Shown piece by piece: positions 1 through 64,000 of a stretch of DNA of 64,000 nt. The DNA is from Phoronis australis (taxonomy: Eukaryota; Animalia; Phoronida). Location: NCBI GenBank assembly GCA_002633005.1, contig NMRA01000059.1:833150-897149 (forward strand), in the 5' to 3' direction. The position numbers and the translations under genes were made by a program. Positions within the stretch are counted from its first letter, which is position 1, and the number at the start of each line of letters is the position of its first letter. Below the pieces are notes generated by a model that saw nothing but the letters and a program-made list of their open reading frames with translations, had not been told where the DNA came from and did not search any database.

Positions 1-2375
1 GTATTCACGCCCATGTGTAAGTGACTTTGAATACTAATTACCGTATATACACGTATTCACGCCCATGCCCATGTATCCGAAATAATTCATTTTTTTCAAA
101 CAGAACATTCTGGACCAGTGTTTAATCATACTGGCGCATGCGCATAGGCTTCACTTATAGGCAACTGCTTGTACATGCGTGCGTACGTGCGCGCACGCGT
201 GTGTGCGTGATTGCGGATGTGACGCTAATGCTTGTGTGTGTACATTCACACTATTTTTCATTTTGTAATCTAAGTTAATGTTAAATTGAATAAGCGTTAA
301 CTAGTATACCTGTACGTCAAGCTTTAATCACATAGCACTTGAAAATTGTGCACTTTGGTTATACCTAAGTGTAAAGGGCGAATTTTCTTAGTTCCAGGGA
401 TTGGCTCAGCTTCACAGGTAAATGCACGGTTCTAAGTACACATAGATTCGGTAACAAGTTCTTTGTCATCAAATGTCCTTGATTTCTAGTCCGATCAATC
501 TATCAATACTTCTAAAATTTGTGCCAACATGTGGCATTTGACAGATATCGACTCTGCAGTTCGATTACTACAGAAATGTGTTACATGATAAGTAGTACGT
601 TGGGTTTGTTAAAAGTTAAAGCTGCTATATGAACATATACTTAATAAGGTATCTTCGGGGGAGGGATATTTGAAGCGCAGAATTCGGGAATTTTGTGTAC
701 GGCCCTGGTTTAGTTTTCAAATACATTGCGACATGGTTGTCGACAGGTGAACATTCCGCCGGTGACATCGCGTGGGTGAGGAACCTGATTTACAACTTTA
801 GTTTAAGATTGCGAGGTTTGACTTCAGCTTGCTCGTAAGGCGTGTACCTCGAGAATCTTTCGCTAATCTACGTATTAAATCGATGCTTTGTGAGGCTCAC
901 TTTCAATCTATTAGTCTTTGTGGTGGTTGCTTAGTATTTCGTATCAAAACTTATTTGGCAGTGAACGCTTACTTTCAATTCTGGTGCTCTCAAATGACAC
1001 GTGTTGTTTTCCATCATATTATTCTTATGTCTCCAAACTGTCTGCCATGTCACCGGACGTTTACCAGCCGATAACCGTCCCACAATGCATTTGGAATACA
1101 CGAGTACAGGGCAGCGTTCCGTAGGCTGCAAGCTATTGGTTTGCACTTGCGGTGAAAAATCTTTGCTTTCGGAATGGAATCAGTGGATTAAACCAGACAA
1201 TTCAACACTACAACAAACCACTTCAGTGACCGCATTTTTGCTAAGATGAGCGAGTAAGTCTTCGAGCGAACTCTTGAAAAACTCTTTTTTAACTCCCCGG
1301 CCCGTGATTTTACCGCTGAGGTCATGCGAGATCCTGCTTTTCGCGCAAGAGGCTTGATCCACAGGGAATTTGACATTTGAGGCTGCTTCCTTTTCGATGT
1401 ACGTAAAAGCCCCAAACGTATGAGTCATGGTAAGGTTTTTGGGGCCATGTGTAGCGTTTTTGATGTGAAACGGTCCACAACAGAATTTTGACAGAGAGTA
1501 AGAAAGATGACAAGTCCGGTGTGACGTGCGCACCGTCAGGCAAAACCCTACGAGATATGTTCAGTGCCTCCCGGTTGCGAACGAATAGTAGTTTTACTAA
1601 GAGCTCGGTCCACATGGACAGCAGATCAACTACGTATGGAGAAAGAACGAGGAAACGATAATATCGCCTATAGCAGCATGCAGTAGACTTCATGGTCAGA
1701 TGAATATACCACTGGATAAATGTGGACTATCATCGAGTGTCTACGGATAAACAAGCACAAAGGGAATGAAATTCACGTTCATAACATTTTACAAATATGC
1801 TTTTTTTATCTCATTTCATTTTATTCAGTAGAAACTAATGCGAATCCAAAATTAAATGTGGGTCGATTGCGGATAAAAACATACCAAATCCTAACCTCAT
1901 TGACCGCCACTGGACCTCAAAACTTTTAGATGCAGTCAAAGTGCGTGGACGTAGTTTTCCCGTCACCATTTATGTTGTTAAATAACTTATCTTGGATCAC
2001 CAAGTCTTGTCGCCGAACACAAGAGCATAATGCAAAAACTGCTACTTCTATGAGTGAAATCTGGTGTGTCGATGGGCGGGCATAACATAGGAATGGGCTC
2101 AAAGGTTTGTTATAGCACTGTGTGCATCATTCGTTTGCATCTATGACTTGTAATGACAATGCAACTCCGTTTCAATGAAATATGACCAAAACAATAATAA
2201 TGGTGGTTCTTATCCTCATGTGTGATTTATAAATAATTTCTAAAACTAAACTAATGCACCAAAACAAACGTAATGATCGAAAATTGATTTAGGGCGTAAG
2301 TGGACACTTGGGTCAAAATGGACATAATGGGTCAGAATGTGGGTTTGCTTTAGGGTCAAACAAATTAATATTGAA

Positions 2376-2533
2376 CCTGGGTAGAGTTCAGTAACGCTAG
2401 AACCTACGCTAGGACCTCGCTAAAATCTAACCAAAATCATGTGCTCTCATTTAAAATACACGGCAATATCTGACGTAATCTCGCAAAGCCTTGCTTTTTA
2501 GCGAGGTCCTAGCGTAAATGAACTCAGGCCTGG
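2376..2533. mobile_element. Short MITE (second copy at 51763-51920)
   Basis: Internal inverted ACGCTAGGACCTCGCTAAAA / TTTTAGCGAGGTCCTAGCGT; dispersed copy. Confidence 0.7.
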
Positions 2534-5500
2534 TCTCGCGCAATGTCGGAAAACATGATAAACAGAAGTTTATGGAGTCGCAATCGAAATATTAAAATGT
2601 CATCTCACTTTCTAATAACTTACATTAGTTCATGTGGCCGTTGACTGAAAGTAACAAATTTACCGCCAGGGTGTACAGTAGTATACTTATTGATAGATAA
2701 TCAATTATGCAACAGCGCTAGTTACTTTTTAGCTTTCTTTTCATAAATTGTTTGTCAAAACTGCAATTGCTGTTGTATAGTATGTACAGTGAATCCCCTA
2801 ATCACTCTGATAAATATATTGATAAATTTCAGTGTACAATGGAATGAACACAGACTGCATATTGATCGGTTACACCTGAGTATGGTCTTGCACGGTTATT
2901 TTTTGTGTGGACCGCGATTTACCTTCCGCAAGAGCAGCTAAATGTCTGACGCGACCAAATGACATTTATCCTTTTTAACGGGATCATATTTATTGCAAAA
3001 AGCACTCAATCAACATCAATGAACAAATTCATAAACCGTGCCTAGTTCACGCAATTAAAATAAAAGTCAAATATAATCCATTATACGTACATGTTCAACC
3101 CACAGCTTCTTCGAGGCTTTCAGGAGTATAACCCACAGCTCAAAAGAAATATAAGTACAAAAATTAATTTGTTTGGACTTTCAACTTCATTCAAACACAA
3201 AGGCCTCTGGAGCATGCAAATTATAAGCAAACACAATGTAGCCCATCTACTGTAGCAATACGTTTGCTACAGCACACCGAGACAAGATAGGCCTACAAAA
3301 ATTGATTCGGTCATAATGATTGCAAATATGTCTTCAGAATTTACATTCATACTTAAAAGTTTGTTGTATACATTCGCAATATTTTGTATAGCGGCAATTC
3401 TAATAATAAAACATGTTTTTCATCATCTAGTTAAGGAACAACATGAGCAATATCTGAATCTTGCGAGTAATATGTTTCATGAAAAGTCACAAGTATTTCT
3501 GAAAAATGGTTGAATTTCCCTTCAGCAAGAGCCTGTTTCTGAGAATATACACGTAACTGCAAGTTACTAAAATTATTAGTGATGAATTATTTCTAACGTG
3601 AGATGCGCTCATTTTTCCATGGCAACTGTGAAGTGAGAACGCAAGACCAAAGCATTTCTGTCTCAAGTCTTAATTCTCTTTCGTGAAACATGCAGTAGTT
3701 TACATTGCTTTCAAAAATAATCCCAGCTTTCTTCAGTCAGTTCACAATGTAATGTATAACATACAGTGACAAATGGTATCGGATGTCGTCTAGTTTCAGA
3801 AATTTCAACCAATTCTTAATTATCCTTGATAATCATAATAACAACAATGTTATTTCTCTCTTATATGGTGAAAATGGCTCTTATTCAAGAATTTAAGGCA
3901 TTAATGTTTAATAATGGGAGTTTGTTATCATGTCGAAATTCAAATAACCGTACTGGCTACACCCAACATTCATGGTTTTCAAAGTTATACTTTGAATCGC
4001 AGTTGCCAAGAACGTTTTTTTGTGGCAACGGGAATAAACTGTATGTTAATCTCGAGACCAATACTGTTCCTGTTATTCAATGGAAGCGGCCTATGGGATT
4101 TGATCACATACGCCTTGAGGGAAATGGTGCACGATAAATTAACACCACGGCGATCTCCCGTTCAGTGACTTTATCAGACATGAGAAGTTGTGAGCGAGTG
4201 ATAACACCTGGCTCCTTTGTTAACTGCCTAATCACAGGCCAATTATCTACCAGGCTTCAAAGGGTTACTGAAACCTAGCAGAACTACTTTCGACAAGGGG
4301 TAGAGGTTTTCATCAACAACAATTGCTTCGTATCACATTGCGGTAGAAGCAACAAGTTTTCAAACAAGAAACAAAGTATAACCTAAAAAACAACAAAAAC
4401 AACTTTACAAGCCTGTGGGTGAGGAATTGAGTGAGTTTAGAGTCCTGGTGATAACACGTACACGTCCTGACAAGACTAGACCTGTCGGGCGGGGTCCGGG
4501 CTTCATTGTTAATCATATACAGAGCAGTCAGCTGAGTTCAGAAACCTCCAAAACATTGCTGACGAAAGCTGGCAGGCGAAAGCTCTATGGAGAGTTGCAG
4601 GTAAAACAGCAAGCTGTCCAAACCACCTCCATTCGCTGTTGTCTCACAAACCGCGCCCTACACCTGGCTCACACCGCGGTTATATACCCAACTTCCAGCT
4701 CCACCTATTGATGACATAATGAATTAACAATGGTAACCGAGGTGTCGTGTTTTCTCCGTTTGCAAATAAGCATTTATCGGCATTGAGACTTGTTCCATGA
4801 AAGATTTAGTTTCATTTTGGAGTGGACTCCAGCAACCTTGATGGGTTGAACTTTTTTACCAGCCGGAGAAGCAACGCGGCGAAGCCTTTTGATCTATGAT
4901 TGCCTCGCGCATTCCACAGCTGCTTCGTAACAGTAGCGATGGACGATGAAAGGCTTGCGCATAGTCACTGGTTCAGGCATGAGCAGTATACGAGTAGTCC
5001 CGTTTAACGTTTGTGTTAGATGTTAAACACGCATGCGCATAAAAGACTTCCTGCCCTTTAATATCAATACTGGCAATAGATTGTATTGTGATTGTTTGCC
5101 GCTTGTTTTTCTTAACTTACTGGTTGATGAAGCAATGTTGGCTTCAAAATCATTTTGTATTTAACCAATAAAGACTCTTAAAAGCACTTAATAGCGTTTC
5201 TTTGAAATGACACTCTTCTCTATTAATTTAATTTGCATTTGAGCCGGAGTGCCTCTGTTTCGATACGTTTTATTTGGCTTCATTGGCCGATAATATAACT
5301 ACTAGCACTCTTTGTTGAGTCAAATATACCATGATGTTTCGCCACAAGGGTGCTCGTTTGACTATTTAGTCGTGCGACGACATGCAGTCATTATGTTTTT
5401 AAGTGGTTAACATGTGTGAGCACAGAAACACAACCTCTGATCTAAATACGGTGCTCGTGATTACAGGGTCGTGTTTTCTAATAGGTTGGCGCTTCTTGTA

Positions 5501-5583
5501 TGACTTGTTCAGCGTGTCTCAAAAATTGTATCTAGTGGCTTGTAACATCCTGCCCAGTATGGTTTTCGTGGGAGGCACTCGAT

Positions 5584-7069
5584 AGAGCTGGCTTCAGTTG
5601 AAATTATGGATAGAATTGTCAGGGCTGTGGAAAATAATAAATTGCCACTGGCCAATCTAATTGATCTTTCCAAAGCTTTTGACTCTTTAAGTCATTCAAT
5701 TTTACTTGACAAACTTCTATATTATGGTTGTAACCCCTTGTATTTAAGTTTCTTGAGAAACAATTTCTCTAATAAGGCTCAGTATGTTCAAATTAACAAC
5801 ACAAAATCTAACACAGTTCCAATTCTACGAGGTGTCCCACAGGGGTCTATATTGGGTCCGTTATTATTCATCATTTATATGAATGATTTTGTGAAGTGCA
5901 CAAATTTGACTGCATACTTTATGCTGATGATACTACTATTATTAATGGTATTCATAGGATGTTGTCTGTAAATGAGTCACATATGTTTTGTGCGGAGCTG
6001 GAAAAAATTCAGTCTTGGTTAAATGTAATTGGACTGGTTTTAAATGCAATTAAAACAAAATTTATGGTTTTTCATAAAGCCCAAAATGTATTCATGGTTT
6101 TTATTTAAAGTTTAATAACTTGAAAATTGAAAGAGTTCGTTCTATCAATTTACTTGATGTTACCATCTGCAAAAACTTGTTATGGAGTCCACACATAAAC
6201 AATTTGTTGAGAAAGATAAGCAGATTCGGTGGTGTTCTTAATAACCTAAAACATTTCTTGCCCTTTGAAACTTTGAAAACTGTATATAATGGTCTTGTCC
6301 TTCCTCATTTTAATTATGGCATTCTGCTATGGGGTGTGAACATAATAGAATATTCAAATTACAGAAAAAGGTTATTCGCAATATTACCTCAAGTTATTTT
6401 AATGCCCATACAGATTCTATATTTAAGACTACACAGATTCTCAAAATTAAGGACTTGTATGTTGTTGGTATTATTAAATTTTTCTACAAATATGTTCATA
6501 ATGACTTACCTTCATTTTTCAACACGTTCAATTTAATTACCCGTGGGTCTGTTCAGGAATATAAAACTAGACAATGACATCTTCTACAAACTCCCCGTTG
6601 TACTAAATCATTTGCTGAAGATTTAGTTCGCAATGACCTACCTCATATAATTAATAACCTTCTTAAAAGTGTCTCCCAAAAACTGTTTATCCATTCGTTA
6701 CCCTCTGTTATAAATTATTTTAAAAATGTTTGTTTTGAAAGTTATGAACTTGAGTGCACTATACCCAGCTGCTTTGTGTGTAACTATCTTCGATAATCTC
6801 TCCTAGTCTTTTCACAAGTAGTTTTAAATTACATAATCACTTAATTTTTGTAATTCTGATTATCTGTAACACTGTATTTTTTATTCTCTGATGGCTCCGT
6901 GGTCAACGGACCTTTTGGGTCCTTCACGGATTTTCCATAAGCGTAAATCTGCATCAAGTGTATTTTTGTCTTAATGTGAATAAAGTGTACTGCTACTGCT
7001 ACTGCTACTGCTACTACGACTACGACTACGACTACGACTACTACTACGACTACTACTACGACTACTACG

Positions 7070-7135
<66 letters not shown>

Positions 7136-7136
7136 A
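5584..7136 (+). mobile_element. 5'-truncated, decayed non-LTR retrotransposon (CR1/L2 group), RT C-terminal half + 3'UTR + microsatellite tail
   Basis: IDLSKAFD, GVPQGSILGPLLFIIYMND, LYADDT, LVLNAIKTKFMVF, YNGLVLPHFNYGILLWG, LQKKVIRNI across frameshifts; C-terminal CTIPSCFVC; AATAAA at 6979, then the tail. Confidence 0.93.
6988..7136 (+). repeat. Compound microsatellite (CTACTG/CTACGA/CTA/ATA)n forming the LINE tail
   Basis: Directly visible. Confidence 0.95.
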
Positions 7137-10092
7137 TCTTGGCCTGAACAAAGCCTTTTCAAGCCTCGAAATCTCAGACCTGGGCCCAGTCTCCAATCTC
7201 CGTACTCAGACTCATACTCATACTCGAGATTTTATACTCAAAATCGTGCTCACTGGAGTCAAAACAGCGTCTTTAATGTCGCATTTCGAGTAGACTCCAA
7301 ACGTACTCAAATCTGAAAATCGTACTCGAGTTGCTATGGAACTCTTTATGATGTGAAATGCAAAACCAAGCAAAGTCGCACTGATTCAGCGCTCCTTGTT
7401 CGCATAGACCCTAGTAACTACATGTACATTATCGTCTGCTGTCGCTACAATTACAAGAGAACGTAGAATGCCGAGTGTTCTGTAATTCATTTTTTCAGTT
7501 ACAATACGATATTCTTATACCAAACACTTATAGACTATTTGATACATTTGCCAATTATTAAGCATAACTTCTTGTTTTTTATCTCAATCCCAAAAATGTC
7601 TTAAGAAGTTTCTACCAGCTTATCACATCAAAGTCAAAGACGGAACAGAGGCAGTTACAATCTCAATGTCTGATTTAGCCAGGGTGAAAAATGGGTTCGA
7701 TTTTCCCTACATTTGACACATTTACTCCTAAAGTTGGCATCGCCAAACCACCTAATGACAGCATATTGAATTTTTTTCTTTTTCAGTGATGCAGAGGTGG
7801 GCCGGTGACTCCGGTCCGGAGGTCAGGTACCATATCACAGACCTGCAACCAACATTTCTAAGGGGGAGTTCGAATTGCACATTTTCTTTGACGGGAGGTC
7901 GAATTGCAAAAGTTTGTACCTTAATTGCCAGCGGCGGTGTTCTTCCTCAGTTAGCCGGTTGTCCACGTCAGCCCGAAACGCCAATTGTCATTTTTGGGCC
8001 TCGTTTGGTTCCTGGTCAACCTTTCTTCACTCTTGACATAGAACCCACTGCTGTATAGGCCTACTCTGATGTCAAAACATTGATACTGTATATTTGCATT
8101 TTATCGGGATGTATCAAGTTAGCTGACATTTGGGGCGTGAGTTAAAAAACACTTCCTGTTCAGGCATTCAGAGTTCATCAGTGAACGGGACGAAACGTCT
8201 ACTTAGAAATCTGCAAACTCTGGAATATCTTTCGGGGATTGAGGAATTATAGATAAGTAAACTATGATGTGAAATGTAGTTGACAGGGAAGCAAACTGTT
8301 TTTAATTTTCCTCGTCTCCCGTCTTCTGAAAACCCTAGAAACTATAGGCATACCTACTGAAATGAGGGCAGCTGCACAAACTTCTCACACTACTTTTCCC
8401 ACAACTGCTTTCGATACTCGTAATGACTCGCCGACAACACCCCGGCCAACCCGCCATCGAGAACGACCGGAAGGCGATCAAGAACGAAATATGGCGCGAG
8501 AAGCGAACCCAGGCAAGGTGAGTAAATTTGATCAATTTTCGTTGTTTTTACTACCAATGTGAAAACAGAGAAATGACTTCAAGGCGTAGCACATTTAGGA
8601 AGGGCAGGTAGAGGTTTAGGCTAGTGTCTCTCCCAATTATAGGAGAAACGTTACTTTGACCGAGGCATCGCTTAAGCCAAAGGTGATTTGAATGTCATTT
8701 TGGCAAATTGCCGTTATTTTTGGCACTAAATCAATAAATTGACCATGGAGTTATAAAGAAATGACGTGCGAAAATATAACGCAACGCTTGTTTTTTGTAC
8801 TTTTGTCAGGATCTCTGATTTTTCGACGCTTTTCTGTTGAAATATGCGATCGGGAGCGCAAATTTGTGTTTGTTTATGCGATCGGGAACGCATTCTGATG
8901 TGTCGAACAGTAATGAACTTTTTACTTATAAAACGTGAAAAAGGTTACAAAATAAGTGTGGTGCAATGAATTAATCACATTTTGTTTCGTTCCTGTGTTA
9001 CTTTCGTATCAAAACTGAACAACAACACAGCATATTTCCATTAAATTGCCTTGAGCACTACATGTACATCAAGCATAATTTTAGTTTCACAAACGAATTT
9101 ATTCGCATTTCCGAAACAAGTTCACTGTTAATGTGAGGCGAGCTTCAACAAACATGTTACCCATGACGTGATGGTACACCCTACCAGGGTTTTGAAAAGT
9201 ACAAGCCAGGCATCTACTTTTAGACCAAACCACTGAGAACAAGGGTTTCTAAACTGAAGACTCACCCAGGAGTCGTTCTATGTGGCCTGCCAGCCAGGGG
9301 TAAACAAATGGTTGCAGCACCGAGATGAAAGCGAGTGTAGAATCCTCTTGTAAAATTGTGACAGCAAAAGGAAAAGAAAAAACAAATAGCCAGTGAAGTC
9401 AAAGAATGATGATGAGCTTGCCCATGGGAAAAGATTGGAGTGCGGCAACACTCCACGAGATGATTCAAAGATTCTCATTCCTAAACGTCTGGGATCAAAA
9501 AAAATGGCCAGAAGTTGTGTAAACTGGCGTGCTGATAAAACGGGTGGGATTTTACTTGATTTTTACTGATAACATCGATACAGAGATGAACAAATTGACT
9601 TGCGGCACCGTGTGGCTTGGATGTACGTTGTATTTGACTCTTCTGTTTTGTAGTATTGGTCCTAAGTTCACCTGCATTATCAGTTCATGATCTCGAGTTT
9701 ATTGTGACATTGAAAAAGATTGAGTGTTATAATACACATACTATATTGTGATTTGCTCAAAACGTAGTCAACATGTTGTCATTAACGTCACTTCAACCTA
9801 CACATTGTTGTGATTTACAGAGGAAATCAACAATATTATAGCATTTCTATTATAATATTAATCTTTTATCACACATACCTCAAAATTGGTTTTACAAAAA
9901 TATATACATTTATTTATAGAGAAATCAACAAAGCAAATCCATTGAACATTTCCAACGAATTACTTTTGGAATGTAGTAGACTAAATCACCACTGAATCAT
10001 AGACAATGCATTTAGGACTGATTGATAGTATAACAGTCTCTCACATGAAATCAACTACAAAATGAAAACAATTTTTACAATAACCATAACAC

Positions 10093-10227
10093 AGAACTTC
10101 GCTTTACTCTAAGTCTTTCTTTATTCAGGCCGTTCAACAGTGGATCAACTTGCCAAATAGTGTTAAGGAGGCTGACCGTTATGATGATTTCAGACTCAAA
10201 CGCATTAGTTACCTGTGGTCGTCATAG
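10093..10227 (+). mobile_element. LINE ORF2 extreme C-terminal relic
   Basis: RTSLYSKSFFIQAVQQWINLPNSVKEA...F matches the CR1/L2 SFF...WNxLP end motif. Confidence 0.75.
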
Positions 10228-11226
10228 CTGTCTCTCCTTTTTGTAACTCCAATGTATATGCCACATAAAAGTTTTTATTTATTTATTTATTTTTAATTCA
10301 CCTTGGGAGTCAACACCGATGAAAAATCGTTTCCTTGTGCGCTGGCTTTTAATGTAGATTATACATTATAACTTACTTATAATTTGAATTGAAGTTCATA
10401 TAATCCACTTAATTGCATGTGCATTTTATTCTTAGCTGGGAAGTCATTCATTTGCCTGTAGGTTTGTCATATATGCAGAATATATTAATAGCTTGGCAAA
10501 AAAGCAAAGGAGTGATATGGGTGGTCAGTAATGTGTCTACAACAATAGCTTCTCAGTTTACATTTAAACTATAGTCAGTAACGACAAACCAAATCATGGG
10601 GATAATGCAATGACTGAGAAGCAAAGGCAAATGATCAGGAATGTCCGGGGACATGGTTATACTTTCTTTAAGGTTTTGGTCGAAATCCACTGAGAACTGT
10701 AAGAGTTGCTCCCAGATCTATACATTACAGGTGCGTGATGAAAAGCATGATTTCCCAAATATGGTCGAATAGCAGGCTGCCAACTTTCTTGAAACTTTCT
10801 TCCAAATCGTCTGAGAAATGTATGAGTTGTGCTCAGAACACGCAATAACGGACGGTCGAAATCACGCCAACCAATTATATTTCGGTGGCCAAAGAAAGCA
10901 AAGCAAAGTAAACGTCAATTTATTACTTAATGAGTTTTATATTCACTGATCTGCAGGATTTTAAGCTAAATTTTGCAAGCCACAAGTTATGTTAACGTTT
11001 TTGCACCTAAATGTCTTGCTAATCAAATGTGCACGTGGCCCGCGCAACCCCGCCGTAACCCGGGGATACAGGGAACCCCTGGCCATTTGTTTAGGTCAAC
11101 ATGATGTCCATGTGGCCGGCGTACCTCTGCCGTAACCCGGGGATAGGAAGAAAGTTTTTAGCTAATAATTTTTGAAAATGGCTAAAAGTTTTCTGATGCT
11201 TTAGCCACTTTGGCTAATGCCTTTAA

Positions 11227-11758
11227 CGAGGCATGGGACGCGAAAGCTCGTCAAAAATATCTTCTAAATAATTCATCTTGCAACATCTAGTACAGAGTAA
11301 TTTATTTCCCTTGTGAGCAAATTTCCAGAAAAAATCACAAAATTCACGATTTTTGAAATATGCGGGCAGGAAGAACTTAGTGATTACCACAGAGTTTCTA
11401 ATCTCCCTGCCACTTATGATAAATGCCAGCACGGGCTCACAGTCAGTTGTTTGAAGTCGCTTTAGGTCAAAGGTAACACTTTCCATATGAGGGAAATGTG
11501 CTATGTCTATGTCTATGTCTTATCACACCCAATAAGGAGATAAGATTTGCCTTGTGGTAGAAAAATTGACGAAGTTACGAGCAATTGAAAGATCATTTTT
11601 TGAAATTTGAAACGAAAAATGTTTTGATATCAGCAGAAATTAAAAATATTTATAAAAAAACCCTAAAAAAGCCTGGTGAGCAGGTTGGCTTCTGTTGCAG
11701 TGACAAAGAACAACTTTCAATATTGCAATTTAGTCTGTTTGTTGCATTCCAGGCAACT
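11227..11758 (+). mobile_element. TTAA-flanked MITE family 2 (Kolobok-like), copy 1
   Basis: TTAA on both sides; ends GAGGCATGGGACGCGA / TGCATTCCAGGCAACT; long homology with 22172-22782. Confidence 0.7.
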
Positions 11759-13298
11759 TTAAATGTTTAGGGTGAGACTAAAGAAGATATGGATAAACAA
11801 GTGTGCAACTTGGTGTGATATTGTTGACGAATAAGTATTAGGCACTCGATATCCTGTAAAATACATTGTATCGTCTTCGAGTTCTTTTTTTCTGTTTTAT
11901 GGAAGTCTGCATGAAAAAACATGAATTGCGTCATGTCAATTAGCAATATTTTCTCATCTAGCTTAAATACCTATCAATTTTGCATCTTGTAACCACAGTG
12001 AAAACCGACTATGAACCCAAATTCCTGTCAAGAAGACAACTTGTGATTTAAACCATTTATCTCTCTAAAATTGGCCTCAGCATGTCCCTCATTCAGATGA
12101 GAAGCGATTTTTGGATTTGAAAGTAACCGATCCAACATTATTACGTGAGACCATGGTCGTCGTAAAATGCAACACCGCAGAGCTTGTTTTCAACCAATGG
12201 AAAGCCGACAGTTCTTTTGAAGTCCAGTGATATTACTTCTTATTTGACTGAAGAAGGATTTGAGACCAAATTCTATGATAGTAAGTGGTCTAAATCAAAA
12301 GTCTCGGGGTTTTCTTTGAAACACGAGCTTATTGCCGCTATAATGCTCAAAATAATCTGATATTTATTGATTGGGAGTTATCTCCGCCTGGTGAGCGTTA
12401 GATTGCTACCGTGAGCATAACAGGTTCCATAATCCCCCTTTGATTCTCTATATTTTGACGAGGACAGGTGAAATTACGACATATAACTTCAAATCATCTT
12501 TGCGGAGGTAGAACATAGCATTCCATGTTTGGCCTACTTTTCGAAAAGTCGAGACCACTGAACGGACAAATGAAGAAAGATTGACCTCGCACCGTTCAAT
12601 ATTTCATTTTCTGTCAACAGTACCAGTTATTATCCAACATCAAAATGTTGTTGGCATTAGGGTGATGAATGGCTAATTTCTTCATGTAAAGTAGTGGTGA
12701 GCCCAACAGTAGTATACAGCGGCGGTTACAGTGCCCTACTGGCGCACAGCCTAGTGGATAAATAGGGCGGAATCAAAGACGTTGTGGTGGAGGGCACTCT
12801 ACGCGTGTTTCACCCATTCGTCTCACGTAGTCAAACAAGAAACTGCTTGGAGTGATTGTCCGACTTCTTAACGAATGATAAATAAAATATACCACACAGC
12901 ATAGATTACAGACAACAGATTCGCAACTCCAGCATATCCTTACGTGCTGAGTTGAACTCTCCTGACCTATCTGCTGCAGTTTCCGGTCAGTGTATTTTGA
13001 CGAGAAATACTTGCATCTACTTTACGAAAAAATATTAATTTTGGCATTGAAACGCTTTTCATAGTCTTTCAATAGTAGAAGTGTTGGTATTGTGAGTACT
13101 TTTGGCAATGCTACTGGTAATTAATGTAATTACAAAATTCAAACTTCGGTGCCGACTGATTATGCCGTCTGCTTCCCCAATAGGAGCATAGTTATCGGAC
13201 AGTTTTTGATTTATGGTTCACATAGGCCTACTGAGAAAACTACGAAAGCATGCTTATAAATCAACATTCTCAAGTGAGCAGTTCTTCTGGGAAGTGTT

Positions 13299-13363
13299 GA
13301 GTGGCCCTTAAAAGGGCCGTTGGTTGTAGCTATAGCTTGAAATGGTTCTTAAAAGAACCGTTG
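13299..13363 (-). other. Two histone-mRNA-type 3' stem-loops
   Basis: Minus strand reads CAAC-GGTTCT-TTTA-AGAACC-AT (13359-13344) and CAAC-GGCCCT-TTTA-AGGGCC-AC (13318-13303). Confidence 0.7.
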
Positions 13364-13929
13364 AATAATTCAACATAAATCACACAGTATACCATGTTCA
13401 CTCAAGTACTGAAGGTAATAGAACAGTAAAACAGGACTCCCTAAAAATCGCGAGCTGTTTTCGAAAACTTTGCGCCATTGGTGATCTGCCAGTGATTGGT
13501 TCATGCATTTACGGCGGGAAAATAATAGACCAAGTATCGTGCACGGGTGCACTGTCGCAACACTTTGTATCTTATTCTTATTTGGCCAATCTGTTGATAC
13601 AGTAAATTTCCTTATTTATGCCCATCCTGATTTGACTGCAACTTGAGCTTGTTGGGTTCTATCATATATTGGGTTGGCATTGGGACCCACATGATGCTTA
13701 CTCGAATGGGTTTCGTTTTACCAAGTATTTCAAATTGAGGTGAAGTAAATAAACAAAGTGGGTAATTATCATCACCAGAATTTCATCATTAGTATCTTTT
13801 GCCGGGTGCTCAAATTTTCTGATATTAGGGATTGTCAGATTTGTAAGGTAGAAGTGTTTCGCTGGATTTCCAGGTCTGTGGCGTTATTTATACCGAACCA
13901 AAATTAAAAAACAGACCTTTGTTTAAATC

Positions 13930-14050
13930 AGGAGCTGCATGATACACATTTATTAAACGTGCGCAGGCATTGCACTGATCACTTGGAACCATTTTTATGG
14001 TTTATTAATATATAGTTAAACCAAGCTTAGGAACTTGAAACCTGATTCAC
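13930..14050 (-). mobile_element. SINE body fragment, same family
   Basis: CGTGCGCAGGC..ATTGCACTGATCAC.TGG..CCATTTTT similarity to 63620-63740. Confidence 0.55.
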
Positions 14051-15476
14051 GGCAATTTTTGGCAGTGGGATTTTCTGAAAAATGCTCGTAAGTTGAAAAC
14101 AAAGTTTGATAGCAATGCACTGCAGTTTTGTAGAAACTCTGTTCATAGGTTACAGATGCGTCACAGAGCTTAACTTTGATGAATTCTAGCTTACGATTTC
14201 ACCTGTTTCGGAGACCGGGTTTCAACCACTTTTGGGCTATAATAAGCGCCCACTTCGTGAAGCGGGTGTTTCTAAGCACCCTGGCCGCTTATTAGGGCCC
14301 ATACGGTAATATTTCAGAAGGGCAATACTTAGTATCCTTTATGCACGGGACCCTTTGTTACATTAGGAGTGGGATTGGCTCATTATATACACTACAGGTA
14401 GAATAGGACTTTAAAAAACTGGTGGAAGAATTTTGATTTTGTCATAAACGTTCGTTTGAAAGGCTTAAGTTTAGAAATGTTAGGACTCAAAAGGCGGAAA
14501 TTTCAAAAAACATATGTCCGCTTGCACAAAAATAACATTGATGCATAAAAACAACCTTTACACCCCGCTGGTGTTGCTGTTCCATGTTTTCAAAAAAGTT
14601 GGTTGCATTTTCATAGACGGCAGTCGAGAGATTTTGTGCGGCATATGTTCGACATGAAATGAGTGTGTAACCTGCTGTTGAATTGCGAGATAGATTTTGA
14701 CTGGTTCGGGTGCTTATTTATGAAGTATTAATGTAATCTTTATTGATGTTAAAGGTTTTACCAGCGTTCTATTTATTTGTACACGAATGTGAATGTGTTG
14801 AAATCGCTGATCCAAATCCTGACCAACCGTCTGATCAGGGCCAGCGAAGAGTAATTTGGTTAATTCGCACACTAGGCTGTGGCTGAACTTCCTCGTAAGG
14901 ACAGGAGTTTACGAGCTACTACCTTTGGAAGAAATTTAGCGGATATTTTTTGTCAAAAAGTTTACCAGATAGTTTTCATCAAAACGGAGAAAACAAAAAT
15001 GGATTTGTGAAGACAGGATTAAGACTAAGTAGTAGAGTCTCTTAAAAACATTCATCATAGAAGTGCCTTGAACAAATGTATAAAGTCTTATTGCTGAAAC
15101 AACTGCCATTCACGTTGACACAAGAAGTAAGGTTTTCTTCCCACAGCCGATTGTGGGGTCTTCAGATGGTATGGAGGCTAATTCCTTTGCATTTCGCGTG
15201 TGTGGCCGAACAACCGGCCACACAGTAGCCGACCATGATTAGCAGACGACGTACTTGCCGGAAATTGCACCAGATAATTTAGCCAGATGTCGCCAGTGAA
15301 TAATGACGTAAGGGCTTGTGCGTAAGGTCACAGATTTCGTCCATTGAAAGTACATGTATATGGAGTTGGCGGTCCATGTACTATAGTCTATGCACACAGT
15401 TTGGTCATCTTGAAAACTATAATTTATGCGTAGACAGCCCAAAAAGATAGTAATTAATGGAAGAACTTTCACACAA

Positions 15477-15612
15477 TGGCTGCACTTGATTGTCTTCGCC
15501 GGTTCCGTCTGGTCAAGCGGTTAAGACATCTGATTGGTGTGTAAACCGGAAGTAGTCATCGAAAGTCAGACGTCCATCTGGTTGACCCAGCGGAATCGGC
15601 AAAGTAAATTAA
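15477..15612. mobile_element. Palindromic MITE (second copy at 47927-48068)
   Basis: TGGCTGCACTTGATTG...GTCTGGTCAA.CGG.TA.GACATCTGATTGG shared between the copies. Confidence 0.65.
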
Positions 15613-15944
15613 GCATACCCATTCTAACGTCAGATAGTTGGAAATTGTTTGCGTATTGTTTTCAGGAGATGTTATTCCATGGTTTTAATCATAATTGAAC
15701 TAAACCGGTGTCTTCTGTCGATTCCTGCGCCGACAGTGACATGTCAGCCTATAAAGAATGACCGTATTTTATACGGATTTGATTCAATAAACGAAGAATA
15801 CGGACGTAGAAATAAAGTTATGCAGATCCTTCAAAAACGTCAGTATTTATTCAAACCTATTACCAATTTCCGTGATGATAAAAGAGCGCATTACCCACAA
15901 GGGTAGAACGAGGTATGGGCCTCCATCCAGCATATGATGAGTCT

Positions 15945-16507
15945 CGTGGGAAAAGAAAGATTCCCACCTTGAAAACAATCATGAAAGTTGTCCTATCTCT
16001 CCCCCACAGTGATGCAGACTGTGAGAGAGAACATTTCCAGTGGTCAGAAAAATCCTCACAGATTGCAAGAAAAATGTGAACACTCTAGCAGCACTACTGT
16101 GAACACTCTAGCAGCACTACTGTGAACACTCTAGCAGCACTACTGTGAACACTCTAGCAGCACTACTGCAGTGCAAGATGAACACTTGTATTTGCTGTGA
16201 TCAGACACCCTGTGATAAACACTTACACTTTGTAAAAAAGCAGCATCTGAATACAACCAGGAGTATTCATCCCTTGGCTAAGAATTTAAAAACATGAGAA
16301 TACATGCGGTGCATGATGACTATAATCGGTTCAGATGTTGTTTAATGAAGCTGCGCTACTCACTAGTTTGTATGGGCGTGTCTTTATTTCATTGAATTGT
16401 CAAAATGTCACGTTGCAATCCAGTTTAGAGATATTATTGATTTTTTCCTTCAAATGTTGATGTTCACAGATGATACAGGTGGGGGCCTGAGGGGATTGAC
16501 ATGTATG
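15945..16507 (+). mobile_element. hAT transposase C-terminal (dimerisation) relic with probable right TIR
   Basis: Frameshifted RFPTLKTIMKVVLSLPHSDADCER.F..VRKILTD...TLAALLQCKMN...KKAASEYN; ends GGGATTGACATGTATG. Confidence 0.78.
16075..16166 (+). repeat. Tandem repeat, 23 bp x4 (TGTGAACACTCTAGCAGCACTAC)
   Basis: Four identical units inside the hAT relic. Confidence 0.95.
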
Positions 16508-17424
16508 TAGCCCGCCGCTTATAAGTGACATGACACATGCTCTTATAGTGGCCCACAATGCAATACAAGTAGGCCTAACCACACGATGTTCATTGCAAAA
16601 ATTGAATGAACATGTTCACATGAATACATAATGTACATTTATTGCTATGTCTTCAATCGGACACACCCGTCGTAATCAGAGGAGAGTAATTTAAAACAAA
16701 CTAGTGCGAAAACGTACAGAAAGGAGTGCCTGCGATGGTCCTGAAGACTTTTTGAAAGTGGTGTTTTTGCGACGTTGGAAGCTAAATCTGAGAGTCCCCA
16801 GTCCGAACTGCCAAGACACTGGGCAAGAATCTATCCTCAAATAGCGGACTTTTCATATTGATGCCTTCTAGAGCAATGAGAGAGAAAGTGACTTCCGCTT
16901 GATCTTTCCTCAGAAAGTTGCTGCTTTCTTACAGTGGTTCATAATACTTCAAGTCTCCTTTTTTGCTATTTGAACCAATTAAATTGAATTATGTCGTTCC
17001 TGGTATCTCCTAAATCAAAACTTTTTCGTTTGTAATGTAACGTAAATTTAAATCCCAAGGCATCAAACCCTTTGAAATACACTGATCGGTTGTCTACGTA
17101 TGTCATTTATTATGTGGAAAAACAAAATATCCATACATTCCACAGCAATTCATTAGGCGATGTACTCTGCCAACGTGATAACCCAGTCAAATCGTCCTTC
17201 GTTGAATGTGAATTGAAGAACACGAGGATAGCCAGACTCCATATATTTCTGGGTTGCGTTCTGCGGAGCACGTTTCTTGCGAGAAAAGAGGAACCATGCA
17301 AGACCACGGAATGTTAAATCATTTGAACACGTTGTAAGCCAAGAGTTCTCGCCGCAAGTGTCTTGCGAGTATTTTGCGGCAGAATGTGCCCATCCAAACC
17401 CTAACGTTTATATAATCTGTTTAC

Positions 17425-18468
17425 TCATGCGACTTTATGGGATTGCGTGTCTAGAATCTCTTGGTTAATAGGAATACATATAATCGGCTTTTTTACTGTC
17501 CTGCTGAGAGATTGTATATGATTACCTCGGCGCTTTGCTTGTTTCTTATTAACTTCATTGGCACAATCTCCTTGATCTCCAAGCTTTTCCCAATACGAGT
17601 CCGAAGCAAGACAAGCCTTGAAGCACCCTTTGCACATGTAAGGACAGCCAGCACTGTGCTGTATTTCTAACTCCTCGTCGTAAAGAAGCGGAAGGAAGTA
17701 GCCGCCACTGTACAGTTTCCGCGGTGTCACCGTGCGATCGTTGAGGCCTGATTTGTATGCATCTGTCGTTAATGAACTTAGGCCCAAATTGAGCGAATTT
17801 TCTATTTTCAGTGATTCCGTATTCCACGCAGGTGCCGAACGCACCCTTGTGTTGTACGCCTCGCGCATGGCATCTAGTGTGCGAAAGCTTGTTGAATGAG
17901 TATCTAATACTTTTGCATGTGTGCGAACTTCTAGAGCACTCACGCACCTTGCACTTGTAACGTCTACTGATGGCACCAGCGCTGAAGTTTCTGGGTATGT
18001 GCCCGTTTGGTCAGTTACCATTTTCCGAATGTCGATGCAAGGGAAGTCGTCAGATTCCGGAGTAGGTCGATAGACTGATGTCATTGGTCGATGCTTTCGT
18101 AATGTGTGTAAATTGAATAGCTTTCTTCCATCGCTTTTATTACAGCTATTAAGAGCGTCGTCGTTAAGCTTATCGTCACTTGGTAGCAAACCTTTGCCTC
18201 TGATTACTTCATGACAAGGTATTGTTTGCCTCCTCTTCTCAAAATGGCGTCTGCCCATAACACACCCTGCAATCTTTGCTCTTTCCTGTATGCTATGTAC
18301 AATGGCTTCATGAACGTTGGGTGTAGTACTGGACCTCTTAGCGATCCCGATCGGAAGTAGCCAAGAGTTTGCTGATATACCATTAAGAACAACATTACCC
18401 TCAAACGCATTCCCATTCGGGTGAGGAAGGCGAATCTTGTGGAAGATTTTATCCGTTAAGTCTGACAT
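17425..18468 (-). CDS. Uncharacterised 347-aa protein, single coding exon, C-terminal HxxxCxxxCxxCxxxC motif
   Basis: Longest ORF in the window (1044 nt) in AT-rich DNA. A strong acceptor with branch point (ctaattgcttttgtag, AG at 18479-18478) lies 9 nt upstream of the ATG. No TE motif recognised. Confidence 0.75.
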   Translation of the reverse strand: MSDLTDKIFHKIRLPHPNGNAFEGNVVLNGISANSWLLPIGIAKRSSTTPNVHEAIVHSIQERAKIAGCVMGRRHFEKRRQTIPCHEVIRGKGLLPSDDKLNDDALNSCNKSDGRKLFNLHTLRKHRPMTSVYRPTPESDDFPCIDIRKMVTDQTGTYPETSALVPSVDVTSARCVSALEVRTHAKVLDTHSTSFRTLDAMREAYNTRVRSAPAWNTESLKIENSLNLGLSSLTTDAYKSGLNDRTVTPRKLYSGGYFLPLLYDEELEIQHSAGCPYMCKGCFKACLASDSYWEKLGDQGDCANEVNKKQAKRRGNHIQSLSRTVKKPIICIPINQEILDTQSHKVA

Positions 18469-19991
18469 TGCGCAAATCTACAAAAGCAATTAGTCTAAGT
18501 ATTAGTCTTAAAAACCGATTCAAGTATAAGTTGTGCAAGAGTGTGGAGTTATTATCATCCTACACAGGAACGTTAGGGGACATAGATACGACTCGTGCAC
18601 CATGGAATACCATGACGAATTCTTTAAATGGAATAGTGCTTAGCAAGAGGGTCCTAACAATTTCCGTATTGATGAACATGCAGTGAAAGGAAAAGAACGA
18701 CATGCCGCTTTCTGTCATGGCGATTAATTATGTCAACGCAAAATTACTAGTAATTATTATTAGGGCGACAAAGTTCTAATTACCGAATAGCGGAGTTGCA
18801 TAGCCGCCATATTGGAAATGGGTCAGAATGTTGCATTGTTGTTAAGTCGGTAAACAAGTACGTCGGCAAGCGTGGGGGCGAATAGGCCACAGGGAGGTTA
18901 TACGTGTTGTGTGCCTGGCTGCTATAATACCAGTTAGCGAGATAAAGAATTTAGTTACTACCTGTTTCCCAACTATCAGAATTGCATAAAAATGGGTCAG
19001 AAACATCGGTAGAGCTGGTAGCAAAGGACAATTTAGTGAATTATTTCCGACTTCGTGGCCTAAAGTATGCAGCGCTCATTTTGAGGACTGCCAGAAAACG
19101 TATCTTGGAAACTGACCAACAATATTTCCCTTGAAAGAAACAGTAACAAATACTCCAGGGCGGAGGGTAGTAAAATATCTAGTTTTCGCTTGACCAGAAC
19201 CAAGCCAATTTGAGCAATTTTGAGGATAGTGCTTCTGCACAATCACCTGTTCTGTCAGTGTCGACTCAGTTAACGCACACTTTGCATTAACATGCTAAGA
19301 CAAATTCCAGAATATTATTGTTTACTTTCTACAAAATTGTGGTGAATTCCTATCAAAATTCGTTGTTAAATTACGATCATTTTTCAGAAAATTGTGTTGA
19401 AATCCCAGGGCGAAATCTCTCCGACAAATGCGTTGCTGCCGGTCTCGCAATCGTCGATAGGGCTTGAATTCTTGAATAAGACACAACAAATTACCTGAAA
19501 TCTTCCTCAAGTTTTCCAAATAACATCTCTAAGATTTTTAAGTCTTTGTGGAGTGTGGATTAAGTGCAGATTAAGTCCAAATCTGCGCTAGATTGTAGCC
19601 CGCAACACAACAAAAATCTCTGAGGGAACACACGTTGTTGTCCCGTGACGTTTGTTTTGAAGTTTGCATGTGTGTCTGTGAGAGTAGGCGTGCGTGTGAA
19701 TGTCATCAGAGTTGCTTTGCCAGAGTAAATGCGATGTAATGATCTAGGTGTGCATTGTAACCAAAGAAATGAACTCAAGCAGTCAAGCAGAGCGTACGTG
19801 TTCTAATATTTAGCTTAGCACTTGCTGGACTCAATCTGCTAAAAAACGTTCTATAATTGCTTCGGTAAGACCGATATGTCACTCATTGAATCGCCGGCTG
19901 AGTGAATGCGTGACCGTACAGCTATTTTCCGGAAGATTCAGGGTGTAAGGGTACGAATGTGTTCACTATCAGTGGGTCATTTTGACTTTAA

Positions 19992-21419
19992 AAGAGCATG
20001 CACCCAAAAAACAACCTAATTTGCATCAATTTAGATCGAGTAGTTCTACTCCATAACAACACCGTAGCCTACAAAGTTCGGCAGGCCATTGAATGTCCGT
20101 AGCAGGAGTTTGGGGTCTGTTCAGAGATAATTTCGAAGTCTTTTCCGTGTGATACAGACAGGAGAACCTAGATCTGTGTTGTTTAGACTTGTGATTTTTT
20201 GAGTTCTAAACACAAAACGCTTGTTATCCTGGCCAGTGGCTCGGAGCCCAATCAGGCCCGTCGCGGCTAGCCGGATTGACTCGTTATCCCGGCCAGTGGC
20301 TCGGAAACTGATCAGACATCACGAACATAAACCAGCCAAAGTTCAGTGGAAACTAAACTTCCAGTCAAGAAAATACTATACATGTACTTGTGAGCCAAAG
20401 TAATGTGCACCGGATTATATTGGTGAATTAGCCACGAAACTGCAAATCTACTTACTCGTCGGGGGCCGCGAATTCAGGTTCCGCTTTGGCCACAGCACAG
20501 TCAGGGCAGAAGTTGTACATTGACAATCATTATTTGAGTAATGTAAATGTAAATAAATAATCCCCAAACACCTGGCCGTGGGATGGAAATCGAGTTGTTT
20601 CACAACAGTTTCTGCCAGCAAACACTAAATTAGCATGAGCTCATACGGCCTCGGTGTCCCGTCAATTACTTTTATTGCACCTAAAGCCGGTAACGCAGTG
20701 ATTTATTCATTGCTGGCTTCTCAAATCATTGGCACTCACGAACATTCCAAAGGCATTACAAATTGCATCTAATGAGACAGACTTTGTTTCAGTTTTATAT
20801 AAGTATTGGTCAGGGTGAGAATAATTCATTTTGAAAGAGAACGCTCAGTAATAAACGCCAACGTGGCAACTCGCAATCCCGACTAAGGACGAGCTAGAGC
20901 TCATCAGTCCCAACTTCGCAGGTGGATCGTTAAGTTTTACATGCTATCAATTCGAACCGGAATACAGTGATGAAGAAATACTAGAGAGGCACCGTGAACA
21001 AGCTCAGACAACGGAACGCATGGAGTTATTTGGTAAGCCGGCATTCGTCAGGCACTTTCGACATCTGCAGGTCACAGACACGGAGATGTTTCACGGCCTC
21101 ATACTTGCTATTTACAGCGTACATTTCATTCTTCACTACCATGAGCCACTTCCTAATCATTTCGGACTCTCGAGGATGTAAAAAAACGATATACTCGCTT
21201 TCCTCGCAGCTGCTTAGTTCGAACAAGAGGGAACGATGCACTGCAACATAGCGGCATTCACTCTACATGTGAACCACTGACGTCGATAGCGTCGTTTCTC
21301 ACCTTCCTCACAGGTTAACGCGACACCTCTTGGCAAGGTAAGGTCGACCCTATGCGAGGCGATGTGAATATAGACCTATTAAGATGGAAAAAACTAATCA
21401 AATCGGGTGGCATTCTCCT
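19992..21419 (-). mobile_element. Non-autonomous Kolobok-type DNA transposon, copy A
   Basis: TTAA at 19988-19991 and 21420-21423; TIR AAGAGCATGCACCC / GGGTGGCATTCTCCT; THAP relic on minus (21026-21249); YQFEPEYSDEE relic on plus (20945-20977). Confidence 0.8.
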
Positions 21420-22171
21420 TTAAAAACAACGATTATGATTAGTTAAATAATTGCTCTTAGAAATAATGTAAAAGTTTTTTACGATATCAGAAACTTTCGG
21501 AAATTAGAGCCAATGTATTTCTTGCCGATACAATGTTACCCGATTCATGAATATATAGTTCCCGACTAAATGTCTTCGATAACAGCCGGTACATTATGCA
21601 GGGTGCGCTTCTTGGCCGCTTGCTAACATTGGTCGAGTTTCTTTTTTGAATCGCGGCGTAAGTTGGAATTGTATACGCCCATAACGGTGAGACTCGTGGT
21701 TTACAAATTCAGGACTGTCGGATCTTTCAATTGATAAATTGGATACGTTAAAAGTACAGGTAAGGCATTTTCCGCTTGTAGTTCATGGGCTGGGCGCTTA
21801 CTTTAGCGAAGTCTGAAAACGCGTGGGGGCACTTATTGGGGCATGGACGCTTATTAAGTCGAATAGCGGCAGAAATACATACAGCAGAGTAGTTAAATGC
21901 ACAAAAATCACACGTCGTGCAAACCAATCGGCCATTCCACATACGTTAATCAATCACAATAGCCTTTGCGCATCCTAATTTCCGGACATGCGCAATCGTT
22001 AAATCGATTCGGTTGCAACTCCGCAATTGCTTATAACTTTCCCGTTAATTCACAGCCATCGTGACTGGAAATTTCTGGTCATTTTATTTGACTGGTAATG
22101 CAGCTTTTTTATTTTGTCAAAAGTGTTATCTAGAAAGTGATTCACAGTAATTCCTTGCTGACATCGTTTAT

Positions 22172-22782
22172 AGAGGCATGGAACGCGATAGCTCGTCAAA
22201 AATATAATTTAAACAATTCTCGACGAAATTACCATCCCGCAGTATCTGATACAGCGTTATTCAGTTTCCCTTGTGAGGTAATTTCGAGAAAAAATCACAA
22301 AATTGATGATTATAGAAATATGCGCGGCGAAGGAAAAACTCTGTAATCATCACACTTTCTAACCTCCCTCCCACTTATGACAAATGCGCTCACAATCATC
22401 CGACAAGAAGCTGACTGACAAGAAAACGGCAGATTGAGTGATCGCACCTCGAATCTGAAGTCGACGGAACAGTATGAGGCAAGCCATTTTCCAAAAATAA
22501 TTCCAAGTGAATTTTAGAATTTATTTGAGCACTACGACACCTTTGCAATTAGTTTTATTAACAGTCTGGACTGACATCAATATCCATTGCCTCTACGGCT
22601 ATGTCTTGTGATATCCAATAAGGAGACGTGCTTTGCCTTGACGGGGGAAAATCAACGAAGAAATTCCAGTTCTTTGCGAACAAACGGTGAAAATAACTGT
22701 TGAGCAGGTTGAATCCTGTTTCAGTAGCAGAGAAACACTTTGAATAATGTAAATTAGTCTGTCTTTCGCGTTCCATGCCTCT
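22172..22782 (+). mobile_element. TTAA-type MITE family 2, copy 2
   Basis: Perfect TIR AGAGGCATGGAACGCGA / TCGCGTTCCATGCCTCT. Confidence 0.78.
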
Positions 22783-23194
22783 TAAATAGTTTTGTTTTCT
22801 AATTTTATGATTATTTTTAACATTCCTCGGCTTACTGATTTGAAATAGAGTTATTTTATATTTCATCCGTCCTCGTTCCATATCCTACTAATTAAATTAT
22901 ATTCGTTTACTTATTTCAAAAACTGCGTGATCAAATTTATTTTCCATCAAGTGCATTTTTATTCTCTGCAGCATGCGTAAAGCAAACGCGTGCGCTTGTT
23001 TTCGAAGTTTCACACGAACCTATTCAATCAAGTGGTGACAATTATGTATACCTTGTTTTCAGACCACTGGTGAAGCAGAAGTTAACGCTCTCTGGCCGCT
23101 GGACTGTGTCGTACAGTTGTAGTTTCACCCATATATCGATACGAGCATGCAGGCCAGTTATTCGAAAAGATGATAACTGTTACAAATAAACCAA

Positions 23195-24005
23195 GCCCAA
23201 TGATGACTTTTATATAGGCATGGCAACTAGGGTCTTGCAAACAAGAGTCAAGGAGTGTGCTAAACACCCCCAACAGTGGTATTTTTGCACTCTCAGTGTT
23301 GACTGGTCATGGGATTGGCTCTTCTGGAGTAAGACAGACAAAGACCCTAACAAGTTCAAGCTGTTTATCCGTGATTCTATTCACTTCAAACAGACTCATG
23401 ATGAGAGCTCACTCAACAGAAATGTTTGGGCCATATGGTTTTGAGTTGTTCTGATCACTGTTTTGTCCCTTACCAGTACTACTCATGCCTTGTGGTGTTC
23501 ATTAAGTGTTTTGGTACACTCTTTCGCAGTGCTACGAAAGGTAGCACTTTGGAGTCTTGTTTAACGTCACAGGCTTCTCATTGGTTAAAGTAATGAAACC
23601 GACGTCATAACATTCAGTCATCCCATTGGTTGAAATCTGTAAAACACTCTTCAGTTTGCTGTTGCGTAGAATAGGCGATCACCTTTAACTCGAATAGTTG
23701 CAATTTACTAAAACGGCAGTGATGGAAATAAACAAAATCAAGGGAACCCCGATCCAGTGGCTTAAGCCCAAACAAGTACAGTGCATAAAGGCGTGTTCAA
23801 GTGGTAGCGATTTGATCGGTATACTTCCGACCAAGCATGCGCTTTGATGCCCACACACGGAATTCCGTGCGTTGTGCTTCATGTTTTCCACAGGGCCACT
23901 TTTCAATATAGGTGACGCTGTGTCAGAGGGTAATGTTTGGCTGTATAGCCGATTAGTGACATTGCTTTCTGATGAAGGTTTTATGTCAGTAAACCGATCA
24001 TGAAT
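23195..24005 (+). mobile_element. Penelope-like retroelement relic (GIY-YIG endonuclease C-terminus plus downstream degenerate hammerhead-like motif)
   Basis: Frameshifted DFYIGMATRVLQTRVKE...NSGIFALSVLTGH...DKDPNKFKLFIRDSIHFK...LNRN.GPYGFELF* (23202-23454); CTGATGA-stem at 23969. Confidence 0.75.
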
Positions 24006-24349
24006 CGCCTCGCAGTTTTCATTTTCAACTTTCTCCTGTTGCTATGGCCAAAAACTAGTGTTATTACTGAGCAGTTTCCAGCCGGCATCCAATGATGGTA
24101 CATGTAAAATTATTTTAAAAAGAACAACAGTAATGTAAACATCCCATTGGGAAATTTCTCAATCAAATCATCGACTACTAGTATGTAACAAAACATTATT
24201 TCAAGCTGGTTTCTCAAAATGTTGCATTTTATTTAGCAAAAAAGGAAGCAACAACACCATTTCTAGACGATAAAAATTTCATTTGATAAGTCAGATTATA
24301 TTCAAGCAAAAATTTCCACTAAAAATGTTATTATAATTGAAAGAAATTT

Positions 24350-24499
24350 ACTTACCTGCTATTCTAAATTACATTTTCTAATATCTGTGGAGTGGAAGCT
24401 CGAAGGAACTTTCAAATCACCGTTATGTCTTGACAACACTGTGTATTTATTTGGCTGCAACCAATCGCTCGCTAATGAGGAAAATTGCTTCATGGCAAC
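24350..24499 (-). promoter_or_regulatory. Candidate promoter (X-box-like GTTGCCATGAAGCAA, CCAAT) and non-coding exon ending in CAG|GTAAGT
   Basis: TTGCTTCATGGCAAC at 24485-24499, CCAATC at ~24461, consensus donor at 24355-24350 pointing toward the orphan ORF. Confidence 0.4.
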
Positions 24500-25181
24500 A
24501 AGATACTTCAGTGCAATTACTGCGCAAATGCGGAAGGATTAATCATTGGTAATCTAGTGATTAGCAGTGATATTTGGTCAATCATTTAATTAGAATGCTT
24601 AGAGATGCAGACCAGAATGTCTCGCCGAGAGACAGGCAATGACGATATTGGAAATACGTGCGCTTGCTCGGTTTTTCTGGCATTTATTAGATAGCCTATT
24701 TTGATAGTATAACTGTTTCAGTGTAGACCAAAAGCTACTTCAATTTTGGAAGAGTTAACCAACCATGTTTCAGTCGGTAGCTCCTCATATCTTTTTCTTT
24801 GCCCACGATTTATCATTTTGTGGATGAAAATCAGCTTTCAGTGTATAGAAAGGTTTCAACAATGTTATTGTTTGTCGTTAATTATTGGTTTTGTTTGGGG
24901 ATAAGAACGAATATGTTCACATTTGTAAAAGGTGTTGCTGTGAATTGACAATTAAAGTGTAAGCCATTAGTGATGTACAGTATGGATGGGTGACTCTAAA
25001 CTCACTAGGTGGTGCTTGAGACTACGTTCCCTGGGCTCCACAGACGCAAGACAATTTCAAGTAATACTTGTGTGTGTGATCACGTGCGTCACTTTGAATG
25101 CATGGCCACATGTCGTCAAGACTTGTGTGATCTTGCTTTTTGGCGTGTGTTTTACAACCAGTGAATACAGCACAACAAAAC

Positions 25182-25522
25182 GCCCTATCCACGCGACTCC
25201 CATTTTAATTTGAAAACGCAACACTTTTTCCTTTTGAATGTGGCTTCCGTGCACAAGTGTTCACAATCGAAAACGCAATTTTTTGAAATCGCAAACATTA
25301 CGATTGTTTCAGCGTATTCGTGTGAAGGGAAAACGCAAGAAAAAATGCGTTTTTCGGACGTTTTAGCGTATCCGTGTGGAGACAATATATTTCACAAACA
25401 TTCGAGCACGACTCAAGAGGGTGGTGAACTCTTTTAAAATGATAAGAAAACGGTACGTGAAGATGTAGAACGTTTTGAAAAAAAGAGTTTTCAAATTAAA
25501 GCTTGGTCGTGTGGACAGGGCC
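25182..25522. mobile_element. PIF/Harbinger-like MITE
   Basis: TIR GCCCTATCCACGCGAC / GTCGTGTGGACAGGGCC followed by TAA; internal GAAAACG motifs. Confidence 0.65.
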
Positions 25523-26247
25523 TAAATCACGTGGAACACTTAGCTCAGAGACGTCTTCATAGTGATGAACTATTTTCTGGTGTCAATATATTCTAAATAC
25601 TTTCTCAGCACTCGTCCTACGAAACTCAGTTGCAACATTTTCGAATTCACATCTTTGAAAAGTACACAATCGGTTATATTGTAACAAGTGGTTGAATGCT
25701 ATTCTTAAGATATTAGATGTAAACTGAAATTAAAACAAAACAGAAATGAGTTTAACAATTTCCAAAAACTAGTGCGGGATGCTGCAAAATTTCACTGTCT
25801 TAACAGATGACTCCAGAAATAAGAGCGCAATATATGCATGCATTGTAGTCGTTACAAGCACAGATTTAGAATATAAACGTTCATTCATTGGCATTTAGTT
25901 CAAAATTTTGACGTCAGTTTGGTTAAACAGAATTATTTAGATGTGCATTTTTCTAAAGCACACGTTTAACCCTGCTAACCGATGGCTATTATACAGTAAC
26001 TACAAAGTAACTTTAAGTTTCCTTTGGCCTTTTCACGGATAGAGGTAGACATCACATGTTCATTTCCAGCCAACAGGTGGCGAGCATGTAGAATATTCCA
26101 CAAATCCGTGTTCGTGCATGCACATGCATTATGTTTCGTTATGTGAAAAAGGTCAGCTACCTGCACAGTCTAATACTGTACTCATTTCATCCATTCTACC
26201 AATCATTAACGTGTGAGTATTCATATTGTGTGAAGGGTCGCAAATGC

Positions 26248-26526
26248 TTATGGTGTCACTTTCTGTGCGTCTGGATCCATGATGCAAACCCTGCAACGAC
26301 CCATGTTGTTCATAATTTCTCCAACCCTCAGGGTCTTAGGCCTCACAGGAAATCTCGGAGGGTCATCTTGCTGTTCAGCGTGAACAAGCCAGTACGTGAA
26401 CTTGTCGGAGAAGGAATGACACTCGCCGCGCGAATTACATTCTATGTAGGGGTTAGTGCGAAATTTCTCGAGGCAACTTCCGGGACTCGCCAGATCCTGA
26501 CCACCACCCATCGCGCCAACGGAATG
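26248..26526 (-). CDS. COL4A-like: NC1 terminal exon ([20 protein letters not shown]...[17 protein letters not shown])
   Basis: 279 nt, ttttccag acceptor, TAA stop at 26248-26250. Confidence 0.96.
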   Translation of the reverse strand, partial: HSVGAMGGGQDLASPGSCLEKFRTNPYIECNSRGECHSFSDKFTYWLVHAEQQDDPPRFPVRPKTLRVGEIMNNMGRCRVCIMDPDAQKVTP

Positions 26527-29500
26527 CTGGAAAACAAACACTTGTTACGTATTCGGGAAATGATCCAAACTGATTACATCTTATTGTTGTGGTAGAATAT
26601 TTACAGACAATTTTGTGGTGGGTTGCATAAAACTTCAAAACTGAATAAGTTTAATTGTTTCATAACGTCATATAAATTGTAAAACAACAGCAACATGATG
26701 TGTGTTGACGCAATGTCATTGCAGCTATCAAACGTATAACTCTCAACAGGGTCCAGGCTTTACACACCTATCAGTCAAGTCCGACACTGATCAGTTTAAG
26801 CCTCCGATAAGGTCCGTGCAAACACTTTATCTGTCGTACTTGGGCGAAGGAAACGTGATTAATAAGTAATATTAAAATCTATGCTTAACCAAACAGATCT
26901 CAATACCACTAAAAAACTTCGAATACACGTTTTTGATCCTCACCATGAAGGCTACATACTGGCACAGATTGAGCGCTCAGCGGAGATTGGGGTCAGCCGA
27001 AACGTGGGAAACTGATTGATTATTTGCTTAATTTGTTTTGTAAACATTTCTTACGTGCATTGGAGTACATACAGTATGAGAAGAACAGTAACTTACGAAA
27101 ATATCTGACAATAAGGTTTGGATTCGCACTTGTTTTTAAAGACTTGATATTTGATGGCAGTCCAAAGTAGCGGCCCCTATAACAATTAGCTTTGAGCTCG
27201 TTCGAAATCATAAATGAAAACCAATCAGGTACCGATCGAATGGTAGGGTACGTGCGTTTGATTGTGAAAATCTGAGATTTGGATGTACTTCAGTCACTAA
27301 AGTTGTCTGTATGTGATTTTTAAGATACTCACCATAACAAAACTGAATCCGTCCCACAGCTCTCTCCAACCGTCAGGACAGTCGGGAGCTCTCTTATTTT
27401 GGCTGTGCACGGCAATGGGCTGAGAGGTGGCGTAACAGGCGGCGCAGCGGCCAACATATGGCAGGATTTCACTGGCTGACACGGGCGCCAGAGGAGCAGT
27501 TCTGTTAGTTGACAACCAATAAGAGGCGGCTGTTCGGCTTGCGTAGTAGCACCGATTACGAATACCGCAGAACATAAAGGGCATGGGACTGAACTCCCTC
27601 AGGCATGAACCAGCGGATCCTGGTTAAAAGACAAATGATAGTGAGTTGGTGCAATTGTCTGCAATGGGGAAGCAAATGGACGTGCTTTTGACTGCGAGCC
27701 ATTTCTTCAACGAAAATCTCGAGTAACTCTATGTGGTGTTAAAGCCCTGCAAAGTGCCGATTTGAAACTACTATAAATCAATGTTTTAAGCTAGATGTAG
27801 TGAAAATACATGAAAGAGTATCGCGTGGTCTTACCCAGGTCTTGCACATTAGCTCGACCGTCATCCTCGGTATGAAGCAAGCTGTACCCCTCCCATAACG
27901 TGATATGGTCATCATCACATAGAGGAACGTACGCGCTTTGGCTGTGACGAGCGTAGACGAAAGCAGTTCGTCCGCCTCCTACATAATTCGACGGACCTGA
28001 GAAATTAAATGAACAAAAAAAGATTTGAGCGAGATCAAATGTTACAATAGTCGTAAACATCTAGTTCTATCTCCGGAACAGCGTATTTCCACAATTGCAG
28101 TGTAAGAAATCCATCGCTTGCCACAGCCGACTGAACACTTACTAATGATGGACCGGTACATATACTACCCTTACCTTGTAAGCTGAACTGCAACCTCTCA
28201 CAAGTACAATTGCCACGTACCATGTACCACACGGTCCTTGTAGTGCGGTGGTAAGAGCTCTTGCAGTGCATGGTAAGAGTTCCGCCCCGTGGCAAGTGCG
28301 TGTATTCTGCGGCCGGTAGAAAGGGTTCTACTACCAACCCCGAATCTTTTATCTACCTGCTACTTCTGTGTTTATTTTATCAAAAAGATTTTAAATACTG
28401 AAAGCAACTGGGAAAACAACAAGTTTTACTTCCTAAAATTTCTTCTTTAAATCTTGTCTTCTGTGCGAGTTGTACAAACCTGATGTTTTTGACACGTGTC
28501 CACTAATGAAACTACATCTCACTCCTAATTTCAGACATGTACAGATCAAGTTTTAAAAAGAGAAGTGCTGAAGAATCATTTGGAGATTATAGGAAAAACA
28601 TCAGCAGTATTAGCCACCGAGAGTGATGGCTTTAACCACAAAAACATGGGTTGGTTGTTTGATATGCAATAAACATCCGATTCACTTCACGAGAGGTGAA
28701 CAATGGAAAATGGCAAAGTTGTTACAGAGGTCATTTATCTCGGAAAACGAATTTCATTGCTCTTGACATGACATAAGCAACAGCTTGACATAACGTAAAC
28801 TGAAGTCATTCTGACAGAGGGGCTCACGCTATCATCATACACTCACTTGGCGTTCCTGGGTTTCCGGGTGCACCGGAAGGGCCGGGCTTTCCTGGAGCTC
28901 CTGGGGTACCTTCGCCACCTGGTCGTCCGGGTCGACCCTGCTCGCCCTTTGATCCCTTGGGACCTTCAACACCTTGTCCAGGTTCACCTGGAGACCCCTG
29001 CCTGCCGGGAGGACCAGCTACAGGTACAAACTGACCAGGTTCTCCCTTTTCCCCTGGCAAGCCGACTCCAGGATTTCCGTCACGACCGTCAAATCCAGGC
29101 AATCCTGATTCTCCTTTCTGACCTGGGGGACCTCTCGGGCCTGGATCGCCGCGCTCTCCCTTAATACCTTCCGGTCCTTGAAGTCCTGGAAATCCAGCAC
29201 CTTCGTCTCCCTTGGGGCCAGGAGGCCCGGGTAATCCGAACCCATCACTACCTGGTGGACCTGGGGGACCAGGCCTGCCTTCTCGTCCTGGAAATCCGGG
29301 TTGTCCCAGTTCACCGGGGGGTCCAGGTTCGCCGGCGCCAGTATCACCCTTGTCTCCTTTGGGACCGTCTTCTCCAGGGAAACCTGGAGAACCTGGGTTT
29401 CCTGCCCTTCCTGGTGGGCCGGGCTCCCCATCACGACCGGGAAATCCGTAACCTACTGGTCCTTCCTTTCCTAAAATGACATAGGTTATTAGACGGGGTT

Positions 29501-32500
29501 TACAACTGACATCGGTCTTGCATTATTTTGCTGGAAAGAAAAGAACCAACAATAAAGCATGCATATGATTAAACATGAGTCAATTCAGTTATATAATACG
29601 ACTGTCTTAAACTTTTCACAAGAAGAACATTTTAATGTCTACAGCGCCTATCAAATGCCTTTTGTTACAGAAAACAACCTTTGATTTAAACCAGTTACTG
29701 TTTGAAATTTATCTCAATTATTTGTTAGTAAAAGTGTAGAGAATTTTAGCGCTTGGAAAGAACTGACAGCTCGTTATTGCGTTAGATCAAGCGCTATAAA
29801 TTAGCTTGTCACGGCGTGTCAGAATTATGCACGAAGCATGTCCTGCAAGGAATAACAACATATTGATTCTTTACGAACCCAGAAATCACTTCTTATGTGA
29901 GTAAAGATCTTGGTGAGACCAATTATGTTGCGGGTTGTGGTTCCATTAAAAATTTAGCTTCTTGAACGGAACGCGGGTTTATGGAGAGAGAGTAAGGGCC
30001 TGTTCCGTTGAGTGAGATACTTAAGTGAAAGATAGTTAAGTCACGTGTTCCGCGTGTTATGCCGTGTAATAACTCTTAAATAGTTGTGTTCGCTAGCTAA
30101 TCTAACAGAATCTATTTCTGAGAAGCGGAGTTTTTGTGATAGATCAGCTACATTAGGTGAAGGTAGAAGTCCTCGTCTGGAGCACAGTATACTGTAGCTT
30201 GATGTGACAACGAAAAGATCGCACCTTTTATATGAATATGATTGGTAGTTTGTGTGATGCTCACCTGGTGGGCCTTGTTCTCCCTTTTCACCTGTAGGAC
30301 CCGGGTCACCAGGTAAACCAACGTCACCTGCAGGACCCTGCGTAGAAAGTTTTTCATTTAAAGTAACCTGCCTTCAGCCAAACACACTTTGTCTTACACT
30401 TCTTTATCGGTACAAAACTTGTCTCGACTTATTCAGGTTGAAATGAAATCTCGGCTTGACTATATTGAGACTTGCCTCGATTTGGTACGAAAAGTGAATT
30501 CGCATGTGAGGAGTCTCTTCTTGTCCGGGTAAGGAGCAATTTTATAACGGTACGTTCTTTTAATCAGAATGATTTTTTTGACAAAAGTCAGGTTTATAGC
30601 AGCCATAACATCTCGCGGACTCTCGTTGGTGAGGTAGACATGCACACTGCCGTTTTGTGGCGTCAAGACCGCAAATCGAGTGAATGATCCACGCAGTCTC
30701 GGATCACTTGACAAAAATGCATGATTTGCAGAAAGCATACTCGATGAACATTTTCCTGGGTAAAGAAATTCCGCGAAGAGATGGATTTATGCCTTGGTAG
30801 TTCCATCGGATAAATTCGAGGTGTCAGAAACGGCAAAGAATTGCGAATTCGGCATTTTCTGTCCTGAATCACAATCTCCCTGCTGCCCCAGTGCAAGAGT
30901 GGAGAAAAGATGCCAAACTTTCTTGACCGTTAGACAGATTCGCAATTTTAGGGTTGATCAACCCCAATCAATTCTGAAACCTTTTCTTGTGTAGCAGATG
31001 GCTTTAATGTTCTTATTGGTAACGGTGAGGAATGTAGTGAAACTGATTTTATGAGAGTGAGAAGGTCTAATCCAATTTCCTTTTCGGACAGCTCAGCATG
31101 TCGACGTGGAGCTTCATAGCGTTAATAAACTTTCCGACATGCCGTTTTTAAGCGATCGCAAACATTTTCCCCACGCGGTGATAACATCCCAGATTGCTCA
31201 GTAACATGCGAACGTGTTCACATTATCGACTTTAATATTCATGCTTCTCCTGGGTGAATTTACATGAAAAACATTTTAATAAAGTGATTCTTAGGAATCC
31301 TATGCCTACCGGAAGTCCATCTAAGCCATTCAAGCCAGGTCTACCGTTGTTTCCGGGAGCTCCTGAAAAGTAATACGGTAATAACATTGGTTACTACATC
31401 TTCAGTGGACTATATTAAAACAACCATGAGTCGGAAGGGAGTCCTACCATGGAAAACTAACAATTTCACAATTCTTGCAGGTATGGATAGGTTTAGAATT
31501 CCGGTTGTAGATCTAAAATCTCAGTAAGGAGGCAGTGTGACCTAGCGTGAAAAAATGTCGGTTTCCTTTTAAAAATGTTGGATTTCGTGGTTTCAAGTTC
31601 CACTGGGGCAAATTGCTAGACCCTTGAGTTAGGTCTCTAGCTCCTCAGCTCGGTTTTAACGATACATCAGTAAAGCACAAACATGGTTTCAGGTGATCAG
31701 TGCAATCGGTCCACCTGAGCGGCCTGCGTACTTCTGGTGCAATGCCAGCCAGACCGCGTACAATTATTGTTTATACTATCTCAATAGTAACGGGTCATAC
31801 AAATTATTCCACCAACCTGCAAATTCCTGTGGACAGATTTCATTTGGTTTATGGACTTCAACATTATTATGAAGTTCACCATTTAAGAGAAAAGAATGAC
31901 ATTGCACTACAAAAGTACTGAACAAACTTTGTGATTGATCAATGTTATTCAGTTAGGCCCCGACCTTGACCTTTCACCCTGAGTATCGTGAATTTTAAAT
32001 CTTGGCAGTGGCAATCGATTTCCACAAAAATAATTACTGTCAACAACTATGAGCGTACAGCTCAAGTTAAGCTCTTGTCGCTAACGAAACATAGCGCAAC
32101 ATCTAAATTAGACAGAGAAGTACTTAATATTGATTCGATACTGGCGGTAGGGTGGTTACATGTGTAGTCTCAGACGTATTGAAACTATTCAGTACTAATA
32201 ATCTATCTTCCCGTACAATTTAGATTACCTGTGAATTATCTGAAGTATTTACCTCAGGAATGTTGAGATTACTTACCTTCCAATTTTTTCTAAATGTGTA
32301 AACACTGATGGCGCTGACTATAATTGCAAGCGCAATAAAGCGCACCACATTGATTTAGGCCACTTACTAGTACCCGTCACGTTCCTTACTCAGATTACTC
32401 AAGTGGTTTCTAGCTTTCGATCAGGAAAACTGATATGCTAACATTGCTTTAGGTCAGTTCCATAAGCGTATCCCACACGCGTTGAATCAGTCGAGTGCAA

Positions 32501-35500
32501 TAAGGCCATGTAATAATGTTTTCCGTATTCACCTCCCGCACTACTTCAACAGTGACCTCTGATATGGAAAGTTCAAAAGGTAGGTCAATGTCGACTCGAC
32601 GTCGTTAGGTGGTTCGATCATAAAATTTTACGGAAATAGTTTAAAGTCATAGAATTGCAGGAGCGTAAATAACACTCAGCATGCAATCAGGTCCCAATCG
32701 CAACATCCAGAACAGGACTGTTATGTGACAGTTCTGTCTCAGTTTTCAATTGCTAAATATTATATCGTCTGCAACTAAGGCGTCGATTCCTCGGTAACTA
32801 TAATATCAGATGTTGTTATTGAACTATTTTCAGGAGATGTTACAAGTTCAATGCACAGTTTCCGTTGCTTTCGTCTTTGTTATCTCTTTTCAAGTAATAA
32901 ATCGTTACTTTTAAAACTGTTTCATTTACTAGAAAAAAACTTGCAACCTGACGCGCAAGTACATACATATAGGATGTGAACAGTCTGAGTGAAGTATTTT
33001 AAAACACTGCGAAAAAATGAAAGAAACGTAGGAATTCGAAGCGTATGGGATCAATACTAAACGTACCATGATTGGCGTAGATGACGTAATATCCCACTCG
33101 ACGTTATTCAGCGTATAATGAGGAATAATGTCTCGTGGGATATTATTTCATCTACGTCACTCTCGGTACGTTTTGTGTATTTACTTCTCACGTCGGATTC
33201 ACTCGGCAAGGCAGTTTGACCATCAGGGTAATGTCGGATGACTTATTATAAAGATTTCCTAGCATATGAATGACATGTTGTTGAGTTGGAAGGCCAAATT
33301 ACGCTTCTGGAGAAAGCTGTTTTTAACTCTAGAACGTGGTTTAAATCTGCTGTATTGAGTTCGTTTGGCTCAACACCAACGTCTTAAGTTTAAAGTGCGT
33401 CTTGGATCAGACGATTCAAAACCACTCTCACCTGGAGGCCCAGTTTCTCCTTTGGGACCCGCTGGACCATTCGCAGGGCCAGGTTCTCCAGGAGAGCCGG
33501 GATCACCCTAAAAGGTATTGAAAAACTCAATTCGACTGCATTTCTATGGAATTGTCTCTAGGGGCACACCGGTAGTCGGATCCGTCCGAAAATTCAGTCA
33601 TGCCGTCTCCCATCCATAAATTGAACATATCTACAGAATTGCATGAACATCCGTCCATATAATTATGTGGGCGCATAAAAAAGCAAGCATATCGAGCATT
33701 GATATCTGCCTGTTTTCAAATGGCTTTGCGTCAGCATTGCCTCAGAAAAATAATAATCGCTATTTTAGGACGGGCTTATTGCATAGCACACTTCAAATAA
33801 CATGCTATTCTGGCTGCAGATTTTAAAAGTATCTTACTTCAAACTTAATAATGATAACCATAATAATGATAATGATAATAATAAATATGATGGTAGTAAT
33901 AATAATAGCAATCATGTTATTAAGACAGTGACATTGAAATTCGCCAAAACGGTAGGCACTTTACTTTGGCCTTCTAAAAGTACATTGCAACAACTACACT
34001 TTAAATTCACTGGTCTACTCAACAAGTGTGCCAGCATGATTGAACTTAGATGTTTATAAATTTGAAATAGCATTCATGAGCTTTTCTTCTCTAATACTTT
34101 ACATTTTAGATATTTTAAAATTAAACTGACCTTGGCACCGTCACACCCGGGTATGCCGGGCAAACCAATAGTTCCTGGGCCTCCTCGCACGCCGGGAGCG
34201 CCATCTATACCGTTTAGTCCAGGCTCTCCGGGCAAACCCTAAAATAAAAAGTATTCTACAATACGCAAGTGAAAATTCCACTAGCTTTCATTTGGAATGC
34301 GTTGAGATGCTCTTTCGTCACGCTCGCAAGGTCTGACTTTGGAGATACCAGCTGCTGACTTGGTGACTTGAGAGAGTATTCATAGTTCTTGTTGCGCGCG
34401 TAATTGTTGAGCATTCAAACATGTTTTCGAAAACCTCATTATTGAAACAATGTAAGAGGTAAATTAAACAATATTTAAGAAAATAAAATCTAAAATCATT
34501 ATTTCTGCTTTAGTTTCCAATCGTGGATGCATGATGAGTGGGGGTTCATCAAGTGTGTAATTGTTATTACTTCTACTTCGAGTAGTTGCGGGTAACTAGA
34601 GTGACAAATGAATGACGTTTTATTTGAATTGGCGTCCCAGATTGATACAGAAACGGTGAAAACCCGATCCAAAACCATGCCATAGAAACCGAAAATGACA
34701 CTCAGCGTCAGGTCCTATTACTCCCTAACCTCCCCCCTCCNAGACAGTTCACAAGACGGAGTGCCCCCGAACGCTGAGTCTATGTGAACACTGGATACTT
34801 TTGCGCCGATCGTTTTTGCGACACTCGGGCCCAGTAGTCAACGCCTTTGTGCTGCCCCGGTCGTTTGAGAGGCCAACTCGCAATCGGTGCCGCACATTAC
34901 AGGGCTACCGCCCCACTACATACCCAACTGAAAGCAGGAAGACATCGCAACAATAATTCGTGACTTGAATCAGTCTAACAAGTATATGTTCAGAAATGTA
35001 ATCTGTATTTACACAGAATGAACGTTCGACAATTTGTATTTCTATTTGTATAATGCACGAAGTAAGTAACTTGCAGATTTAAAATCAGTCAAGGATAACC
35101 TATACGACCTAATCATACTGCTACGAATAGTCTCGAGTGCATTATTGAAACCTAGTTATTTAAATTTCGTGCCTCGGCACTCCCGTGATATACTCACGCG
35201 AAATCCATCTAAGCCTGGGGGCCCCATGTTGCCTGCTGATCCTTTTGATCCCGGTGGTCCAGGGAGACCCTCCGGTCCTTGAAGACCAGGATTTCCAATG
35301 GGACCAACTCTTCCATCAAGACCCTAAAACATCAAGCACAAAGTTAGACGATTTTTTTTTCTAATTTGGTGACTTACAACAGTATTTAAATGTGTCTTTA
35401 TGACTATGCTCATACTAAATATGTTACTTAAATTTCATTCTTAGACAGAGTCAAGTTTAAAGGAGAATGCCACCCGATTTAATTAGTCTTTTTACCGTCT

Positions 35501-38500
35501 TAATCGGTCTATATCCACATGGCGTCTTAAACGGTTGACCTCACCTTGCCGAGAGGTGTCGCGTTAACCTGTGAGGAAGGTGAGTAACGACGCAGCGACG
35601 TTAGTGGTTCGTCTGCAGAGCGAATGCCGCTATATTGCGGTGCATCGTTCCCTCTTGTCCGAACTATGAAGCTGCAAAGAAAGCGGGTATACCGTTTTTT
35701 CGACTTCCTCGAGAGCCCGAAATGCTTAGGAAGTGGCTCGCGGTAGTGAAGAATGAAAAGTACGCTGTTAATAGCAAGTATGAGGCCGTGAAACATCTCC
35801 GTGTCTGTGGCTCGGGCGATAATTCTCCAATGTCCACTCGGGCTCTAGATAACGGGGGATAACGACTTCGCCATGTAATAATCTATATTTGTGTTCGTGA
35901 TGTCCAGTCCGCGGGTTCCGAGCAACTGGCGGGGAGTAACAAGCGTTTTGTGTGTTAAGAACTGAAAAAATCGCAACTCTAAAAGTACAACACACAGCTA
36001 TGTTTCCCCGTCTGAATATCACTGAAGAATGATTAGAATTTATCACCAAACAGGCTCAAACTCCCGCGATCGACCATGGTAAATTGGCCTACTGAACTCT
36101 GTAGGCTACGGTACGTTCAAATACCTATAAATTCGTAACAGCGAAATAAAACAACAAGTTTGTTCAAGAACTCGATGTATTTGTAAGGGGTTAACATCGA
36201 ATTTTGATGACTTATTGGTGTAAACGATGAATTCAAGCGATAAGTTGACACCAGTAAGCGTGTTGTGAACGGCTGAACAGACTGAACCCATTACGTCATT
36301 GGTTAATTTCAACACCTCCGTCTACCGCTAGGTGTCAGGTAAAACAACTGAACTTGCTGTGGAACTGCTCGATCTAAATTGATACAAATTAGGTTGTTTT
36401 TGGGTGGCATTCTCTTTTAAGCCCAGTCACCTGGGCCCAGTTGCATAAAAGTTATACCCCGTATAGCAACAACGGCGTTGCATTATCACGCGTCACGTTG
36501 TTATTGTTGAACAATGCACCTGACGTCATGCAGCAATCAAACTTATCCAGCGGATGACTTTTTAAGCTTTATTCAACTCAGCCCAGGTAGCGAGATAGTC
36601 TCGTCCCCAAGCCTCAAGATGGTGTTGATCGGTTAGTCTCAAACTCGCTGGTTCCTGCTTGTCCGCTAGGTGGTAGTGAACACGCAAGTATCATTTAGTT
36701 TTACTTGGGAATTTTTTACACCGGCCTTGCTGATTGCAGGTAGCATTTTACGTAAACAATTTGGCATGACTGATGAAGGAAGCGTAAATGTGTACATAGT
36801 CTGTTATACCGATAAATCGGTGCTTAATTCATGTTCAAGAAATGCGGTTGTGCCTTTTCGGAGTGAATTTTTCTACAGTCACTGACTTTTGTTTACGATA
36901 CTGTCCTGTATTCACTCAGTATGAATAACACACTGGTTAAATCGGCCAGATGTGTGTACATCTGTATATGTATGTGCTTCAAGCACGCGGCTACTAAACC
37001 GTTACTGCAGAAACGAAATATTTGCTGCCACGTCACTGACAAGGCAAAAAAACGTTCATAGTCTGCCATTTCCTTTCTTTGTTCTAAACCTCACCAATGA
37101 CTGCCGAAGTTACATCAACCAGTGATAAATCGCATGCTACTGAATGATCAAGATACCTGGGTGTTCGTACACGTAGGTCACCAGCAAGAGCCTCAAATGG
37201 CTAAACCGATCAGCGCCATTTTGAGGCTTGGGACGAGACTGGTCTACGAGTCGGTTCACCTAGAGCTGACAAATGATGACATTTCGTGAGTCTGCTCAAA
37301 AGTAGTTCAGACAAAGAGACAGTTTACTGGAAAGGGGAGCGAAAGAGATAAAACACAGTTAAATAGAGCGAAAATAGCTGTTTAGCAATGCTGTTGATGC
37401 CCGATTTTTCAACAATTAAATGATGCTATGCTTTCTGCCACACTGTGGGCAGATAATCTTACCGCATCTAATTGTATATGCTAATGTTGGCTTACTAAAT
37501 GTTTTTAAGCCTAAAGAATATACGTACGTCACAATTTTTATTTCGGCAAATACGAAGCAATTATCATGTTGCTAGAGGGCCTACCGAGGATTTTTATTAT
37601 TCTGAAGTGACTTTGAGTCCAAAAAGAGAACTCATGGGGCTCTTTTGGAAACATTGTCTAGGCCTACAAGCAGCACCCTCATTCCGTCGTGGGCTTCAAA
37701 AACATATTGTAGGAGGGTATATCGTGTTCTGGCACAGCGTCACAGTTGGAAGACCCTGTGAAAGGGTGATAAATGACATGCAAAAACCCGTGTACGAGCA
37801 TGCCACAGTTAGGGTGTCGTTAGTCGTAAACATATGGGTCTAATTTTGCAAAAAGTTTCAAGTCCAGATAGAGTTCCGTAGACCCAAGAAGGAAGCTAGT
37901 GTGATCACGCGCTTCGCTTTACATGCATGACCGTCGCTACTTCGATTTTTATGGTCTCACGGTTCACTGAATATAGTTTATGAAGGTGATCGTGAAGCGT
38001 GGATGTGAGCAAGGCTAAATAAAACGATACGTTGTTACAGAAAACGTAGCGATGCATTCTCATGACGCGCGTGCTTTCGACTTTCTCACATGTAGCTAGA
38101 CCGCGGGTAGCCCAAGACCTTCAACAAAACGAGCCATTGTTCGGAACTGAGGTGGAAAATGATGCCTTGTTACCTTGATGGTATTAGAAAACAAGAATTC
38201 GTGTAGAATGCGTTTTAGCCTTGTAGCAGTAGCAGCAAGCCACAAAGGTATACCTCAGTAGACGCGTTTGCCAACGTCAATCAAACGAAGTGTCCGAATT
38301 GTATTTTCCAAGCAATCGGAAAGACGTTCGGTTAATCAATGTCAAACTGTATTGCAAGATCTTTTCACAGTGCCACAGTGTCCTTCGTACCACTGCGAAA
38401 GACTGTACGTCTGTAAGAGGGGGGTGCCACTTCAATCGAGGCAATTTAAATATAACAGAGGTCCGACGACATTTCATTTGATACTGAAATTTGAATTAAT

Positions 38501-41500
38501 TTAGCGGTCTTTTTAACGGCCGAAATCGACAAAATGATATCTTGCTTACTTTTTCGATATAATGTGATCGAAATGCACACATTCCCGAGAGAGCTATTTG
38601 GAACCTCGTTTCCGAAAAAACACCATTGCTCTTTTTGGTGATGGTTCAGTGAGAGTCACGGAATGGAAAACGCAAAGCTTCATATTGTCGCAAATGAGTC
38701 CGTTCGGAGTTTTATTTGTTAGAGATAAAGAGAATACAGCTCTGGGACAAATACTGCTTTGGCCTCTCGCGGGGACGCGTCTATTATTTTTCAGGGAGTA
38801 TGTGAGGTGAACAACGTAAAGAAACGTATACGAACTCGTTCTCCAGGGCTTCCGGGCAATCCGCTTTCTCCTGGCAATCCCTAAAATGGAAAACGGCACA
38901 CGTCAAAGAACTTGAGTTCAGACAAATAAGGAATTTTTAAACAAGTTATTATTAGCGGTTGCTGAGACAACCAAATGGGAATTTGTACATGTGCATTTGA
39001 TGGCTGTCGATTATGGGACCCCTGAGTTATGTTTAAAAAGTTGAAATACTGTTTTAATAAAGTCGTATCCAAAATTACGACGTGTCCTAAAGAGACATTG
39101 CTAATTTAACTTAGTATTCGAATGAAATAAAAGATCTGCTTTATATCTTGCTTAGAAAAATCCATATGATTGAAACAGGTGTTCGTGCTGAAGTAACGTG
39201 GGACCTATTTTCCAGTTTAATCTTGGTTTAACCGAACTTGGGATTTAAAGCCTTAATGCGCCCGCTAACGGCGACTTTCGATGTCAAATTCTCTAACTGT
39301 TGAATTCAAACACTTACTGTTCTGAAACTGTTCCCATATTGTAATTTACTGAGGTTAGAAGTAATTCCTGGTTTTGGGAAACTGACAAGACTGCAATTCA
39401 AATTCGCTGGTCGTCATTGATTGCGTTCCAAGTCGCTTACGAAAAGTTTGGGCTTAAGTTTCCTGTGTTTAGTCGCCTACGCAAAGGCCGTAAACGTTTA
39501 GCCTGTTGTGAACTGGAAAACCTCAGCTCAGTTAACTTACGCATCAATAAAGTCTGCCGCAGACTTTGACCGATTTACACATGTGGTTGTACTTACGCGT
39601 GCACCCTGAGGGCCTCGCTCTCCGTCAAATCCTGGCAAACCCGGGTCACCGGGTGCACCCTGAGGCCCCTCCGCTCCAGGAGAACCAGCGAAGCCACGCT
39701 GCCCGGGATCACCGGCAGGACCTTGCGGACCCTACATGAGAACAAGGATATTAAAAACGAACAATCTCAAGTGATTTCCTAGTTGCTGAAGACTTGATTT
39801 CGGGTTCTGTTGCCGTAAAAGTCAAAGCATAATATTATAATAACCGATTTCGTCCAATGTCATGTTCAACATTTGGAGAGCATCAAAGAATACAAGCCTG
39901 AAGACTGCACGTTAAAATCAGAGCTAGAAACTTCTGATATATTAAATCTCACTTAAAACTTAGGAGATAGACAAATGGAAAATAGCCAATGTAAAATAAA
40001 TAAGCGAAAATGAGTGGAATTCGTTTACAAATTTTAGAAATGCCGTGGTTTTCATAGACGTCATGGCGGCTTGCACTCAAAAGCGTCTTATTGGTCTTTA
40101 ACTACACAGTACGTAGGTGAACTAGAATGACGTCACTTGCCTCTTCGCCTTTAACGCCCTCGCATTGACAGTTGCTTCGTTGGCATTTCCCAAGTTCCTG
40201 AAACGCAATAAGATCAATTTGAGGGTCCTGCCTTACTAAAATGCAATAACTTTACGAAATAGAGCTCTGGTTTCTGTTTACCTGTACGCCGCCTCTCATT
40301 TCCATGAGAAAACCGTGTATCCCAGTAGTTTGAGCTCCGGGCTCCCGTTTGGGAGACGCGGGTTCGACTCCCAGCTTTACTGACTGACAATCGAGAATTG
40401 CACAAAAGTATCTCCTACTCCTCTGAGCTCGGTCTTCCGGCCTGGTGAATATGTGCGAGGAAATTAATGAGAACCAGGATATAATGCGAAAGCGGTTTCC
40501 GGTGCTGTGGTCATATTTACAAAAAAAATCCATGAAAGATACGTGTACTTCTGTACGTTTGTGTGCCTCAAGAGCTTGGTCGTCCAGGCATATTTATCAT
40601 TTATCGCCGCCACCTTTACCACGATAACAAACCGCATAAAGTGACAATATATTGAACCAAAAGTATTTCATATGGTAAAATGAATTCGTTATACAGCCCA
40701 TATAAGCAGAATAAGACGATCGTGCACAATTTTGCAATCTGAGAACAGATGTTGCAAATGGAGACCCTGAAGTAAGGTAAAACTACTGAGGTACAACATA
40801 TTCAACAGATGTTGCAAATGGAGACCTTGAAGTAAGGTAAAACTACTGAGGTACAACATATTCAACATAGTCCAAAAGTTCGCTTTGCCGCTGCCACTTT
40901 GACACCCCTGAAGTAGTTGTCTCTCAAGTTGGAAAGGCCCTCAAAAAACAGTAAATGAGCAATTATTGTGTGTGACTGCCATCTACACTAACAAATTTTC
41001 GCCACTTGCATCCCCCCTCGGCAGGAGAGGCCCACAAAGAACTTGAAATATCCTTTTTTATTTGTTTTTGACCTTGCATTCTGAGACGGGAGATATTTTA
41101 GCCATTCTTCAAGTGTGAAGCAACAAAGCGAAATGTGACATTTAATACCTGGTTACCCTTGTCGTGTCAGTCGTTTTGTTTACCGTAACTCTTAACATTG
41201 AACTATGTGTGAACTTCACATGAACGAATCTTAATGACAAAGATGTGCACGTTGGACAAAATCAGAAGCTAGAATCTTTTAGTTTTAAGCAAACCTGAAT
41301 CATTCTATAAGTCAGCTGAAAGTCACTGCAGAATGCCTTGGTCTGAACTGTAGATTTACGGAGAGTAATTTGACGAAAGTAACACAAGAGTTCCGATGTT
41401 ACTTTTACAAAATCAACACAATCCTAAAACACGAAGTGATCCTTAAAACCCACGTGTTTTAAAACACGAAAATATAACAACTTTTCATCCTATCTTAAGA

Positions 41501-43381
41501 GACCGGTGACTACGCATGATCGCAATTTCAAGAGTATTTGAATGTCTCTCAACCAACGGCTCAGTAAGCGCTGGTATAATGTACAAACATACTTGAATAC
41601 TGGTTTTCAGTGTTTGACAGGCGCTTTGCTACGCTCAAGTTTAGTCAAGCAACGTTGCAATTGCAATGTTCCACAGCAATACATTCGATCACGTGGATAT
41701 CGGCAAAGACTTCATACTTGTACCGGTGTATCGTAAACATACCTTACTCAAAAACTCCTTAAATGTCTCCAGTTGGCGCAGTCGTCTCTTTGATGTTTTC
41801 CTTGACTTTCCAGCTGAACAAACAAAATATTAGAATTACAAAACATTCGAATGAAAAAAACATTGCATTTTTCGCATGCAGTTGGATTTCACTGTCAGTG
41901 GATAACAATAGAACTTTGGCGTATGATAAAGGAAGCGTTTTATTGGATAACAATAAAAATTCAGTATCTGACGAAGACTTTTTTGCATCGAAAATGGTAG
42001 AATTACGCTTCTAGCGTTGGATGAAAATGAAATAAAGTTTCTGACAACAAGTACCTCACATTGAAAATCGACAAAACGTATGTTCTGATGGAGAAAGTCT
42101 TTCACTGCATAGCCATAGATATCAGACCTTTCACAAAATTCGATCCAAGATGAATTCTTGTTTCACATCTGCTGATATCATGGTGCTAACGAGATACTGC
42201 TTAGCGGGGACCCGCTCTGGTGTGTAGCGGGGACACCACTCTGGTGTGTAGCGGGGACACCACTCTGGTGTGTAGCGGGGACACCGCTCTGGTGTGTGCG
42301 GCCTCGAAATGCTTTCCACGCTCAAAGCAAAAGCATCGGAAAGATCCAAGATGGTAATTGCATTGCACTTCTCTGCTAAGTTGGGAAACTCGCACGAAGG
42401 TACTTACAATGTACTACTGAGTGATGAAATATCGAAAAGTTGATAATGCATAATGTTAGCATTCGTTTTCATGGCTATCTGCATTATGCCGTAAAGAAAG
42501 AATAATGGTTTCATATTTCTCATGACATTTAATAAATCAACGCTGTTTTGCATGTTTAGTAAACAAAATGCAATAGACAAAATACATCTGCTTGAACGGG
42601 CATATATTGATTCGCCGTGTACATTCGCATAAATGTAGAGCAGCGAGTGCTTTTAGTGTTTCAAACGTAAAAGTATTAAGAATAGGCTGGTTAGATTGAG
42701 AGTTGGTTGTCCCATCCAGGAGCCTCTCACTCGTCCGAAGATGCACTAGTACGAAGGTGCAGAAATCTGAAGGAGCACTAGTCCGAAGGTCAACCAAAAA
42801 GGGGTATCTGAGCCATAAAACACTAAAATGCAATTTTGCCGGCATTCTACGAAACTCAGTGATGTGTCCAGTAACCATCGCGAGTACCTAATCAGTGGCT
42901 GTGCTAAAAAAGCCTCAGTTTGAAACTTTGGGCGAACGGCAAAATTCACTTCCGAAAAAAATCACTTCCGTGCGTCATCTTTCGTTGACACAAGTTTTTA
43001 CAAATTTAATGATCCATAATTCGCGATCAACAATGGTACTATCCACTTCGATTTCTATCATAACGAAAGCTTCCGGTAGGTGTTGAGAACAAAGTATTGT
43101 CTTCGGTGTCGCACGATTGCAAACGTAGTAATATGTTTGAAAATGTCTAGAGATTGTTTTCAGGGATAATCCAAGGACTTACGGAAGATTCATGTACAGA
43201 GTAACATGCACGGACTAGTACCTTCGGACTAGTGTCATTTTGGACTACTGCAATTGGAGACATTTAATGAAATAACCATATTTTGTCTTACTAAACAATT
43301 TGCAGATTATAATTCACAACTGTGCTTACCTAGCGCATACGCCAAAAAACAAATGGCTAACACCCACACGAAGGCTTTCAT
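26248..43381 (-). CDS. COL4A-like: Short-chain type IV collagen alpha chain (signal peptide + 7S-like + short collagenous domain + C4/NC1), 13 coding exons, ~696 aa
   Basis: Exons 43330-43381, 41743-41813, 39597-39731, 38836-38880, 35198-35323, 34131-34238, 33432-33507, 31310-31362, 30265-30337, 28847-29470, 27835-27996, 27333-27619, 26248-26526. All have GT/AG boundaries and compatible phases and sum to 2091 nt ending in TAA. Gly-X-Y repeats plus NC1 motifs [44 protein letters not shown] with 12 Cys. Confidence 0.93.
27333..27619 (-). CDS. COL4A-like: NC1 exon 2 ([18 protein letters not shown]...WDGFSFVM)
   Basis: 287 nt, cag/GTGAGT; C4 motifs. Confidence 0.96.
27835..27996 (-). CDS. COL4A-like: NC1 exon 1 ([20 protein letters not shown]...NVQDLG)
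   Basis: 162 nt, cag/GTAAGA; start of the C4 domain. Confidence 0.95.
28847..29470 (-). CDS. COL4A-like: Large collagen exon (208 codons, Gly-X-Y with short interruptions)
   Basis: 624 nt open on the minus strand, ttttag/GTGAGT, phase 1->1. Confidence 0.95.
30265..30337 (-). CDS. COL4A-like: Collagen exon [24 protein letters not shown]
   Basis: 73 nt, cag/GTGAG, phase 0->1. Confidence 0.92.
31310..31362 (-). CDS. COL4A-like: Collagen exon (G)[17 protein letters not shown]
   Basis: 53 nt, ttttcag/GTAGG, phase 1->0. Confidence 0.9.
31527..31760 (+). mobile_element. tRNA-derived SINE, same family (collagen intron)
   Basis: Shared core CCCTTGAG...CTAGCTCCTCAG.TCGGTTTTAAC...CAGGTGATCAGTGCAAT. 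Confidence 0.65.
33054..33181. repeat. ~128-bp imperfect hairpin / MITE
   Basis: AAACGTACC..CGTAGATGA..TAATATCCCAC / GTGGGATATTA..TCATCTACG..GGTACGTTT. Confidence 0.75.
33432..33507 (-). CDS. COL4A-like: Collagen exon [25 protein letters not shown]
   Basis: 76 nt, AG/GTGAG, phase 0->1. Confidence 0.92.
34131..34238 (-). CDS. COL4A-like: Collagen exon, end of 7S (...[12 protein letters not shown])
   Basis: 108 nt, AG/GTCAG; matches the 7S hallmark GIPGCNGTK. Confidence 0.93.
35198..35323 (-). CDS. COL4A-like: Collagen exon, 7S-like ([27 protein letters not shown]...GFR)
   Basis: 126 nt, AG/GTGAGT; resembles alpha1(IV) 7S [21 protein letters not shown]. Confidence 0.93.
35461..36416 (+). mobile_element. 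Non-autonomous Kolobok-type DNA transposon, copy B (collagen intron)
   Basis: TTAA|AGGAGAATGCCACCC ... GGGTGGCATTCTCTT|TTAA; THAP fragment CIVPSCPN...[18 protein letters not shown]...LRVC at 35635-35809; homologous to copy A in inverted orientation. Confidence 0.85.
36431..36587. mobile_element. Harbinger-like MITE
   Basis: CTGGGCCCAGTTGCATAAAAG / CTTTATTCAACTCAGCCCAG; a related end is at 7179. Confidence 0.55.
36596..37241. mobile_element. ~650-bp MITE with ~40-bp TIR (TAGTCTCG terminus, possibly Academ-like)
   Basis: AGTCTCGTCCCCAAGCCTCAAGATGGTGTTGATCGGTT / AACCGATCAGCGCCATTTTGAGGCTTGGGACGAGACT. Confidence 0.75.
38836..38880 (-). CDS. COL4A-like: Collagen exon [15 protein letters not shown]
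   Basis: 45 nt, ttttag/GTTCGT, perfect Gly-X-Y. Confidence 0.88.
39597..39731 (-). CDS. COL4A-like: Collagen exon, 15 Gly-X-Y triplets (GPQGPAGDP...GPQGAR)
   Basis: 135 nt, AG/GTAAGT, perfect Gly-X-Y. Confidence 0.93.
40313..40375 (+). mobile_element. tRNA-like SINE head (not a functional tRNA)
   Basis: B box GGTTCGACTCC, anticodon-like hairpin CTCCC-GTTT-GGGAG, degenerate A box and acceptor stem. Confidence 0.5.
40744..40867 (+). repeat. Tandem duplication, 60 bp x2 (1 mismatch)
   Basis: Directly visible. Confidence 0.95.
41743..41813 (-). CDS. COL4A-like: Collagen IV exon: basic propeptide [24 protein letters not shown]
   Basis: Acceptor ttttgtttgttcag, donor AAG|GTATGT; 71 nt bridges phase 1 to phase 0 without a stop. 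Confidence 0.68.
42202..42296 (+). repeat. Minisatellite, 24 bp x4 (TAGCGGGGACACCACTCTGGTGTG)
   Basis: Directly visible. Confidence 0.93.
43330..43381 (-). CDS. COL4A-like: Collagen IV exon: signal peptide [17 protein letters not shown](A)
   Basis: ATG at 43381-43379, hydrophobic core, donor G|GTAAGC, acceptor tttcag at 43410-43411; phase 1 matches the next exon. Confidence 0.8.
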
Positions 43382-43572
43382 CTTAACTGTGCGACGGGGC
43401 CAAGCACAACTGAAACGACATAATATATTTAGGCTTGTAACGCCCAAGCTTTATTTCCGCACCAAGCAGGGCAGCGTTCCCTAGACACGAGAAACCAGCA
43501 AAACTTCGAGATATCGCCATGCCTTACAAGTTAAGTACGTAGCTGCACTAGCTGTCTTCACGAGTCTCTTAC

Positions 43573-43660
43573 GGCCACGGAACGCAACCCCAGGACACGT
43601 CAAAGGCAATTTGCTTGAGCACCCTTGATCATTCGTCAGTGTCTCGCGTGCGCATGCGGC
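43573..43660 (-). promoter_or_regulatory. Candidate collagen promoter / non-coding first exon
   Basis: CpG-rich patch with NRF1-type TGCGCATGCG (43649-43658) and a minus-strand donor CC|GTAAGA at 43572-43567 that could splice to the acceptor at 43410. Confidence 0.35.
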
Positions 43661-45360
43661 GCCGTGCTGTGGTGACAGACACAAATTACAAACGCGCGGC
43701 ACCAAGAAGACACTGTGGAAATCACTTGACAAGAAAACAAGGAAAGTGTCAAGATCTGGCCTGAAGCAAAGGCAGAGAATAGCACAATGTATACATTTCA
43801 ATGAGATTTTGGAATTTCAATAGATTAAAAATACTAATCATTTGTAACAACTGTTGTGCTCTTTATACTTAATCGGCCATAAACCCGCGTTTCGCACAAG
43901 AAGCGATTTTTATCTATACCACTTTCTACTCAAAAAATGATTTCCGCTTCTTCCTTAGTTGTGATATGATTTTTGGGCTCGGCACCAACGAACAATCAGC
44001 TCTTTCAAGACCATGCCGGAGTTCCTTAGACGTGAGAACCTCACGAAAACGCAAGATCATGTAAGACTTGGTGAGATATCGCCATCTATTGCAAACGAAG
44101 CACGTGATCACTCCAGCTACCGTCCCAAGATTCATTCTAAGTTCTAGTCCCGTTCGTATTCTCACGGTTTCAGCTACACTGTATTAAGTGGCGTAATGCC
44201 GACCTTTGTAGATAGTACATACTGGATTTATAATGAAAATGTATCTTCGAAGTGGCCGAAAGAATTCAAGCCCCATCTATTGGTATTCCATTAAAACATA
44301 ATAACCTGAACTCTGGTAAAAATGACCAACCATGCAATTACGTAGTATTCGTCGAGTATCAGATTTCTGTAATAACAGATTTTTTGTTCGTGATACTTCC
44401 TTCAGTTATACCACATGTCACAGAAGAAACAAGCGCAATTGTTCGTTGTTTATTGGCTTTAACTCTGCGTCAGTAGCTATTCCAAATAGAGATCCACAAC
44501 CACGGGAAATGTAAACAAAATTTGAATCTTGGTCATTTGTTATGGACGGAATAGTCGTGACTGGTGATTTCTAAGTTAAACGAAAAATCTCCAAAAAAAA
44601 TAAAATTGTTTCACTTTGTAACTATCAGCATGCACTTTTTAATATTCACTTTAATCCAAAAATATGAACTGAGAGTTTTTATTTAAAAAGAGCTTTGCAA
44701 ATGTTTGCATGAGTGTCATTTTCGTGATTGTGTTTGTAGTCAGGGGCATCTGTCAACCTATGTGATTGTGACATCGACTATCCAATTCCCGGACAATAGC
44801 TCGGAATGTTTTGTAAGAGGATAGACGATTTTCTTTGGCACAATGTTTGAATTTAGTGTCTATTGCATTTTATAGGATTTCTCTAGTAATGCCCTCGTAA
44901 AACGTCTATGTAAATACACGTAAAACGGCAAAGAACTCTTTGTAGCTATGACGCCTACAAGTCCAGCAAGCGCGCTTCCCGAAATACAAGTATAATACAG
45001 TGACCACTCGCCTCAGACAAGCCGAACTGGTTGGATTTTTATCTTGTTCGGATGCTGCCTAGTCAACGACTACGCCGAAAAGGCATCAAATCCGAGATAA
45101 AAACTTAAAAGAGGTTAAATAATATTAATCTGGCTGTAAACATGGCCTTTAGTATGTTTGAGTAACGATTGTTTAGTAACACTGGAGGAAATCTGAATAT
45201 GCAGAACTATTTCAAATATTTGCACAGGTTTATACGTCATTGTAGGACCAACATGTTACTCCCAGATAACATAGCCCGTGTGCCGAAGACTGTTTTCCTA
45301 TTTAACTTGGATTTCCTGGATAATTTTTTTTCTTTGCTGTTCCATTTAGGCTAGACATCG

Positions 45361-46150
45361 TTAATCCTATATTTAGGGGAGGTGATCGTTTGCAACCTTT
45401 GAGCATTTTTAGATATGCAAATTAAGTCCGCATTTACGTAAGATTCTATTTTTACTTATAATTTTCATACCACGCACTGCACACAGATTATTTTGATGTT
45501 TTCACCCATGTTTCCATGGTCAGCCAATTTAATAGTTCATGTTATTGGTGGATAGATCTGAATTTGCATAATTTGTGCAAATTAAAGACGCCATTGTTCA
45601 AAATTCTACTTGTTCTTTTAGCTACGGTACCTGGTACCACCAGTGAACTATCATGCAATAACTAGCGAAATGGTTTCATTAACCTAATTAAGCATAGGAT
45701 CACAGGTGCAAATGTCATGACAGTCTACGTGTGGTGCTTGGCACAGCAGCTATAAGCACAAGTAGAATTTTGAATAACGCCGGCCTTACTTAACATTAAT
45801 TATGCAAAATTTACCACGCAACAACTTGCAAACTGATTTAATTAAACTAATTAACCATAAGAACATAAGTACAAATAATAATGTGATGGCTGGTAGCATA
45901 GCTATAAGCACAAGAAGAATTTTGAATAATGGCGGCCTCAATTTACATAAATTCATGATGTATCCACCAAAAAACTTTGCACTATTAAATTCTCTGACAT
46001 TGGAAACATGGGCGAAAAGCCAAAATAATCTGCGTGCAGTGCTTGGTAAGGAAATTATAAGCAAAATAGAATCTTGCATAATGGTGGCCTTGCATATTTA
46101 AAAAGTTGTCACGGTTGCGAACTCTCAACCCCTCATATCATGGTCATTTA
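45361..46150. mobile_element. Degenerate TTAA-flanked MITE (piggyBac-like) with internal direct and inverted repeats
   Basis: TTAATCCTAT...GTTTGCAACC / GGTTGCGAAC...TTAA; repeated GCTATAAGCACAAG.AGAATTTTGAATAA. Confidence 0.45.
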
Positions 46151-47069
46151 ACACTTGGCTACATGAAACACCAGGTTCAGCCTCCAGGCTCCCAAACTAA
46201 AACCCATCGCATACATCAAGCAAGTAAAAATAGGTGATCCAAAGGGGATTTTAATTACATTTCAATTTAAACGGAACACAGTAAACCTGGCCAAAACTTT
46301 AAGGAAGAAACCTCTGGAATGTTTGTTGTTTACTACTAGCCAGCACTTTCGCATTAAGTTACGTGCTAAGACGCTAAGAAGTACTGTTAATGTGCGTACT
46401 TAGCCCGTGCGCCTATATCTAAACTACAGCGCTTTTCAAACAAATTTCTCAATCGAGGGTCCGCGATTAGGCCATATGCCTAAGGTTATAGGCGCAAGTG
46501 GTTGTCCCAAGTAGATGTGCACTTCTTCAACTGGATGCAGGATTCGTGTTGCCGTTAATGTACATCCTTAACATGTTTCATTTTTCTCCACCAATAACCG
46601 CGGAAAATTTAATCGGTGTTCCCAGAAAAGTCCCAAATGGGATTTTTACCTGTATTTTGGGTAACAATAAATATTTATTACCCGGGTTCGTAAGACCGGC
46701 TTCTTTGCAAAAGTACCTTATGTCGGGGATTAAAATCGACGTATTTGTTGAAATAATGAAACAGTAAAAACTTGTAAAATCTCAGAATAGTATTTCTTTT
46801 GAAAATGTTTACGAGGAATTTGACATGTCGAAAAGACTGCCGAGGCTACGATTTGTGATTGAACGGGGTACTCAAAGTACTCGAAATCATAAACAAAGAT
46901 TTCAGCGTTTTTTTTTGGAGTTCAAGTTTAAGTCTTGAACCGTTATAGGTAACTCGGAAATGAGCAAAAATTCACCTTAATACCAATGCCCCATCTCCCC
47001 CCCCCCCCCCGGTTACCAGTCAAAAATCTGCGATTATGTCGGCGGAAATTGCTTACAACATTCCGTTTT

Positions 47070-47560
47070 GATAAACAAAATTTGTTGGTTTCTGATTTAC
47101 ACGTTTTTGTATCTACGAAAATCAACAGATTTATAGATGATTTTTTGACAACTGGAAGCTGATATTGTAAGAATTGGTATTGGTGTTGTTTTAGTGAATT
47201 TAGTTGCAACTTGAAGTTGTAAAAACTCTGCAATCCGATCCCCAAACAGTACAGTACACTTAGACGATGTTTGCCTATCTAAACTATCATTAATAACATT
47301 CGGACAGTTCCCAAAATTATACTCACAATTCAAATGACAATAAATGCAGTGCTTTTTGTCGTTGAAACTCACAAGCAGGAGATCAAAAAATTATTAGTCA
47401 ATAGAAAATTAAGGTAAACGCATTGCTCATGAAATCGATTGTTGGTTTCTGAGTTACATGTTTATGTGTCCACGAAAATCGACTGATTGATAGATGATTT
47501 TTGACAACTAGAAGCTAATCTTGTAAGAAATGACGCTGCTTCTCTGAACTTAGTTGCAGG
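47070..47560 (+). repeat. Local duplicated ~130-bp segment with an inverted copy at ~62900-62990
   Basis: TTGTTGGTTTCTGA...ACGAAAATC.AC.GATT.ATAGATGATTTTT.GACAACT occurs twice. Confidence 0.6.
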
Positions 47561-47926
47561 CTGACATTGGGGAAAGTCGATCCATCATAAAATTGCTAAA
47601 TAGCAAAATACACTAAGCGATTTTGGTCCATCTGAAATAAGACTCAAGGATATTGATGAATGTTGGACAGCTCAACAAAATGTCCCAAGTTGTGCAGGCG
47701 ATAGGAGGGGAGGGTAGGTTGGAGAAGTCGAATTGGTTAGGCCCCCCCCCCCATAATTTTTGCTTTCCCACAGGCCTATAAAAGTAGGGTCTGGTAAGGG
47801 CAAACAAAGGTAATTTTAAAACTGGCCTAAGTACTTAATTTCGTTTATAAGCACAGCTTCACATGAAGGTACATGGGTCTAAAATGCACGTATTCGGTTA
47901 CTGCATGAAAGTTGTTTAGCATTCAT

Positions 47927-48068
47927 TGGCTGCACTTGATTGCCTTTACCGGTAACGTCTGGTCAACCGGCTAGGACATCTGATTGGTTTAAAAGCCGGA
48001 AGCTGTTGTCGAGAATCACCAATCAGATATCTTAGCCGGTTGACCCACTGGATCCGGCGAAATCAAGT
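47927..48068. mobile_element. Palindromic MITE
   Basis: GGTCAACCGGCTAGGACATCTGATTGG / CCAATCAGATATCTTAGCCGGTTGACC inverted arms. Confidence 0.7.
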
Positions 48069-50581
48069 TTTCCCGTTCTGCTTTGGCATACGTTTACTTG
48101 TGCTACATATGCAACCCTTGGAGTGTTTTCATAGCCTCAAAGTCCGCACAAGCGCTCCCCCCGGCCGTCGTCACAAGTTTTCCCGGTTGTCCCCACTTAA
48201 ATACCCTTGATTGCCACCCTCTACTGTTCTACAGGTCAATGATCAAGAGTTTATCACAGCCGCCCATGGCCCTGCAATGCAAAAGACTAGAGGACGTAGC
48301 CCTGGCTAGCATAGACCTCGATCCGCCTAATTACATGGCTAACAGTTTTGACACAGGGGTGCATTCTTCGTTCAAAGACTTGCGATTGAAATGAGTTTCA
48401 CGATTGACCTCTCGTAGTGTTTTAATCGACTAACAACTAGGAATGAAGGCTCAGGAGGAAAACGTTTATGAGTGAGTCCCCCAGGCTTTTTGAGTTTTCG
48501 GCCATTGAACTTTAATAATTTTTACCATTATGCAAAAATGTTTCCCATTAAGTATCATTTAGTTCGTTGAACGGATGGCTGCCTTAAGCTGTTGAAAAAA
48601 TCTGTCAGTTTGAAATTGTGAATAATGTTTTCTTCAGTGAAATTGCTGGTCCAAGCGATTTGAATTACGAATTTCCTTTACGACTGTAATTATTCCAGGA
48701 TAAATGAACATTTAAATGTAATGCTACTTATTCAGCATAATAAAACAGTCAGTCAATGCGCTACACTAAGTTGGGTACACTGCGCGTTATTATACAACAG
48801 CCAAAAGGTATTTTTCATATTTCAATAGTAAGTACCAAGTTGAATTTGTATGTGAAACATAATCCATTATTTGAGAAATATTATCAACAAGTATACATTT
48901 CTAAGTAGTGAGACAAACTGGACGACTGAGGTCAAATGATAACGCTTGTTTTCTTGTGTACTGGCGCGTCATTTTGTAGACGGTAGAATGTTAGGCAAAT
49001 GAAACAGTAGAGAAATTTTTCAAAAATCTCTATAACGTAGATTTAATGGTTCTAGTAGAAAGCAGGCCCCTGATAAAAAACTGACCTCCCTGGTTGCAGC
49101 CGTTGGTTTGCACTTGTTGAAAATATAAACAAAATCAAAATTAGGTTTCTACGCTTCCTCAATCGACCGTGCATTTGATGCGTTACTAGTAACTTTTTAT
49201 TCGTAACAAGGTTAAATAAGGATTTTTGAGTGTAAACGCAAAATGTTTTTGCAGCAGTATTGCTGTTGATATTGCCCCCTTGTATGAAATGAAATGTTCC
49301 ACTTACCTACGTACCTACCCTCTCAGCGAAGGGCGGGGAGGGTGAGGGAAGACGAAAAAAATATTGATGACCTAATAAACCAATAATGGATGGTCATAGG
49401 TTTGAACTTTCTGAAATTAATAGAACACCAGGGTTCTTTCGAAACATTTTTGGTAATCCAAAAAACGTGTCGAATAAACTGCAACCTTCTTAAGATAGTT
49501 TTGTTTGTTTAAGTGTCTGGAACTATAAGCAGTATTGCGCAACTATATCTATGAATGTAGTCAAGGAATCGAGATAACCCAACTTGTGAGTACTGCAAAG
49601 TGTTCCGTGAGGACTCATCCGGATTTATCGTGGCTTAGGACATGCGATAAATCCCTGTGTCAGCATCGTTTTATGGGCGGAGTTCGCCATGTCTATCTCA
49701 GCAACAATTCAGACTAGCCCGACAACCCTTTCACAACGTCCGTAATATAAAGGTCGCTTTAGGCTGCATACCTCTATTTTTGTCACCGGAAAATGAAATT
49801 TGAAAATTGGTACATGTACTTTCTCAAATTCCGTCTCGCCTACAAATGTAAATGTATAAGATTTATGTGATGGACTTTCTAAAACTTGCGGCTTATTAGC
49901 ATATTACTGTCAACCTAAGGGTATCGCTTTGCACGATTGATTCCGCAAATAGGTTGTTCATGTGTCAATAGAACACACATCATAAGTACATTTCACTTCT
50001 ACCACCGTCTCCACAATCCTGTACATCCAAAGCCTGTGAATAAAGAGAGTTGTGCCGAGGGCCGTCTTTTCAATTCGTTCCATTTCAACTAGTCATTATA
50101 GTCAATATTATTTATTTCACCCTTTTCTCATTCCTGCCATTCACACCAAGTGTTATGCTTACACACACGCACTACTACAATTCTTTTTGTAAACTATCAA
50201 TTATGGTCTATCTTTTCAATGTTATAGTTCTGGAAATATTTGAACCTCGTTCTGACTTCCCCCTACACCAGAGTACTTTTTAAAAAGAAGGCGACTGAAT
50301 GAGTAGAAAACGCAAAACAAAGACCAGTGTATCACGACAAGCGTTCTGCTTTGCGTTTAAAATATCCTGTTCATACAGGAAAGAAATTACTGTATGACCG
50401 CGCCTCTAAATTCCAGCTTCGATCCCTTGAACGCCAATCCTAGACCAGCAAACGTCAAATCTGCGGTACAAATATTACCTACGCCCCTGAAGTCAGAACA
50501 GGCACCGACAATACTCCTTACCCGGGATCAAACTTCAAACCCGGTACATAACACCTGCCGACACTCATGGTTCAGGATTGG

Positions 50582-50754
50582 AGTTTGGTCCATGAATATG
50601 TACCCCTAACACAGCTGTTTGGCCCAAAGATATGCACCCCTAACACAGATGTTTGGTCCAAAAATATGCACCCCTAAAACAGCTGTTTGGTCTTAAGATA
50701 TGCACCCCTAACACAGCTGTTTGGTCCAAAGATATGCACCCCTAACACAGCTGT
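50582..50754 (+). repeat. Minisatellite, 34 bp x~5 (ATATGCACCCCTAACACAGCTGTTTGGTCCAAAG)
   Basis: Directly visible; contiguous units with no spacers. Confidence 0.93.
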
Positions 50755-51762
50755 AAGAAATCTACCGTGAATATCACAAAACCAGTTGTTTGCGTTTCCC
50801 GCAAAAAATCTATTCAGTAAGAGCAAGTCTTTTCATAGCTCGTGCAAAGCATGTAATTTCAGGAAAACAAAATCTTAATAGCTCGTGCAGGAGAGACTGG
50901 GGTTCACGGTGCTTTGTGCAGGCCTAAATTGACACAACGACCCAAATTGGCACGACTTCAGAATTGGAATAACTTGAATCAGCATTGCCGGCACAAACTG
51001 ATACACGCAGATATTCTGTAATTGTGTTAGTTTGAGCCGTTGTATCAACCTGGGTCTGCACAGACCATTCGCTGACAATATTATACCCATACTACGCCCC
51101 ATTAACTCTCAGCAACTGAATGAATGGGTTGTCTGGAATTAATGTAACTGGGAGTGAGAAAATTTATTAGTGGAAAGCTTTCGTGGTAAGCTGCCATGGA
51201 AGTTTGTCTGCCGCAGGAACTTGTCCGGTCTTTTCCATAGCCTTTTCCGGTGTTGAAGAAAAATTTGACAATGCAAGACGGAATTGCAAACCCGGCTCTG
51301 GCGGTGTAAAATCGTACATGCTCACTTGCATAGCCGGTAGTTTTCAAAGGAGTGCCAAGCTCGAAATTGGTGGCGACCGGAGAGATAGATGGTGACCGGG
51401 AAAAGATTGTTTTGCAATGAACCCTCTAGGGAGTCCCTGTACCCTTGTGGCTCGCCAGTTCACATGCTTGAGTTCTGCCGACCGTTTGCGTACTCTTGTG
51501 AACTAAAGCCGCTGCAACAACAGGCAACAGATTTTACATATCACATGTTAACAAAATAGCAAGTATTTTCAGTTTGTAATGAAGAACCGTGTCCTTTATT
51601 GTGAAATATCCCATTATAGTAGATGGAACATTTCCGTGACACAGCGTACATTGAGACAATTTTGGTCGTGTTGGCAATCTGCATAATAGTACAGACCTGA
51701 GCTGACACACGCACAAAATGCTGTGACCATTTGGACAAATTGTGTCATTTTGGGTCCACAGA

Positions 51763-51920
51763 ACAGGGTTAGGTTCAATAAAGCTAGGACCTATGCTAGG
51801 ACCTCGCTAAAACCTAGCCAAAATCACGTTCTCTCATTAAAAATGCACGGGAATTTCTCACTTAATCTCGCAAAGTCTTGCTTTTTGCGATGTCTTGGCG
51901 CTACTGAACTCCACTCAGGT
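51763..51920. mobile_element. Short MITE, copy of 2376-2533
   Basis: Colinear similarity GCTAGGACCTCGCTAAAA..CCAAAATCA..CTCTCATT..AATCTCGCAAAG.CTTGCTTTTT. Confidence 0.68.
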
Positions 51921-53641
51921 ATGTTACCGTTTGCCTGTGTTCGGCCAATAAAGCTCAAGTTGCATCAATCAGGATTTGGCCCGGCTTGGTTTGGTTTATT
52001 GACCTGACTTAGAATTATACTAAGCCCTGTTTTAAAGAAAATTGCAAAATCACGATACATGATTACACAGTGCTCTAAAATCGTCGTCAAAAATCTTCGA
52101 ACTATCAAAACAAGCTGTTTACTAAATCTCTCAAATAGGCAAGCGTCACTAACGTGTTACTGGGCGAGCTGTAGCTTACCAACGGCTTGGTTAAAGTCTA
52201 TATCGAACTACACTGATATAGCTTGTGGCACATTGAGAAAGTGAACAATACATTTATCGTTCAGGGCAGTAATAAATACAAAATTGCATGTTACTCATCC
52301 AATTTTGGTTTAAATGTGTCATTGGGAAGCTTAGCGTTTCACAGACTTTCGACCGCATTGCATACAGGAATACTCCTAGAGGCAAGGAAGAAACAATATG
52401 TAACCCATGGCACAAGGGGGGTGAAAGGTTTGTCATACCAATTCCTTTGCTAAGTGAAATCAATGCAACAGGTTTTCGTCAGAAATGTCGACTTTAACAC
52501 TTGAAGCTTGTATTTAAATCTTTGTTTGTGTATGCACGGACGTGGTGACAACTGCGATGCCATCAATGCCGATGACTTCCACGAGTCTGCTATAGAAAGT
52601 AAGCAAAGCTTATATATCGAGCTGCAGTACCGTCTGCAAATTTAAGTCGTTTGACAAACATTAGTGGCGCGATGACGAGTGGTCTGGTGAGACTTAAGAT
52701 GACACGATGTCTGTCAATAATTTGATGACGTAAAATACAGACCAAGGAGTTAAAAGAAAATAAAAACGCACAGTGCATACATCCACAATACAATAAAACG
52801 TCCATTCGAGGAAAAATCTCCAACTTTCATTGCTTGACTGACCAATCCATGGCCGAGCTGAAAATGTCTGAACGACTTGGATACAAAAAGGACCCATTTG
52901 ATGGTCAATCGGTCACGTGCAATCACCATAGGCTGGCTGCAAATCCTAACCTCAAATTACGTCATCGGAATATGCGCTTCTCAAGGAGAGACGGCAGATC
53001 TGTTGTCTCACCGGAATCTAACGACAGATCAGACGTCGGACGATTGTTCACCTTTGCATTTTTAGACGGCGGGTCAGACATCAGTATACAAACGCTGTAT
53101 TGAGGGTGCGAAAATAATAATTCTGAAAAACACTGACTTGCGTGTAGGTTGAATTTTAGCTTTAGTGAAACGCTGGCAAGTTGACCACAGCAAGTGTTTT
53201 GGCTTGAAAACGTTTTGAAGATCTTAAGCTGTTAGGCCAATGAGACAATCTTCTGAGGCATTAAGATGCTCATATAACAAACCCTAGGGAACAATATTCG
53301 TATCAATACTACTTCTGAATTTAAGAAGTTGAAATCTTATCTGCTACTGCATGACCTTCTTAAGTTATTGGGTACGAGTTATGTAATATTGATCAATTAA
53401 TAAACATAAACCTTGTGCCCTTTGTATCTTATCACAGTCTCGCTAGTTAAGTCAGGTACAAAAATTCCAATCGCAATTCAAGATTTCATGTCTGCCATGC
53501 AGCACTTGAATCTCTCGTCTGACAACGACTGGCAAGATGATAGTTAGAAGCATATATACTGAACTGAAACCGACATATTTATGTTAAGCTTTACTTGAGG
53601 TTATTCGTGAAACTCGCAATAGCATATCTGTGCAAGTGCTC

Positions 53642-53642
<1 letters not shown>

Positions 53643-53680
<38 letters not shown>
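53643..53680 (+). repeat. Poly(C) tract, 38 nt
   Basis: Directly visible. Confidence 0.95.
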
Positions 53681-54388
53681 ACTCTCTCAAGAGCAGAAGT
53701 TGTTGGTGGAGTACAGGTGTTGAAGGCGAACTAAGCCATTCATCCTCAAACACTCGAAAATCTCTAAAAACTCTATGTAAAGTCTGTAAAATCGCCATGA
53801 GTGACTAGCTAAGTTGGCGACCTTCGCTCCAGCGAGTGGCAAAGACGGTCTCATTCAAAGTAGCGGTTTATTTAGTCAAAACTAACACAAAAAATGGTTC
53901 ATGAGTCCCATTCTCACTATAGTGTGATCATTGCAATAAAGATTCTTTAACGTTTTGTGGGACTTTTTGACAAGACTGTGTGTTTAGCTACTGTGACTCA
54001 GTAAAACTATACATTTTATGAAAGCAGAAAGCCCGTAGAATTTCTGTCATTGATTGGACCACGTATGTCTTTGTAGTGATATTTAGCAAAAAGGGAAGGT
54101 ACTTTATTAGAAAATACAACAACCTGATCAATAACATGGCCAAATTTCGTTTGATATAAATCTCCAAGAGGAAATCTCATGAATGCTGTTACAATTTTCC
54201 ATTTAATTTCCGTTTTATGCAACTTTTATCATTGAGTGAATAAATTATCAAAGCAGGGCTTATTGTCATTTTATCATTCAACTAAACGTTATTCGAATTT
54301 TTGTAAGATAATATGAAACTGGTGGGCACGCACTTTTACATGTTGCCGTCAGAGGGCTCACTACTTAGACAACAGTAGGTGGTATTTG

Positions 54389-54523
54389 GTGCGACGCTGT
54401 TTCGTACCTGTAAACGCGTAGTGCGGCATGGTCGTACCTGTAAACGCGTAGTGCGGCATGGTCGTACCTGTAAACACGTAGTGCGACGCTGTTTCGTACC
54501 TGTAAACGCGTAGTGCGGCATGG
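54389..54523 (+). repeat. Minisatellite, 30/32 bp variants x~4 (CGTACCTGTAAACGCGTAGTGCG core)
   Basis: Directly visible. Confidence 0.92.
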
Positions 54524-55448
54524 CCCATGTTCTTAGGGATTATTCAACTTTACATGAGGTCGAGTACAGTAATTATGGTTTAATGTTGATTAATTGGTAC
54601 TATTTAAACCAGAGACAGGTATATGTGCAATCGATGTCATTTTAATCAATTCCAATAAAAAATGGACAGCTTTTGTAACATTACTTACTTCACAGTATTA
54701 TCGAAATGTTCCTAAGAAGACACCACTGTAAAAAAGGCAGGGTGGATTGTAAAACTTCATTATCTATTTGTTTTTTCTCGTAAATTTGCTTTTCTGTGAT
54801 TTGTTGATTGTGAAAATAAAGATGAAAAAATATCATTTTTAGACACCAAATATTAAGAATTTAAATCCGGTGGAAATGTCACTTTAAAACTTCAGTAACC
54901 GTCCCCATCTGTCTTCACACTGCTTCGCGCATGCGAACTAGCACTAGGTACTTCGTTTAAACTTCATCACTGGTTGCTCATATACGATCCTTTACGTTAG
55001 GTATAACTCGTGAAGTTGAGCTGAATGGTTCAAGACAAGACCAGATTTAGGTAGTCAATGCCAAATCGCGATTGCAATTCAATAAAATCAAAACGCTGAA
55101 GTGACTATTTCTTTAAGTATTAAACTTATGATTATGGTTCCATCAATCAAGATACTTGTTGAGTTTTATCTTCTCAATGTTTATTTAAATTCTGAGAATC
55201 ATGAATTAAAACTCATAAACAGTCCGATCCAAATGACAAATATTTTTTCTGATAGTAAATTATATAGCGTTCACTTGGCGTCTGACTAGAAAGCAGAACA
55301 GACCTCTGATCGGTTGTTTGAAAAAAATCAACAATTGAACGCTCGCCAGACGTTTGTCCTGCCTTTTTATCGTCCGACCACAAATGCGACGTCAAATCTG
55401 CTTTCTTACCATTAAAAGCCTACATGCCAGTGATGTGATTTGCGGTTA

Positions 55449-55599
55449 CATGGGCAGCGCACCATAGGGGACTGAGGGGCTACAGCCCCCAATTTTTTCC
55501 GTGCTACGCTGCACATAGTCTATAGGTGGTGTCCCACAGGGACGCTGAAGGGGCTTTAGCCCCACCCACCCCACTTTTTTCAGTGCTGCGCCGCCCATG
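55449..55599. mobile_element. 151-bp MITE with CATGGGC TIR and 5-bp TSD GGTTA
   Basis: GGTTA|CATGGGCAGCGCA ... TGCGCCGCCCATG|GGTTA; relative at 59308-59378. Confidence 0.75.
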
Positions 55600-58500
55600 G
55601 GTTAGGGACGGTTCACCCATGATCGTTGCACGCGGTTGGCTGCGAATATTTAAGCATTTTGCATATTAATGTTACGGTAAGAACTTGTAAGACGCAGCAC
55701 GTCTAATGAGCACTCGCATTCAACCTATCTCCCTGTTCATCAGGCGTACCAACTGCTATCTTATCAACACGGTATTAGTCACATATCAGGATATTCATTC
55801 GTTGAATCCTGGAAACCGGACCTCAGCTGGCTCAACAATAGAAGCCGTACCGGTACTTGAAACGACAGGTGGTCTCCATCGGCACTTACTGCTCTTCAAA
55901 ACTCTGGCCACAGACGGAAAAAGTCGAATGCCTCCATCCGTTTTGATTTGTGAGAGCTTTTGAATGTGTTCATCATCAGTTGAAAGGTCCGCTCCCTCGC
56001 AAGCCTGTCGCCAAGCCTATTGCCATAGATGCATTTTGGCATCACTTATTTTATGATCTCCGTGCGCAACGGTAATCATACAAAAACTGGGTTTGACTAT
56101 TAGTGCGTACGCATTGTGAGCACATTTGTAACACATGCTAGGAGATAAAAACAATTCTGCCAAACACTCAAAATTAATATGTTTCACATATTCCGATTAA
56201 TTGGTGATTTCTTGCTTTTACATCTAAAAAGGAATTGACAATTCACTGTCAACTTACAAACTTAACTACACCAGATGAAAGAACCACTTTGCAAATACAT
56301 AGTCACTTTTTATATTTCGCTGTTTATATGCGGTATCGCCATTGAGTATATTAGGAATATGGTATGGAGCGTTTCAACTTACCCCTCTTCAGAGATCTTG
56401 CTGCGAACCCCGCTGACCGAACACTACGCCCAGTCACAATCGTTCACCTAGTTTTACCTGCTCTATTGTAGCCGATTACGCAACGCGTCACCACAAGGTA
56501 AACTTTACCGGGACGGTAAAGTTTGTTGTCGTAACTCGCCCGTGTAAAACGTATCTCCAATCCCCTTAGGACAGAACACTTTATGCCGAGGTAAAAATTA
56601 GACAGGTATGTTTGCTTTCAGAATTTACATGTATTAGCACATACATGCAAGTGGGTGAAATTCGAAAAGGAGGGGGATGTTTCCAGCTGGTTTGCGGAAC
56701 GTCCTAATTACATCATATCTCTTTCATTGCGAATAGTTCCATGGTCTCAAGACTGTGAATTTAAAAAAGATACGAACACACTAAAATAATGAAATCTCAC
56801 ATAAAAATGTAGACGTTGGACAAAATATAACATTAGCTTTTGACAGTAATTTTGAGGGCAAATAAGAGAACAAAAAATTATTTTTAAATTATGACTAGTT
56901 TGTAGACTGAGGCAGGAATAGTGTCTACTACAGTGATCAAGAAGTATAACGTGGAAGTCGATTTTAAATTAACTCTGGATATTCCTTAGCAAGAAACAAT
57001 TCAAGTATATTAAAAGTTTTTGCCGAGAAAACATTTCTGTTGTTGAGGCTAAATTGCAAGCTAATAACCACAAGAGAAGAGATTTGCCTCGTTTCGGTGT
57101 AGACAGATTATTGTTGGATTCACTGTTGTGCCACATCAGTGACACAACCAAGACTGACGCAACGTAGCGTTCTTGCCAGATAAGCGTTCAAAGAGCGCCA
57201 ACCTTCCCCGTCGAACCGCCTCCCACCACATCGTGTAAAAAATTATTGAGACTGGGTCGCGTTTGCAGCCTGGTCGGCTCACTTCAAGTCTGCGTTCCTT
57301 TGGCCAAGCTTTTCGTGAGTTTGGCGACATGAAGCAAAATCACGTTGAAAATCACGCAAGCTCAGGCCAAACGCTCTTGATCTTACTAGCGAACAAGTAT
57401 ACTAAAAGAATGGCGGCCATTTTTGGTGAGACTATTATCAGGCGGAGATTTGGTGGCGCAAGTGTCTTGTGGTTGTCTCGCATTTACAGAACACACTGGA
57501 CTGTATTTATACACCTTGTCAAGCAAGTCTTTGTTATTTGGTTAGTGACCGTATTATTTTGATGTAACCAATTAGTTTGTGATATTACAAAAATGCAATT
57601 ATTTCATCACTTTTCACGGAAATTGTCGTCAAACGGCCGTAACCTTCAGTAACATTTCTGAACACTTCAGTGTGTACCAGAAAATGAGATACATTTTTTG
57701 TAAAAGTATATGTAATGCAATACCAAGGACATACCCTTGAGAAATTGCTAGAGCTCGGAACGATGGGTCTCAATTTTTATTACGACTTTTATGTCCACGT
57801 ACGCCTACCTATTTCATATATACTTCTACGTTTACCTACTACAGCTTTATCTTCCTTTTGTTCTTTCAGAAAGCTTCACGTTTTCTAATTTGGGCAACAA
57901 ATTTTTCAATTGGGCATTTGAGATTTTGAAAACTTTTACTGAGTCCCTTTTCTCTCCGTGCGTACTCCAATCTACAATAAAAACTGAGACAAGCATAACA
58001 TTGCAGCACAAAGCTATGAACGGATAACCTTTTCACGCTAATTATTAATGGCAGAACGATTCAATAGGTCACTGGGTACCTGCTACTGTATTAACGATTA
58101 AACCAACATTGGGGTGTAAAGTAAGCAGCAAGGGGTAAACTTTACCGACATTGCATACATATCAATCCGAAATTGTTGTAAAATCTTTCATGAATCGGTT
58201 CACACGTTTCAAACTCCCATTCATTTAGGAATTGTGGCAAGAAGTAACCTCGTTGTTGTGAAGGGATCAGACATCAGTAAGACTGCTAGCCGCTGAAACC
58301 ATGGAATGTTCCTGCTTACGAAATACCAGGTAGACAAATGTGTTCCTACTTTAACAAGGTACAATCTACACCGATAACATAAAAAGCACACATTATCTCC
58401 TGTGAAACAACCGTTACGTCTCAAATGGATAGTTGTGACAAGCAGCTAGGGCCACGCCCACCATAGTTACAGTTGCGACGGTTCCCTAAGTGCAAATAGC

Positions 58501-58772
58501 ACTTTGCAGGCGTATGACAAAACCGATTCTCTTCATAGAAAAGATTACCGTAGAGCCGTTTATGCCACTTCATTGACACGTAAAGCTTCATTCACAGATG
58601 TCTAATCGGTTGAAGCAGGTACCATCAAAAATGGCACACAATTAAATTTAGCAATTTTTCCACGTGGTTATTTAGCAGCACTAATGAAAAAAATAAATGC
58701 AAAGACAATTCACATCCACATAGTCATGCTTGGCAGATCCTTATTCATTACACCAAACACACAGTTTTCTGT

Positions 58773-58786
58773 GTTACCATGGTAAC
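58773..58786. promoter_or_regulatory. Perfect palindromic RFX X-box GTTACCATGGTAAC
   Basis: Exact match to the GTTNCCATGGNAAC consensus; SP/KLF-type GGCCACGCCCA at ~58449. Confidence 0.5.
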
Positions 58787-58855
58787 AATGGCGATTGTTT
58801 TACAGCTTTCTCTGTCGTTATAGTACAAGATAATATGTTGTGTTCTTGACCATTT

Positions 58856-59285
58856 GAGGAGGTCTGAAACGCAAAAAACTGACTAAATTGCATCATTCAA
58901 AATGGTTTTCTGCCACTGAATCAAAATTCAACCTGTTTGCCAGATATTTTTACGGTTTTCCCTTGAAGATTTTGAATTTGTGTTGATTTCAAAGCATTTT
59001 TCTTTTAGTTTTAAATTTCATCAAAACGATCTGTCAACTGCTCGTCACTTCGTTGATTTTTCTCCCACAAGGCAAAGCGTGTCTCCTTATTTGATATTGC
59101 AAAACAAAGACGTGCATTTCCTTGATATGGAAAATGTGACCTTTGACGTTTAATGCAAACAAAACAATGTGTGACTTCAACCAGAAGCCCGATTCAACAG
59201 GCAATTCGTATTTAAAATTAGTTCCAAAGGTACATGTATTGTAGTATTCAAATACATTCTCAAATTCGCTTGGAATTCTCTTAGG
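58856..59285 (-). mobile_element. MITE family 2, partial inverted copy 3
   Basis: Reverse-complement similarity to 22490-22780 and 11460-11750; ends next to the N at 59308. Confidence 0.6.
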
Positions 59286-60425
59286 GAATTCTCTTAGGGA
59301 ATTCTCTNATGGGCGGTGCCTGAGAGGGGGGATGTGGGGGCCATATCACCCACTTTTTTCAGTGTTACGCCTCCCATGCCTCCTACTGTGGTGTCGACCT
59401 CTGATTCGGAATGCACTCCGTCTTGTCAGTCAACTAAACAGTGAGCGCAAGCGCGCAATGGTCATAAGTGGTCTACTTTAGGTGGCACTGAACAGTTAGA
59501 CTGTAGCCGCAGGGTATTTTCTAGTCATTGTCTTGTCATTTTCAAGTCCCTAGAATTTAAATGTAGGGCGTGTGTCAGGTTTGGCGGGTTGTTTGAGGAA
59601 TTTGTTGAAAACAATTGCGAGGAAACTGATTTTCTTGTGTTTCTGAATGAGAAAAGCTAAGTTTTTTTAGCCGTGACCTATTTTCCATGCAAAATGGTGG
59701 GTGTCGTTTGCTTTCAACCCCTGTCACCTGCTGACTGAGAAACCGGGTGCGATTTCTGGTGACTGTCAGACAGATCAAAACTGCCAAACAAGTAGCTGGT
59801 GAAAGCGTACTATGACCACATTTTTAGAGAGTGCGAGCATTCTGAATCTGTTGTCAGATTTCCTGTAGCACTTGCAGGGAAGTAGTAAATTTGGATAGAA
59901 AACTGTCAAATTTGGTGTTTTTGGTCCTATTTTTGTGTGCCGGTATTTTTTCCGGGTGTGATTTAGCCGATTAAAAATCTGCAGCATAAATAAGTTTCAA
60001 TTATCGTGAGAAGTGCTTTTGAGTTGGGAACGCCAAAAAACCTTTAATGTTTTTTCAGACTCTCGATTAAGATGTGAGATAAGTACTCGTCTTCACTTGG
60101 TGTGTGTCGGCAGCCAAAACCCTGTAATCACTGTAGTGTGCCTCCGAAATGAGCGCGGCTTTGCTCAGCAGCATTTTGTTTATGGCGGAAGAATTCGTGA
60201 CAGACCAACGATTCGCAATTCCGACCACAAGGGGAGAAGTGTTGACGACGGGGAGTGGAGAATGTTTGTCACGTCTCGAGGAGACTTGCTGGTGATTGCG
60301 AGAAGATAAATATTGAAGAAGGGGCAAATGCAGCCATCCACTGGTCAGGATTAGCGCCGACGTGGGTAAAAATCATCTGCCTCAAGAATAGTGTTCTTAA
60401 ATCTTGCATTTCATCTTGAGCAGAC

Positions 60426-60917
60426 TATTTACCAGTGTTGGAAAAATAGGCGTTCCACCGTTAATCTGCAGCTAAAGTTGCGTCGGCTTTCAGCGCCAGG
60501 AAATCTAGCGTCACCTATTGGCTAGTCTGTTTTTTAGCCGATTCTTCAATCAACTGTTCTTCTTCCACGAGATTGCGTACGTGTCAGAACAAGTGATCGG
60601 AACTGGTTTCATTTCGTTATAAGCTTTTATCATTGTAATGCTAGCAAACCGAATTTCGGAACAAACTTTGCTGCCAGGAAGCTGTCACTGTTTCCTGATA
60701 GATGTCGCAAAGAATATACAGGAAATGGCGTGTGGGCATGTCACCAGCGAACTGTTTTCAAAACTCCGATAAGCTTTTCTTTGTTACAAAAGGCGGAGAA
60801 CTGTGCACGAAAATGACGTTTATTCGATAAATTTTCTCCTTAAACGGCTGGCGACGAGGCGACGAGCACAACTTAGCAGCAGAATAACGGTGCGAATATT
60901 TCTAACACTGGTAAATA
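60426..60917. mobile_element. ~490-bp MITE
   Basis: TATTTACCAGTGTTGGAAA..CACCGTTA.TCTGC.GCTAA / TTAGCAGCAGAATAACGGTG..TTTCTAACACTGGTAAATA. Confidence 0.72.
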
Positions 60918-63609
60918 ATTTAGTTTACTCAAGGAAGAGGTTAGTTTTTAATGACACTATTTCTGTGTCAGATTTTATTTAGTCAGTTTTTTGCCCACAT
61001 CGACCAAAAGCTGTATATTTAATTTATTATACAGTTTTGCACCAAGGATAGACTTACGCACCTATAGCTCCCTAGCTGACGAGGATAAGAGCATGTAATT
61101 GATCCTAAGCTATGGATTAATCCCAGATATGAATGTGTAGAGTTTACAAAACGAAGCATGGTTTTAAAATAATTATGCTAGTATTGTGCTTGCCCTTTTG
61201 GTTGTTTTTACAAATGTGCTTGACCAGCTGAGATTTGTGATTTCTCCACTTGGACAAAGATGATGGCGGAAAGTAAACATTTCGAACAGCCGCGAAGAAA
61301 TTGAAACGCTGGTCAAGGGTCTTACGTGTTTGTAATTCAATGTCCATACCATATCCTTAGAATTATCTTTAAGTTGAGTTTGGACAAGTAACCTGACATC
61401 CCGGGGGGCTTACAGAGTGGTGTATAACGAGATGTGTCGCTCAGGTGGGTGCTTTATTTCACGATCAGATCTCTTCGGCTACCTCAGCAACACGACTGAT
61501 GCATTAATAAACAGAGATTCGTCACTCATAAACACGACGGCTCAGATTCACAATAAACTCCATTCACTGACTAACAAACACAGACCACCGACGTCCAAGT
61601 ACGTCTCACAGCCAGAGAAAGGCGTACCGGTGTAGTGTCGGACGAACAAAGGCTTACGTACTCAACACTTATGCCGAGACTCGCGAATACGTCGGTTCAA
61701 TGACCATCCACAGTTGGTCTGTGCGTGAATCGGTAAAGAAATGTGGCGCTGAAGGGAGGAATGTGTTCGTGACAGCTTGGAATTAGATGTGCGAGAAAGG
61801 TGTTTGTGCGCAAGCTGGGCCGAACCGTGTTCGGGTAGCGTGCAGATTACCTACGAAAGACTTTTCCCCAAGAAAAGTTTAGGTTTGAAACAAATGGGTC
61901 CGTGTTTGCAATAAAGAGGGTTGTAATTAAAATATTGGTCAAAGATATTCAATATATGTTAGTAAATAGGTTTGAGGTAGGAGTAAAAACCACTGTAAAA
62001 GGATATGTTATGGTCGTAGAAGTTCCCCACAAATTGGTCAATTTCCTTTCGGCTCTCTTACTGTTGGGTATTTTAATTTCCCAGCCGTAAACTCCCCTTA
62101 AAATATTGGAGGGTCTTCCAGGGCTTGACATAATATTTGTACCGTGAAGTGTACGCCGAACAATGGTATTCAAACGATAACCTAAAGTGAAAACTAAACA
62201 GATCACTCACATTATTCAAACGTGAATGTATGAATGTACTGTTGACCGATCGAGAGTCTGGTGGAGATCAAATCTTTTGTGGTCTGAGCTAACAATGTGT
62301 GTAAGCCAATTCTGTAGGATAATCCGCAGGTCTACATTATTTTCTCTGAATTTTTCGATGCCCAAGTTGATGATTAAAATACCAAGTATAATCCATAGGC
62401 AGATTTATGGGGGGACCAGTGGCCGGTTGCATGAAACAGTCCCAAATAGGGACTCAACTAAGGCTCCTAAGTCTTTTCGCGTATTTGTGTCTTTATGGAC
62501 TCGCAGATGCAATATTTTTCTATCATTCCATCTTTATTATGAACTCCTCTTTGATAAATGACATTTTCTAGTAATATAACTAAAAACTGAGCCCAGAGTT
62601 AATTGAATATAAATAGGGACTCAGTACTTAAATTGGGGAGTGTTGCATGAAAATATCCCAATTTATTTTCAATAATATTGATAATTCAACATCGAGTTCA
62701 CTTTCGATTTGTATCAAATAATAGACGAAACGTTGGTTTATCATGAACTTCTTCATTTGTGCAGCGATCGTCCGGTTTTTAATTTTATTTCAGGTAAGTG
62801 CGTTTAGTGTTCTTTGCTGTTTGGAGATCGGGTGATAGATCGAATTTTCCCAATGCCAGCCTGCAACTAAGTTCACTGAAGCATCGTCATTTCTTACAGG
62901 AATAGCTGAAAAATCATCTGAAAATCAGTCGATTTTCGTAGATGCATGAGCAGAAACCAACAGATTCGTTGTTTATCAAAACAGAATAAGTAATTCCCGA
63001 AGATATGCTTGAAGACTCTCGATTGGCAACTGAAGAGACCATGGGAGACGGGGCATCCCTAGGGGCTTGGGGGTCCCCCAATAAGTTTTCAGAATTTATT
63101 CATGCTTACGTGTATTTTTATTCTTCGCAGAGGTAGCTATTGCGGTTTTTTTTTAATTAAACTAACATAGCTGAAATCTTTGTTTACGATTGCCAGTACA
63201 TATAGATTTCTTTGAATACCTTAATTCATTAGACAAGTGCGCTCTAAACACCGTCATCAAAAATCCTAACCTCGACAGTATCTTAAACATGTTCGAGTTT
63301 CCTACAAACAATTCCTTGTAACTATTTTCAAAAGAATTAGTTTTATAAATGATATTATGGGGAAAAGTATGGACATGCTATAGTTATAAAACCATAGGAA
63401 ATGTCACTATTGTGTAATTCACAAAAAGTGAACCTCTCTAGTTCTGTAAATGTCCCGCCTTTCTATGGCGGTCCGTACTGACTTATTTTTCAAAACAATC
63501 GTTTTAAGAGTGACTACGTTTAAAAACCAACAGGTAGAATCTATACCCAAAATCACATATTTTTGGGACTGAGCACATGGTTTGGGGATATGTATGTAAA
63601 AAATAATTG

Positions 63610-63825
63610 CAGGTGGTCTGATACACGTTGTACCAGACGTGCGCAGGCCTCACATGTGGGCCCATTGCACTGATCACCTGGACCCATTTTTGTGTTTTGT
63701 GGTTAAAACCGAACTGAGGAGCTAGAAACCTGGCTCAAGGGTTTAGCTGTGTGACCTAGTGTGACTCGAACCCACGACCTCGAGTAAAGAAGCCGGGCAC
63801 TTATCAACCAGGCCACACAGCCCCC
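63610..63825 (-). mobile_element. tRNA-derived SINE
   Basis: Minus-strand head GGGGGCTGTGTGGCCTGGTTGA (A box) ... GGTTCGAGTC (B box); body shared with 31527-31760 and 13930-14050. Confidence 0.72.
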
Positions 63826-64000
63826 TCTATTGGTGAGATGTAGAAAAACATTTCGCTTTTTAAGAATTTTCCTCCATTATCTCTCTAGCTGCTGTACTTC
63901 CATCATGAATTTCACTAGATTTTATTGTGAACTGATAACAAATGATACGGTTTGAAAGGACTATAATTGAATAATTTAATGTCATAACTTTCAAAATTCA

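What the first reader, a model, noticed from the sequence alone, without database searches (positions are those of the whole stretch)
26290..27520. Both sulfilimine cross-link residues of NC1 (Met93 and Lys211 equivalents) are lost together
Seen: [16 protein letters not shown] has no Met where canonical chains have PMSMAP / PLPMMPV, and KTLRVGEI has Arg where canonical chains have TLKAG. All 12 NC1 cysteines are kept. Known: peroxidasin/HOBr forms the Met93-hydroxyLys211 sulfilimine that locks NC1 hexamers, and these residues are widely conserved in eumetazoan collagen IV. Inference: the fold is kept for trimerisation but covalent hexamer cross-linking has been abandoned.
Basis: partly seen in the sequence, partly recalled or inferred. 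Interest (0 to 1): 0.8.

Follow-up and report, generated by a model that had tools for sequence, protein, structure and literature searches.

The report
Short collagen IV lacking cross-link residues
This is an expressed, unusually short collagen IV gene from a separate invertebrate branch of the family that has lost both residues needed for the sulfilimine bond, so its heads would likely pair without that covalent lock; such loss is already described in other animals, but the short branch itself seems little studied.

Summary
Observation confirmed. The Met93 position is Leu571, followed by Ala, and the Lys211 position is Arg690. All 12 NC1 cysteines are kept. RNA reads from the same species carry both changes and show splicing and purifying selection, so this is neither an assembly error nor a decaying gene.

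The chain is not a canonical alpha1/alpha2 chain. It is a 715-aa, 14-exon collagen IV with only 134 Gly-X-Y triplets and no head-to-head partner within 20.6 kb. Its NC1 falls in a 10-member clade (100/99) whose only named member is from an annelid. The three full-length members are all short. Seven of nine relatives read Met93 plus Lys211, so the double loss is derived.

The clade lacks Asp78 and Glu40 of the chloride switch but largely keeps the trimer-trimer salt-bridge residues. The chain most likely forms non-covalent hexamers, with both cross-link loops remodelled (one gains an N-glycan sequon). No substitute Met/Lys pair is plausible.

Paired loss is published for zebrafish alpha4 and ctenophores, and Hydra lacks the bond, so the headline is not new. 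The short clade is the more interesting part. Whether the animal's other collagen IV chains still cross-link could not be tested.

The parts
26248..43381 (-). Short-chain collagen IV gene, 14 coding exons, 715 aa (ATG at 43381, stop 26250-26248)
   Evidence: 12 of 13 splice joints are among the rows shown for RNA reads. The 35323/38836 joint was not among the rows shown and is inferred from frame, GT-AG ends and the 141-residue spacing shared with two relatives.
43330..43381 (-). Exon 1, hydrophobic signal-peptide-like start; transcript start likely near 43410
   Evidence: Sequence; joint 41813/43330 and 6 molecule ends at 43410 in X2. Signal peptide judged by eye, no predictor run.
41743..41813 (-). 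Exon 2, basic N-terminal peptide
   Evidence: RNA joints, translation
40141..40197 (-). Exon 3, 7S-like cysteine cluster C-x4-C-x-C; followed by a GC-AG intron
   Evidence: Joints 39730/40140 and 40196/41742; GC donor
39597..39731 (-). Exon 4, Gly-X-Y; start of a 52-triplet uninterrupted segment
38836..38880 (-). Exon 5, Gly-X-Y
35198..35323 (-). Exon 6, Gly-X-Y
34131..34238 (-). Exon 7, Gly-X-Y with the single helix cysteine (Cys194), 141 residues after the cysteine cluster
33432..33507 (-). Exon 8, Gly-X-Y
31310..31362 (-). Exon 9, Gly-X-Y
30265..30337 (-). Exon 10, Gly-X-Y
28847..29470 (-). Exon 11, interrupted Gly-X-Y (208 codons)
27835..27996 (-). Exon 12, start of NC1 (first HSQ; Gly in place of Glu40)
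27333..27619 (-). Exon 13, NC1: Arg76 kept, Asp78 replaced by Ala (27530-27528), sequon at Asn566, Met93 replaced by Leu
27489..27491 (-). Leu571 codon, Met93 position
26248..26526 (-). Exon 14 coding part, NC1 second half: Glu175 and Arg179 kept, Asp at 187, lengthened Pro-rich loop, Lys211 replaced by Arg
26326..26328 (-). Arg690 codon, Lys211 position
25575..26247 (-). 3' untranslated region (at least this far)
   Evidence: stranded read depth in X1/X2 and an X4 contig over 25575-26228

Best explanation
The gene encodes an expressed, spliced, short-chain collagen IV of a separate invertebrate clade that has lost Met93 and Lys211, so it would likely trimerise and pair head-to-head through salt bridges alone, without a sulfilimine lock. 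SHOWN: 14-exon structure and expression; 134 triplets, with NC1 starting near residue 482 against about 1440-1485 in human alpha1/alpha2; own clade; the residue states. INFERRED: (1) After secretion, NC1 selects and registers three chains and the short helix (roughly a third of canonical length) folds. (2) Two trimers dock through Arg76-Glu175/Asp187 and Arg179, which are kept. Relatives with the same interface pattern keep Met93 and Lys211, which are useful only in a hexamer, so the clade likely does form hexamers. (3) Peroxidasin/HOBr finds no Met in the first-half loop and no Lys in the second, so pairs of this chain stay non-covalent and reversible. (4) The loss is likely part of a lineage-specific remodelling of both outer loops (sequon gained, loop lengthened by 6 residues relative to the closest relative), tolerated because this is an accessory chain and a canonical pair elsewhere in the genome likely carries the cross-linked scaffold.
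For: RNA joints and stranded depth. 13 synonymous against 3 non-synonymous differences in the NC1 exons, with 22% synonymous expected, p=1e-6. Clade of 10 rows at 100/99, window sister to P0127 at 100/98. Three full-length members of 715, 833 and 966 aa, with 134, 92 and 133 triplets and an identical 141-residue spacing between cysteine cluster and helix cysteine. 7 of 9 relatives read both residues; P0215 has Met only and P0258 Lys only. Against P0127 the core is 87 of 107 identical, the covered part of loop 1 is 4 of 10 and loop 2 is 2 of 20. Interface residues as defined in PMC4878091 and PMC6527180 (passages) are kept at 76, 175, 179 and acidic 187. No plus-strand Gly-X-Y run or C4 match upstream in 43400-64000. 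The annelid Lamellibrachia has both a clade member (P0215) and a canonical alpha2-type chain with Met93 and Lys211 (P0274), and single COL4 genes beside an intact pair are reported for Owenia and Capitella (PMC12141075 section 4).
Against: No biochemical or structural data on this chain; its own NC1 could not be folded because it spans three exons. The group-2 chloride site is incomplete (Gly66, Phe189) and a glycan at Asn566 could hinder docking, so hexamer formation is not assured. The canonical pair was not seen in this animal (no genome). The first Met of P0127 is its called start residue and could be another start codon written as Met, so its Met93 state is uncertain (its second Met and Lys211 are not); its DNA was not retrieved. 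A test of correlated loss on the tree had no power (5 independent pairs). The tree used LG+G4 without the mixture model and left out 16 distant rows.
Confidence: 0.62

Rival explanations
1. The NC1 of this chain serves trimerisation only and no longer forms hexamers: the gained N-glycan and the lengthened loop cap the interface, so the protomer would be a free-headed short collagen anchored by its N-terminal cysteines.
For: The only sequon of the protein lies five residues before the Met93 position. Such a sequon occurs in 6 of 30 Met93-lacking and 1 of 163 Met93-bearing NC1 domains (Fisher p=6e-5; 6 of 23 against 1 of 39 after dereplication with P0292 added back, p=0.009). Group-2 chloride site and Asp78 absent. 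Both loops diverged.
Against: Arg76, Glu175, Arg179 and Asp187 are all kept, though Arg76 is reported non-critical for trimerisation (PMC4878091 passage). The sequon association may reflect general loop divergence, and the rows are not independent. Occupancy of the sequon is untested.
Confidence: 0.22
2. The whole animal has given up sulfilimine cross-linking, as Hydra has, and this chain is one sign of it.
For: Precedents in Hydra and ctenophores (PMC5395295 passages). The other chains of this animal were not seen.
Against: The chain is an unpaired short paralogue, not a canonical chain. Chain-specific loss with intact paralogues is the pattern in zebrafish and, for Lys211, in Lamellibrachia.
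Confidence: 0.08
3. A shifted pair (Lys687 with Met695 or Met698) or another chemistry cross-links the hexamer instead.
For: Lys687 lies three residues before the Lys211 position, and two Met residues follow it.
Against: All three lie in the second half of NC1, and the first-half loop that faces it has no Met or Lys. Met695 and Met698 are shared with P0127 and sit at positions 216 and 219, the latter Val or Ile in 172 of 189 other chains. No extra cysteine in NC1.
Confidence: 0.05
4. Assembly error, private allele or decaying pseudogene.
For: The window's NC1 branch is long (0.39 against 0.12 for its partial sister); reads differ from the assembly at many sites.
Against: Reads of two runs carry Leu/Ala and Arg; the frame is open over 14 exons; no indels in the NC1 exons; strong synonymous excess.
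Confidence: 0.02

Closest known systems
Zebrafish collagen IV alpha4 NC1 lacking M93 and K211 (bioRxiv 10.1101/2022.08.14.503918; passages read)
   Same: Both sulfilimine residues lost in one paralogue, 12 cysteines kept; predicted non-covalent C-terminal pairing.
   Different: Zebrafish alpha4 is a vertebrate alpha2-type chain of a gene pair with a 13th cysteine. The window chain is short, unpaired, has no extra cysteine, and belongs to a separate invertebrate clade that also lacks Asp78 and Glu40.
Canonical COL4A1/COL4A2 pair (alpha121 scaffold; PMC13098435, PMC4878091, PMC6527180)
   Same: Tandem C4 NC1 with 12 Cys and HSQ motifs, about 46-54% identity, interrupted Gly-X-Y, N-terminal cysteine cluster, Arg76/Glu175/Arg179.
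   Different: About one third of the helix length; no head-to-head partner within 20.6 kb; no Met93, Lys211, Asp78, Glu40, Asn66 or Tyr189; separate clade.
Single COL4 genes beside the pair in Owenia fusiformis and Capitella teleta (PMC12141075 section 4)
   Same: Unpaired COL4 gene; the only named member of the window's clade is from an annelid (P0215).
   Different: The paper reads them as leftovers of pair duplications and, in the section read, gives no chain length, NC1 residues or orthology. Whether they belong to this clade was not tested (sequences not in hand; supplement text search found nothing, and figures were not visible).
Spongin short-chain collagens (PMC5395295 passage)
   Same: Short triple helix with an NC1-related C-terminal domain, found in invertebrates.
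   Different: Spongins lack the HSQ motif and four of the collagen IV cysteines; the window chain has both HSQ motifs and all 12 cysteines.
Hydra and ctenophore collagen IV without sulfilimine (PMC5395295 passages); Drosophila cation-driven hexamer (PMC10694668 passages)
   Same: Precedents for NC1 hexamers without the bond, or with a non-standard ion mechanism.
   Different: Ctenophores use a cysteine loop, absent here; Drosophila keeps the bond. There the change concerns the main chains, here an accessory chain.

Membership tests
Collagen IV alpha chain | C-terminal NC1 of two C4 repeats with 12 cysteines and HSQ motifs | tested here: met
   clade relative L001 models as NC1, TM about 0.9 to solved NC1
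Collagen IV alpha chain | Interrupted Gly-X-Y domain | tested here: met
   134 triplets in 9 segments
Collagen IV alpha chain | N-terminal 7S region with cysteine cluster | tested here: inconclusive
   Cys46/51/53 and Cys194 present; spacing 141 in all three full-length clade members against 84 and 106 in two longer fish models; tetramer formation untested
Canonical COL4A1/A2 chains | Long collagenous domain (NC1 starts near residue 1441-1485) | tested here: not met
   NC1 starts near residue 482; human numbering from PMC10694668
Canonical COL4A1/A2 chains | Head-to-head gene pair | tested here: not met
   No plus-strand Gly-X-Y run of 4 or more triplets and no C4 match in 43400-64000; beyond the window not seen
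Canonical COL4A1/A2 chains | Met93 and Lys211 | tested here: not met
   Leu571 and Arg690
Canonical COL4A1/A2 chains | Chloride switch: Arg76, Asp/Glu78, Glu175 (PMC6527180) | tested here: not met
   Arg76 and Glu175 kept, Ala at 78; Asp78 in 187 of 189 other chains and in 0 of 9 clade members that cover it
Canonical COL4A1/A2 chains | Group-1 chloride contact Arg/Lys179 | tested here: met
   Arg
Canonical COL4A1/A2 chains | Group-2 chloride site: Phe/Tyr64, Asn66, Arg76, Tyr/His189 | tested here: not met
   Gly66 and Phe189
Canonical COL4A1/A2 chains | NC1 groups with alpha1-type or alpha2-type chains | tested here: not met
   own clade, 100/99; its deeper position is unresolved
Canonical COL4A1/A2 chains | Hexamer formation, cross-linked dimers, basement-membrane location | not testable with these tools
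   needs protein work
Spongin short-chain collagens | NC1 without HSQ motif and without four collagen IV cysteines | tested here: not met
   both HSQ motifs and 12 Cys present
Annelid single COL4 genes (Owenia, Capitella) | Orthology to those genes | not tested
   their sequences were not among the named hits

The most novel reading that the evidence does not exclude
An old, overlooked third lineage of collagen IV makes mini-protomers a third of the usual length. Lacking both intramolecular traps for Arg76 (Asp78, Glu40) and carrying Asp187, their NC1 heads pair without needing the extracellular chloride switch. In this species the chain has also been uncoupled from peroxidasin and bromide, with an N-glycan placed in the loop that used to carry the cross-link, giving a reversible short strut in a tissue-restricted matrix.
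Probability: 0.2. Interest if true: 0.7.

Novelty: new variant of a known kind. Interest (0 to 1): 0.4.

Why it matters
The sulfilimine bond and the chloride switch are presented as near-universal features of collagen IV from cnidarians onward. One more chain lacking the two residues adds little, since zebrafish alpha4 and ctenophores already show it and Hydra lacks the bond. What would matter is the clade. It has members with both residues, with one, and with neither, on a shared background without Asp78 and Glu40. That is a natural series for testing what chloride and the covalent bond each contribute to hexamer stability. It also suggests that single COL4 genes in some invertebrates are a conserved short-chain family rather than duplication leftovers.

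Tried and rejected
An apparent Ig-like open frame at 28176-28350 between helix and NC1 was considered as an extra exon; RNA joints skip it (27994/28845). A donor-like look-alike at about 26940-27010 has no reads. No whole genome is held, so the canonical pair and peroxidasin could not be sought. The lineage of the window's animal was not determined: no other diagnostic gene among 9 frames scanned, and no usable Atlas hit for the 350-aa frame at 17425-18477. The Atlas search with P0003 gave only scores under 0.9. The run search listed no indexed RNA holder; the raw-read runs were laid instead. A metagenome scan with the last exon found nothing; the scan with P0127 gave 4 loci, one in the clade (L001), and not P0127's own DNA. 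Correlated-loss test: 5 independent pairs, no power, and the pattern-based scoring mis-scored at least P0127, P0021, P0192 and P0002; no conclusion drawn. An early note placing Glu175 at the window's Lys644 was wrong and was corrected. No complex prediction was run: a hexamer exceeds the size limit and a relative's trimer would likely pass by likeness to solved structures. Eight literature searches listed no paper describing this short clade. The library lacks most subscription papers, and figures and bioRxiv supplements were not visible, so prior description (for example in Fig. 3 or S1 of PMC12141075) is not excluded.

Full report
Observation. Searches of these exons against solved structures hit only collagen IV NC1 chains (13 distinct sequences each). 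Their alignments place the window's L-A where alpha2 has M-M, and its R where alpha1 and alpha2 have the K of T-L-K-A-G. In a 198-row alignment numbered on a bird alpha1 chain (Met-to-Lys spacing 118, as expected), Leu571 falls in the Met93 column and Arg690 in the Lys211 column. Twelve cysteines are present. Of the 198 rows, 162 keep both residues, 26 neither, 4 Met only and 6 Lys only; 132 of the 329 proteins then held were left out as partial. After dereplication to 65 rows the counts are 36, 20, 4 and 5, so double loss is common among divergent paralogues.

The gene is real and expressed. Raw RNA reads of runs X1 and X2 (same species label) are stranded for a minus-strand transcript, and 12 of the 13 introns appear among the joints shown. 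The thirteenth was not among the rows shown and is inferred. The spliced frame is open for 715 codons from 43381 to the stop at 26250-26248, with one GC-AG intron. At the two codons of interest the only listed variant is synonymous. Of 16 listed coding differences in the three NC1 exons, 13 are synonymous where 22% would be expected (p=1e-6). Expression is uneven: 251 reads in 1,844 million letters (X1), 220 in 1,641 (X2) and 6 in 1,603 (X3) of the same study, while X3 still laid 2,774 reads on the longer stretch, mostly on repeats. That suggests tissue- or state-restricted expression, but what the samples are is not known.

Anatomy. The protein has a signal-peptide-like start, a basic peptide, a C-x4-C-x-C cluster, 134 Gly-X-Y triplets in 9 segments with one cysteine, and NC1 from about residue 482. 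In human alpha1 and alpha2, NC1 starts at 1441 and 1485 (PMC10694668, passage), so the helix is about a third of canonical length. No Gly-X-Y run or C4 match lies on the plus strand in the 20.6 kb upstream, so there is no close head-to-head partner.

Relatives. Three homologue searches, one HMMER scan and two metagenome scans gave nine relatives that group with the window chain at 100/99 support. The tree had 50 rows, used LG+G4 and left out 16 distant rows; a 65-row quick tree without L001 gave the same clade at 99. The window chain is sister to the partial P0127 (100/98). The only named member is P0215 from the annelid Lamellibrachia satsuma, which also has a canonical alpha2-type chain, P0274. 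The other members are unnamed, and the window's own lineage was not determined. The two other full-length members, L001 (833 aa) and P0183 (966 aa), are also short, with 92 and 133 triplets, and share an exact 141-residue spacing between the cysteine cluster and the helix cysteine. L001's NC1 models at pLDDT 87.8 and matches solved NC1 at TM about 0.9. Seven of the nine relatives read Met93 and Lys211; P0215 has Met with Arg211, and P0258 has Leu with Lys. The double loss is therefore most simply derived in the window's lineage. One caveat: P0127's Met93 is its called start residue and might stand for another start codon.

Interface residues. Using the positions defined in PMC4878091 and PMC6527180 (passages), the window chain keeps Arg76, Glu175 and Arg179 and has Asp at 187. 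It lacks Asp78 and Glu40, the two residues that hold Arg76 in its off state, and it lacks Asn66 and Tyr189 of the group-2 chloride site. Part of this is clade-wide. Asp78 is present in 187 of 189 other chains and in none of the 9 clade members that cover it. Gly replaces Glu40 in 8 of 8, and Asp187 is present in 10 of 10 against 11 of 189 elsewhere. Relatives with this pattern keep Met93 and Lys211, which can react only in an assembled hexamer, so the clade likely forms hexamers without the standard switch. Whether that makes assembly chloride-independent is a prediction.

What changed in this lineage. Against P0127 the core is 87 of 107 identical, but the covered part of the Met loop is 4 of 10 and the Lys loop 2 of 20, with six extra residues. 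The protein's only N-glycan sequon (Asn566) lies in the Met loop. Such a sequon occurs in 6 of 30 Met93-lacking and 1 of 163 Met93-bearing chains. This is a lead only, since rows are related and divergent loops gain sequons more easily. The bond joins the first-half blade of one trimer to the second-half blade of the other (PMC13098435, section 7); the window's first-half loop has no Met or Lys; and Met695 and Met698 are shared with P0127.

Most likely working. Shown: structure, expression, clade and residue states. Inferred: NC1-directed trimerisation, non-covalent head-to-head pairing through the kept salt bridges, no sulfilimine from this chain, and an accessory role beside a canonical pair that was not seen here (0.62). 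Rivals: trimer only with a capped head (0.22), whole-animal loss (0.08), substitute cross-link (0.05), artefact (0.02).

What is known. Zebrafish alpha4 lacks both residues with the same predicted consequence (bioRxiv 10.1101/2022.08.14.503918, passages; pointed to by an earlier scan note). Ctenophores lack both residues and Hydra lacks the bond (PMC5395295, passages). Amphioxus paralogues among the hits lack both as well. Single COL4 genes beside the pair are mentioned for Owenia and Capitella and read as duplication leftovers (PMC12141075, section 4 and passages; supplement text without hits; figures not visible). The Nematostella matrisome names two type IV chains (PMC12549020, passages and supplement rows). 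Passages of PMC6824150 and PMC10656227 added nothing decisive. PMC13098435 was read in its first part, in passages and in section 7. Eight searches listed no description of this short clade, within the limits of the library.

Verdict. The added value is the short-chain clade without the chloride-switch traps, in which cross-link residues are kept, half lost or fully lost. Novelty: new variant of a known kind. Interest 0.4.

Noticed in passing
window 17425-18477 (-): 350-codon open frame with no Pfam match and no usable Atlas hit; cysteine-containing C-terminal part; nature unknown.
   Followed up: partly
window 5546-6796 (+): Reverse-transcriptase (RVT_1) fragments in several frames, likely a broken LINE-type element.
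   Followed up: partly
window 6841-7316: Long trinucleotide-type microsatellite giving low-complexity frames.
   Followed up: no
window 40140-40141 (-): GC-AG intron after the cysteine-cluster exon, supported by 28 and 22 reads.
   Followed up: yes
window 35300-37200 and 32200-34050: Intronic repeats drawing many partly matching reads from both strands; likely dispersed transposon pieces.
   Followed up: no
window 50590-50750 and 42215-42290: Short tandem arrays seen by eye in the sequence; no repeat finder run.
   Followed up: no
L001:93-2621; P0183: Two clade members share a long acidic, Pro/Tyr-rich N-terminal extension with a common motif that the window chain lacks, suggesting two sub-types of the short clade.
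   Followed up: partly
L002:1-1293, L003:810-1901, L004:33-827: Collagen IV-like NC1 sequences that keep Met-Met in the first loop but have Ser-Arg, Ser-Ala or Ser-Glu where T-L-K is expected, with a Lys two or three residues later; not placed in a tree.
   Followed up: no
P0058, P0170, P0075, P0202, P0203 (Branchiostoma): Amphioxus collagen IV-like paralogues lacking both Met93 and Lys211.
   Followed up: partly
P0214: A protein labelled as from an Oligoflexia bacterium carries C4-like repeats; origin not checked.
   Followed up: no
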